Positions 1 to 64,000 of a stretch of DNA of 64,000 bases are shown piece after piece. Each line of letters opens with the position of its first letter. Within the stretch, counting starts at the first letter, position 1. The translations under genes were made by a program, and so were the position numbers. The stretch is from Eledone cirrhosa. Lineage: Eukaryota. Location: the NCBI GenBank assembly GCA_964016885.1, contig OZ024743.1, positions 203,670,001-203,734,000 on the forward strand, read 5' to 3'. The notes under the pieces are model-generated. The model saw only the letters and a program-made list of their open reading frames with translations, ran no database searches and had not been told where the DNA came from.

Positions 1-143
1 TTGTTTGTTGAAAAAAGAAGTAAGTGACATAGTCACTACTTTAATATAATAGCGCAAGGTCTTTAAAATGTTTTTAATTAAGCATATAGTATATTGACAA
101 ATGTACTATATATACATTTATATATATATGTATATATATGTAT

Positions 144-234
<91 letters not shown>

Positions 235-308
235 CATATATATATATATGAATGTATGTATAGTATATTTGGCTATATACCGTATGTATATATATACATA
301 TATATATA

Positions 309-864
309 TTTCGTTTCTGAATTTGTTTAGCAGTATACTTTATCTGAAAACGTGTGTTGAAACCGATATTGTTATACTTTGGGAGGGTCATGTTGCCAAT
401 AAGAAATACACGCACCAGACGCTTTCACTCCAATTTATTATAAATTAAATTATAAATTTTAAAAAATTTATAAATTTTCGGTTGGTTGGCTGGTTCCATA
501 TTTTGTCAAAGTTCTTTCGTCACACATTCTGTGACCTCATCAGTAACCGGGGATTCTTTTCTTTGTTTTTTCCCTCTCCTTTGTTCTGTCCTACGCCATC
601 TAGTTTTTCAAGCGTAGGACAGAACAAAGGAGAGGCAAAAAACAAAGAAAAGAATCCCCGGTCACTGATGAGGTCACAGAATGTGTGACGAAAGAACTTT
701 GACAATATATGAACAACCGCCCGGTTGTGGAACCAACCAACCAACCAACCGGAAATTTATAATTTTTTTTAAATTGATAATTTAATTTATAATAAATTGT
801 TGTGAAATTAACTGGTGCGTGTGTTTCTTATTGGCAACATGACCCTCCCAAAGTATAACAATAT
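309..864. mobile_element. (TA)n-flanked fold-back element with hammerhead-like core (Penelope pLTR derivative)
   Basis: Inverted arms ~366-595 / ~612-864. GTCA-CTGATGAG-GTCACA-gaatg-TGTGAC-GAAAgaacTT-TGAC at 661-703. End fragments recur at ~16145-16190 and ~31310-31340. Confidence 0.7.
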
Positions 865-1289
865 ATATATATATATATTATATGTATGTGCGTGTGTATA
901 TATATATACATGCACACATACATACATACATACATACATACATACATACATACATACATACATACATACATACATACATACATACATACATACATGTATA
1001 TATGTATGTGAGTATGTATGAATATATATATGTATGTATGTATATATGTATGTATATATACATGCGTTCGTTGGTGAAGTTGGTGACAGTATTACTTTAA
1101 TTTCGTGTAGTTGCTTTTCTCTTTTTTTTTTGCCGTTCAAACTCTAGATTAGTTTCACACTTTTAATTAAAATACGTCCTTATTATCATTCTACTGGTTG
1201 ATACATAACAACTTCTTATGTTTTCGTTTTCTTTTCCATTTTCGTTCATAAATCTGGATTTATAGTGGCATTTTATAGATGTGTGTGTT

Positions 1290-1885
1290 TTTGTGTGATT
1301 GTTTGTTTTTGGCAATTTTGTTGTTATTGTTGTTGTTGATGTTGTTGTTGTTGGGGTTGATGTTGTTGTTGTGGTTGTGGTTGATGTTGATGTTGTTGGT
1401 GTTGTTGCAGTCGTCGTCAACGTTATCGACTGGAATTTGATGGTTTGTGGTTGAAGGTTGAGATTGTGTTGTTAGTGATACTGCTGTTGCTGCTATTGTT
1501 GTTGCCGTTGTTGTCGTCGTCGTCGTCGTCGTCGTCTACATTGTCGTCGACTTCATTTTTGGTGGTTTTGGTGGTGGTGTTGGTGGTGATGGTGATGGTG
1601 ATGGTGGTGTTGGTAGTGGCGGTGGCGGTGCTGGTGGTGGTGGTTTTGATGGCGGTGATGGTGGTGGTAGTGATGGTGTTGCTGGTGGTGGTGGTGGTTT
1701 GGTGATGTTGCTGGCGGTGGTGATGGTGGTGGTTCTAGTGTTGGTGTGGTGATTATGGTATCTTGTAGTTGTGGTAGTGAAGGTGGTGTAGTAGTTGTTG
1801 TTAATACAATTACCGCTGTCCCTGTTGTTGTTGTTTTTATTGTACGTATAATTGTTGTAGTTGTTGCTGTTATTGTTGTTGTTTT
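1290..1885. repeat. (GTT)n/(GGT)n/(GTC)n trinucleotide low-complexity tract
   Basis: Seen directly in the sequence. Confidence 0.9.
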
Positions 1886-2592
1886 AATTCAAACAATCAT
1901 CATGGAATATGTTTAGGTAATACGATGCTATTATCCAGAGTGAATATTCGAGGAAAGATTTCTAATAAAATGTTCTGAAAGAAAAGAAAAGAACGCATTA
2001 AACATCCATTCCCCACCTGGCTGGTAATTTGAAATGGTTTCAATGGAAGCATGTATTAAGGAGACAGAGAATAGTAAAAAAGAAAAAGAAAATTAAGTCA
2101 TTACTTTAATAACATTTTGGAGGTGTCGACTGGTGATGCTGTGGCGTTGGTTCTATCTAATTTATCTTATTTTCACCAGAATTGGCCAGAGAAGTAAGGC
2201 TGAAAAACCGATATCAAGTACATGATCTCTGTCACACTGTACATCACTCACCATCGTCCATCCTCACTCCGATACATTAACACATAAACGACAAGCCAAT
2301 ATATGTGTTCTTATTCTCAGCAGAGTCATCGGCCATCCAAATACAAAATTACAAAATTACAAAATATGAGAAATAATAGGCAAAAATATACCTATTTTCT
2401 TTCTTCAAAGTCCCAACTGCAGTTTCGCCGATCCGTGCGCACGTTCCTAAGCTATAAAAATGTATCAACACTCAGAAAGAAGGACTGTTTCTTTCGTAGC
2501 AAGTGAAATATTTCGAGAGGCGGAGGGAGAAATTAACACAAGATACAGTGGTCACTTCAGTCGGGACTTTGAAGAAAAAATAGGTGTATGGA

Positions 2593-2715
2593 AAATTTGC
2601 TTTACGATTTTAATTCCGTGAAATCAGTATATATATTTCGATGTCCCAACCTATTTCGATGGGCCATCGAAATATGTATAGTGATTTCACGGAATTAAAA
2701 TAGTAAAGCAAATTT
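2593..2715. mobile_element. Short fold-back with the 3' half of a minimal hammerhead
   Basis: AAATTTGCTTTAC...TTTCGATG / CATCGAAA...GTAAAGCAAATTT inverted arms, with GAAA-TATGTA-TA motif. Confidence 0.55.
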
Positions 2716-2837
2716 ATATATACATATATATATAAGAGGATGTATGTATCGTAAGAGAGGAGGAGGAGCAGAGAGAGAGAATTATATAAATATTTTGTTA
2801 TAACGACTTGCGACTCCTACATTTATTCATATGGCTT

Positions 2838-2879
<42 letters not shown>

Positions 2880-2884
<5 letters not shown>

Positions 2885-3280
2885 AAAATAAGTAAGTCAA
2901 ATATGTAAAATTTGGCTTCGTTTATTATAAATTATAAATTTACTGCTGTATATATTTCGGTGACAGCTATTATTGGCTGTGACCTCTTCAGGTAGTCCGA
3001 ATTGGTGTGGAAAAGACAGATACACATGTTGTTGAAGTGTGTTTCACTTTGTCAATACATCGATATGTCCAGCTCCTGGGTCTGTTGTTAGTACTGCGAA
3101 ATATATATAGCAGTAAATTTATAATTTATAATAAACGAAGCCAAATTTTACATATTTGACTTACTTATTTAATTTTACATTACTCTGCAGTAAACAAACC
3201 AGCCTGCGTACTTCGTCGAGTGTTCCAATCTGCATACTGAGGTGTCGGTAAACAAACAACATATACTCAAAATTTATATA
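2880..3280. mobile_element. (TA)n-flanked fold-back with minus-strand hammerhead motif
   Basis: Arms ~2890-2960 / ~3095-3170. Minus strand 2942-2996 reads CTGAAGA-GGTcACAGC-loop-GCTGTcACC-GAAA-TATATA. ACTC...GAGT tail at 3182-3221. Confidence 0.65.
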
Positions 3281-4215
3281 TCTGTATATATATAAAATTA
3301 AGTATGTGAGTGTATCTGTGTGTCTGTGTATTACCTATAGGGGCCTACATCTTACGACCGATTTTCATGACCCTTTACGGGCTCATAGATTAGTCATCGG
3401 GCAGTGTTTTCTATATATCAGCGTATCGTTTTTTTTTATTGTGGGGTCATTCTGCAGATAAAAATCGATAGGGGGTCACCTTTTTTTAAGTATCGAAAAA
3501 TAAGATTTTTGGCTCTAGCTCCCACATTTTGTCACCGATTTCGTTCAAATTTTAAAGCAAAATAGAATTTATTATTGCACATCCTCTAATCGCTTTACAT
3601 CTTGCATTTGTTGTTCAGGGACGGCGGGGCAGCCGCTTAAATATTCAAAAATACCACTTTTAGACTCAAATTTCCACTTTTTCGGCTCTAGGTCCCACAT
3701 TAATCAACCTACTTTGTTCAAATTTTACACTACGCTAGATCTGATTATTTCACGTCTTAAAGTGCCTTTACATTTTGGATCTTTTGTTCAGGAACGGCGT
3801 GGCAGCCGCTTAAATATTCCAAAATACCACCTTTTCGCTCAAATTTCCGCTATTTCGGCTCTAGCTCCCACATTTTTCAACCGATTTCGTTAAAATTCGA
3901 AACTTCGGCTCCACCTCACACATAAATCAATTTATTTGGTTCAACTTTTATACTACAATAGAACCTATCATTGCATATCTTATAGTAGTTTTACACTTTG
4001 CATTTTTTGTTCAGGGACAACGTGGCAGCCGTTTAACTCTTCAAAATACGATTTTTTTCCACCTCCCACATATTCCATACGATTTCACTCAACATTTCGC
4101 CATTTGCTACACCTTACGACTGATTTTCAAGAAATTCACAGTCACTAAGATCAACACCTTTTCATCGAAGCAGATATTATTTTACCTACACAGGCAACGC
4201 TGGGTACTGCTGCTA

Positions 4216-4216
<1 letters not shown>
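3281..4216 (+). mobile_element. Non-autonomous Helitron-like element with internal ~175-bp tandem repeats
   Basis: 5' TCTGTATATATATAAAA, 3' GGCAACGCTGGGTAC...GCTAG, inserted between A and T. Repeats of TTCGGCTCTAGCTCCCACATT at ~3508, 3681 and 3854. Confidence 0.7.
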
Positions 4217-4308
<92 letters not shown>

Positions 4309-4704
4309 GGATTCCAGCAAGTACACTAGGTATCTTTGATTCAAATGGTTGATACATTGTCCTCGTGGTACTTTAATGAATAAATGGATGGAATTAACAG
4401 GAATCCAGGAATCATCTCTGTACCGTTACTCAAACATATCCAAAGATAAATTCTTCGCTGATAATTACAATACTAATGATAAGTCTTTCTACATTTGGCA
4501 CAACACCAACATTTTAGGGATGGGGAAAGTTATACTGACTGGAATAATTGAGCGGTACTTTAATTTGTCGACCCCGAAAGAAGGAATAGAAAAATTGATG
4601 TCAACAGGATTTGAACTAAGAACGTAAATAGCCATAATTAGATGACGTAAATCATTTCATCCGATGCTCAAACGATTTTTCAAATCCACTGCCCTTGCCA
4701 AATA

Positions 4705-4900
4705 ATTGTTTCTACTCTTGGCACAAGGCCAGCGATTTAAAGGGAAAAGAAATAGGTTAAATTTACCCCAGTGCGTTACTGGTACTTTATTTTATCGACC
4801 TCTTTATGTCGGAAGGTAAAGCTAACCTCGGTGAGATTTGAACTAAAAAAAAATTCTATGGCATAAATCATGTTGTCTGACGCTCTACCGATACTTGCCA
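4705..4900 (-). mobile_element. tRNA-derived SINE copy (degenerate)
   Basis: Reverse complement of the SINE consensus (ggcacaaggccagc...ctggtactttattttatcgacc). Confidence 0.75.
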
Positions 4901-5295
4901 AATAATAGTATATACATTGGATTAGATTAAATCATGTGTACACTTATTTTTAAAGAATCTTAATGTGTTCTAAAGCCTTCTTACATTGTTTTGTTTTTCA
5001 TGAAAAATGAAAATTTTATTTCGATCAATTTCCATTTAATGTATTACATTAGTCTTTTACTGGTTTCAGTCATTAAACTGTGGTCATCCTGGGGTTCTGC
5101 TTTGATTTCGTTGACCATATTGAGACCAATACTTACATTTTTATGTGTGGTACTTATTTTATCGATCTGCTTTTTATAAAACCACTAAATTACTGGACGT
5201 AAACACAAAACACAAACAAACGTTAACCTTGAACCTAAATATTCTCTCTCTCTCTCACTCTCTCTCACACACGCGCACACACACACACACACGCA

Positions 5296-5354
<59 letters not shown>

Positions 5355-5359
5355 ACATG

Positions 5360-5449
<90 letters not shown>

Positions 5450-6041
5450 GAAGAGAGAAGAAACATTTAGATATAATTAGTAATAAGATGTACCATACCT
5501 AAACTGCTTCTAGATTCCTCGACTACGTAGTTTCGTGGCATAATCAAAAACAATACATCACAGAGATATAGAGCTTTTGTGAGGTCTGCCGATTTATCAA
5601 GAGGATACCTCATTTTACTAGCTTCAAAGAACACGTCTATAAGATGTGAGATAGAATCCCAAAAGGCGGAGGTGGAGTCAATCACGTGATACAACGGTCA
5701 AGAAACAGAGCTAAGCCCCTTATAACCCTGAAAAAATACCACGGAGGCGGAGGGGTATTCATATCGAGGCCGTAGAAAAGGTGGTTAAGGAGGCAAGAAG
5801 TATGAGTAATGGCAGCTTTCCAGCAGTCACTACACTTCAAGGATTACTCGACCAGGGGGAGTTATAAACAATATATTGAGAAACACACAGATACATGTGG
5901 ACACATACATATACATGAATATATCCACATCCATCCTTGAGTTAATGGTGCCGACCTTAACCGATGTTGCTCTATGAATAACTGGGACAAACCAATCCGA
6001 ATGGATTAGACTGAACCAGTATCAGAGCTAAAAGTACATTA

Positions 6042-6089
<48 letters not shown>

Positions 6090-6090
<1 letters not shown>

Positions 6091-6281
6091 GTTATTCTGG
6101 GTTGAATCGGAGGTAACCACAGTAAGTAAGGTACTCAATACATTGCAGAGTATAAAAGTTTTAATATAGATGAGATTCTACAGGACTAGAACTGTTCCAT
6201 TCTTTAGAAATCATCAGGATTCCTGATGATTTCTAAAGAATGAAACAGTTCTAGTCCTGTAGAATCTCATCTATATTAAAA

Positions 6282-6283
<2 letters not shown>
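6090..6283. mobile_element. (TA)n-flanked fold-back family B, hammerhead-core-like
   Basis: Inverted arms 6158-6218 / 6221-6282 with CTGATGA-TTTC-taaa-GAAT-GAAAC. Same family at 29452-29637, 49094-49262 and 53690-53882. Confidence 0.7.
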
Positions 6284-6326
<43 letters not shown>

Positions 6327-7055
6327 CAGCTCCTTCATATAGATTATAGTAGGAAATATATGCCCAAGGTGCAATCAGCAGTATTGAACCTAGAAAGAAC
6401 GCAATTCCGAAGCAACCACATTAATCAATGAAACATGCCTTCACCTATATCCACTTTTCTTTTTATTTTCATTGAAAGTTTCGTATTATCTTCTGTCTCA
6501 CCAAGTTGGGTGAGAGAAAAACATTTCTCTTGATTAGGATATGCAGTAATCACTGCAAAAATTAAAGATGAAAACAAACAAAAAAACAGAATGACATACA
6601 TAGCAGTAATCTACCCTTCTCTGTTTTCAAAGAGGATTTGAATGGACTACTTGACTGATTATGGTTTACAGAGGTTGTTAGCCTTGGTTGGCAGTGATCT
6701 AGGAGAAGAATCACTCTGATTGATGATAACCTTTCAAGTGAGCAACGACTTCATCCTTGTGATGAAGGTGGATGAACTCCGACTTAGTAGTCAAGTTTCG
6801 AGTAATGGTTGGACGAGGATTCGGAACTTACCGAAGTCAATATTTTCCCAGTGAGAATTATAGACATGCAGCATAATATATAGATGAGCATTGGTGCAAT
6901 TGTGCATGTTCCCCCAACACTAAGCAATGAAGATAAGAAGACAAAAAACAATCAACCAGTTATATTGAAGCTTTCTGAAATATTCGACACACAATTCTCT
7001 TCATTTTGAAAATTTATTTTCTTTCTTTTTTTTTTGTTATATTGTCTCTTTGCAG

Positions 7056-7172
7056 ACTCGTGCTTTTTTATTCGCTGCCGGATTCTCGTTAGCATTTGGA
7101 TCAATGTTCTCCAAAACCTATCGGGTTCACCAAATATTTACCCGGGCTCACAGTGGTGTAATACGAAGCAAG
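7056..7172 (+). CDS. GABA-B-R3: GABA-B receptor (class C GPCR, GABA-B-R3-like), internal exon encoding TM3/ICL2
   Basis: Pyrimidine tract + tgcAG acceptor, 117 nt = TRAFLFAAGFSLAFGSMFSKTYRVHQIFTRAHSGVIRSK, donor AAG|gtaaac. GFSLAFGSMFSKTYRV is the GABA-B TM3 signature. Confidence 0.93.
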
Positions 7173-8461
7173 GTAAACAATTACAAGCCATCGTTCTTGT
7201 CCCGTTTTATGTTTGTCTGTTCCATTAATTAAAAAAGTGGCCGCTCTGTTATAAAGCCCAATTTGCTACCAATATGTATTAACTCTTTTGATACCAGACC
7301 ACCTGAATCAGCCCAAGATTCTATGATACAAAACTGTTTATTTTAAAATATTTATATTTATCTAATAAACTTCCCTCATAATTTTATGTAAGAACCTTTT
7401 GTTATGAACCAAACTCCAATTTATTCATCTGATTGTTAGATATTTTACTTAATCCCTCCAGATTTGGGATTATTTTCAAACTTAATTGGAGCACTTTAAT
7501 AGTGTATTAAATTATAAATATGGTAATAAAAGGGTAATAAAATAGACAGATGCTGCTTTGCGTTTTGTTACTCTTTTTGCAGGTGTATCGTGTGTATCTT
7601 GTTTGTTTTTTATAGTTATCTGAATACTATACATGATATGATAGGCAGAACGTTTGGGGTTGTTGTTTTTTTATAATTCTACGATGATTATTCTAGTTCT
7701 TTGATCAAGAAGAATAGACTGCGTATGAAATTAATGTACAAGTGGCTGAGAATTCCACAAATACATACACCCTTAATGCAGTTCTGTGGGTGATTCAGCG
7801 TGTTACATTGTGTGGTAATGCTGGCCCTTTGAATTACGAATACAACATTGGGCTCGAGCAACATGAAATAAAATATCCTGCTCGTGGACCCAGCGCACCA
7901 CCAGGAATTAAATTCACATTATGATTGTTAGCCGAACAACCTAACCACTAAGCCACACCCTTTTACTCTATAATATGGAATATTATAGAGTTGATGATAT
8001 TAAAAAAATTGTTGATTATATAAAAAAAAATAACATTCAAATTTGTTAAAGCTAGACAAAGCTATATCATCTGGGTTATTACAAAGCTGAAATAAATGGT
8101 ATTGACGTTGACTATTTGTATAGTAAAGCTGTACAAGCAATATTTATGAAAAAAATAATCAATTCTACCTCCCATCTTATGGTGTTGTATTTGGATACTT
8201 CAATATCATATATTGTATTTAGTTATTAAATGCATGATCCATCTCTTTAAAAACTATTAAACATTTTGTATTTTGTGCGAGTTAAGCGTTAAACGAAACA
8301 TAAAATTCGTTCCAAAATGAACGAAATGAATTCGTTTTTATGCGCACACGTTTGCTATCGCAAGAAAACGTGTTTGATTATTAACAGAGTTTTTAACATT
8401 AGACACAATTAGAATACGGTAATTTAAAAATATATGTCAATGGTTAGCTAACATTATTTTT

Positions 8462-8640
8462 TGGCAGTATCGGTAGAGGGTCGGACGCCATGCTTTCCAG
8501 CATAGTTACGTCCCTTTACGATCTGAGTTCAAATCCCGCCGAGGTTGACTTTGCCTTTCATCCTTATGGGGTCGCTAAAATAAAGTACCAGTAATGCACT
8601 GGTTAATTGCTGGCCTTGTGCCTAAAGTCGAAACAATTAT
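8462..8640 (+). mobile_element. tRNA-derived SINE
   Basis: A-box-like TGGCAGTATCGG, B-box GAGTTCAAATCC, core GCCTTTCATCC..GGGGTCG..AAAGTACCAG, and an ATT tail. Confidence 0.85.
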
Positions 8641-9547
8641 TTTTTGTCGAATAAGCATAGCAGACAACTCCTGGTCTTCTTCCGTTTTAAGTATCAGTGA
8701 TATTTTTTTAGTCTCCGTACACATCTGGACAAAGTCAATGAATACAGTTAAAGAATAGAATGAAAATGAATCTAAAGAAAAGTCTAAAGTCTGTCCAAAG
8801 CCCGGAGACTCATGGGAATGGTGCTTATACCGGTATTCTTGGCGTTAACCAACTGAGAGTACAAGAGACTCCCAGGACAGAACGCCAGAGTAAAAATGAA
8901 AACAGTGGGGTAATAAAATGATTTAAGTGAAAATAAACGGTATTGATTCATCTGTATATGTAAATTCTGAATGATTTATTCGTAAAAGAAAAAAACATAT
9001 CGCAACAGATAGAATGTTTCTATACATAAAGATAGATTGGTTTAATAGAACATTTTTTAATTAAATTATATTTCTTGATCGTTAAAGAAAATATAATTTA
9101 AATCAGGGTCATTAATATTTATTAAGCACTATTCCAAAGATTCACCACAACTTCTTTCCATAACATGGGACTGGGAAATTATTACACACATAACCCTATT
9201 AGTGAAGCCATTTAGTATAGGTCAACTAACAGAAAATTGTATTACGGTTACGAAAAAAATTCTAAAATACGCCTGCAAGGTAAAAATTAAAACCGGTCAT
9301 CACGCGCAACTCTGACTGGTCTGTTGCACGCTCCTGATTTAAATGAACTTAAAAGGTTATTATTGATTTAAATGATTGATTTAAATTATATTAATTCATT
9401 TTATTCCATTCATTTTCGGATTATATAAGGTGATTGCCGAAAGCTACAGAAATTTAGTGATGTGTAAAGTCTACTTAAAACAGAACACCCAACTCTCAAA
9501 TTTTCTGGATTGTTAATTCTGTTCTTTTTCTTTTCGCATCTTTTCAG

Positions 9548-9670
9548 TTACTACGAGATAAACAACTTCTATTCATAATTGGTGCTCTGCTAATACTTGA
9601 TATATCGTTAATTTCTGTGTGGCTTGTTGTAGATCCTATGCATCAAGTAAAAACCAACTTATCCTCACAG
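9548..9670 (+). CDS. GABA-B-R3: GABA-B receptor exon, TM4
   Basis: ttttcAG acceptor, 123 nt = LLRDKQLLFIIGALLILDISLISVWLVVDPMHQVKTNLSSQ, donor CAG|gtaggc, phase 0/0. Contains the LxDxQL...W..VDP motif of GABA-B TM4. Confidence 0.92.
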
Positions 9671-9708
9671 GTAGGCACTATAAGTTCTTATTTCAATTTG
9701 TATTGTTA

Positions 9709-9765
<57 letters not shown>

Positions 9766-10472
9766 ATCTATCAACTCTTCCAATCCGACGGGGAAATCTC
9801 CGACCCACTTTGGAGTGGGTGAGAGATTTCTTCTTTTGTGAAAATGGGTATAGCTTTCATTATGTAAAATCTCCCCGTTTTGCCTCATTCTCCCCGTCTT
9901 GGGGGCAATTCTCCCCCTTTTGGATTTTTAGAGGTTGGCAGGTCTGATGTGTGTGTTTGCGTTCCAGTTGCTCAATCACATCACGACTAAGTTGTTCGAG
10001 CATCGGAACAACTTGGTCGTGAAGTGATTGAGCATACCCTAGACATGTTCACTCTCTCTCTCTCTCTCGTGGAGATTCGGTGTGACACATTTGTGAGAAT
10101 ACTAAGCCTTTCAATTACTCACTTTTGTCAGCTGAATGCACTGGAACCACGTGAAATAAAGAGTCTTATTCAAGACACAAGCGCCACTGATAATCGAACT
10201 CGTGACTTTAAGGTCTAAGCCATGGGCTTTCACAGTGTACATGCTTCCAAAATACATGAATGATCTAAACGATTGCCTAATCTGCTACAAATAGCAGTCA
10301 ATAACTATCTTCATTATCGTAATCGATAAAATAAAGTACCAGTAATGCACTGGGTAATTGCTGGCCTTGTGCCTAAAGTAGAAACAATTATCGTAGCAAT
10401 ACAAAACAAACTCCACTAGAACGAAAGGCTCGCTGCCATCACAAACAAACGAATATCTACACAGTTGGCCAA

Positions 10473-10506
<34 letters not shown>

Positions 10507-10547
10507 CGTGTGCGTGTGCGTGTGCGTGTGTGTGTGTGTGTATGCGT

Positions 10548-10623
<76 letters not shown>

Positions 10624-10714
10624 TTACACAAGGGATAAGAAACATTTCACACATGCAACCTCCTGTGCTCTAGTAGCCGTACTAGTGGTCGTTACTTTAT
10701 CAATTTTAATTAGA

Positions 10715-11232
10715 AAGTGCAGTGAATTTACAGAACCATGAAAACGCTTGACATTTATTCCGGCTTTTTTTATGTTCTGAGTTCAAATTCTACTGAGGTT
10801 AAATTTAACTTTTATTTTTATGAGGTCGATAAAAAAAAATGTACCGATCAAGCACTAGGGCCGATGTAAATCATATATTCCTCATCTAAAATTGCTGATG
10901 TTCTACCTAAATTAGAAATCTCAAATCCCGCCGAGGTTGACTTTGCCTTTCATCCTTACGGGGTCGATAATATACAAGTAATGCACTGGGTAATTGCTGG
11001 CCTTGTGCCTAAAGTAGAAACAATTATTGTTTTAAAGAGGGCAGTGGATTGGCAGTATCGGTAGAGGGTCGAACGCCATGCTTTGCAGCATAGAGTTACG
11101 GCCCTTGCCATTCTGAGTTCAAATCCCGCCGAGGTTAACTTTGCCTTTCATCCTTACGGGGTCGATAATATTAAGTACCAGTAATGTACTGGGTAATTGC
11201 TGGGCTTGTGCCTAAAATAGAAACAATTATTG
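10715..11232 (+). mobile_element. Tandem SINE copies upstream of exon 11302
   Basis: Three successive full or partial copies of the same SINE. Confidence 0.8.
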
Positions 11233-11301
11233 TTTTAAACTTTGTTAATTTTGTTATTTTTCTTATTTTTAATGTGTTTAACTGTGTTTAATTGTTTTCA
11301 G

Positions 11302-11637
11302 CTCTCAACCATCGATGAAGACGTTGTGTATATTTCACAGCTATCCAGATGTCAATCAAACCATCTAGAAAAATGGATGGGTGTTATGTACGCCTATAAA
11401 GGTCTTCTTCTCGTCTTCGGAGTATATATGGCTTGGGAAACTCGTAATGTGAAAATACCGGCTCTGAATGATTCTCGTTACATTGGTATGAACGTTTACA
11501 ATGTTGTAATCATGAGTACAATAGTTGTGGTGCTCTCTAATATACTCTCAGATCAACCAACCTTATCCTATGCCATCCAGTCAACGTTTATATTTCTATC
11601 CACTACTGGAACTCTTTGTCTGATGTTTTTACCAAAG
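11302..11637 (+). CDS. GABA-B-R3: GABA-B receptor exon, ECL2-TM5-TM6-TM7
   Basis: ttttcAG acceptor, 336 nt including YAYKGLLLVFGVYMAWETRNVKIPALNDSRYIGMNVYNV and CLMFLPK, donor AAG|gtaaga. Confidence 0.96.
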
Positions 11638-11713
11638 GTAAGAAAGATATTCCACTGTCGTCGTTGACATAGTTGTCGTCATATCTCCATCCTTATCATC
11701 ATCATTGTCATTA

Positions 11714-12617
11714 TGGCAGTGGATTGGCAGTATCTGTAGAGGGTCGAACGCCATGTTTCCAGCATAGAGTTACCTCTCTTTACTGTCTGCGTTCAAATTC
11801 CGCCGAGGTTAACTTTGCCTTTCATCCTTACGTGGTCGATAAAATAAAATACCAGTAATGCACTGGATAATTTCTGGCCTTGTGCCAAAAGTAGAAACAA
11901 TTATTACTAAAGTAGCAGTAATGCACTGGGTCGATTTAATCGACCCCTCCCCCCTTCAAATTGCTGGCCTTGTGCCTAAAATAGAAATAATTATCATAAT
12001 CATTATTATTAGCATTGCTACCGTGACGGGGTGGCAGAATACTAGAGAGTCGGACAAAGTTGTAATGCGGTATTTATTCAGATTCTTTACGTTATGAGTC
12101 TAAATACCGCTGAGGTCGAGTTTCCTTTTCATTTTTTCGGGGATCGATAAAATAATGTACCAATCAAGTAATGGGGTCGATATAAATTGCTGGCAAATAT
12201 AGATCATTACTATTATGGTAAAAAGAGTGGTGGATTGACAGTATCAGTAGAGCGTCGGGAAACATGATTTGCGGCATATAGTTACGGCTTTTTACGTTCT
12301 GAGTTCAAATCCAGTCGAGGTTAGCTTTGCTTTTCATCCTTACAAGGTCGATAAAATAAAGCACCACTAACAGACTAGGATCGATTCAATCGACTTTCTC
12401 CTCTCCCAAATTTGTGCCTAAATCAGAAACCATTTGGCAGCATCAGTAGAAGGTCGGACACCATGCTTTGCAGCATAAAGTTACGCCCCTTTACGGTCTG
12501 AGTTCAAATCCCGCTCAGGTTAACTTTGCCTTGCATCCTTACGGGGTCGATAAAATAAAGCACCAGCAATGTACTGGGATACTTGCTGGCCTAGCGCCAA
12601 AAGTAGAAACAATTATT
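11714..12617 (+). mobile_element. Head-to-tail cluster of 4-5 SINE copies
   Basis: Repeated GGCAGTATC...GAGTTCAAAT...TTTCATCCTTAC...GTAGAAACAATTATT units. Confidence 0.82.
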
Positions 12618-13771
12618 AATACTTATCTATATCGAGTTTAACAGATGATGTTTTTCTTAGCTTTCCCCTTTTAAACTTTGCTTTGGCGCATTTGTCAAGA
12701 CCAAATTCCATGCCAATGTTATTGATAAATTGCTGCACAGTTGTTAAAAGTCTTTCTACCTTTTGGTCGTTTTTTAGCATATAATTTTATATGATCCATA
12801 AAAAACAAATGGTTAATGATCTTAACGTTGTTGTTCATCTTATACCTGTATCCCATGTTGTTGAGCTCACATGATATTGGAAAGAGAGCAATTAATTTTA
12901 ATTTTATCTCACTTTATGACTCCTTTGTTATGATTTAAAAAGAAAGTTGTTATCTATTTTGTCATGCCGACTCGTAAAAAGGTAGATAGTATGGGAGGTA
13001 TTTTGTAAAATTCTATGGCTCCAATTATCAATTCATGTGATACAATGTCATAGGCTTTTTTTATAACCATTCTAAACAGTGATTAGATATATATTTTTTT
13101 AGGGGTAGAGGACCGGCAATTTTTTAGAATCATCTTATTAATTAATATTTGGCCTTTTCATCCATATGAGTTCCGTTTTCCTCCTTTTTGTTCGTGTAGA
13201 ATGATTTCATCAAGGTATTTGTATAGGGCAGCTAGTTTGATGGACGCAACTGAAAAGACTTAATCCCTCGACAACTTTATCAAGTTCCATTTAGAAAGGA
13301 AGGTGAGGGAAGTGAGGGAAGTGATGCACCCCGCCCCCATTACAGTTATAACAAGGTGGGTGAATGTAGTGAGGGTGACCCGTGGACCTACTCTGAACAT
13401 ACGCCTTTCGGCTGGCTAGTTTGGAGAGGTGAGGGGCGACCTCCTATGGTGATCTTGGAGAGTATGGTGATTAATGTTTCTTGGAGTAACTGGGTCATCC
13501 TTGGTTGGTAGCCCCCGTTATTGGGGAATTTTCATTTTTATAATCATATTGTTGTTTGTTATTTGTCATAGCTTATTTTACTTGATTATTTGTAAACCAC
13601 CACTGTCACTGTTTTTGATGGCCCATGTGGCCGATAAAAAAATTATTTTTGTTATTATTGTTGTTTTTGATGTTGTTATTGTTGATATTGCTTTTCTTGT
13701 TGCAGTTGTAAATATTGGGGTATTCTTCTTTTGTCGCTTACTAAAATCATAGAACCTAATATATATATATA

Positions 13772-14135
13772 TTATTCAAAATGTTAATCAAAATATATAT
13801 TTTATTATACATATTTCAAAGGTACTATGGTGTTTAAGTATTGGCAGTCAATACTGGAATTGGTATTGGCAGCCAATACTGGAATTGAATAATCAAAACC
13901 GTAGCGGTATGTCTCATATCAAATCATATATTTTGTCTGATGAAAACGTACTTAAACACCATAGTACCTTTGAAATATGTATAATAAAATATATATTTTG
14001 ATTATGAGAATATTTTTCATTTGTTAAAACATTTTGAATATTATTAAAAACTCCAGGAAAATCTCTTGTTGAGTGCTTCTAATCTATTGTAATATTGTAT
14101 TCGTTGAGTAATCAATGAAACATACTAATCTTTGG

Positions 14136-14137
<2 letters not shown>
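13772..14137. mobile_element. (TA)n-flanked fold-back with minimal hammerhead (family C)
   Basis: Arms 13784-13840 / 13949-14003, hammerhead 13929-13991, ACTC...GAGTGC tail 14050-14076. Related to 22513-23066. Confidence 0.7.
13929..13991 (+). ncRNA. Minimal type I hammerhead ribozyme motif
   Basis: Stem I TATTTTGT/ATAAAATA, core CTGATGA, stem II GTACT/AGTAC, GAAA, near-palindromic stem III ATATGTAT, then A. Confidence 0.6.
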
Positions 14138-14194
<57 letters not shown>

Positions 14195-14197
<3 letters not shown>

Positions 14198-15140
14198 GAT
14201 GACAGAGTTCTTTGAGATACTGGCTGGAGTGCTCCGGGGAGATACATTGGCTCCCTACCTTTTTATCATCGTGGTGGACTATTGTATGCGCCTTGCACTG
14301 GAGAAACACCAGGACTCTGGCTTTACTGTAGCACCGGCTCAGAGCAGGAGAGTTAGGGCGAAAAAGGTATCGGATGCTGAGTTTGCCGACGACATAGTTT
14401 TGGTGACAAATACAGTGAAGGAGGCAGAGGATTTGAGGCGGGAGGTTGAGACTGTGTCGATGAGTGTGGGGCTGAGAATGAATGAGACTAAAACAAAATA
14501 TCTGGTAGAGAATGTTGAGAAGCCAGAGGGGATCACTAATGTAGGCGGGAAGCCGCTGGAATTGGTTGAGGATTTCCTGTATTTGGGAGCAAAGATTGGG
14601 AATACGGAGGATGATGTGGTTGAGAGGAAGAGCAAGGCCTGGGCGGCGTGCCACAGCTTGAGATCGGTGTGGAAGTCGGACCTTCGTAGAGACCTGAAAA
14701 TCCGCCTCTTCATTGCTGTAGTGGAGTCTGTGCTGCTGTATGGGTCTGAGACTTGGACACTGACCAAGAAACTCACTCAGATGGTGGATGGGTGCTACAC
14801 GAGAATGCTGAGGATGGCTCTGAACATTAATCAGTATACACTGAGGATGAACGACTGAGAGCTGTATGGGAGCATCCCAAAAGTCAGCTCAAAAGTGACA
14901 CAGGGGAGACTGAGGTTAGCTGGACATGCTCACCGACATCGAGAGTTGACATTGCACTCAGTACTCCTTTGGGAGCCCCTACATGGACACACTAGAAGAG
15001 GAAGACCAAGGCTAACGTATGTTGATGCCCTAAGGACAGACACTGGTCTGTTGGAGATGCAGGACATGGCAGCGATAATGAGGGACAGAGACCGCTGGAG
15101 AGAACTCGTCCATGGATCTCGGGAATTTTACCCGCCTTAG
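14195..15140 (+). mobile_element. 5'-truncated RTE-clade LINE (RT C-terminal half, one in-frame stop)
   Basis: GVLRGDTLAPYLF, FADD, FLYLG, VLLYGSETW, RLRLAGH, RRGRPRLTYVD motifs. TGA at 14856. (TA)n on both sides. Confidence 0.9.
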
Positions 15141-15229
15141 ATATATATATATATATATATATATATGAGAAACAATATCGATATATATTTTATATGTGTT
15201 AATTAAACCTAGAATCAGCTTATACTGTA

Positions 15230-15302
<73 letters not shown>

Positions 15303-15304
15303 GG

Positions 15305-15505
15305 ATAGGAAAATAGTGAAGACCCCGACGGCAGAGCTCAAGCCGTTCCGACGGCTATTTCTCGACGGATATTTCTGGTCCAGAAATAGCCGTCAAACAG
15401 CATGATATCTGCGGTCGTGACTCTTTTCCTATTACCCACTCTACTACCCAAAGTATCGAGTACTCTGGATTTATGGTCCACCTGGTTCTTTACCACACTT
15501 CCTGC
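15305..15505. mobile_element. Fold-back derivative of the 35969-39805 Penelope ends (family A, diverged)
   Basis: GACCCCGACGGCAGAGCTCAAGCCGT...TAGCCGTC followed by the CCTATTACCCACTCTACTACC...GAGTAC tail. Confidence 0.75.
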
Positions 15506-15672
15506 AAGCAGGGAAAAGCGGACGTAAAATGATGATGATGATGATGATGATATATATATATATATATATATATATGAGAAAACAATATCGTTATATATAT
15601 TTTATATGTATTAATTAAACCTAAAATTAGCTTATACTGTGTATATGCATATATATATATATATATATATAT

Positions 15673-15732
<60 letters not shown>

Positions 15733-15736
<4 letters not shown>

Positions 15737-16030
15737 GAAAACGAAAAATCAGTGATGCATCTGAACTCAATTTATTGTGTGTTACAATTGTTTCCCCCGG
15801 CGGACAGCTCGAGACGCGATCATTGTGTGGATCTGTCTGATTCTGAACCCGAGAGATATACACAATGATCGCGTCTCGAGCTGTCCGCCGGGGGAAACAA
15901 TTGTAACACAAAATAAATTGAGTTCAGATGCATCACTGATTTTTCGTTTTCTATTCTATCATACTCTGCTCTGTAAGAGCATAGAGTTCTCAACCGGCAT
16001 ACCGCCTATGGAAGCATCTTAGCGACCATC
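15733..16030. mobile_element. Fold-back with the 3' half of a minimal hammerhead
   Basis: ~95-bp arms 15733-15827 / 15860-15953. GAAA-CAATTG-TA-ACAC with palindromic stem III. Tail hairpin ACTCT-GCTCT-gta-AGAGC-at-AGAGT. Confidence 0.68.
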
Positions 16031-16062
16031 AGACACACATATATATATATATATACTGTATG

Positions 16063-16143
<81 letters not shown>

Positions 16144-16294
16144 ATGTTGTACTTTGGGAGGGTCATGTTGTCAAATTCAGAAACGAAATATATATATATA
16201 TGATAATTCGGAAACTTCATCGAATTGTTTTTGTTTTTTTTTTGTTTTTTACAACGTTCCTAAATCAGAAATCATTATTATTATTATTATGATT

Positions 16295-19200
16295 GAATGC
16301 TATGGTTGACGGAGGCTCGGCTCTGTAAGGTATTGTAAATTTTGACCGCTATAACAATTGTAAATTGTTTAAAACTTTAACCAACTTGTAGACAAAAACA
16401 CCCTCCCCCTCGTGAGAGGGGTCTTTCTGCCTGCTATTTGGCCCTTCGGGGTTAAATAACCGCTTATTGGGGTTTTGTGCCCATTATTTATTTTAAAAAA
16501 CCAAAAAAAAACATGGCTACGAAAAAGAATTTTCATAGGTCACTCCCACTCATTCCGTCTTCTTCTTCCTCAATCGTCACTACAGCAGGGAGAAGATTGT
16601 CTCTCTCCCTCCCTTCTCTAAATGTGTCTCTCTCCCTCCCTTCTCTTTCACAAGCGACGCCAGAAAAGAAAAATCACGTGCAAAGCGAGCAAGATTTCTC
16701 CACGACGACGACGACATCGACGAAAAAGGTGTGCGGGAAATACGAAAACCCATTTCATTCGTCTGACGTCAGGAATAATAGCAGTAGCAGCCGTAATAAC
16801 AGCAGCAACAGTGACAAGGAAAACAACAGTAGCAGCCGCAACAGCATCAGCAGCAGCATAAACAACAACAGCATTAGCAGCAACAACAACAGCAGCAGCA
16901 GCAACAACAACAACAACCACAGCAACAGCGGCGGCGGCAGTAGTCGTAGTACCTGCAGCAACAACAAAAGTAACAGCAGCTCTGACGACAACAACAACAA
17001 CAACAGCAAAGAAAAAGCAATCTCGTTTGCAGGTATCGCAAAGAACCTGGAAACCATCCTCATAACAAATGAGGAATTAGAGGAAGCGAAGAAAATGGTG
17101 ACAAAAACTGGACACCGAGCAATCTGCAAGGCAGCGGAAACATTTTTCGAAACCCAACAGCACTGTACGGTCACGTACCGTACAGTAAGTACAAAATCCC
17201 GTAGAGTTGAAAGAGCCACAGAGGCTCAAATACAAAAAGCCTTGGGGTCTGTGTGGCAGCAGAAAACGCACATCACCCGAGGCAAGAAATATGCCACCGT
17301 AGACGTACTTTTTGCCACACCCCTGGAGGCAAAGGCTCAATCCTTAGTGACCCTAAGGAGCAAGGAAATGGTGTTGGTGCTCTCCTACTGCGTGCAAAGA
17401 ATTGTGAGGGTCAAACTGACCCACGCCCCCCCCCCCCCCCCCCCGAGATGGCCCCTTCTTGGCTGGCCGCGTCTGTCCTCGTCGGAATCGTGGACAAAAC
17501 AACTGTACTGCAAGTACAGAAAAAAGTAAGAGAAGATTGGGTCGGCACCTCCATTGAGATGTTAATCCAAACCAACCAGGAGTGCATCGAAGCTATCCCG
17601 GATGTGATAGACTTCGATAACGGCACTCAACTGCCCATAAGTGTTGAGGGCAAACACCCAAAATGCTTTCGCTGTGGATCGAATACTCACCTCAGGGCCT
17701 TCTGCAATGAGAAGACCCTGAGAAAGGAAAAAAAAACCCTCCTTCCGAAACCGGCACCACGGCTACCAGCAACAGGACAAGCGGCAACAAGGAACGATAG
17801 GTCTGTGGAACCCATACCCACGCCACGGAAATCAAAAACAGCAGCAGCAGTGGAAATATTAACAACAACAACAGCAATACCAAATGCAGCTGCAACAGAG
17901 ACTCCAGTGCAAACATCACCAACAACAAGTGAAATAGTGGAGCTGGTACCCCTCCCGGACCTCACAGAATCAGACATGCAGTGTGAGGTGGGAGAAGGAT
18001 GGCAAAAGGTCGTAAGAAGACACAAACGCAGAAGCAGCGCATCGTCGCCTTCGAAAAGGGAGGAAAGAAATGAAAAAAGGGTAAAGGCTACTGCAAAGAG
18101 ACTCACAGCAGCAACACCACCAACACCATTACCACCCACACTAGCACCACCATCACCACCGGCGACAACCCCACCGCCAACAACAACAAAACCTTCAACA
18201 CCACCACCACAAACACCAACATCGCAAACGCAACAACAAAACACACACCCAGCAACAACGACAAGAAAATATCAGAACCACACCCCACCCCCAGAAAAAC
18301 AAATGCACGGCAATAAATACACACAACAAGAAACTAATGACTTACATAATTGAACACACGGACATTTCACAACACGACTACATAATGCCAGCACCAATCA
18401 AAACGCCAACTAACATAAGACTGCTAAAAATAGCACAGAAACAATACACAAACATTAAAACGAAATTCCCCAACGCAGTTGGTGATTTCAGAGACCTAGT
18501 AGGGACTCTCAACCGAAGAGTATATTCGGTCATACTCATAGAAGAGCCGACAACCAGCCGAAGGGACGATTCAACGGTCCCTTCACCAGACGATCAAGTA
18601 AAAAGGGATGTAAAAAACATGCCTCCTCTACGAAAAATACGGTAAGTGGTCTTTGCCATCTTTTCCACTCTATTTTAAACATGACCTCACTCAGAATAGG
18701 CAGCATAAATGCGCGTGGCTTGGGGTCGTCATGGAAGCAGGGTCACCTGCTCAACGACCTCAGGTCACTAAACATAGATGTAGCGGCCATCAGCGAGACC
18801 AGAATCTCCGAAGCACGGGCCTCCGCACCGATCTTCGGCGGCTACGATGTGTACGCATCTCCCATCCGTCCTGGATCGGGGGGAGGAGTTGCTGTGCTTT
18901 TTCGGAGAGGTTAGGATCTCGCCATACGGGCCATCTTCCTGGACCCAGAGGGTAAGGTTGTGGTGCTGGACGTGACCAGCGGAGACGGGCAAGCTTTCAG
19001 GCTAGTGGCCGTCTATGCCCCGACAGGAGCAGGGCCGCCTGATTTCTTCCGGCGTCTGGAGACCTTTCTTGGAACGTCCCGCTCTTTAGTGTTAGTGGGC
19101 GACTGGAACGGGATCTTAGATGCACGCTGGGACTGTGTGGGATAGCGGATATGGGTGGAGGGTGCAAGAGCCTCACCAACATGCTCCGGCGTTTTGAACT

Positions 19201-21845
19201 GTCTGACAGGTACCTATTGGATTTCCCGAATGTGCCAATGTGGACTTGGACAAATCGCATAGGGTCATCCAGATCATATCTAGATAGAGTATTTTGTAGG
19301 GAAATAGATAGGTCTAGCATAGGCTGTCCACAATTCAAGATAGTCAGCTACACGGACCACAAATTTGTGATCTGTGTGCTTGACTTAGATAGGCTTCATA
19401 GACGAGGACCCGGCTACTGGAAGCTAAACGCGTCCTTACGAGCGCGCAAGGCCTACAGAGACCGGATTAGCGAACTAGTTAAGCGGCCGTTGACGGGGGC
19501 CAGCGTAAACAACAAGTGGTGGTTTGCTTTAAAAAGAGCGATTAGAATAGAGTCCATTAGGTTTAGTAAGGCTTTAGCTATAGAGTAAAATAGAGCAGAG
19601 GGAGAACTAGTTAGGAAATTAGACGGGGCGCTTAGCAAAGGCATCGCGATCGACGTACTTGCGGTGAAATTGGCCCTTGACTAATTCTTCAATGCAAAGC
19701 ACGAAGGCTGCGTTGTCAGAGCTAGGGTGCGTGTTCGCAGACACGAGGGGACGATGCCGTTCAATGGGCCCCAGTGGCGGAGGCGCGTCGTGGCAACAAA
19801 CCACGATCCGGTCTTTGCTGGTTCACGACGGGCGCATGCAACTCGATCCCGGGCAAATGTGTGAAGATTTTCAGCCACACTTCGCACAGCTGTTCGGGGG
19901 CAGCGGCGGGCCGGATCGAGGGATGGACTTTAGTGTCTACCTCGACGGACTGCCGCGGCTTTCGGCCACTGAGGCGGAGTGTTGCGAAAAGCCGATAACA
20001 GCCGTTGAAGTACGGGAGGCAATGGCTGGCTGCACAAGGGGTAGATCGCCTGGTTTGGATGGTCTGCCCTAAGAACTTTACGTACAGATGCCAGACTTGT
20101 TCGGAGGTCTCTTGGCGGACGTCTACTGCAACTGGCAACAGAACGGGAATTTCCCAGCTCTGTGAGCCGAGGAGCCTTGGCGCTGCTGAGAAAGGATCCG
20201 AACAAGGGGGATAACATAGATAATTTCAGTCCCATAACTCTGCTAAGCACAGGGTTCAAGATTTTGGCCAAGGTGCTAGCAAAGAGGTTGGCGCTTGTCG
20301 TCGGTGGTCTGGTGGGAGAGGCGCAGACATGCGCCATTCCCGACACGGGTGGATCCTTGTCAATTTAAATCAGTCGGAAGCTTTCGATAGGGTCGACCAT
20401 CGTTACCTAGCGGCAGTCCTGAAGGCGGCTGGCTTTGGGCCCGTCTTCAGAGGCTGGATCGCTCCCAGAAATGGGCGGAGAGGAAGCTATCCTTGAAAGG
20501 TCAAGTGGAGGTGGCTAACGCGTACATCGCGTCCGTCATCAACTACCGCCTGACCGTCATACCTTGTCCTAAGCCCCGCCTGACTAGGCTGGAGCGTTTG
20601 CTCTTTCGCTTTTTGTGAAAGGGACGCGCGCCGATGGTCAGGCGGTCCATCTGCTGTCAACTCCCGCTACGTGGAGGGCTGGCATGCATGCCGTGGCTGA
20701 TGATGCGCAGACACCCGCTCAGGCTACGACATATTCACCTCTTCCTCGGCGGTGATCAGGTGTGGTCGCCGTTTGCTAGACGCGTCTTTCCCCAAATCGT
20801 CTCCTTGACGGAGCTGCAGTCCTGGGTCAAGCGAAGACCGAGAGGGAGCGCTTGGAGACTGGAATGTCTTCAGGCGCTCACAGCTCTCGACTAATCGGGC
20901 AATGTGACCGGAGGAAACTCCACCTTGGCGTTCTATAGAGGATTAGTGGAGGGGAAGAGCGACGACGTACTTGGGGAAACTCTAGGCGTCGAGGAAAATC
21001 AACTAGCCAATCTCTTCGGAAGAACTTTCGTGCCGGGGCCTATGGACAACTTCCAGAAATCCGTGGCCTGGCAGTGCTACCGAGGAGCTTTGCCAGTTCG
21101 GGATAAACTCTACAAGCCTGGAGGTGCCGTCAGCCGGGCATGTCCGAGATGCGTGCAGGGCGAAGAAACCGTCCTGCACGCACTCGGCCAGTGTCCGAGC
21201 ATTGCTGACTTGTGGGTTTATGTCGAACACCTGCTGTCACGTGTAGGACGGATCCAGCTATCAGCTGAGTCCATCTTGAGGATTGCCCCGCCCTCTTCCT
21301 TTAGCCGGGAAGGGCAGGCAGTTTTTATCTGTCTGGTGGCCATGGCGAAAGAGATAGTATGGTGGACACGTTTGAAAGGGCTGAAGACGAGCACTTACCT
21401 CTTCGGTGATGCCCTGATTATCTTTTTCAAATTTCTTTTGAAAAGGAAAATCAGGGTAGAGAGGGAAGTGCTCTCTACCCACCATTTTGTTGAAAGATGG
21501 GTGAGAGAGGCAAGAATGGCCTATGTGAATGGGCCTACTCTGAGTATGTGTCTGTAAATTAAAGGTGGAAAACTGGGAGAGGGCACTTGCCCTGGTGGTC
21601 AGGTTCACTGTGGCTTTTTAATGGGCTTTCTCCGCGAATGTCCCTCAGAAGTCTCCCCGCGATTGGGGAATTTTTCATTGTTATTTTTTTTGTTACATCC
21701 TCTGTTTTGTTTTTTACACGCAGAAATGCCCATTTGTACCGTGTTGTATTGTCCTGTACTGTCCTTAATGTATACTTTATGTAAGCCCTTGTGGTTAATA
21801 AAGAAAGCATTATTATTATTTTTATTATTATTACTATTATTATTA
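16295..21845 (+). mobile_element. Near full-length, decayed Tx1/L1-like non-LTR retrotransposon
   Basis: ORF1 (frameshift at a poly-C run) with CFRCGSNTHLRAFC zinc knuckle. ORF2 APE motifs SINARGL, ISET, GGGVAVL, VYAP, GDWN, LDRV, TDH. GPGYWKLN, SPGLDGLP, PITLL..FKILAKVLAKRL and AFDRVDH, then an internal RT deletion. C-terminal CPRC..ETVLH..C. (TTA)n tail. Confidence 0.9.
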
Positions 21846-22045
21846 GGGCGGTGGATTGGCAGTATCGGTAGAGAGTCGGACACCATGCTTTGAAGCATAG
21901 AGTTACGTCCCTTTATGATCTAAGTTCAAATCCCGCCGAGGTTAACTTTGCCTTTCATCCTTACGGGGTCGATAAAATAAAGTACTAGTAATGTACTGGA
22001 TAATTTCTGGCCTTGTGCCAAAAGTAGAAACAATTATTATTATTA
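21846..22045 (+). mobile_element. tRNA-derived SINE
   Basis: Full match to the SINE unit. Confidence 0.85.
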
Positions 22046-22438
22046 TTTTCTCTTTGAAGTATCGAAAGCTAATTCTCACCTCTCTGTTGGTATCATGTCA
22101 ACGTTCAAGTTGACGTTTATCTCTCGAGATCTGGTGACACCTTGGTTCTTTTTATGAAGCTTTACTTATTTCCCAACAGAATTTAGGAGATAATAAAACA
22201 TAGATTTTAACTATATCATCTTTAATCGTCGTGTCAATTGGTTACAGCTAGGTATAGAATATAATAGAATTCTCTAAATGCCATTCTACTCACAATCACG
22301 TACACATATACATCTGCCTTTGTCTTTTACTTATCATATATAACCACTGAATTCTAATTTTAATCATGCTACTTTCAATACACATACACACACAAATACG
22401 TATACAAACCCACACACATACACGCACACACACCCACA

Positions 22439-22511
<73 letters not shown>

Positions 22512-22512
22512 A

Positions 22513-23062
22513 TATTAAATAAATGGAAACTATATTAATAAAACCATATTTATTTCATTATATATATTTCAAGGGTACCAAAACACATTGGTACTCTTTC
22601 CTCAGATAAAATACAAAGTTTGTTTTATTTATAAATAGAGACATACCCATGAAAATCAAACCTTATCGGTTGGATATTCTCTGGATAGTGGAAATGTATT
22701 AAGAATTTTTCAAACTTATGGGTGAATATGCAATTGAATATGTAAATAATTGAAATACAACCGTATATTTAAGCGACTATTCCTAATACATTTCCACTAT
22801 CCAGAGAATATCCAACCGATAAGGTATGATTTTCATTGGTATGTCTCTATTTATAAAACAAACTTTGTATTTTATCTGAGGAAAGCGTACCAATGTGTTT
22901 TGGTACCCTTGAAATATATATAATAAAATAAATATGGTTTTATAAATATAGTTTCCATTTATTTAATATAATTGAATATTTTCTCCAGGAATTTGTTGAG
23001 TGCTCTAAATCAGTTATAAACATTTATATTTGTCGGACTTCCAACAAATTAAATACCCCTTC

Positions 23063-23066
<4 letters not shown>
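22513..23066. mobile_element. (TA)n-flanked fold-back carrying a hammerhead in each arm (family C)
   Basis: ~190-bp arms 22513-22702 / 22784-22968, and a tail with CTC...TTGAGTGC. Confidence 0.78.
22868..22930 (+). ncRNA. Minimal type I hammerhead ribozyme motif
   Basis: Stem I TATTTTAT/ATAAAATA, core CTGAGGA, stem II AAG.GTACCA/TGGTAC.CTT, GAAA, palindromic stem III ATATATAT, then A. Confidence 0.72.
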
Positions 23067-23117
<51 letters not shown>

Positions 23118-23120
<3 letters not shown>

Positions 23121-23359
23121 GAAACATGGACGAATCGTTACTCCTTCATTACGTTTATTGGTTGGGGACGCGCGTTTCGCTATTACGCAGCTCAAGGTTG
23201 ATCTGTAACGAGCTAGCCCGACTCTCTAATCAATGGCTCGTCGGACCTCTGTGGTAGTAATGAATCTATCTAGCTCTACACCTCGATACCGACGTGAACC
23301 TAAACATCGAGTGCTCACCCGGGGGAACCTAGAGAAACACCGCGTTACACGCCCTGTAG

Positions 23360-23362
<3 letters not shown>
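23118..23362 (-). mobile_element. (TA)n-flanked pLTR fragment with CCGACGA hammerhead variant
   Basis: Minus strand GGT-CCGACGA-GC...GC-GAAA-CGCGCG-TC. Related copy at 31379-31520, tail copy at 39962-40050. Confidence 0.6.
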
Positions 23363-23399
<37 letters not shown>

Positions 23400-23426
23400 T
23401 ATATATATTTATTTATTCATATATAT

Positions 23427-23572
23427 ATAACGAAGGAGGTGTTGTAATTAATCAGTTGATCCATAACGCACCAAAGTACTCGATACTTGGTAGTAGAGTG
23501 TGTAATAGAAAATATTCAGGACCCCAACGGCCGGAGCTCGGCCGTTGGGGTCATGGCTCCTGTCATTTCATT
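23427..23572. mobile_element. Family A Penelope-end remnant
   Basis: AACGAAGGAGG...CCATAACGCACCAAAGTACTC...GACCCCAACGGCC..GAGCTC.GGCCGTTGGGGTC. Confidence 0.65.
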
Positions 23573-24290
23573 ATATATATATATATAATCGGCTAGGTTC
23601 AGTGGTTTCCGGTCTATTATTCTATCACGTGCTCCAGTCGACAGGCTAAGGCCATGCTGGGGCACCCCCTCAAGCAACTTACATCTACAATGTGTTGGTA
23701 ATCTTGAAGTTATCGTATGAACACCTTTCCGATATTCTGCGTAGTCGAATCGAACCCAGAAATATGACTGCGAAGAGAATGTTTTAACTAAAGTGCATGA
23801 ATAAATGTGTACGATATAGATATATGCCTATATAAAAAATGATGGATCTCCATTGGTTTCGAGGATGAGTGCTCCAGTAATATTTTCAACGAGACATTTT
23901 AACGTACAGTTGGATGAGCATTCCACAAATACGTGTAACTTCTGAATGAAATTCACAAATAAATTCAGCATGACCATGTGTGACAAGTCTTGTCCTTTGA
24001 ATTGAAAGTGCAGTCCATCCGACTGGCTTCTAAACAGTTTCCGTTAACCCAATTTCATTCACAAGGCTTGGAATTAGTCGAGAGTAATGGCACTTGCTCT
24101 AGATGCCGTGCCTCGCTATCCAGCCTGGAACTATATGGTTGCTGCGTATATAGAGAGCTAGTTAAATATGCAGATAGCCTGAGTAAAGGAGTAATAGATT
24201 TAATATTTTAATGATTGATTCATTGATACATTATAAAAATAGTGGCTTTTGTTAATGGTATTCCTACATAGATGTATACATACATACATT

Positions 24291-24530
24291 CTGTAACTCG
24301 ATTTCGAGTAATGCCATCGCTTGATAGTTCAGCATGAGCATCACGGATGTCGCTTTTTAGTCCTGCTTGGACTTACTTATGGCCAGCAATGCCATGCATC
24401 GCAAACAATGTTACATATCAAGTTATCCTGTTCTTGAAGCTTTTTTTAGGTGAGGAAAGGCTTTGCACGGAGCCAATCCAACACTTTAAACACCGAATGC
24501 ATTTACCATAAAAATAGAAGTTCTACATCA
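24291..24530. repeat. Dispersed repeat, with an inverted copy at ~47130-47370
   Basis: AACTCGATTTCGAGTAATGCCATCGCTTGA...GAAGCTTTTTT..GTGAGGAAAG matches the reverse complement of 47130-47370. Confidence 0.7.
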
Positions 24531-24921
24531 TTGGATGCAAACGAAGTTTCAGGTTTTATATCAGAGTGACCTTCTCCTAGAGAGAGGTCTTAATGAAGAC
24601 TAGGAGTCTCTCGTCCCACAATAAATACTTTAGCGGATGGTCGTTGACTCTCCTGAGTTGTACGGTTTTGTTTTTCTTCTCACAGGGTTTTCAAAATCCC
24701 CCTCCTCATCTTGAAAGCTTGGTGGGTCTGCCGATTTAGAGGCCGATGACCCGAGGATGCACTGGTTGTACTGGTTTACATGTCACCTGTAGCAGTGAAG
24801 AGTTACCTGATATAACATACATACATGCATGCATACATACATACATACATACATACATACATACATACATACATACATACATACATACATACATACATAC
24901 ATTACATTATAAGTGCATACA

Positions 24922-25112
24922 GGGGCGGTGGATTGGCAGTATCGGTAGAGGGTCGGACGTCATGCTTTCCAGCATAGTTACGTCCCTTTACGATCTGAGT
25001 TCAAATCCCGCCGAGGTTGACTTTGCCTTTCATCCTTACGGGGTCGATAAAATAAAGTACCAGTAATGCACTGGGTGATTGCTGGCCTTGTGCCTAAAGT
25101 AGAAACAATTAT
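24922..25112 (+). mobile_element. tRNA-derived SINE
   Basis: Full unit flanked by the repeated TTATAAGTGCATACA (probable TSD). Confidence 0.88.
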
Positions 25113-25327
25113 AAGTGCATACATGCATGCATGTATACATATATATTTGTTATACAATCAGGCATACACATATACATGCATGCATACACATATACATGCA
25201 TGCATACATACATACATGCATACATTACATTACATATGTACGTACATACATACATGCATGTATACATACATATTTTTTATACAATCAGGCATACACATAT
25301 ACATACATACATATATATATACATACA

Positions 25328-26000
25328 TAAATGATGACAATAAATGTAGGCTATATAAAACAAAGATCGAGGATGTAAGCCACATTGTTGCCAGCCGCGA
25401 AAGAATGTTATCTCGCTACTACCTCCCCATGAGACACGATGGGATAGCTAGAACCATCTGGAACGCACTTCGGAAAACAAAATTAACAACAAACGAGGAA
25501 GAATATATTGAGACAGATGGCACCAAGGAATACTGGTGAAACCTGAAAATAAAAACTGCCACCAAATTAAAGCACAACCGGCCTGATATTGTTGTTTGGG
25601 ACCACACATTAAAAACGTGTTCTGCTGTGGAGATCAGCTGCCCACTTGATGTAAACGTTGTCAGAAAAAATACAGGAGAAGGAGGACATCTACGGACCAT
25701 TGATGAGGAGTTTACAAATCCAGTATCCAAGATACACCTTTAGCTTCATACCCATCATTATTGGAGCTACGGGTTATATACCAACCCGCTTGGACCAAAG
25801 TATGAATGAACTTGGATTTGCGGACAAAAAGCGCAGCTCCCTAATTCATAGTCTACAAATGACTGCGATAGCTGGCACCTTCAAAATTTGCAAAACATTC
25901 TTGCGATTCAAAGGATGACAATTTCTTTTCTTTTACAAACTTGCCACCAGGAAGGTGGCCGGTCAAAAAAAATACACTCGAAATTAAGAGAAATAGATAA
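25328..26000 (+). mobile_element. 3' fragment of a restriction-like-endonuclease (R4/Dong/NeSL-type) non-LTR retrotransposon in (CATA)n
   Basis: Degenerate CRL..EDVSHIV zinc finger, Y..RHD, NRPDIVVWD, VEISCP, EK...Y..L, IPIIIGATG, with a stop and a frameshift. Confidence 0.8.
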
Positions 26001-26078
26001 CATACATATACATGCATACATACATACATATACATGCATACATACATACATACATACATACATACATACATACATACA

Positions 26079-26111
<33 letters not shown>

Positions 26112-26554
26112 TCATACACATATTAAAAAGCAGATATTAATACTTTACATGCATACACAGAATGATATGAATTAATGACGGCTGGTTGAATATTTTCCAT
26201 AGATGGAAAGAAAGACAGAAGAATTAGATATATGCACTGACATACTTTGTACAGACATACATATAACTACTTACATAGAGACAATACACACAAACATGCA
26301 CCTACATACACAGATATATAACACATACATACATACATGCATACAAACATACATATATGTATGTATATATATAAAAATATATATATATATGTGTATATAT
26401 ATGTACATGTATATATATGTGTATATATGTGTGTGTATATATATATATATGTGGGTGTATGTATATATATACACATATATATATATATATATATATACGC
26501 ACACACACACACACACATATATATACACACACTCCCACACACACAATCCCCCCC

Positions 26555-26615
<61 letters not shown>

Positions 26616-26910
26616 TATGTTTATATACATTTTTTCTTCTAACTTTAATTTTATACCTAATTGTGTATGGTTGACGATATATTTAATCGAATTCCACGTG
26701 CTATTGAAATGGTGGGTAAATATTATATAGCTGTTGATCGCGAATAGATGGCTGTCGTTTATTTATCTATTATTTCTCCATAGGTGCCTTTTAATCTTAT
26801 AGCCTGGTTTAATTGTTTTTTTGTGTGGTTGATTACGCTGATTGGGAGAGGAAATAATGTATATATTTTATTTCATCAAATCATTCTATAGACATACTTT
26901 ATAGTATATA

Positions 26911-26977
<67 letters not shown>

Positions 26978-27358
26978 GCAGACATGAAACGTCTAACAGA
27001 TAATCATATAATTCATAACCACAACTATAACAGAAACATGATCAACAACATCACTACATCAGCTACTTTACCAGTGGGCATAATAACAAATAACAGGAAT
27101 AATAATGGTGTAGGTATACGAATTGACCATAAACAAGGCCATTTCTTGAAATACGTAGATAAATGGCAAATTATTCTATTTTTACTTCTATTATCTACAG
27201 TTAAATTGTATATTGGCCACCATTTAGTCTGATAACATTTTGGCGGGAAAAGTATCAGCAGAGGGACATAAAACTTATACTTAGATGTTATCTGCTCTCA
27301 TTTAAAATCCAGCTCCGCCCTCTTTCTCTCCCACTCGCTCTCACCCTACCCCTCTCTC

Positions 27359-27419
<61 letters not shown>

Positions 27420-27599
27420 CCCTCTCTCTCTAACTCGATATATATATATTATATATAGAAGAGCTGCTAAAGGACTAGAGCCTCTACATAACTTATGTTA
27501 TATATATCATATATATATATATGTGTGTGTGTGTATGTGTATGCGTGTCTGTTTGTATATATTTATATGTATATATATATATATAAATATATATATATG

Positions 27600-27635
<36 letters not shown>

Positions 27636-27761
27636 TATAAATATATATGTATATATATATATATATAAATATATATGTATATATACCATGTATATATATG
27701 TATATATATGTATGTATATGTATATATATATGTATATATACCATGTATATATATATATATG

Positions 27762-27817
<56 letters not shown>

Positions 27818-28027
27818 AATAATGGAGCTGCGCGTTGCAAATGGGATACATATGAAAAAGTAAGTCCTTCATCAGTGACCCTCTAACCGTCCCAGGCATT
27901 TCATCACTTTAAGGGCCATATACCTCAGGTTGGTGCGAACAACGGCTAAAAAAAGTCGTTGGAACACGTAAATAAAGGGGACGTTAGGGTGAACAAACAA
28001 AATGGTTTAAGCAACGGAAAGTGAGAA

Positions 28028-28149
<122 letters not shown>

Positions 28150-28404
28150 GTGTGTGTGTGTGTGTGTGTTCATATATCCTTGCCTTTTTTTATTTCTTTA
28201 ACTCTCCGTTTATCTAATTTTCATCTATATAAGGTTCTATAGAATGTTATCCCCGATCCTCTACATTACCAATCGAATTTTTTCAAATTTCTGTTTCACT
28301 TTTTCTCTTCGCTCTTTGACGCCCATCATCCCTGCTTCAAATTATATAGACCATTACACAATATGATATATGAAATGACATATGTACATATATATATATA
28401 TATA

Positions 28405-28445
<41 letters not shown>

Positions 28446-28467
28446 ATGTATGTATATATATATATGC

Positions 28468-28556
<89 letters not shown>

Positions 28557-28558
<2 letters not shown>

Positions 28559-28745
28559 AACCAGTAAGACCCCGACAGCTGAGCTCAAGCCGTTTCGACG
28601 GCTAATTCTGGACGCAGAACGTCGAAACGGCTTGAGCTCAGCTGTCGGGGTCTTACTGGTTCCTATTACCCACTCTACTACCTCAAGTATTGAGTACTTT
28701 GGTGCGTTATGGTCCACCTGGTTCCTTACCACATTTCCTTCGTTA
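28557..28745. mobile_element. Family A fold-back (ends of the full-length Penelope)
   Basis: Inverted arms GAACCAGTAAGACCCCGAC...TTTCGACG / CGTCGAAACGG...CTGGTTC, plus tail CCTATTACCCACTC...TTCCTTCGT between (TA)n tracts. Confidence 0.85.
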
Positions 28746-29039
28746 TATATATATATATATATATATTTATATGTGTGTGTGTGTGTGTGTGTGTATGTAC
28801 ATTTATATATATATATACACATATATATATATATACATAAATGTATATGTATACACACATATATAAACATAAATGTATATGTATCTATATATATATATAT
28901 GTATATATATATATGTATATGTATGTATATATATATATGTATGAAGGAACGATCGACTTTCGTCAAATCGGACCGAGGGAACGATGTTTCCGTTGGTCTT
29001 TCCAATTGCTAATACTATCTATCGGTCGCAACTCCAGGT

Positions 29040-29148
29040 AGATGGAGCAACGTGAAATAAAGTGTCTTGCTCAAGGACATAACGCATCGCCTGGTCCAGG
29101 AATCGAACTCACAATCTCAAGATTGTGAATCAAATTCTCTAACCACTA
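29040..29148 (-). mobile_element. Second SINE family fragment
   Basis: AACGTGAAATAAAGTGTCTTGCTCAAGG...GAATCGAACTC...AACCACTA. Related to 7850-7960, 10140-10230 and 30645-30900. Confidence 0.65.
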
Positions 29149-29174
29149 TGTATGTATATATATGTATATGTATG

Positions 29175-29205
<31 letters not shown>

Positions 29206-29286
29206 ATATATATATATGTATGTATATATATATATATGTATATGTATGTATATATATATATATATGTATATGTATGTATGTATATA

Positions 29287-29318
<32 letters not shown>

Positions 29319-29408
29319 CATCAATGTATATATATCAATATATATGTATATGTATCTATATATATAAATATATATAAATATATATTTATATGTATATATA
29401 TATATATA

Positions 29409-29451
<43 letters not shown>

Positions 29452-29453
<2 letters not shown>

Positions 29454-29636
29454 CAGTTTTAATATAGATGAGATTCTACAGGACTAGAACTGTTTCATTC
29501 ATTAGAAATCATCAGGAATCTAATGAATGAAACAGTTCTAGTCCTGTAGAATCTCATCTATATTAAAACTGTTATACTCTGCTATGTATTGAGTACCTTA
29601 CTTACTGTGGTTACCTCCGATTCAACCCGGAATAAC

Positions 29637-29637
<1 letters not shown>
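29452..29637. mobile_element. Family B fold-back
   Basis: Near-identical to 6090-6283 in the opposite orientation. Confidence 0.78.
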
Positions 29638-29681
<44 letters not shown>

Positions 29682-29774
29682 TATATATATATATATACAT
29701 GTATATATATATATATATACATGTATATATATATATATATATATATGCATATATTATACATGCATATATACACA

Positions 29775-29839
<65 letters not shown>

Positions 29840-31037
29840 AGACCATACAAAATTACACTTGATTCCCTGTGTTTTGTGACTTGGTCCGTTAACGTGTTCT
29901 AACAACCATTGTTGTTCGGTGTATTATTCTGTATGTATCATTTCAATTCTTTTTGTGGAGGAGAAACTAAGTGTTTTTTTCTGAGTAGAAATGTTGCGTC
30001 TGTCATTTGGTCTCTATGTGACCATTTATTGCCTCTATATAAACATTGATATATATTTCTCTTTGATCTAGATGGGTGTGATGTATTTGTGGTGTGTTAT
30101 TTAAATGTTTAGAAACGGAGTCTTTGTATTGCTGGATGCTTTATTTGTGATCTTTAGGCTGTTGATTTCAATACAGATTTGATTATTAGATGTCGTTTTT
30201 AACTTCTTTTCAACATTCGGGATGTTTATTGTGGCGTATAGATGTTCATTCTTTGATAGCACTCGTACCTTTTTCTCGAAAAGTGCAATGCACTTTCAGA
30301 AATCGAACTCACAACTTTTCGATTATGAGTCGAACATGCTAACCACTAAGCCACGTGTCTTCACTTGGGGAACGCTGTGAACCATCGATTGACCCATTCG
30401 AAACCTCTATATCCTCTGAAAGCTATTATTCACTAATTGCACTTTCTAAGTACAAGGCCAGCAATAAGCGTACTTTATTTCATCAAGTATCTGTGCTATT
30501 TGAACTCATATCATGAAGGGTCGTAACTAAATGCTGTAAAACGTTTTGTCCAACGCTCTACTGATACTGCTAATCCAAATCCCTGAATTGCAATAGAATA
30601 ATAAAGATAAAATAAAAGTATGTGCTGTGTATTCTGAGGAAGATTCGTGGCTTAGTGTTTAGGCTGACAATAGTACGTTGTATTTTTGAGCAAGACACTT
30701 TATTTCACGTTGCTTCAGTCCACTCAACTGGCAAAACTCAGTTGTAATTCAAAGGGCCAGTCTATTCCCATACTGTGTCACGCTGATTCACATTGAGAAT
30801 TACGTTAAGGGTACTCTTGTAAATGGAAACCCCAGTCCCCTAAACGTTAATTTTACGAGCAGGGTGTTCTGTCGATTAAATAACTGGAACACCCGTCATC
30901 GGAACCGATGAAAGTCCAACGCACTGATTATTTGTGTAGGATTCTATAAGCCAAAAAAAAAAATTATGAAATAATATGAGCTGTTTTGTTAAGTATTCTT
31001 TATGTAAGGTATTTATTATTTCACAATGACTTTTCTC

Positions 31038-31195
31038 AAAACAGTGACAGTCGAGCTAGCAATTTATTTGTCTCACTCTAATATCTGAAATAAGAAATAA
31101 TATCTGAATAAGAAATAAGAATCTGTCTTATTTCTTATTCAGATATTAGAGTGAGACAAATGAATTGCTAGCTCGACTGTCATTGTTTTGATAAA
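31038..31195. repeat. Inverted repeat (fold-back)
   Basis: AAAACAGTGACAGTCGAGCTAGCAATT...TATCTGAA mirrored at 31128-31192. Confidence 0.7.
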
Positions 31196-31336
31196 AATCA
31201 GGCCTGAAACCGAATATATATACAGATATAGATGCTTATGGGAATGCACAGGTGAAACTCCAGAGTAACAAACTCCCCACTTAGTATAATATATATATAT
31301 ATATATATATTGTTATACTAAACAAATTCAGAAACG

Positions 31337-31380
<44 letters not shown>

Positions 31381-33310
31381 AAAGGATAACAAGGACGATT
31401 GGTTACTCCTTCATTACAGTTATTGGTAGGTGACGCGCGTTTCGCCACTGATCAGATCAAGTTTCGATCTGTATCGATCTTACCCGACTCTATAATCGGT
31501 AGCTCGACGGACCCCTTAAAATGCTAGTAGAAAATGAATACATGGTATATGGTAAAGTCAGAAGTTCATATGTTGGTCAATATGAATTGTTTTGATTGGT
31601 GGAATAAATCATAGGGATGTATTCGCCTGTAATGAATGTGGAGGTGGATGTGCTGATAAGATCTGGGTGACGGTCGCTGGCTGGGATGGGCTGTGGTGTG
31701 ATGTGTGTGTGATGGGGGGGGGAGGGACTTTCGCCTGTAGTGTATGTGGGGGTGGATGTGATATAAGATGGTGGTGACGGTCGCTGGCTGGGATGGGCTG
31801 TGGTGTGGGGGTAGTGGATTGTCGGTTAGACAGATGGGCGTATATTTGTGGCTGATTATTGTGAGTGGTGTGGGTGTGGTGTTGTTGTTTATGGTGATGA
31901 CGTTTATGGTGGTGTAGTGGACGTGTTGGTGGTGTCAAATCCATTGGGAGATACATGCCTAGACACTCTTAGTCTGACAAAATCGTTGTATACATACACA
32001 TGCGTATATACACTGACATATATACACATACACACTTATATACACACACATACACACGCACACATACACCGACATATACATATATTTATATACATATATA
32101 CACATATATGCATGCGCGCGTGTGGATATATAGAGAGGAGGGAGTGTCAGTGGGGGTGGCGTAGTGCATAGATAGAGGGAGGGTGAGAGCCAATGGAGAT
32201 GGTGTTGTACATATAGACATATATAGACATACTTACATACATATATATATATATAGATATCATTCCAATACTTACATACATATATATATATATAGATATC
32301 ATTCCAATACAAAGGTCTGACGACATGGTGTGTTTGCTTACAGTGTACCTTCGGTTTATGATAATATTTTATATTATTTTTATAATATTTTTATATTATT
32401 CAAATAACGAGGTATAGGTAACCCATACACTATGGAAACAATTGTTACCTAATAAATTATTTATACCCGCATTTCCATTTCATAAACTTCTTCTCCATAT
32501 ATGGATAATAAATGTTAATAATAAAACTCCTAATAAACAAGCTAAAACACCTAAATCAATAAATCTAACTAAAAATGTGTGTGGAGAGGTCATTAACAAT
32601 AATTCTCCTAGTAAACATCAGGATGCATCCTATAAAAACAATAAACAACATAGAAACCGTAATAGACGAGTTACTTGGTATAATGTTCCATTTAATTTAC
32701 AAGTTAAGGATAATATACCTAAAAAATTCTTTAATATCCTAGAGAAAAACTTCCCGCCAAACCACAAATACCATCAAATCTTAAATAGATCAACAGTTAA
32801 ATTCTCCTACTCAACAACCAAAAACATAAAACAAAATATAAGTGCCTATAATGCATATAAATGTAAAAAACCCATAAGTATACCACCAGTACATCAAACT
32901 AGCCATAATATCTCCTCAAATACAGGATTCACGGAAAGTTGTAACTGTAGAAACAAGGCAAACTGTCCATTAAAAGGAAATTGCCTTGTTAATAACATAA
33001 TATATAAATGTAAAGTTAACACTAAGGACTCTATTTGTTCATATATAGGAGCTACCTCTAACAATTTTAAGGTAAGATTTAATACCCACAAACATAGTTT
33101 TAAAAATGCCGCACTAGCTAATACAACATCTCTAGCTGAAAAAATTAATAGTTATAGAAAGAGGAATATAGAATATGATATGACCTGGAGTGTGCTCAAA
33201 AGAGCCACCCCTTATCAAAATAGTAGAAATGAATGTAGATTGTGTTCCCAAGAACTTTTCGAAATAATGAAATCTAAGGATATCATATTAAATAAGCGAC
33301 AGGAATTAAT

Positions 33311-34300
33311 AATATCGTGTAATCATAAACTGAGAAAAACATTTAAATATTATAAACCTAATTAATATACACTTTAGAAATTAATATATAGATTAATTTT
33401 AATTTAGTTAACCTATGATTTTAATTTAGTTAACCTATAATTAAAATTCTACTACAGATGAAATATAAAATATCGTGTAATCATAAACTGAGAAAAACAT
33501 TTAAATATTATAAACCTAATTAATATACACTTTAGAAATGAATATATAGATTAATTTTAATTTAGTTAATCTATAATTAAAATTCTACTGCAGATGAAAT
33601 ACAACAAAATATCGTGTAATCATAAACTGAGAAAAACATTTAAATATTATAAACCTAATTAATATACACTTTAGAAATTAATATATAGATTAATTTTAAT
33701 TTAGTTAACCTATAATTTTAATTTAGTTAACCTATAATTAAAATTCTACTACAGATGAAATACAAAATATCGTGTAATCATAAACTGAGAAAAACATTTA
33801 AATATAAACCTAATTAATATACACTTTAGAAATTAATATATAGATTAATTTTAATTTAGTTAACCTATAATTAAAATTATACTACAGATGAAATACAAAA
33901 TTCTGCTTTAAATATTATAAACCTAATTAATATACGCTATAGAAATTAATATATAAACTATTTTTAATTTAGTTAACCTATAATTAATAATCTACTACTG
34001 ATGAACTACATAATTTGGCTTTCCTTCTTACAAATATCATTTCCTAAAACTGATACCATTAAGTAAACATATGTAATTATTTTTAATTTAGTTAAGCTAT
34101 AATTAATATTCTACTACTGTTGAACTACATAATTCCGCTTTAAATATTATAAACCTAATTATTATACACCTTAGAAATTAATATATAAATTATTTTAGTT
34201 AACCTATAATTAATATTCTACTAATGATGAACTACATAATTTGGCTTTCCTTCTTACAAATATCATTTCCTAAAACTGATACCATTAAGTAAACATATAT
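33311..34300 (+). repeat. Tandem ~140-160-bp repeats duplicating the Penelope ORF end
   Basis: ATATCGTGTAATCATAAACTGAGAAAAACATTTAAAT at ~33312, 33470, 33609 and 33766, then degenerating. Confidence 0.85.
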
Positions 34301-34667
34301 AAAGCTTTAACTTCAGGTTATCACTCTATGTTCCTTGAAACCTATATATATTTACTATTTCCCACTAATAAATTTAATCCCCCCCCCCCAATAATTATAT
34401 GTATATGTAAACGTGGATGTGTGTGTATATAAGTGTGTATGTATGTATGTGTGTATGTATGAGAGTGTAAAAATACATATATATGTATGTGTAGATATAT
34501 ATATATATATATATATGTGTATATGTGTGTGAGTGTATATATATGTATATATATATATATGTCTGTGTGTGTATGTGTGTGTATGTATATGTACATGTGT
34601 ATATGCGTATATATATATGTATATATATGTATGGGTATATGTTTGTGTGTGTATGTGTATGTATGTG

Positions 34668-34720
<53 letters not shown>

Positions 34721-34761
34721 ATGTGTGTGTGTATGTATGTGTATATATATGTAGGTATATA

Positions 34762-34824
<63 letters not shown>

Positions 34825-35565
34825 TTTTTATATTTTTATATTCTTTTAATCTCCCCTCATCCTTAACAGCACTTTTAAACTGCATCTAACTCTTATTTAT
34901 CACATCTATATGTATTAGTATAATTTTATCAAAATATATATATATATATATATACCCATCAATTAAATTAATATATCCTTTTCATAGATTTATTTTTTTC
35001 ACTAACATCCTTATCTTAAAACTCTGGTCACCCTAGATATTTGTATTGGCATCACTATTTTATAACAGCAACTGCTTGTATACCTTCTACTGACCACCTG
35101 ACCTAATTTCACCCCTAAAATAAGTTTCAATTACTACTATTTTACCATTTGGCCAAATATTAACTTTCTATTGGTCAATTCTAAACCTCTTACCAAACAG
35201 ACAGAATATATTTGATCTTTGTTGGTTTTAGTCAATGAACAAATAAATTTATGTCTGAGGTCAACATATGACCTACTTCTTCCCTAAAGTAATCCATTAT
35301 TATATTGGATCATTGTTGGTTTTATTCAATGAACAATTAAAATTATTTCTGAGGTCAACATATGACCTACTTCTTCCCTAAAGTAATCCTTCATTCATAA
35401 TACTCTTTTCCATCCAAAACTGAAATCTACTTCCCCTACCCATAATTTAAGGTTCTCCTAATGCTATCTATCTTGACCCTCACTATCTCCTGATTGGTCA
35501 ATTCAAAACCTGTTCCCAAACAGACCTATTGTATTGAATCTTTGTTCTTATCAATAAACAAGTAT

Positions 35566-35705
35566 CATTATTTCTGAAGACAGCATATATATGTGAAGGT
35601 ATGTATATTCCCTCTGATAGTTTGTATAAATATTGTACATAGATCTATAGAATATGCATACCAATTCTAACACATATATATCCTAGAAACGATCGTAAAA
35701 TAATG
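35566..35705 (+). ncRNA. Type I hammerhead ribozyme motif with a long stem II
   Basis: Stem I CATTATTT/AAATAATG, core CTGAAGA, stem II ATATATATGTG/CACATATATAT enclosing GGTATGTATATTC/GAATATGCATACC, GAAA, palindromic ACGATCGT, then A. Confidence 0.7.
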
Positions 35706-35900
35706 AACTTTTTTTGTTTAATATAAGGAACTGTTTCTTTGTTTATTCATTATTTTTTTAATAATTTATCTTGACTCTGTTTTCCGTTTATTTTTCACCG
35801 AAAGTAGTTTTTGAATGCATCTTTTCTTTTCATGATATCCGGATTACATTGAGTTCTTCATACGGATTGGACACTACCGTAAACTTTTGGTAGATTTATC

Positions 35901-35970
<70 letters not shown>

Positions 35971-35980
35971 AACAAGTAAG

Positions 35981-36075
35981 ACCCCGACGGCTGAGCTCAA
36001 GCCGTTTCGACGGCTAATTCTGTACTGAATGAAAAATTAATTCTGGTATTTAAATAGCCGAACTTATCAAGGGGT
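35981..36075 (-). ncRNA. Type I hammerhead ribozyme, U3-A8 core variant (3' pLTR)
   Basis: ACCCC-UUGAUAA-G..CGGCUA...UAGCCG.C-GAAA-CGGCU-ugagcuc-AGCCG-UC|GGGGU. Confidence 0.8.
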
Positions 36076-37277
36076 AATTCCATATATGGTCAAAGAGATA
36101 ATCACCAGGATTGGTCACATCACAAGTTAGTAGTAAATCTGTGATGGCAAGTTGGTGGGGGAAGGGGTAGCTCAACCTGCCAGTAGGAGAAAAGGGGAGA
36201 GGAGGTGGAGTAGACCCATTCATGCGTTGGTAGTGCCAGCTACAGCTGGGTGTGAGGTCAAAGAGGATACTGGGGAGGGGGAGGGGGAGGAGGTCGAAAC
36301 GGTAAGTAGAACAATGAAAGGTAAAACTGTAAAAGGTACTGAGAGAGAAAGAAAAAAAATATAAGCAAAATCTGGTTACTAAGACTTAAGTCTCTCGTAT
36401 TGCTAGGCTGAAGAAATACATAAATAAATAAATAAACAAATAAGTGAATAAAAGAATAGATAAATAAATTTAAAAAAATATATATATATATAATGTAGAA
36501 TAAAAAAATAAATGATAATAATAGAAAAAAAACTAGGTGGGTCGGAAATAAAGGGACCCTAATACGAGGTATAAGTGCATGTATCGTACGGTGACGGGTC
36601 AACAAAAGGGGGACCAGAATACTAAAGAGACTACCACGAAAATAATAAAGGTTTCTACCACGAACACAGGGCCAGCAACCACCCAGTGCAAGAAAGTAAA
36701 CTAGTACGAGAATATAATTCAGGGTCCCGCAAAAAAATACTGGTGCTAACTCTAAGGGTACCGCCACGAAACAAAAGGTCTTATACAAGCTACATGAAAG
36801 ATCGTACGAAGTAAAAGTAGAGAACGGAAAATTAATACAGGAACACCCCCACCTCACCCCACCCCACCCAAAAAAAGGGAAAAAGAAAAAAGAGATACTG
36901 GATAAACGAGAAATTATAGCAAAGATGCCACTAAGAAATATAGAAGGCACGGAAAAGGGGGACAGCGGTCGGAGAAGGGGGAGAGTATCCGAAGTCTAAC
37001 ACCTCTGCTATAAAAAGCGGAGTCAGCCACATCTATCATAGAATGGGGGAGGGGGTGGGGGTGCTGAAGCTACAAGGGACCGATGGGCTACCTCGGGTGG
37101 GCGAGAAAGAGACGACGACAAAGAAAGGGAACTGGGGTAGAAGGACTAGGGAGGGATGGGGGGAAGGAGGAAATATAGAGGAAGCGATAAAAGAATGTAA
37201 AAGAAGATCTTACGTCTCCATAGGCAAGCAGGGGTTACCCATTACAAAATAGGCAAGTGGGGTGTTATAGCCCTAGG

Positions 37278-39435
37278 CTAACCCCCCCCCGGGTCATTAT
37301 GGGGTTTGAGGGCGAGGTAAGTCCTACGTAATCGGTGTTTACATGCAGTAACCAGTTCATCTTTCTTGTTTAGGAGTTGGTCCGTCGAAAACAGCATTTG
37401 TAATGTTTCCTCCGAGCATAAATTGCACGGACGGCGTCCTCCCGTGTAAGAGTTGGCTCTGGACAGTAATTTCCAAGTGAGATCATAGTTGATGTTGTTG
37501 TCCTTGAGGTCCCATATGTGGCCCGAAAGTGTAGTGGCGTGACGCTGAGCCGGGTTTCGGAAGGTATGTCTGTGTTGGTATAGCCGGGTCTTGAAGTCGC
37601 ATGCGGTTAATCCTATATAAGCTTTGTTGGAGGTGTCCGTGCTCACGTTGCACTGGTAGATCACATTACGGTCTCTGCATCTGTTGTCGAGGGGGCAACT
37701 GGATCTATCAGGACAGTTGCACCTCCTGGTCGGCTCTCCACTGCTATTTGGGTTGTTTCTTCCATCGGGGTTGAGTTTTTTGTTGTTGGAGGAGACGATG
37801 TTTTGTGCGAAGTTAGGTGTAGTGCTGTAAGGGAGTTTGATGGTATTTTTATTAATTATGTTGTGGTAGCGGTGTTGTGGTGGGAAGTGTTTTTCAATGA
37901 GCCTAAAGAAAATTTTCCCGATGGGAGTTGTCACCTCAGCGTTGTGGGGAGGATTGAACCATGTTACATTGCGTGAGCGGTGGTGTCGCCTGCTGGTTCC
38001 GCTAATGGGAGCTGGACAGTAGGATATTTCCTCCCGGAAACCACTCCGCTTGAGGGCCTGGTTGTAGTAAGGCGCATGTTCATCGAATATCTTCTCATTA
38101 GCTGACAAACGGGATATACTGAGGCAGATGTTTTTGACCAGGTTGTTGGTGATGTTCCTGGGATGGTTAGATCGGCGGTGGATGTAGTGCAGGTTGTCAT
38201 TGGGTTTCCTGTATGGGAAGTACAGGTCATTATTGAGATCGAGGGTAACGTCCAGGAAATTAACTCGGGTCAGGGACGTTTGTAGGGTTATTTTAAATCC
38301 CCAGTCGCGGAAGAAGCTGATTAATTGTTTACGGACCCGATCTGTACTACTGGGGTTGTACCCTTTAAGGGTAAGGAGCCCATCATCACGGTACAATCCA
38401 CCACCGAAAGCAGGAAACATCGGTGAGTTTGGCTATAAGGAATAATCCTATAAGATCTGTGACCTCCGCCGAATCCGTAGCGCCCATGCTGACGTCGAAG
38501 GGCGAGTCAGGAGCTCTTTTTATCCATTTGGAGTTATCAAAGAGTAAGACTGTCTTCCTGGCGTGGAGGATGATTTTTCTTTCCTGGTCGGTGATGGGCA
38601 CAAGTGCTTCGGCGAAGTCCAAGGCGGCAGTAAGTAGCGGTAAGGTGATTGAAGCATAGTAGCTCTCTATGTCGAACTGGATAAATTTAGTGTCTCGTTT
38701 ATCCTCCAAATTTCTGAACCATGAGATAACTTCCTGGCTGTTGATCCATAGGCTAAGTCGGGCGTGTTGCTTGACTTTAGGTATCACGCGGTCTAGGATT
38801 TTTTTGCTGATTCTCCCTATGTCGGACTTCGTTGGGTTTATAAGCCTGATAGATGGTTTACGGTCGAAATCGGATTTGTGGTCCTTCAGTGTGAAGTAGG
38901 GTGTCCGTGGGTCTAGGGGTTCGGTGCGGTCGGCGACCCCGAGGCTGGAGGTAATTTGTTGTCCATCTCGATTAATGTCCTCGATGCATGAGTGGTTGGC
39001 CTTTTTATAGGTGGAGTTTAGGCTACTCCTGATCAGTGTGTGGTAGCTGTCGGGGTTGACAAAGTATAGGTTCCCAGTTTTATCCGAATGCACCATGTTG
39101 TCATTTGTGTTATCATACTCTGTTAAGTTGCTACGGAGTTTTTGTAGGAATCGGTTGTGTCTGGGTTTGAATTTAAGGTTCTTGACCAGTTGGAAGAGGT
39201 CATTCTCGAAGGGTGAGAGCAAAGGGTTCGGGGGGGGGGGAGATTTATAGGTAATAAATCCGAATCTCTCCTTGGTACCGAAGTCCTGATTGTCGCAGAA
39301 TCTGTCGTAGAAAAAAGTTCTCCATCTAAGTCTTTTCGCAAATAGGTCGATTTTTTGCGTGAGCATCCGAAGGTAAAGTTTTTTCGGTGGGATTGGGATG
39401 TTCTTGGTAGAGAAGTCGATATTGTGTTTTCGCAT
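37278..39435 (-). CDS. Penelope-like RT-GIY-YIG polyprotein with one frameshift near 38420
   Basis: ATG at 39435 (MRKHNIDFSTKNIPIP). Motifs RLINPTKS, FIQFDIESYY, DVSMGA, LYRDDGL, VNFLDVT, CNC..CPL..C, VIYQC..YIGLT..FKTRLYQH, CNLC..E, CKH. Confidence 0.88.
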
Positions 39436-39620
39436 GGTGCGGGTGAAACAAATTGAGCTTAGCGGAAACGTCTGGATACGGCGTGGTAGGGTCGGAAAGT
39501 GCTCTACTACGGGGATAGGAGCTAGATAACGAAGGAAATGTAGTAAGGAACCAAGTGGACCATAACGCACCAAAGTACTCAATACTTAGGGTAGTAGAGT
39601 GGGTAATAGGAACAAGTAAG

Positions 39621-39715
39621 ACCCCGACGGCTGAGCTCAAGCCGTTTCGACGGCTAATTCTGTACTGAATGAACAATTAATTCTGGTATTTAAATAGCCG
39701 AACTTATCAAGGGGT
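39621..39715 (-). ncRNA. Type I hammerhead ribozyme, U3-A8 core variant (5' pLTR)
   Basis: Same as 35981-36075 except for one loop substitution. Confidence 0.8.
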
Positions 39716-39802
39716 AATTCCATATATGGTCACTCTACTACCCTAAGTATTGAGTACTTTGGTGCGTTATGGTCCACCTGGTTCCTTACCACATTTCCTT
39801 CG

Positions 39803-39873
<71 letters not shown>

Positions 39874-40059
39874 CTTAAATATACTTACACACAGACACAC
39901 ACACTTGCGTTTGTTCGGGAGGGAAGGTATGTGTTGGCGATGTTAATAAAGGTAATGATTGTATAGCTCTACACCTCAACACAGAAGTGAACCTAAACAT
40001 CGAGTGCCCATCCGGGTGAACCTGCAGTAACTCCAAGTTACACTTCCTATATATATAGC

Positions 40060-40117
<58 letters not shown>

Positions 40118-40302
40118 GGAAATTATAGTATTAATTGTATTAATTGTACTATTTATGGTTATGAAAATACAAAAACCTTTAGCAGTTATATGTATTTTTT
40201 ATACAAACCCTAAATAGTGGTAGGCAGTAATGTATTACTAGCTTATTACCAGTAAGTTAAGTAGCTCAATGTAAAAAGATCAGATGATTTACAGAGCAGT
40301 TA

Positions 40303-41133
40303 TATGAAATATAAGAATCAAAGAACTGTTCAAAACATTATTGTGCTTACAGCTGTTTCCTCCAAACCGAGGTTTGCATTCTTCGGAGCAATTTATTAAT
40401 GAATGGACAGTTATATGACCTCCTTTTCACCCAAGAGACATACCGATAGATATGCAAATATTGTGGGTCAACATTCATTACAGCATTTAGAGTGGCAGTA
40501 CACACTTCGAGATTACATTCATATTAAGAGGTACAATCAAAAATCAAAAATACAGGTTAAAATACAACATGAGGATAAGCGGTTATATAGTGCAAATGTT
40601 ATATGTGTGGCAAGCACCTGCGTCTTGTTTATATAGTGTGGCAGAGAGATAAGTGTGGTAGGAGCACTTAGGTAGGTAAAGAAGAGTGTTAGGTTGGTTG
40701 ATCTGGTGGAAAATTCTTTATATGATTGTTATAGTCTGTGTGTGGAGAAATGTTATAAGCATTAAAAATAGTGGAAGCATTGAAAGTATTAAACGTATTG
40801 GAGATGCACAGCGAAGGGATGACAAGGACCTCATGTACTTCGACATTTTCATGGTCAGGGGAGTGTATTCTTCGATTATATGCCCCTCACATAATCCACG
40901 CAATTCTTTTATTATGAATGTAATCTCGAAGTGTGTACTGCCACTCTAAATGCTGTAATGAATGTTGACCCACAATATTTGCATATGTATCGGTATGTCT
41001 CTTGGCTGAAAAGGAGGTCATATAACTGTCCAGTCATTAATAAATTGCTCCGAAGAATCCAAACCTCGGTTTGGAGGAAACAGCTGTAAGCACAATAATG
41101 TTTTGAACAGTTCTTTGATTCTTATATTTCATA
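40303..41133. mobile_element. Fold-back with 220-bp arms, each carrying a CCGAAGA hammerhead
   Basis: Arms 40303-40523 / 40913-41133. Hammerheads at 40344-40390 (-) and 41046-41092 (+). Confidence 0.78.
41046..41092 (+). ncRNA. Minimal hammerhead motif, C4 variant
   Basis: TGCT-CCGAAGA-aTCCAAAC-ctcg-GTTTGGAg-GAAA-CAGCTG-TA|AGCA, with palindromic stem III ACAGCTGT. Confidence 0.68.
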
Positions 41134-41350
41134 GGAAATTATATATATGTATCTCATATGAAATAATACAGCCAATTTTCCACACAATACAATTAGTTAG
41201 CACCCCGAACGTTTAATTAGGAATATACTCACTTATTTCCTAATATTTGTTGAGTGAGTTGGGATTTGGCCGGAGTATCGCTATTAGGTTTCTCCGATAA
41301 TGTATATATATTAGGTTTCTCCGATAATGTATATATATTAGCTTTCTCCG

Positions 41351-41418
<68 letters not shown>

Positions 41419-41678
41419 AGCAAATTATATATATATATAAAGAGAGAGAGAAGGAGAAAGATCCACTAGTCCACCACTTTCATCGGATTCCAGACTTGAC
41501 TCTAATTCGGCAAACGGTATCAAATGCAGACACAATAAGTATTATTCATGTATTCGTGTACAAATTAATTAAAATTCAATCGATTTATAACCCTCACCTT
41601 GAAATAGTTTAACCTTTTTGCGTGGTAGAATAATAATCGTGCAAGAATTTCGAGAAAAGTAATAAAATAAGTGAAATA

Positions 41679-41746
41679 GATATTGGTTCATCAAGTATGA
41701 AATTTCTAGAAATTTCTAGAAAATTCCATACTTGACGACCCAATAT
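41679..41746. mobile_element. Tiny mariner-like MITE (second copy at 60298-60383)
   Basis: TATTGG.TC.TCAAGTATGAAATTT...ATACTTGACGACCCAATA terminal inverted repeats, TA flanks. Confidence 0.55.
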
Positions 41747-42183
41747 ATATTTAGCTCTCAATGAAAGGTCTTTCTTATATTTATTTTATATTTGTTTCAT
41801 TTGCACATCTTTCCTATTGTTTTAATGTGTTGTTATTTTATCATTTAATTTTAATATTTGTTCTCATTTATTTCTAATGATGTCCTGGTTTAGAGGTGTT
41901 TTGCTTTTGTTTGTTGATTACTTTTTGTTGTTTTTTTCTTCGTTTGTTTTTCGTGTCGGCATTTTGTGGGGTTTTTTTTTTGTTTTGCTTCATAAAACTC
42001 TAGACTGAGAAATGGTTCGTATATATTGTATTACCAAAGGAGAAATACGATTATTTCCTGTTTTGTTTACTTTTCTTTTTTCTAGTTGAGAAATAACCCA
42101 AAAGGTTTACTTGACACGTAATTAAAATTAATGTATATATAGAGAGATGTAATGTGTCTTTATATATATATGTGTGTGTGTGT

Positions 42184-42263
<80 letters not shown>

Positions 42264-42686
42264 TATATATATATATATATATAAACTAGAAATTTACCAA
42301 TACAAGCAAAGCGCAATGCACAGTTTTGTTCGCCTTTTCATCATGACTGTATATTTAAAATGTTCTCAACCATAATTTTCGTAAATTCTTCTGCGTAACG
42401 AATTGACCAAGTCTGTTCTGAAAGCCTCGGATCTACCAAAGTTTTGTGCTAAAAGTTAAGCAGTTAGAAATATTGTGGAATCTTGTATGAGGAACAATTT
42501 CATCTTTTTTTTCTTTTTTTGCTTGGTCGCCTCATTTAACTCGAGCTACTAGCATTTTGATATTGACACTCTGTGGCAAGCATTGGACTATGTCTTTGAT
42601 CTGAGAATAATGTCTTCCCTTCTTTTCACTACTTTAGAAGACTTGAAGTAGCATCGGTTCTGCTCTTCTGATTCTGATTAAGATAT

Positions 42687-42895
42687 TGTTTCTACTTTAG
42701 GCACAAGGCCAGCAATTTGAATGGAATGGGAAAGTCGATTAAATCGACTCCAGTGCATTCCAGGTTCTTTATTTTATTGACCCTGTAAGGATGAAAGGCA
42801 AAGCTAACCTCGACAGGATTTGAACTTAGAACGTAAAGGGCTGTAACTATATGTTACAAAGTATGCTATCCGACGCTCCGTCGATACAGCCAATA
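42687..42895 (-). mobile_element. tRNA-derived SINE
   Basis: Reverse complement of the SINE unit. Confidence 0.8.
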
Positions 42896-43547
42896 CACCA
42901 CACTTTTATTTTGATTATTTTCATTAACAATAATTTATTTTTAAAAGATCGAAGATTGACAGAGCATTTTTTATTCTTCAATTGTTTTAATCTTCTCATT
43001 GCCACATTTTTAATGAAAACCACTGACTATGATTTTCAATTAATTGTGAAAAGTATCAAAATAATTTGATCATTTAGTAACATAACATTTTCCATTATTA
43101 AGGTGGTGTTTGAAACAGCAAAAGATTCTTACATTATTTTGAAAGGTGTTAATGTATGTAAGAACGCTTTAAGATGACCAGTTTTTGTATCATAGAACTA
43201 AGGATGGATAATAAAGTACCTGATCAACACGAATATCAACATGACAGTAGCACAAGATTTCAACATTATAAACTTTAATAAGAATTTCTACATTGTTATT
43301 AACGTATAAAAGAATGTAATATAATTGAAGAAGATGAACCGAATAAGCTTTAGGTTTTATATAAACGTGTTTAAATGTCTGATTGGCTGATCAAAACAAT
43401 TATAAAACGTTGATTACTTTGGTTAATTCTTTTTATGGAGATATAAAACAGAATTACATATATACATATGCATACAAACGTATACATAGACAAACACAAA
43501 CACGCACTGAGACACACACACAGACGTATATATATATATATATATAT

Positions 43548-43646
43548 ATAGGGTGTCCCAAAAATGTACACACACTTCAATAACATTCTAATAAATATTA
43601 CCTGTACAGTAATCAAAGTATGTATACATTTTGGGGGGACACCCTG

Positions 43647-43648
<2 letters not shown>
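43548..43648. mobile_element. Tc1/mariner-type MITE
   Basis: TIRs (C/T)AGGGTGTCCC.AAAATGTA.ACA / TGTATACATTTT.GGGACACCCTG within TA repeats. Confidence 0.7.
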
Positions 43649-43695
<47 letters not shown>

Positions 43696-43942
43696 TGTAA
43701 AATGTGTGAAAACCTTGGTACAGTTGGGTACATTTGGAAAAAAGAAAAGAATGACTTCACTTGTAGTTTGTATTCTAAACAATTTAATTTTATAATTTTA
43801 CAGTTTTGCTAGATCTTATAAGAATTTAATCAAATGTACTCCACCACCCCAACTCCCAACCTTCCGCTTATTTCACCCACTACCCCAATCATTTGAAACC
43901 CGAGAGTATGCGTGATTATTTTTATTGTACTTGTTATTTTAG

Positions 43943-44098
43943 ATATACGCGATTATGACGTCCAACGGTAACCCCGTGATCACAGGCAGCGGTATCACAG
44001 TCCAAGCCAATATACGCAGGTTTGATTTCAGTGACAAGAAAGAACTGCAGTACAGAGCTGAAATACAAAATAAAGTCTACAAGAGAGAATTAGTGGCG
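43943..44098 (+). CDS. GABA-B-R3: GABA-B receptor exon, proximal cytoplasmic tail
   Basis: ttttAG acceptor, 156 nt = IYAIMTSNGNPVITGSGITVQANIRRFDFSDKKELQYRAEIQNKVYKRELVA, donor GCG|gtaaga, in phase with the previous exon. N.RRF..DxxELQYRxE.QNxVYKxE resembles the insect GABA-B-R3 tail (recalled, not searched). Confidence 0.88.
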
Positions 44099-44333
44099 GT
44101 AAGACTGTTTCCCTTGCTAGCGTCCATTTTGAGAGAGAAAGAGATAGTGAAAGGGGGAGTAAGAGAGGAAGATAGAAGGAAAGAGAGACAGATAGAAAGA
44201 CGGAAGGAGAAGAACAGGTGGAGAGAAACAGAGTGAGGAAGATGGAGAGAGGGGAAGAGCTTTGTTTAGTATAGATTACTACATACATTTCACAATAGTA
44301 CACATTGATACAGGCATTTTACATTAGTACACT

Positions 44334-44780
44334 ACTTCTTCTTCTTCTTCTTCACCCACTTATTTCTGAGACGGTCGTGGGGGCAGAGCTCTCAAATACT
44401 CCTTCCAGCGGGTCCTGTCAGAAGCAACCGTCTCCAACTGATCCAGCTGGATCTCCAAGTGAGGCCTGTCAAGTTCATAGATGTTTTCCAACTATCTTGC
44501 TCAGGGTCTACCCTTGGGTCTCCAGCCGGTTGGTTTTGCCCGTAAAATCTATCCAGCGATTTTTTCCTGAGATATTCTCACCACATGCCCATAGTATCGG
44601 AGCTGTGATCTCTCAATTCGGAGAAGTAGCGGCTCTACCTGGAGTGACTCTCTGATCACCGAGCTACGCGTTCTATCGAATAATGTTACTCCGAAGATCC
44701 TTCGGAGGAACCCCTTTTCGGCCGCTTGTACTCTTTCGGTCATTACCCAAGATTAATGACCATAGGTAAGGGTTGGCATG
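44334..44780 (-). mobile_element. 3' fragment of an RTE-like LINE
   Basis: AAEKGFLRRIFGVTLFDR..RES..IERSQLRYYGHVVR, with a (GAA)n tail at 44334-44352. Confidence 0.78.
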
Positions 44781-45606
44781 AAACATTAGTACACAATGAT
44801 TCAAATCAGTACAAACATTTCACATTTTACACAGTACACAGTTCGCCCTAATCATACATTTTCGTGAATGGATACTGCCCTTCTTCCTCCATCTTGCCAA
44901 TAAAAAGAAACACATTGGGAAACACGCATCATCAGATCTATTCACAAACATACAAACATACACACGCATAACCAATTTAACACGTACTGAGATTGAAACA
45001 AAATAAGAAAATATATATGAGCTAAGATTAATCTACAATAAATTTTACTTCAGGCACTAAGCCAGTCATTTAGCTGGAGGAGAAAGTCAAGTAAATTGAC
45101 TCCCAATACTTGACTGATACTTTATTTTATCGACCACCGAAAGATAAAAGGCGAAATTGACCTCCGCGAGATTTGTTCCCAGAACGTAAAGAGCTGGCTG
45201 TATAGTGCTGAGCTTTTGTCTGACGCTCTATCGACTCTACCAATCCTCCGACCGCTGATTAATCTATAATAATATATACTAATTTCAGTGGGCATGTCCG
45301 TATGACTTTCTCGCGTGTAGACACGGTCTCCCCATACGCACACATTTTACTTACGTGAACAACAATGACGGCGAGGGTAAATATTGCACTTAAAGTAAAT
45401 AAACTGCAAAATCAAATATGTCGTTGCAAGTTCGTATCGATCTACCGTCACAAGAGAAGTCTTGCCTTTTATTCTGTGCCCTTCCAGAATAAATGCTATG
45501 GAGTTTCTGTGAGTCAATAAAAAATGTTTCATTCGAAAATCGGTATGTGTTCGAATCTCATCAGAAGAAATGTGTTGGATTGTTTCAAAGATGCTTCTGC
45601 TTTTCA

Positions 45607-45795
45607 TTGGCAATTTCGGTAGAGCGTCGGATGAAATGCTTTGCAGCATAGAGTTACGGCCTTTTAAGGTCTGAGTTCAAATCGCGCCGTGGTTAGCTTT
45701 GCCTTTCATCCTTAATATATGATGGGGTCGATTTAATCGACTTTCGCCTCCCCTTCAAATTGCTGGCTTTGTGCTTATAGTTGAAGCAATTATTA
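45607..45795 (+). mobile_element. tRNA-derived SINE (another degenerate copy on - at ~45050-45255)
   Basis: Matches the SINE unit. Confidence 0.75.
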
Positions 45796-46328
45796 ATCTC
45801 ATCTTTGTTTAATTAAGCTGAGGTCATCAATTTGTATTGAATAAACGTCATGGTATCAAATTAAATATACCGCAAGCCGAAATATGTCGGTCTGGGTGAG
45901 TATCATTTCCATATCAAAAACAGTTGTCCATTTCCACACATTTGTATATATCTACAGATACATTAGAAAACAAAAGCACACATAGTGACTTACACGAACA
46001 AAAAAACCACCCAGAGGGCTATATTTCTGCTAATATAATATAAGATCCAGATTAAAAATCTCCTCTATGGATCATATTTTAGTTGATTTGTTCTTTATTA
46101 CTTTAAGTTTGACATGTTTATCGGATAGTGTTGCCATTCTTCTATTCTTTTATTTGTTGTTGATTTTGCTCTAATACATCGAGAAAGAGAATCACATGAT
46201 TTTCGATCCTAATAAACAGAATAATTATTAAGTTCATTTAATTCCTGAGTTAAATTAATGTTTTCTTCTTATTTCATTGTTAATATTTTAATCTCTGTAA
46301 TTTATATATATATATATAATGATATATA

Positions 46329-46407
<79 letters not shown>

Positions 46408-46471
46408 AATATGATATATATATATATATGGTGTGTGTGTGTGTGTATAAATAAATATATATATACACACA

Positions 46472-46524
<53 letters not shown>

Positions 46525-46655
46525 GTGTGTGTTATCATGTTAACATTTTTACTGTTACATTATTTTCTGTTTAAATTTTAATTAAATCTAATTCTTATTC
46601 GTCTAATTGCTTTTGCTGTTTCCTGTCATTTTGCTCTTATCTCATTTCCATTAAG

Positions 46656-46804
46656 CTCGAGGAAGAAATCAATCGTCTGGAGTATTTATTGGAATTACCA
46701 AATATCTCTTATTTCCGTTTTACTGATGAACTACTCGCCTTGATGCCAGACGACGGGATGGATAGTTTATCGACGAATATCACCGGAACTGCTGCTACAC
46801 AGAG
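46656..46804 (+). CDS. GABA-B-R3: GABA-B receptor exon, coiled-coil continuation
   Basis: Pyrimidine tract + ttaAG acceptor, 149 nt = LEEEINRLEYLLELPNISYFRFTDELLALMPDDGMDSLSTNITGTAATQ+AG, donor AG|gtaagt (phase 2). Continues the heptad of the previous exon. Confidence 0.82.
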
Positions 46805-47447
46805 GTAAGTCTAAATAGCTGTCCAACTCACTTGGAAGTGTTACTCATGTCCGCAGCTAACTAAAATAAAACCGTGAGTAGATGAGTGAAACCTCCTGTC
46901 GTTGTATTGACATTGTCATTACTTTTCTATATACACCCAGTTATATAACTACTGTGCAGAAAGAATTAATGGTATCTAATTCAAGTACAAGACCAGAAAT
47001 TTTGTGAGGAGGGATACGGAGACTATATCGACCCGCGTACTTAACTGGTATTTGTATTTTATCGATCCTGTTGGGATAATAGGCAAAGTTCTTTCTATAT
47101 ATAAATATATGTATGCATGCCTATATGATGTAGACCACATCTTCTTTTGGGGCAAATGCATTCGATGTTCAGAGAGTGGGATTGGCCCTGTGCAAAGTCT
47201 TTCCTCACTTAAAAAAGCTTCAAACACAGCCATCGTTTGATATGTGGCATTTTCTTTTGCGATGCATTTTTTTGCTGGCCATAGGGAACTCCCTAGCAGG
47301 ACTAAAAAGCCATGTCCTTGATGCTCATGCTTAAGTGTCAAGCGATGGCATTACTCAAAATCGAGTTGCAGCATGGATGTATGTATGCGTGTATTCATGT
47401 GTATTTATGTATATATGTAGGCGCGTATGTATATGTGTCTGTGTATG

Positions 47448-47506
<59 letters not shown>

Positions 47507-47529
47507 AGGACACCATTCTAGGAGGAGGA

Positions 47530-48092
47530 AACCTTTGATATAGAAATGCCTCGGGTCATAGGAGAGTATCTTTTGCACGAACTTGGCACAGACTATGTGG
47601 AATTTTAGAGCTTTGGCCAAAATTCTCTTCACTAATACCAACAGCTTCAGATACCAACCTCACTTTAACTCGAGGGCTTTGCATCACTAACTTCACACTT
47701 CCTCAATTCCTTTAGCTCCTTTCGTGCGGTATCCGGTGCTCCAAATCTACATTCATCTTCAACCTGTACATGTCCTTCAAAACATCGTTTAAACCCTCTA
47801 TAGAAACTTGCTTTGCTCATCAATTCACTCCCATAGGCCGCCTCAAGCATAGGCTTCTTGTTGGATATTCTTAAATTTGATGGCGTAATGTTGCATCATA
47901 TTCCCCGAATCTTGGGAAGTGTTGACAGATCGACGAATCGGATCACAATGGTTCCAGCATGTAGGCCCCTGGCAGATAACAAGCTGCCAGTTAGTAACTT
48001 TATACATTATATATAAGTCTACACCATGAAGTAGCATTCTGAATATATTTAATGCCTCTCCTGAAATACTCATTACTTATTGAACGTACCTC
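47530..48092 (-). mobile_element. Decayed mariner transposon, 5' part
   Basis: TIR-like TATGAGGTACGTTCAATAAGT. Transposase HTH remnants QHYAIKF / MLEAAYGSELMSKASFYRGFKRCFEG..VEDECRFGAP / CAKFVQKILS. Confidence 0.75.
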
Positions 48093-48116
48093 ATATATAT
48101 ATATATATATATGTGT

Positions 48117-48159
<43 letters not shown>

Positions 48160-48249
48160 GTGTGTGTGTGAGTTTGTGCGTGTGGATGTGTGTGTGTGTA
48201 TTATGTATGTATGCATATGTGTGTCTATTGTTGATGATGCAGTAATTGA

Positions 48250-48600
48250 CACCATTAAATAAGGGCCTTCTCCTCACCTCCTTGAACATTGGACCCATGT
48301 TAGATGAAGTAACAACGGCAATACGTAATCTGAATCTTGGTAAGGCTTTCGGTAAAGATAGAATTTGCCCTGAGGTCTTATGTTACGGCTATATATATAT
48401 ATATATATATATAGCCGTAACATACAGAATCATCACGAGTTTGTTAATGTAGTCTAGAGATATGGCACTGTTCCCAGATACTGGAAGGAAGCAATTATAC
48501 TGCCTCTTCATAACACAAGGCGTGTGAGAATAAATTGTGCCAACTACTGACGTATTTACTGTCTGCTGGTGCCAATCTTCTGGCAAATATTCTTCGAAGC
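48250..48600 (+). mobile_element. Degenerate LINE RT fragment
   Basis: PMLDEVTTAIRNLNLGKAFGKDRICPEVL, the pre-RT motif KAxGxDxI..E. Confidence 0.6.
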
Positions 48601-48861
48601 TGCCAGAACAACTTGTGGTTTTTCGAAATTTCACCGTACCTGCAACAAAATGTGTAGTTCCTGAGAGGATATTACAGAATATCCGTGGAGTGCAGCCTAA
48701 TTATCGTTGTACCCTAGGCCTAGAGCTCATCATCCTCCCCACTCTTCTGTGACACTAAAGCCCTTGCCTTTCCCCTTTTCATATTTTCTTATTTTACATT
48801 CAATTCTTTCTTCTCAATCTTTTTTATTTTTTTATTTTCTATTAAATTAGTGTTACTATTA

Positions 48862-49080
48862 TAGTGGATTGGCAGTATTGGTAGAGGATCGGACACCATG
48901 CTTTGCAGCATAGAGTTACGGCCCTTTATGATCTAAGTTCAAATCCCGCCGATGTCAACTTTGCCTTTCATCCTTACGGGGTCGATAAAATAAAGTACCA
49001 GTCACGCACTGGGGTCGATTTAATCGACTTTCCTCTCCCCCAACATTGCTGGCCGTGTGCCTATATAAGAAACCACCATT
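48862..49080 (+). mobile_element. tRNA-derived SINE
   Basis: Full unit. Confidence 0.83.
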
Positions 49081-49093
49081 ATAAACATCAATA

Positions 49094-49262
49094 AATTCGA
49101 AGGAAATCATCAGCGAAGCCCTGATTATTTCCTGATGATTTCCTCCGAATGAAACAGTTCTAGTCCTGTAGAAGGTATTTCTATATTAAATATTGTATAT
49201 ACTCTATGCATTGAGTACCTTACTTACTGTGGTTACCCCCCCCCCCGTTTGAACCCGGGATA
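49094..49262. mobile_element. Family B element
   Basis: CTGATGATTTCCTCCGAATGAAACAGTTCTAGTCCTGTAGAA...ACTCTATGCATTGAGTACC. Confidence 0.72.
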
Positions 49263-49282
49263 CAAACACACACACACACACA

Positions 49283-49350
<68 letters not shown>

Positions 49351-49354
<4 letters not shown>

Positions 49355-49540
49355 AGTAAGTAAGACCCCGACGGCTGAGCTCAAGCCGTTTCGACGGCTA
49401 ATTCTGTCAGAATTAGCCGTCGAAACGGCTTGAGCTCAGCCGTCGGGGTCTTACTTACTCCTATTACCCGCTCTACTACCCTAAGTATTGAGTACTTTGG
49501 TGCGTTATGGTCCACCTGGTTCCTTACCACTTTTCCCTCG

Positions 49541-49542
<2 letters not shown>
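49351..49542. mobile_element. Family A fold-back
   Basis: Perfect ~55-bp inverted arms 49351-49405 / 49408-49462 plus tail, between (TA)n tracts. Confidence 0.87.
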
Positions 49543-49578
<36 letters not shown>

Positions 49579-49581
<3 letters not shown>

Positions 49582-52500
49582 GGAGGTGAGTTTTATTGTA
49601 GCACAATAAAGCAATGCAAATATCGGATAAGTAGCACTCAACAGTTTATTGGACTGGAGTATATATAAGAAGAAATTAAAAGATGGTGAAAAAACATGGA
49701 TTACTACAGCATCACAACCTCACTTAAAAACATACCTATTCCGGGAAAATCTGAATTCACTAAACTTTTGATTGAAAAGACTGACTCTTTTGTGAAAAGG
49801 CTTAGATGGATCGCCTTGTTCCATGACCAGCGCTTAAAAGGAAATGTTTATATTAAGGAACATAACAATATTGATTCTTTTTTTAACTCTAGAAGGAATC
49901 CTCCTTTCAATAAAAACCTAGCACAGTTTGAAGATGAACTAACTAAAATTATACGAGGACTTAAATTCAAGAGAAACCCTTATAGAGGACAGGAACACCT
50001 TATCAATCTCAGGAATAAAATGATCGACCTTAATTCCTCTAAAAAAGTTTTAGTTCATTCTGACAAAACTAATAATTTATACGGCGTAACTAGAGATAAA
50101 TATAATAACCTTATCCTTAAGGAACTAAGGAAGAAATATCGCAAAACCAACCATGAGAATCTTGAATCTATTAATTTTTAAGCTTTTGAGATTATTTCTA
50201 AACTTGGTATCGAGAAAAAGACCGAACCCTTCTTCCCAAGAACTCCGAGGATAAATCTTAAAGATTACAAAATTAATTTTCGAACTGAATTGCCTGTTAG
50301 ACTAATCGCCCCCTCTAAATCCGATCTGGGGTTGTTAGTAAATCCATCTTGGATAGAATTATCCCACAGGTTCGTTCTAACTGCTCTAATTCTAATTTAA
50401 ATTTATGGATGAGTACATCTGATGTAATAGACTGGTTCAATGACCTGAATAATAAAAACAAACAAAAATTTATTTAGTTTGACATCGCCAGTTACTATTC
50501 TTCTATTTCGCCTTCACTCCTCAACAAAGCTCTCTCTTATGCGTTTAAATATTCAGACATCACCATAGATGAATTGAACATCATTCTCACCGAAAGAAAA
50601 ACTATCCTGGAATTCAACAACGAATATTGGACTAGAGCTGATACTTCCAACAATTTTGACATCACCATGGGTTCGTCGGATTCAGCGCAATTGACGGACT
50701 TGGTTGGAATTTTCATCTTGAACTCTTTAAATCGGAAAATTCCTCAACTTTGCGGTGGAATTTATCGTGACGATGCCCTTTTTACTGTCTTAAACTGTAA
50801 CTTAGTAAACCTTAATATTATCAAGAATAATGTACTTGATCCATTTAAGCACCTTAACCTAAAATTTGAATTTGAGAACAACGTTAAATTAGCTAACTTC
50901 CTAGATATATCACTTAATCTTTACACCGGCCTATATTACCCATACCATAAGGATAATGAGAACCAAAATTATGTTAATTTTAAATCAAACCACCCTATTA
51001 ATGTTAAAAATGCTATAGTCAGAAATGTTGAAAAAAGAATTTCTAATCTATCTTCTAATAAACTTATCTTTGACGCTAAAGCCAATTATTACAATAATGC
51101 GCTATCCAGAGCTGGTTATCCAGACAGAATTAAATACAATAATGAAACCAATCATGGCAGAACTTATAGTAATATAGCTAGTTATAAGCATTCCAATAGC
51201 ATAAAGAGGAGAGCTAGATATAAAAATATTATTTGGTACAACGCTCCTTTTTCTCTTTCTATTATTAGTAATATTCCTAAATTATTTTTTAGGGCGTTAG
51301 ATAATTGCTTCCCTCCTTCACATATTTATAGTAAGATCTTTAATAAACATACAATTAAATTCTCTTATTCCACCACTTCCAACATCTCTAACATTATCTC
51401 AAAACATAATACTAAAATATTAAATAATAAATCATATCCATCCAACCCTGAGCGCCATAGTAATAACACTATAAGACCTCACGTTAATGTAAACTCTACA
51501 CAAGATTACTTATAAATACGACGTCAAACGTAATTTCGTTGAATGCTCCTAATACTAATCTAAATCAGGAAACATTAGCACCTCTTGTAGGTAATTTCTC
51601 CACTACAATTCCTTCTATAATTAATTCTGTGCCACTTGCAAATAACTCTGCTAATAACATTAATCGTAAATGCAATTGCCCTAATAGAACTAAATGTCCT
51701 CTTAATAATCACTGTCTCGATAAAAATTTGGTATACGAATGTAAGGTGATAACTAGTACCAATTCTTATACCTACTTTGGCTCTACTTCTACTTCCTTTA
51801 AGACAAGGTTATATAACCATTCTTCGTCTTTTAAATACCCACTTAAAAGAATAAACACTGCACTCTCAGAACTCATCTGGTCCTTAGAAGACAAAAACAT
51901 TAATTAAAAAATTTCTTGGAGGAAGATTTGCAACGCTTCTCCTTATTCCAAAGCTTCCCTATCTAGCGGAAAGATTTACCATTATCTCTAATTTTAACTC
52001 TATAATAAACTTTAACTTTTTAATTCTCTATAGCAAATTCCTTTATCTTCTTGGGGATACAAGTTTCTTTTAAATAGTTCATCTTTATATCATTTTTTCT
52101 CAGCATTACTTTTTTAAGCCGATATATTTCACAATTTTTTACTTCAAATCTATTAATATTAGCATTAGGTGAATTTTGTAAACAAATTTTTTGACGTAAT
52201 ATTTTCTTCCTCGTATTTTTTCTTTTTTCTCTCTTTCCATGCTGTCTTAACTTAAATAATTACTTTTTCTATTACAATCTATTGAAACAAACTAGGACCC
52301 TATATCGTCTTCTAAGCTTATAAATTATTTAATTTTATTCTCATTCACCTTATCTTATTTTAATTTATTTTATCTTAATAATACATTTTAATAAATTTTT
52401 CGCACATCTTCATAAATCCTTCACTATATAAACCCTAAATATATAAACCATAAATAAATAGTATACTTAATTTCTATATCTGTAATCATAAACATCATCA

Positions 52501-52960
52501 TTCATAAACCTCATTAATTTTTAATTATTTAATTTTTTTATTTATTTATAAATTTACAACCGTTTTTTCAGTTATCTCTCTGTGGAGACAGCATTTCTCA
52601 GTTTAAATGTTTATCTCTCTCTCTCTCTTTCTCTCCTTTCTCTTTCTCTTTCCTTCCTCCTTCTTATACTCTTCCTCCCTTATCCTTTCCTTCTTTTTTC
52701 CTTTTTTCCTTTCTTCCTCTTCCTTCCGTTTTTCCCTTCCTTCCCTTTTTTCCAATCTTCTATATCCTTGTAAATTTATTTATCATTTGTTGATTAGACA
52801 CTACCTTGCTCACAAGTGTTTTTTTAAGCTTCATATCATTTCTCCCTATTTTATCTGATGAGAACGCAAATATCGTCCCAGGATGATATTTGATTTTGAA
52901 ATGCGCATAATAAAATACATGGAACTTTTTTAACCATCTTTTAATTTCTTCTTATATATA
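49579..52960 (+). mobile_element. Near full-length decayed Penelope-like element
   Basis: ORF remnants 49696-51960 (LKNIPIP, HSDKTNNLY, FDITMGSSDSA, IYRDD, NFLDI, CNC..CPL..C, LVYEC..YFGST) with stops and a frameshift. 3' hammerhead 52847-52917. The 5' end 49579-49700 is an inverted copy of the 3' end plus tail. Confidence 0.9.
52847..52917 (+). ncRNA. Minimal type I hammerhead ribozyme motif
   Basis: TATTTTAT-CTGATGA-..CAAATATCGTCC-ca-GGATGATATTTG..-GAAA-TGCGCA-TA|ATAAAATA, with palindromic stem III ATGCGCAT. Confidence 0.78.
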
Positions 52961-53233
52961 TATAAGGGTTTTATTTACAGTATTAATAATTGTTTCATTT
53001 ATCAGATGAGTCTAAAGGCCGCTAATCACTCGAAGTTGCGTCACTCGACCTTAAATACAGTGTTTTTCTCTGATCAAATCATCAAGAATAACCTGCATGA
53101 GAATTCTCGCAAACTCGCTAGCTAACTAAGGAAAGCTCTTGTTGAGTAAAAACAACTTCGTACGTTAAAACTATCCATAGTACCTAGTACTCACAACCTC
53201 TAACTGGATTACCTAAAATTATAACTTGTTATC

Positions 53234-53275
<42 letters not shown>

Positions 53276-53277
<2 letters not shown>

Positions 53278-53405
53278 CGAAGGAAGTGTGGTAACAGGAA
53301 AAAGTTTAACTCCGACGGCAGAGCTCAAGCCGTTTCGACGGCTATTTCTGGACCAGAAATAGCCGTCGAAACGGCTTGAGCTCTGCCGTCGAGGTTAAAC
53401 TTTTT

Positions 53406-53410
<5 letters not shown>
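53276..53410. mobile_element. Family A fold-back (subfamily)
   Basis: AGGAAAAAGTTTAAC..CGACGGCAGAGCTCAAGCCGTTTCGACGGCTATTTCTGG mirrored, TA flanks. Confidence 0.8.
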
Positions 53411-53465
<55 letters not shown>

Positions 53466-53689
53466 TGATATTTAAATGTCGTATTAAAAAGGTGCAGATC
53501 ATAGTTCGACCAGGCATTGTTTTACCGACTGACTGTCATTGGCTCACAATTAATAGTTCCGCTTTAACAAATTGCTTTAATTTTAAAACAGTTTACACTT
53601 GGCAAGGTGCCTTTTTATATATTGCTTTAGATTTAAATACCCACCTACATACATATATATATCTATGTGTATATATATATATATATAAG

Positions 53690-53876
53690 TTTATCCCGGG
53701 TTAAATCGGGGGTAACCACGGTAAGTAAGGTACTCAATGCAAAGTAGAGTATAAATATTTAATATAGAAAGGCTTCTACAGGACTAGAACTGTTTCATTC
53801 GGGAGAAATCAGTAGGAAGCCCCTGATGATTTCTCCCGAATGAAACAGTTCTAGTCCTGTAGAAGCATTTCTATAT

Positions 53877-53882
<6 letters not shown>
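53690..53882. mobile_element. Family B fold-back
   Basis: Arms 53754-53811 / 53823-53882, tail on the left. Confidence 0.75.
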
Positions 53883-53913
<31 letters not shown>

Positions 53914-54088
53914 TCTCCTATATTCATATGCAAAATGCCTGGCTATTTTTTTCGAATTTTCTCTTTCCCCGTTCTGTTTAGAAGGAGAGAGTAGAAGCTA
54001 GATGATGCAAGTAAAAGAGAAGGAATTTGGGAGAGGAAGAGAGAAAGACGTAAAAATATGAATGAAAATCTTAAAGAGGGGGGGGGGG

Positions 54089-55155
54089 ATAGAAACAGAG
54101 AAATATACACGTCAAGAGTGAGAAGGGGAGAGAGAGAAAGAAAGAGAGGTGCTACACATGTAAGTTTGTGTGTGTTTGTGCGTGTGTATTTGTGTTGCTA
54201 CTTACATACACATGCATATAATTGAATATAAAAGGAAAAACGAACACAGATATATATATATATGTGTTCAAATCTCAAGGGGCCAGATTCGCTAAGGTGA
54301 AAAGAATACTAACTATAGACAATAGGGTTTGCTTGTCTCAATTTAACAAAAAATCAAGAAAATAAATACAAGCCGGAATTGTGGTAACTACCAGTCACCC
54401 AGACAGCTCTTGGTGCTGTTTCGCAATATTAATTGTGAATAGAAATACCAATTCTAGCTCATCAGTGGGTGAAGAATTAGTATCCTAGACACTTCTAAGT
54501 ATATTAAGTAACTGAATAGTGTGCTATATATAATAAAGCACATGGTATCTAAAATAGTAGCCAGGTTTATTCGACATTTGAAATAGCTCAACAAATTAAC
54601 GGAGCGAATCCGTTAATTTGTCGAGCTATTTCAAATGTCGAATAAATCTGGCTGCTATTTTTAGAGGTGTAAGTTTGTGAGACACGCTAAGATACCATGT
54701 GCTGTATTATATATAGCACACTATTCAGTTACTTAATATACTTAGAAGTGTCTAGGATACTAATTCTTCACCCACTGATGAGCTAGAATTGGTATTTCTA
54801 TTCACAATTAATATTGCGAAACAGCAACAAGAGCTGTCTGGGTGACTGGTAGTTACCACAATTCCGGTTTGTATTTATTTTCTTGATTTCTTTTCTTAAA
54901 TTGAGACAAGCAAACCCTATTGTCTATAGTTAGTATTCTTTTCACCTTAGCGAATCTGGCCCCTTGCGACTTGAACACACACATATATATATATATATCT
55001 GTGTTCGTTTTTCCTTTTATATTCAATTATATGCATGTGTATGTAAGTAGCAACACAAATACACACGCACAAACACACACAAACTTACATGTGTAGCACC
55101 TCTTTCTTTATCTCTCTCCTTCTCACTCTTGACGTGTATATTTCTCTGTTGCTAT
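54089..55155. repeat. ~1.07-kb near-perfect inverted repeat containing two hammerheads
   Basis: ~515-bp arms centred on AACGGA-gcgaa-TCCGTT at ~54606. The right arm has a ~26-bp insertion. Confidence 0.9.
54768..54845 (+). ncRNA. Canonical type I hammerhead ribozyme (mirror copy at 54395-54472 on -)
   Basis: TCACCCA-CTGATGA-GC..AATTG...CAATT..GC-GAAA-CAGC-aacaaga-GCTG-TC|TGGGTGA. Confidence 0.82.
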
Positions 55156-55356
55156 TTATATATCAAAGGTATATATTGAGTTAGAAACTCAAAATAGTCT
55201 TTTACAATAAAATAGCTCTAAGAAAGAGATTTTTCCGTGCCGTATAACCACTCAACAAAGATTTAAACGGGCTGGGTGCTTAAAACCTTTTCTGTCATGT
55301 ATATGACGTCAAAATCTTCATACGTTTACTATCCAATGACCTATACTGACAACTCT

Positions 55357-55530
55357 TGGCAGTATTGGTAGAGCGTCAGACACCATGCTTTGTAGCATAG
55401 ACTTATGGCCCTTTGCGTTCTGAGTTCAAATCCGCCGAGGTTAACTTTGTCTTTCATCCTTACGGGGTCGATAAAATAAAGTACCAGTAATGCACTGGTT
55501 AATCGCTGGCCTTGTGCCAAAAGTAGAAAC
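55357..55530 (+). mobile_element. tRNA-derived SINE
   Basis: Matches the SINE unit. Confidence 0.82.
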
Positions 55531-56160
55531 TCTATTGCTATATATTCTATTTGATATCTCTCTCTGTTTTTCACTCTTTTCTTTAGACGCTCTCTTTATA
55601 GCAATGTATTTATCGTTCACTTCATTTCAGTTTCCTCTCTCTCTCCCTCTCTCTACTTTGGGACATTTTCTTTGTCATTTAAACACGTGTGGGTCAGTGT
55701 GACAAATCACACCATGTCTTGTAAAGAGAAATTTTGGGAGGGGCGAAACAATTTATCCTACATCAAAAGATATTTCATTCGGAATAAAAGAATAAAAAAG
55801 ATATGTATGATCGATCATATTGATGCTGTCGATATTATGATGATAGTGGTGGGGGTGGCGTCTTATGTGGTGTATTGTGTCCACCAACAAACTAAAACAT
55901 AATTTATAAATATTAATTTTATTGTGTAACTGTTATTCTCTGTCACATTCTCTCTCTTTTTCTCTCTCTACCCCCTCTCTCACTCTTTCACTCTGTGTCC
56001 ATATATCCTAGTTTCTGCCTCGTCATAAATCTCAGTTTCTCTCTAATATATATATTCAGGTCAAACATATTTGCTGTAACTAATTCATCATATAATGCTT
56101 ACATAACACATATATTCATGCTATCACTACGCATTTGTCTTACCTTAATGTATGCTATTA

Positions 56161-56343
56161 TTGGCAGTATCGGTAGAGGGTCGGACGCCATGCTTTCTAG
56201 CATAGTTACGTCCCTTTACGGTCTGAGTTCAAATCCCGTCGAGGATAACTTTGCCTTTCAACCTTACGGGGTCGATAAAATAAAGTACCAGTAATGTACT
56301 GGATAATTGCTGGCCTTGTGCCAAAAGTAGAAACAATTATTAA
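56161..56343 (+). mobile_element. tRNA-derived SINE
   Basis: Matches the SINE unit. Confidence 0.85.
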
Positions 56344-56519
56344 CATTCTTTGTATAATATCCTTGATATATTTACTTGATATATAACACTTCAATATTTT
56401 ACTATCTTTTCATTGTAATATTATTTTGTTGTTCTTGCTCTTCAATATAATGTCACTGACACTATTAATTATAATGTTCTAAAGATTAGGAATTTAATTA
56501 CTTGTGTTAACATTGTATA

Positions 56520-56566
56520 TGCTCCGATGAATCCAGACATTTGTCTGGAAGAAACGATCGTCAGCA
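56520..56566 (+). ncRNA. Minimal hammerhead motif, C4 variant
   Basis: TGCT-CCGATGA-aTCCAGACA-tt-TGTCTGGAa-GAAA-CGATCG-TC|AGCA. Confidence 0.7.
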
Positions 56567-56648
56567 ATTAAATGCATTAAAGAAAATTTTGATTGTTTTC
56601 TATGTTGTATATTCATGTGTATATATATATATATATATATATTTACAG

Positions 56649-58878
56649 ATGTCACTCAATATCTGATGCAGATGACGTGGTCTCTTATTTTGGAGAGACG
56701 ACTGAAGAAAGCCACCCAGAAGAAGAAGAAACCGATGGAACATCGGTAAAGACTAATGAACATTCCCCAAACCCTATTCTATTAGCTACAGATAGCGTGG
56801 ACCAGAAAAGCAAGTTTCCTGATTTTAAATTCAATTGCCGGAAATATGCTAACAATCTAGTTACTCGTTCAGAGCAGAACCCATACCTAGACGACACGAA
56901 TAATAAGACTATAAGAGATACGGATGAAGAAGATGGAGAAGAAGGTGGTGAAGGAGATGGAAGAAGAGGGCAGAAAATAGAAGTAACAGTAGAGGGGGAT
57001 GAAGATGAAGAAGAGCGTGAAGAAACAAAACGTTTCTCCAGAGATAACGAGGCTAGTGCTGTCAAGACGTATAAAAAATATAAATATAATAATTTAAAAA
57101 CAAATAAAGCAAGAAGATTTTTTGCAGCTCATCGTAGCGTGTCCTTAAGCGTTGATAATGAGGGTGAACATCTTCCGGTTTCATCGTCAGCTGAAATATT
57201 AAATAAGCCAATATTGGAAGTGTCACCTTCTGTTGACGATGAACATTGCTCTGCCACGGTTTCTGATTTGCAGAACGACCAGACAATTAATCAACCCTAC
57301 AGGCTAAAGAAACCCCAGCGCCCAAGCTTACGTCGGTCGAAAACTCAACCATCTCCGCCAGAGTCACCCGATCAAAATAGATATAGTGTACATAAAACAG
57401 TACGATTCTTAGTGGAGGTGGAGGGCTGTGGAGAAGGTGGAGACGATTATTACAACGCGGACCCCTATTGCCAAGACTACAACTATGACGTCATAGACGA
57501 TAATGACGATGATGAAGAGTATAATGACAAGCAGTACAAGAAAGGAAGAGTTCATTATGCAGGTTTAGGGGAGGATCGACAAGGTAGACGTTTCGAAAAA
57601 GAAAAATATCCAGGGAGAATATACAACACAGTCGCCTCAATGAGATTGTCTTCAATATCATCACCTTCTCTACAGCGTGGTCCCAGCACTACAATGATGC
57701 CCAATTTGGCTACATCAAATTCAATATCCTCATCCTGGTCGAACTTCAGGCTTAACCTCTACAAAAAGTTGACGCAGAAATCTTGGGTCGACGATTCAAA
57801 AAATCGGCGAACTAAGTTGAACAATACGGAAGAATTATTTCCAGCAGCGTCGGGTTCAAAAAGAACTTCATCTTCATCACTATCATCCTCATCGTCACCA
57901 TCGTCCGACTATATGCTCACATGTTCAAACAAAATGGCTACATCGAAAATGAAACCTTTATTACAAAAGCATATTAGCGAGTCATCGGCCCCTTTGGAAA
58001 GTAGGGGAAAACTGTCGTATGTTTCAGATTGTAGTTTAAGAGTAGAAAGTAGCAAAAGTTGCCCTCGCGTAGAAGAACCAATGAAAAGATCATCTAAAAA
58101 ATGGGCCAATGTGGCGGCAAAGGTAGCTTCAAAAGCGACATCGAGGGCCATCGTAAGATCTACTTCTTCTCTTACCATGCCACCGACGACATTGATAGCA
58201 ATTACTACTGTTTCAACTACTACTGCTTCTACTGCTGCTATTACTACGCTTAGTAGTGGCACTACTACTGCTGCTACTAATGCTAATGTAACCTCTACTA
58301 TTACCACTAATATTCATACTAATAATAACAGCACTATTACAACTACTGTTAATAATTCAGTTCAGCCTACATCATCCTCACTGATGTCATCGTCTCCTTC
58401 AACAGCATCATCAACATCTTCTTCATCATCATCATCGTCGTCATCGACGCCTTCCTTATCATCAACAATACCAACTATAAAAATATCATCAACAACAACA
58501 ATAACATCAGCAACACCACCGTCGGTGTTATCGTCAGCGACAGCTACTTCACCAGCGTTAGCACCAGCGCCAGTGTGTGCGACATCATCATTATTACCAT
58601 CATCATCATCATCATCATCAACAGCAGCAACAACGTCATCATCATTATCAAAATCATCATCATCATCCTCCTCATCAAGAGGACTGGCTCAACCAAACAT
58701 GGAAAGCACAGAGAGTTGCCCTGAGCAACAACTCGGGTTGCCATCGGCTGAAGGAATGGAGAAAGTTATTGACAACGAAAGAAAAATTCGTATCCGTAAG
58801 TTACAACAAGATTTGACCCGAATACAGAAGGAACTTCTGGCACTTGATGACCTTGAGTATGACGTTTCTTATGTTTGA
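56649..58878 (+). CDS. GABA-B-R3: GABA-B receptor terminal coding exon, long disordered acidic and Ser/Thr-rich tail with terminal coiled coil and PDZ-type end (-SYV)
   Basis: ttacAG acceptor. The phase-2 join gives AG+A=Arg then CHSISDADD..., matching the 761-aa ORF frame. Open for 2.2 kb to TGA. Confidence 0.8.
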
Positions 58879-59092
58879 ATATGTTTAAAGAAAGGTGGGG
58901 AAGGGTGAAAGAAGAAAGAATATAACAGGTGAAAACCATGCTTTATGTTAGCACTCAGATTCAAATGTCTCAATTTCGCTTGTATGTCACCACCACCATC
59001 GCCGTCAGTAACACCACCGCCAATAACACATACACATTACACACAAACATACGCAACTACACAACTTACACATATTATACACACACATGCAC

Positions 59093-59144
<52 letters not shown>

Positions 59145-59247
59145 AGTGTGTGGGTGTGTGTGTGTTTGCGTGTGATTTGTGAGAGAGAGAGGTTGTGTGT
59201 GTGTGAGTGAGTGAGAGAGAGAGAAAGCGTGTGAGGGAGAGTGTATA

Positions 59248-59287
<40 letters not shown>

Positions 59288-59324
59288 TGTGTGAGTGAGA
59301 GAGTGTGTGTGAGAGAGAGAGAAT

Positions 59325-59356
<32 letters not shown>

Positions 59357-59405
59357 ATGTGTGTGTGTATGTGAGAGAGAGAATGTGTATGAGTGTGTCA
59401 GATAG

Positions 59406-59440
<35 letters not shown>

Positions 59441-59726
59441 TGCGTGTGTGTGTGTGTGTTCTGTCAGATCATAGAAAGAAATGGTTTGAAGTATTTCTAC
59501 TGGCTCTTGCGTTCTTGGTTCAAATGCCGCCGAGGTTAACTTTGTTTTGATCCTTCCTACGGTCAAGTACTGTGATCGTTATAATCGATTTTCCGCTCTC
59601 CCCAAAGTTGCTGTACTTGTACTTCATTTAGAAACTGTATTACATACAGACAGACACACTATACATGTCAAATAAACAAGCCGACATACTATAATAGCAT
59701 AAAAGCAAACAACTGGGATTCTACGT

Positions 59727-60041
59727 CAGGAGTCCCCAACCTTTTGGGTCCGCGGGCCGGATAGCCATGCAGCGGTGGCTCCGCGGGTCGGATGCGCAAT
59801 TAATACTACTTATATACAAATAAGTAATCATTTATTTATCCCTTATGTTAGATTTGAAACAAAATTCAATATTGATACTTAGAGCTGAAAAATACATTTA
59901 AACATTGTTTTATTCGGCAATATCGATAGATCGGGTGCGAATTTATTGCAAACTGTACCCTGTTTAGAAACCTCGCGGGCAGGATAAAGGCCTTCACGGG
60001 GCAGATTGAAACCCTTCGCGGGCCGGGGGTTGGGGACCCCG
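59727..60041. mobile_element. hAT (Charlie-like) MITE
   Basis: TIRs CAGGAGTCCCCAACC / GGTTGGGGACCCCG, with an exact 8-bp TSD TTCTACGT at 59719-59726 and 60042-60049. Confidence 0.88.
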
Positions 60042-60297
60042 TTCTACGTAGTTGCCCGACTTACAAGAATTAGCAGCAAGATGTCTATCAAATCACATTC
60101 TACTATCTTAGAAAACAACACATTTGATAATACGATCCTAGGTTGCCGGCGCATAAGAAAAAGACTTGATGATCGTGATTGAAATACATTAATCATACCT
60201 GTGCTTCATTGAGGCTGACCTGCTGTTAAACAGCAACGACAGCTGAATACACACCATGTCAAATCACATAAACACACAAACACACATGTATATAAAT

Positions 60298-60383
60298 ATA
60301 TTGGGTCGTCAAGTATGAAATTTGTAGAAATTTGTTTTTTTTTCTAGAAATTTCTAGAAATTTCATATTTGACGACCCAATAT
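60298..60383. mobile_element. Tiny mariner-like MITE
   Basis: ATATTGGGTCGTCAA...TTGACGACCCAATAT terminal inverted repeats. Confidence 0.62.
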
Positions 60384-60786
60384 ATATGTGTGCGTGCGTG
60401 TGTGTGTGTGTGTGCGCGCATGTGCGAGCGCGCATGCAGGTATGTGTGTAATTCGATAAAATATATACGATTGTTTACAATATTCTAAACTTACCCCAAT
60501 AACAGGTTATTGAGTTCTCTGGCATAACTACATATGTCTGGAAATACACTCACACACATGTATATATATATATATGTGTGTGTGTGTAGTGTATGTTTAT
60601 ATAGGCAACCAGCTGACTTGAGAATCATTTGGAAAATTTGAAATCTGCACGTAATGACTATAGTAGATAAAGTACCTCTGAGGGAGATAGGAAATGTTGA
60701 ACAAGGTTACCTCTCTCCACTGTTTTACTATCTTCAGGACTACTTTTCTTGGTTTATCAACTATTATTTATAGTGATCGAATATTA

Positions 60787-60976
60787 GTGGATTGGCAGTA
60801 TCGGTAGAGGGTCAGACGCCATGCTTCGTAGCATACAGTTATGACCCTTTACGGTCTGAGTTCAAATCCCGCCGAGGTTAATTTTGCCTTTCATCCTTAC
60901 GGGGTCGATAAAATAAAGTACCAGTAATGCACTGTGATAATTGCTCGCCTTGTGCCAAAAGTAGAAACAGTTATTA
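60787..60976 (+). mobile_element. tRNA-derived SINE
   Basis: Matches the SINE unit. Confidence 0.85.
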
Positions 60977-61419
60977 TAGTAATTTGCGGTTTTTCTTCTA
61001 GTATATTTAATTGGTAGACGAAGCTTGTCTAATAGAACGGACATAGCTTCGGTCGTTCCCTCACTCACTCAATGATCAACTAAGTTCGTATTATTAAAAT
61101 TCGTACCCGGCTGGCCAGAGTGTACACTTTCGTTAATCAGTGAGGAAGACGACTTCATGTGTATAAGAGGATATATATATATATGTGTGTGTGTCTATGC
61201 ATGCATATATATATATATATTGGTAAACGGAAAAGAAAATGCTGACAAATTGTTCACAGTGAAAAATAGTTTAATTAGGAATAAGTGAAAATTAGTAATA
61301 GTATTGGTTAGTATTCAGTTTTGGTTTTAAGTTTTACCGGTTGCGCATTTCTAATGCTTTTCAAAAATAATTTTGAGATAGAGCGTCCTGTGATGTTTGC
61401 TCTAATATATATATATATT

Positions 61420-61523
<104 letters not shown>

Positions 61524-61549
61524 TACATAGATACACACACACGGGCCCG

Positions 61550-61585
<36 letters not shown>

Positions 61586-61779
61586 ATGGTTAAACAGAAA
61601 TAACAACACAATCGTTACAGTATATGGAAGGAATATATTAGGTTAACGCTTGAAATAGCAGGTCCTTCATCAGAAGAAAGGATGAGAAATTAGAAAGATT
61701 GAAGGGACGGGCGAGGTAGAATTGGAGAAAATGTTTTTGCCAAAAAATAACAATACATATATATACATATATATATATA

Positions 61780-61858
<79 letters not shown>

Positions 61859-62417
61859 TACAGTCTGGATCCTACAATTCATTTTTCACACAGCCATCTT
61901 TCTTTTGAAACATACACTCCTACGCAACTTTCATTTTCACCTTTGGTACATCCTGACCACACCGACATCTCCTCTAATTCAAAAGAGATAAGGAAGTCAG
62001 AAACCATTTAATCAGAAGTTCACTATACCCGAGACATACTTATCTAAGTATTCTCCAGTGCGCTAGCCCTATATACTGCACCTGACAATAAACGAGTAAA
62101 AGCATAACAACCACTGGCTACAAACCTCTTTATCCAATCGCCCATAAGTTCAGCTTTATGTCTACCGTTGCCTAGGTAACTGCTTTTGCGTGTACCTTCG
62201 AAATGTCGGTCAATAACCTCTACGCCAAGTCGTGATCCACAGGTACTCCAGATCTGGTCATACCAAGGTCTTTTGTTTCCATATTTCTAATACAAGACTT
62301 TATTATTTTCAAATAATTTTAGAAATAATCAAGAATTTTGAGGGATTAAGAAATATAGCTAACTTTTACATTACTCAGCTGATGTTTGGAGATTAACTTG
62401 GCTAAGTTTCTTACATT

Positions 62418-62620
62418 CAGTATCGTTAGAGCGTCGGACAACATGCTTTGTGGTATATACTTACGGCCTTTTATATTCTGATTTGAAATCCCACCCCGGT
62501 TAGCTTTGCCTTTCATCCTTACAGGGTCGATAAAATAAAGTACATTATTCACTGAGGTTGCTTTAATCGAATTTCCCCTCCACAAAAATGGTTGGGCTTA
62601 TGCCAAAAATCAGAAGCCAT
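62418..62620 (+). mobile_element. tRNA-derived SINE (diverged)
   Basis: AGAGCGTCGGAC..CATGCTTTG...GCCTTTCATCCTTACAGGGTCGATAAAATAAAGTAC. Confidence 0.75.
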
Positions 62621-64000
62621 TATATCATGACGGGAGGTTTTTAAATAAACATGAATACTATAAAATATCATAGAAGCAGCGGCAGATTCAAGTTTTTTGT
62701 ATCAAAAGGAAAGCCAACTCACAATGTCCGGTATTTCTGCAGAAATGGGGACATTAACCTCCAGGAAACGCAAAAATCAGATCATTTTCGCCGTCAGAAT
62801 ATCTTAACTTTCAGGTATGAATGAGCGTCTCAGTTGCTCCTCTTTTTAATTTCACACCACCACCACCCATCCAATTTATGTCAGTGCTTCTGTAAGAATA
62901 TTTTAATTTGTTACATGTGAGCATAGCTGTGTGGGTAAGGAGATTTCTTCGCAACCACTTGATCTCGGGTTCTGTCCTGCTGCGCAGCGACATGGTTAAC
63001 TGCCTTCTGCTATAACCTCAGGTTGAATAATCCCTTGTAAGTGAAATTTTGTAGAGGGAAACAGTAGAAACTCGTCGAATGTATGTGTGTATGTGTGTGT
63101 GAGCTCGCGTGTCACTGTTTCTATGTTAACGTTCGTGTTTGCGTTTGTATCTCTTTCTTATAACTTAGTGGTTCGACAAAAAGAGATCGATAAAATAAAT
63201 GCCTACCAGCCTTGCAAACATAAGTACTGGGGTTGATATGATCAACTTCAAAGTGATGCTCATTCATGACCGCCGTCTGATTACTGAAACCAGTAAAAAG
63301 AATACAAGTGTAAAAGAAAAAAACATATGAACAGACATATGTTTGTGAATGTGTACTTATCGCAGTTACTAAACTAAAGTAAACTAACCAAAAGCTTCCT
63401 AACTTTAGACTAACCAACATACTTCACCGTTCGTCTCAATCGAATAACCCTCTTTTTTCTGCTCGCTCATATTCTCTTTGCACTCGTAACTTCTTCCTTT
63501 CTAAAATTACCTCCCTTTCACTGTTCAACCTCATTTCCGTTTACGACAACGTCGCTCCTTCGAATGAGCAACGACTAATTCTCTGCGATTTGTTGCCATT
63601 CATTTTTGTGAGTCCATTCTGGAATGGTATAAATACGAAGAAAAATATGAATCCCTCGTTGTAAAATCTCCCAATGTTATACGAACATAAGAAACAAAGC
63701 ATCAGATATATTATGAGTTCTGCAAACCCAAACATGATTTATAGTTTCTCGATAGCAAATAAAACACCAGCTGCTAGGGGCTCTGATATTTTCCTCTATT
63801 CACCACAGCCTCTGTCGCTACATATACAATCGCTATAAACATCCAGACTCAACAACAACACTCCAGAATTCTAATTTAGTATCATCCTTCAAACTATGTG
63901 TATATCGAACTCTCCAGAACACTTGCATGCTGCTCTTCATTCTAAGACTTCTGTAGCTCTATTTCAGTCCAGATTGCATACACTAAAAGAACAGCAGCCG

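Follow-up and report, generated by a model that had tools for sequence, protein, structure and literature searches.

Copy ends of a Penelope-like element in Eledone cirrhosa cluster at a predicted hammerhead cut and at a candidate start site in loop II

Genomic copies of a Penelope-like element (PLE) of Eledone cirrhosa have 5′ ends that cluster at two places in the terminal repeat (pLTR): the predicted cut of a U3-A8 hammerhead and an initiator-like site in loop II of the same hammerhead. These footprints of the cut and of the start site are the new part of the present analysis; neither the U3-A8 variant nor the idea of a circle is new, since PLE hammerheads with U3-A8 have been published together with a circle model (PMC4209133). 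On balance, we lean towards a pLTR that combines a promoter with a self-cleaving U3-A8 hammerhead and towards full-length copies made from circularised unit RNA. The function of PLE hammerheads has been called unclear (PMC8557442), and copy ends at the exact cut would speak, indirectly but across the whole genome, for germline activity of a natural U3-A8 hammerhead. Here and below, statements on published systems refer to the parts of the cited sources that were covered.

Structure and classification of the insertion

The window (the whole 64,000-nucleotide stretch analysed) carries a minus-strand insertion at 35966–39809, inside (TA)n, in which an inverted short arm lies head-to-head with a long arm of 1.03 units. 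A repeat search detected direct repeats of 127 nt each, 3640 nt apart: the 3′ pLTR (35966–36092) and the 5′ pLTR (39606–39732), the latter being the part by which the long arm exceeds one unit. They differ at one site (36034/39674), within loop II. A 3′ UTR of ~1.2 kb (36093–37277) and an 83-nt 'tail' (39523–39605), both on the minus strand, are shared with other copies. Repeat search and alignment also revealed an inverted 79-nt arm on the plus strand (39731–39809), which corresponds to the outer part of the tail with three differences. The repeats bear out the 3640-nt unit between two hammerheads that the preliminary description had proposed, whereas the element span given there, 35981–39715, includes both hammerheads but stops short of the inverted arm.

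The ORF, on the minus strand, is split. Its 5′ part (38386–39435, 349 aa) contains KNIP, RWR, DKT and RT motifs A and B, with the frame broken near 38420, and its 3′ part (37278–38420, 380 aa) contains YRDD, the thumb, a CxCX5C linker and a GIY-YIG endonuclease without CCHH and with CxxC and CxH. The break is a 2-nt deletion that is absent in 42/42 aligned segments of other copies, and a natural copy (L274) has RT and C-terminal GIY-YIG in a single frame of 611 aa; the earlier label 'full-length Penelope' therefore holds for the length of the window copy but not for its ORF. The order typical of EN+ PLEs, RT followed by C-terminal GIY-YIG in one ORF, was recognised by FDIESYY, YRDD, VIY...AYIGLT, R, E and N, and the partial-tandem pLTR, the 5′-truncated inverted arm and the optional tail agree with this group. 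As for the Hydra clade, we found RLRWR and SDKTG (RWK/DKT in the clade, with DKT where others have DKG), the linker CNCPDRSSC (CxCX5C), an endonuclease with no CCHH, a single C between VIY and YIG, CNLC..E and N..CKH, and (TA)n as the target of insertion. The RT protein had 215 homologous matches; Pfam gave no match above cut-off for either part of the ORF, for L274 or for two homologues, and the PDB gave none below E 0.2. Judged from these motifs, the window element is a frameshifted, more-than-unit-length PLE copy with Hydra-clade motifs.

Hydra-clade EN+ PLEs (Craig et al. 2021, PMC8557442) share with it RW(K/R), DKT, the CxCX5C linker and the C-terminal GIY-YIG without CCHH and with CxxC and CxH, as well as (TA)n insertion, an inverted 5′-truncated arm, a tail and a pLTR hammerhead. 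The dimensions differ: the unit is 3640 nt versus generally under 3 kb, and the tail is 83 nt versus 30–40 (PMC8557442).

Hammerheads in both pLTRs

On the minus (coding) strand, each pLTR contains stem I ACCCC/GGGGU, the core UUGAUAA, G10.1-C11.1, stem II CGGCUA/UAGCCG, GAAA and GUC, and stem III has 6 bp if A15.1-U16.1 is counted (5–6 bp). The 3′ type I hammerhead occupies 35981–36075 (U3 36070, A8 36065, predicted cut after 35986) and the 5′ one 39621–39715 (U3 39710, A8 39705, predicted cut after 39626), with a palindromic GAGCUC in loop III. The MFE structure of the pLTR RNA is the three-way hammerhead fold, with pair probabilities of 0.82–0.98 for stem I, 0.84–0.98 for stem II and 0.62–0.98 for stem III, and stem I is predicted to be extended and to contain an internal loop. 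Three helices at the junction, an open helix I, G10.1-C11.1 and an NUH site conform to type I, and the core in the window consists of U4 G5 A6 N7 A9 and G12 A13 A14 with a Watson-Crick pair at 3-8, this pair being absent from a C3-A8 sublineage. Sequence positions and folds thus agree with the initial account, in which both pLTRs of a PLE carry type I hammerheads with U3-A8 in place of C3-G8 and predicted cuts 3640 nt apart. The folding energy was unremarkable for three minus-strand fragments (z -0.42, -0.66 and -1.84); the plus strand folds better (z -3.93). No hammerhead appeared among the Rfam matches listed for the window (150 of 214), or at 39520–39800, where the sole row was MIR946. A C3-G8 hammerhead pair at 54376–54864 showed no clear homology to the pLTR on alignment and was therefore left out as covariation evidence.

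U3-A8 is known from natural hammerheads (PMC3088659). In File S2 of PMC8557442, 26/26 Hydra-clade rows are C3-G8 with short stems and loops, whereas the window element is U3-A8 (its sublineage C3-A8) and has a 95-nt motif whose loop II is long and whose loop III has 7 nt; two short motifs of the window hammerhead are absent from the part of that supplement that was searched. The canonical C3-G8 pLTR hammerhead, which the window element lacks, is a described trait of the Hydra clade rather than part of its definition. Schistosoma Cercyon PLEs (Cervera and De la Pena 2014, PMC4209133) have U3-A8 type I hammerheads in their pLTRs (~1,300 matches), in pairs ~3 kb apart and in opposite-strand pairs, with a palindromic loop III, and cleavage, ligation and rolling reverse transcription were proposed in the same paper under an excise-and-circularise model. 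Cercyon hammerheads have no stable helix III and depend on dimers, whereas the 5–6 bp stem III of the window hammerhead is predicted to allow the monomer fold too. The covered parts of that paper contain no in vivo evidence and no copy ends mapped to the cut.

The 3-8 pair across genomic copies

U3-A8 is present in the window and in 99/100 family A copies among the matches listed. Complete cores read from a listing had A8 in 100/100 and C3 in 32/100 copies among the matches listed. Non-A8 matches numbered 134 genome-wide, versus 5024 matches to a narrower pattern; they are scattered, and most retain U3. The C3-A8 copies form a sublineage that includes long arms, and the 3-8 pair is hence dispensable in cis for its spread. 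In a mutational scan, the 3-8 pair was rescued only by a G-C swap (PMC9901934). Across subfamilies G5, A6, A8 and A9 are fixed and N7 varies, and stem II shows three two-sided changes among 10 subfamily copies, the related sequences having been picked by the analyst. The suggestion that U3-A8 is a compensatory change under selection is weakened: the genome pattern search found no C3-G8 sister subfamily that would show covariation, and, although A8 is fixed, the 32/100 listed copies with C3 and A8 mean that the loss of pairing named beforehand as contrary evidence partly occurs. Since the natural U3-A8 and C3-A8 sublineages are otherwise near-identical, the question of what PLE hammerheads do is directly testable.

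Copy ends at the predicted cut

Tiny head-to-head inserts number thousands in the genome. Those in the window comprise two of the same group (28554–28749 and 49350–49547, the arms of the latter ending near the initiator-like site), an older one of a related subfamily (15305–15503) and one of subfamily F with the tail partly deleted (53276–53410); a minus-strand short arm with tail (23424–23546) is likewise older and belongs to a related subfamily. The 5′ half of the core is missing from the mini inserts, which are inverted. Copies consist of two arms head-to-head in (TA)n, and their recurring 3′ ends lie 20 nt (35966) and 103 nt (39523; both minus strand) downstream of the GUC site. By comparison with the tail model of anole Poseidon, these ends may represent RT start sites. 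With position 0 as the predicted cut and minus values upstream, arm 5′ ends cluster at 0 and at -35 to -47.

Among inserts whose two arms end near the cut, 21/50 listed loci (of 207 genome-wide) have each arm ending precisely at it, as read from a listing whose double-end pattern tolerated 0–22 nt between the arms, and 10 further loci of the 50 end at 0 and +1/+2. Twelve of the 21 double-end loci have 1–5 untemplated letters at the joint; 12/50 corresponds to p 5e-5 even when each arm is granted an independent 0.25 chance of stopping at the cut. Tail-arm ends (100 arms) had a weight of 6.8 at 0 versus 1.3 per nt at -2 to -30, a peak of ~5-fold (0 and +1 together, p 0.0015), and the tail-less arm alone showed no significant peak at the cut (2.6 vs 1.17 per nt, p 0.21). 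The very large peak suggested by eye was reduced to these values. For this measurement L215 was placed by hand and 9 duplicate rows were dropped, and one sample consisted of 89 of 100 rows listed. An enriched listing, which overlaps another arm sample of the analysis, gave 13 tail-arm ends at 0 versus 48 over 18 other positions (by eye; p 5e-6). The all-U3 family A accounted for 12/18 pure-type double ends versus 23/93 pure-type tail arms (p 0.0014), and in the filtered sample no arms compatible with 0 were found for subfamilies E (0/15), F (0/26) and C (0/41).

Such pile-ups could also arise if RT stalled at stems I/III and II or if ends were joined by microhomology (CCCC/GGGG, CCG, AATT), the hammerhead perhaps being inactive. 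Joins of this kind are common (CCG/CGG in 10/50 listed loci), stem III fold-backs occur in 10/100 listed rows, and the tail-less arm fits with its lack of a significant peak at 0. However, untemplated letters between two arms ending at 0, as in the 12/50 listed loci, indicate a joint without microhomology, the peak sits at 0/+1 rather than at the base of stem III (-2/-3), and -41 was passed by long arms in 34/34 cases. We consider this explanation highly improbable. The pile-up of sister-copy ends suggests instead that cutting of the RNA probably takes place in the cell, and on this indirect, genomic footing self-cleavage 3′ of C17 in vivo is likely at GUC, the cut site predicted in the preliminary description.

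A candidate start site in loop II

Two sites in loop II (39663–39672, minus strand; A at 39666 and A at 39670), which we take to be initiator-like from the initiator consensus, are where most short arms end and where transcription may start. Among the arms that reach -35, 147/153 stop by -47, and both arms end at the loop II site in 6050 loci. A TYAGT motif at -41 is present in most listed copies of every subfamily, though loop II has diverged. An extra G before the A was seen in 15 unambiguous arms versus 5 with an extra A (by eye, p 0.02), and another locus count gave 7 vs 1. In two public contig sets, which cannot show starts or expression, the opposite-strand joint with the best support lies at 36026/39666. 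Among ORF-bearing arms past -35, 0/34 stop at the loop II site, which is therefore not a fixed RT block. The TATA-like TATTTAAA at 39689–39696 (minus strand), 30 nt upstream of 39666, is missing from subfamily C, and a TATA box was rejected as a conserved feature.

It is likely from these ends that the element's own transcript starts at ~39666–39670, inside loop II, and a start there would leave the upstream hammerhead incomplete in that RNA, a point on which the preliminary description needs correction. A doubly cut linear RNA cannot be the source of the window copy, because the insertion covers both cut sites, reaching 106 nt upstream of one and 20 nt downstream of the other.

Templates for mini inserts and full-length copies

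In the scheme we favour, the two clusters of arm 5′ ends would result from run-off at two RNA 5′ ends, the capped start at -41/-45 in loop II and the ribozyme cut. The complete 3′ hammerhead is predicted to cut itself as a monomer and to be able to cut the 5′ half-hammerhead as well, when the loop III palindrome brings the two into a double-hammerhead fold. When the 3′ hammerhead and the 5′ half were cofolded without constraints, the double-hammerhead topology resulted (-56.9 vs -40.4 kcal/mol), with the caveat that cofolding favours any near-palindromic hairpin as a dimer. On linear RNA, both RT starts would lie near the 5′ end and would yield mini inserts only. To copy the ORF, RT would have to pass through the cut site; a ligated circle would permit this and give copies of more than one unit like the window copy, and the contrast between short and long arms shows concretely what a circle would be needed for. 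A stronger version, possible but doubtful, holds that the promoter is buried in the hammerhead, that full-length transposition cannot do without the ligated circle as its template and that the mini inserts preserve RNA 5′ ends like a fossil map, recording in vivo ribozyme activity by lineage. If true, the mini-insert read-out would be applicable to any PLE-rich genome.

Of the ORF-bearing arms that reach the upstream cut, 34/36 pass it (in a sample of the 40 best among 924 candidates, all of family A and including three apparent duplicate pairs), and read-through RNA fits this as well as a circle does. The hammerhead would then cut some transcripts incidentally, and long copies would trace back to partial-tandem or multi-unit sources whose uncut read-through RNA serves as template, with RT starting at the downstream pLTR or tail and no circle involved. 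In accordance with this, the C3-A8 sublineage has spread widely, multi-unit arrays are present (C14 loci ~3567 nt apart), Naiads proliferate without canonical hammerheads (PMC8557442) and anole Poseidon uses unprocessed RNA in vitro. On the other hand, uncut RNA from the pLTR start should yield long arms ending at -41/-45, which 0/34 do; stem II covaries, and A8, G5, A6 and A9 are fixed while N7 varies; and linear templates alone would be expected to shorten the tandem part every round. Read-through as the source appears rather unlikely to us.

Two ORF-bearing arms begin at the cut, one of them (L401) spanning an entire unit between the cut and the 3′ end. A seamless junction could also form without ligation if RT jumped from the 5′ end to the cut 3′ end of a ribozyme-made, unit-length linear RNA. 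R2 RT jumps end-to-end, the untemplated letters at arm ends indicate end-run-off chemistry, and the G4 run at the junction shows one-letter gains or losses in ~15/100 listed rows (by eye). These changes, however, may reflect homopolymer slippage or assembly error, and most long arms cross the cut site cleanly, making such a jump improbable compared with the circularised unit RNA that we prefer.

Relation to other systems

PLE copy ends mapped to the cut were not found in the literature covered, though such a mapping may be in print. Anolis Poseidon PAc (Frangieh et al. 2024, PMC11167929) likewise has two internal RT starts bounding the tail, cuts and extends both target strands and uses AT-rich targets. 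In this system, the one that has been reconstituted, hammerhead mutants had no effect on insertion in vitro, and no RNA-seq ends were found at the cut (PMC11167929), whereas here ends of genomic copies mark it. The candidate promoter in the terminal repeat has a counterpart in the internal promoter of D. virilis Penelope (PMC2377424), and hammerhead cleavage and circles have been shown for retrozymes (PMC7229834; PMC12029980; bioRxiv 10.64898/2026.07.22.740005). A start inside the hammerhead was not found in the covered literature on D. virilis Penelope and retrozymes (PMC2377424, PMC7229834, PMC12029980). Non-LTR retrozymes consist of non-coding tandem units of 170–400 nt with complete hammerheads, whereas the unit here is coding and 3640 nt long, and the mini inserts are inverted pairs with only the 3′ half of the hammerhead.

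Anatomy and identity of the insertion

The element lies on the minus strand, where its two 127-nt pLTRs (35966-36092 and 39606-39732) are 3640 nt apart and have one difference. An 83-nt tail, recognized by repeat and sequence comparison, follows the 5' pLTR, and a 79-nt inverted arm found by repeat search closes the insertion at 39809, with (TA)n at both ends. The preliminary description of a bracketed full-length Penelope was right about a Penelope-like element (PLE) with U3-A8 hammerheads, but the copy is full-length in size only, its ORF being split over two frames. Near 38420 the window copy lacks 2 nt that all 42 aligned segments from other copies retain, so it is broken or misassembled at that point. 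The protein carries RWR, DKT, a CxCX5C linker, GIY-YIG without CCHH, CxxC and CxH, the set given for the Hydra clade in PMC8557442, and by these motifs resembles members of that clade. The 3' part of the ORF retrieved 215 homologues of at least 666 aa (37-47% identical among the 120 listed). The group is abundant, with 1536 first-look pLTR candidates; the 5' core pattern matched 5024 times and that of subfamily C 129 times.

The hammerhead core

On the coding strand each pLTR adopts the fold of a type I hammerhead, the junction structure being the MFE and the stems having high pair probabilities. Sequence, repeat search and fold thus bear out two complete hammerheads 3640 nt apart, with predicted cuts after 39626 and after 35986. 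The folding energy was ordinary relative to shuffles (z -0.42 to -1.84), and Rfam gave no hammerhead, either among the 150 of 214 rows listed for the window or in 39520-39800. The TTGATAA core was present in 99 of the 100 matches listed, out of 221, for family A, the all-U3-A8 family of the window copy. Among 100 listed core matches across subfamilies, read by eye, A8 was present in all, N7 was any of four letters, and position 3 had U 68 times and C 32 times; non-A8 matches (134 genome-wide) were scattered. The proposed conservation of U3-A8 across copies therefore holds for A8 and only in part for U3, and the 3-8 pair is retained in most lineages, not all. The C3-A8 core, found in about one-third of complete 5' halves among the matches listed, marks a sublineage with long arms (e.g. 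L285, L296 and L297 on G000:C1). A compensatory double change had also been suggested. Among 10 chosen copies, three stem II pairs were altered on both sides and 91% of stem II cells were paired versus 27-49% in slid controls, a figure that is not a probability because the sequences are related; for the 3-8 pair itself, a C3-G8 sister subfamily was not found among genome-wide core matches.

U3-A8 has been described in natural hammerheads, where it reportedly shows activity in vitro (PMC3088659), occurs in PLE pLTR hammerheads (PMC4209133), and did not rescue in one mutational scan of a type III hammerhead (PMC9901934). File S2 of PMC8557442 has C3-G8 in 26 of 26 rows of Hydra PLE hammerheads, in contrast to U3-A8 or C3-A8 here. 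U3-A8 hammerheads bracketing a PLE, with a possible circle, are real and already published; what the copies add is a set of footprints that speak for RNA being cut in vivo and for its start lying within the ribozyme, and these bring an open question within reach of testing.

Arm ends at the predicted cut

Positions are numbered from 0, the first nucleotide past the predicted cut (39625). On their 3' side copies finish at +19 or +102, and a typical copy consists of two head-to-head arms, one with the tail and the other without. This layout matches the anole Poseidon element, in which RT starts at two internal sites and both target strands are extended (PMC11167929). Most copies are tiny; both arms end at about -40 at 6050 loci, and five such mini pieces lie within the 64-kb window.

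In tail arms (n=100, the first 100 of 3966 matches), the weight at 0 was 6.8 versus 1.3 per nt at -2 to -30 (0 and +1 jointly, p 0.0015), and in tail-less arms (n=131) it was 2.6 versus 1.17 per nt (p 0.21). A set enriched for ends from +8 to -9 (first 100 of 1519) had, by eye, 13 ends at 0, while the 18 other positions together had 48, a background that includes 10 ambiguous fold-backs of stem III; the remaining rows were indels or internal deletions. About 11 of these 100 rows (e.g. loci L345 and L348) share a 23-nt deletion between GACGGCT direct repeats that removes stem III, a recurrent template skip.

The most stringent test required both arms to end near the site, as they do at 207 loci. 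Among the 50 listed, counted by eye with 15 loci inspected in sequence, 21 have both arms ending at 0 (12 of them with 1-5 untemplated letters, 9 blunt); the other 29 comprise 10 at 0 and +1/+2, 10 joined via CCG microhomology, 3 in which one arm ends at 0 or could do so, and 6 others. Ends shared by the two arms, together with untemplated letters, suggest that the RT ran off a fixed RNA 5' end. Family A is over-represented among double ends (12 vs 6, background 23 vs 70, p 0.0014), although exact matches are also favoured by the youth of this family. Of the 36 ORF-bearing arms reaching the upstream site, two start at it; one of these, at locus L401, covers a complete unit between the cut and the 3' end.

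A probable start site in loop II

Of 153 arms reaching -35, 147 go no further than -47, and in the tail-less arm the commonest end is -41/-40. Position -41 (39666) falls on the A in TCAGT or TTAGT, a motif retained in most listed copies of each subfamily while the surrounding loop has diverged. This motif and TCATT at -45 are similar to the consensus of the insect initiator. In the window, a TATA-like element is found 30 nt before -41; it is absent in subfamily C. An extra G before the A is more frequent than an extra A (15 vs 5 by eye; 7 vs 1 in a second set), as expected from cap copying, as for L1. The same joint, 36026/39666, occurs in public contigs (15 contigs from one study, kind unspecified). 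In the best 40 of 924 candidate ORF-bearing loci, 4 arms end before reaching the cut, on its downstream side, 2 end at the cut and 34 pass -47; none stops at -35 to -47, the nearest stop being at -76. Since ORF-bearing arms behave unlike the short arms, the loop II site more probably marks where transcription starts than where the RT is blocked. A promoter within the pLTR is established for Penelope (PMC6765202; PMC2377424).

A possible route to long copies

An RNA starting at -41 would have an upstream hammerhead without its 5' half. The complete 3' hammerhead could pair with that 5' half as a double hammerhead through the GAGCUC palindrome, and an unconstrained cofold of the two predicts this arrangement (-56.9 vs -40.4 kcal/mol). 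Cut 5' ends might alternatively come from read-through over complete copies. Two near-identical multi-unit arrays, L278 (G000:C14:25394000-25403900) and G000:C14:25094500-25104100, contain, besides an inverted unit, units spaced by about 3567 nt and are apparently duplicated with their flanks; they are candidate read-through sources. Because 3' cutting would strip the downstream RT starts, linear RNA would yield only mini inserts, the tiny head-to-head pairs.

The window copy spans both cut sites, which indicates a template that ran from the 3' UTR on into the 5' end. An end-to-end jump or multi-unit read-through would also give such a template, and DNA data cannot separate these from a circle. 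Two observations, that the C3-A8 sublineage has spread and what was found in vitro for the anole element, argue that cleavage might not be needed or might be provided in trans. However, long arms never stop at -41, and for this reason we favour a circle as the route to the window copy.

Other elements in the window

A head-to-head inverted insert of another family (54266-54970) carries two canonical CUGAUGA type I hammerheads (54770, plus; 54470, minus) with stem I ACCCA/UGGGU and a long loop II; alignment to the studied pLTR showed no clear homology. An old, multiply broken Hydra-like PLE (KNIP, LRW, DKT, YRDD, CNCPNRTKC) occupies 49690-52000 on the plus strand, and about 850 nt past it (52850-52915, plus) comes a motif resembling a CUGAUGA hammerhead, its stem III being weak. 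Long stop-free plus-strand frames at 14112-14855, with an RT-like GVLRGDTLAPYLF motif, 16456-21554 and 32418-33362 are probably other retroelements, and a further stop-free frame of 761 codons spans 56593-58875 (plus). An AT-rich tandem array of 110-160 nt units lies at 33311-34302, and a 228-nt inverted repeat (97%) with a 375-nt spacer at 40303-41133.
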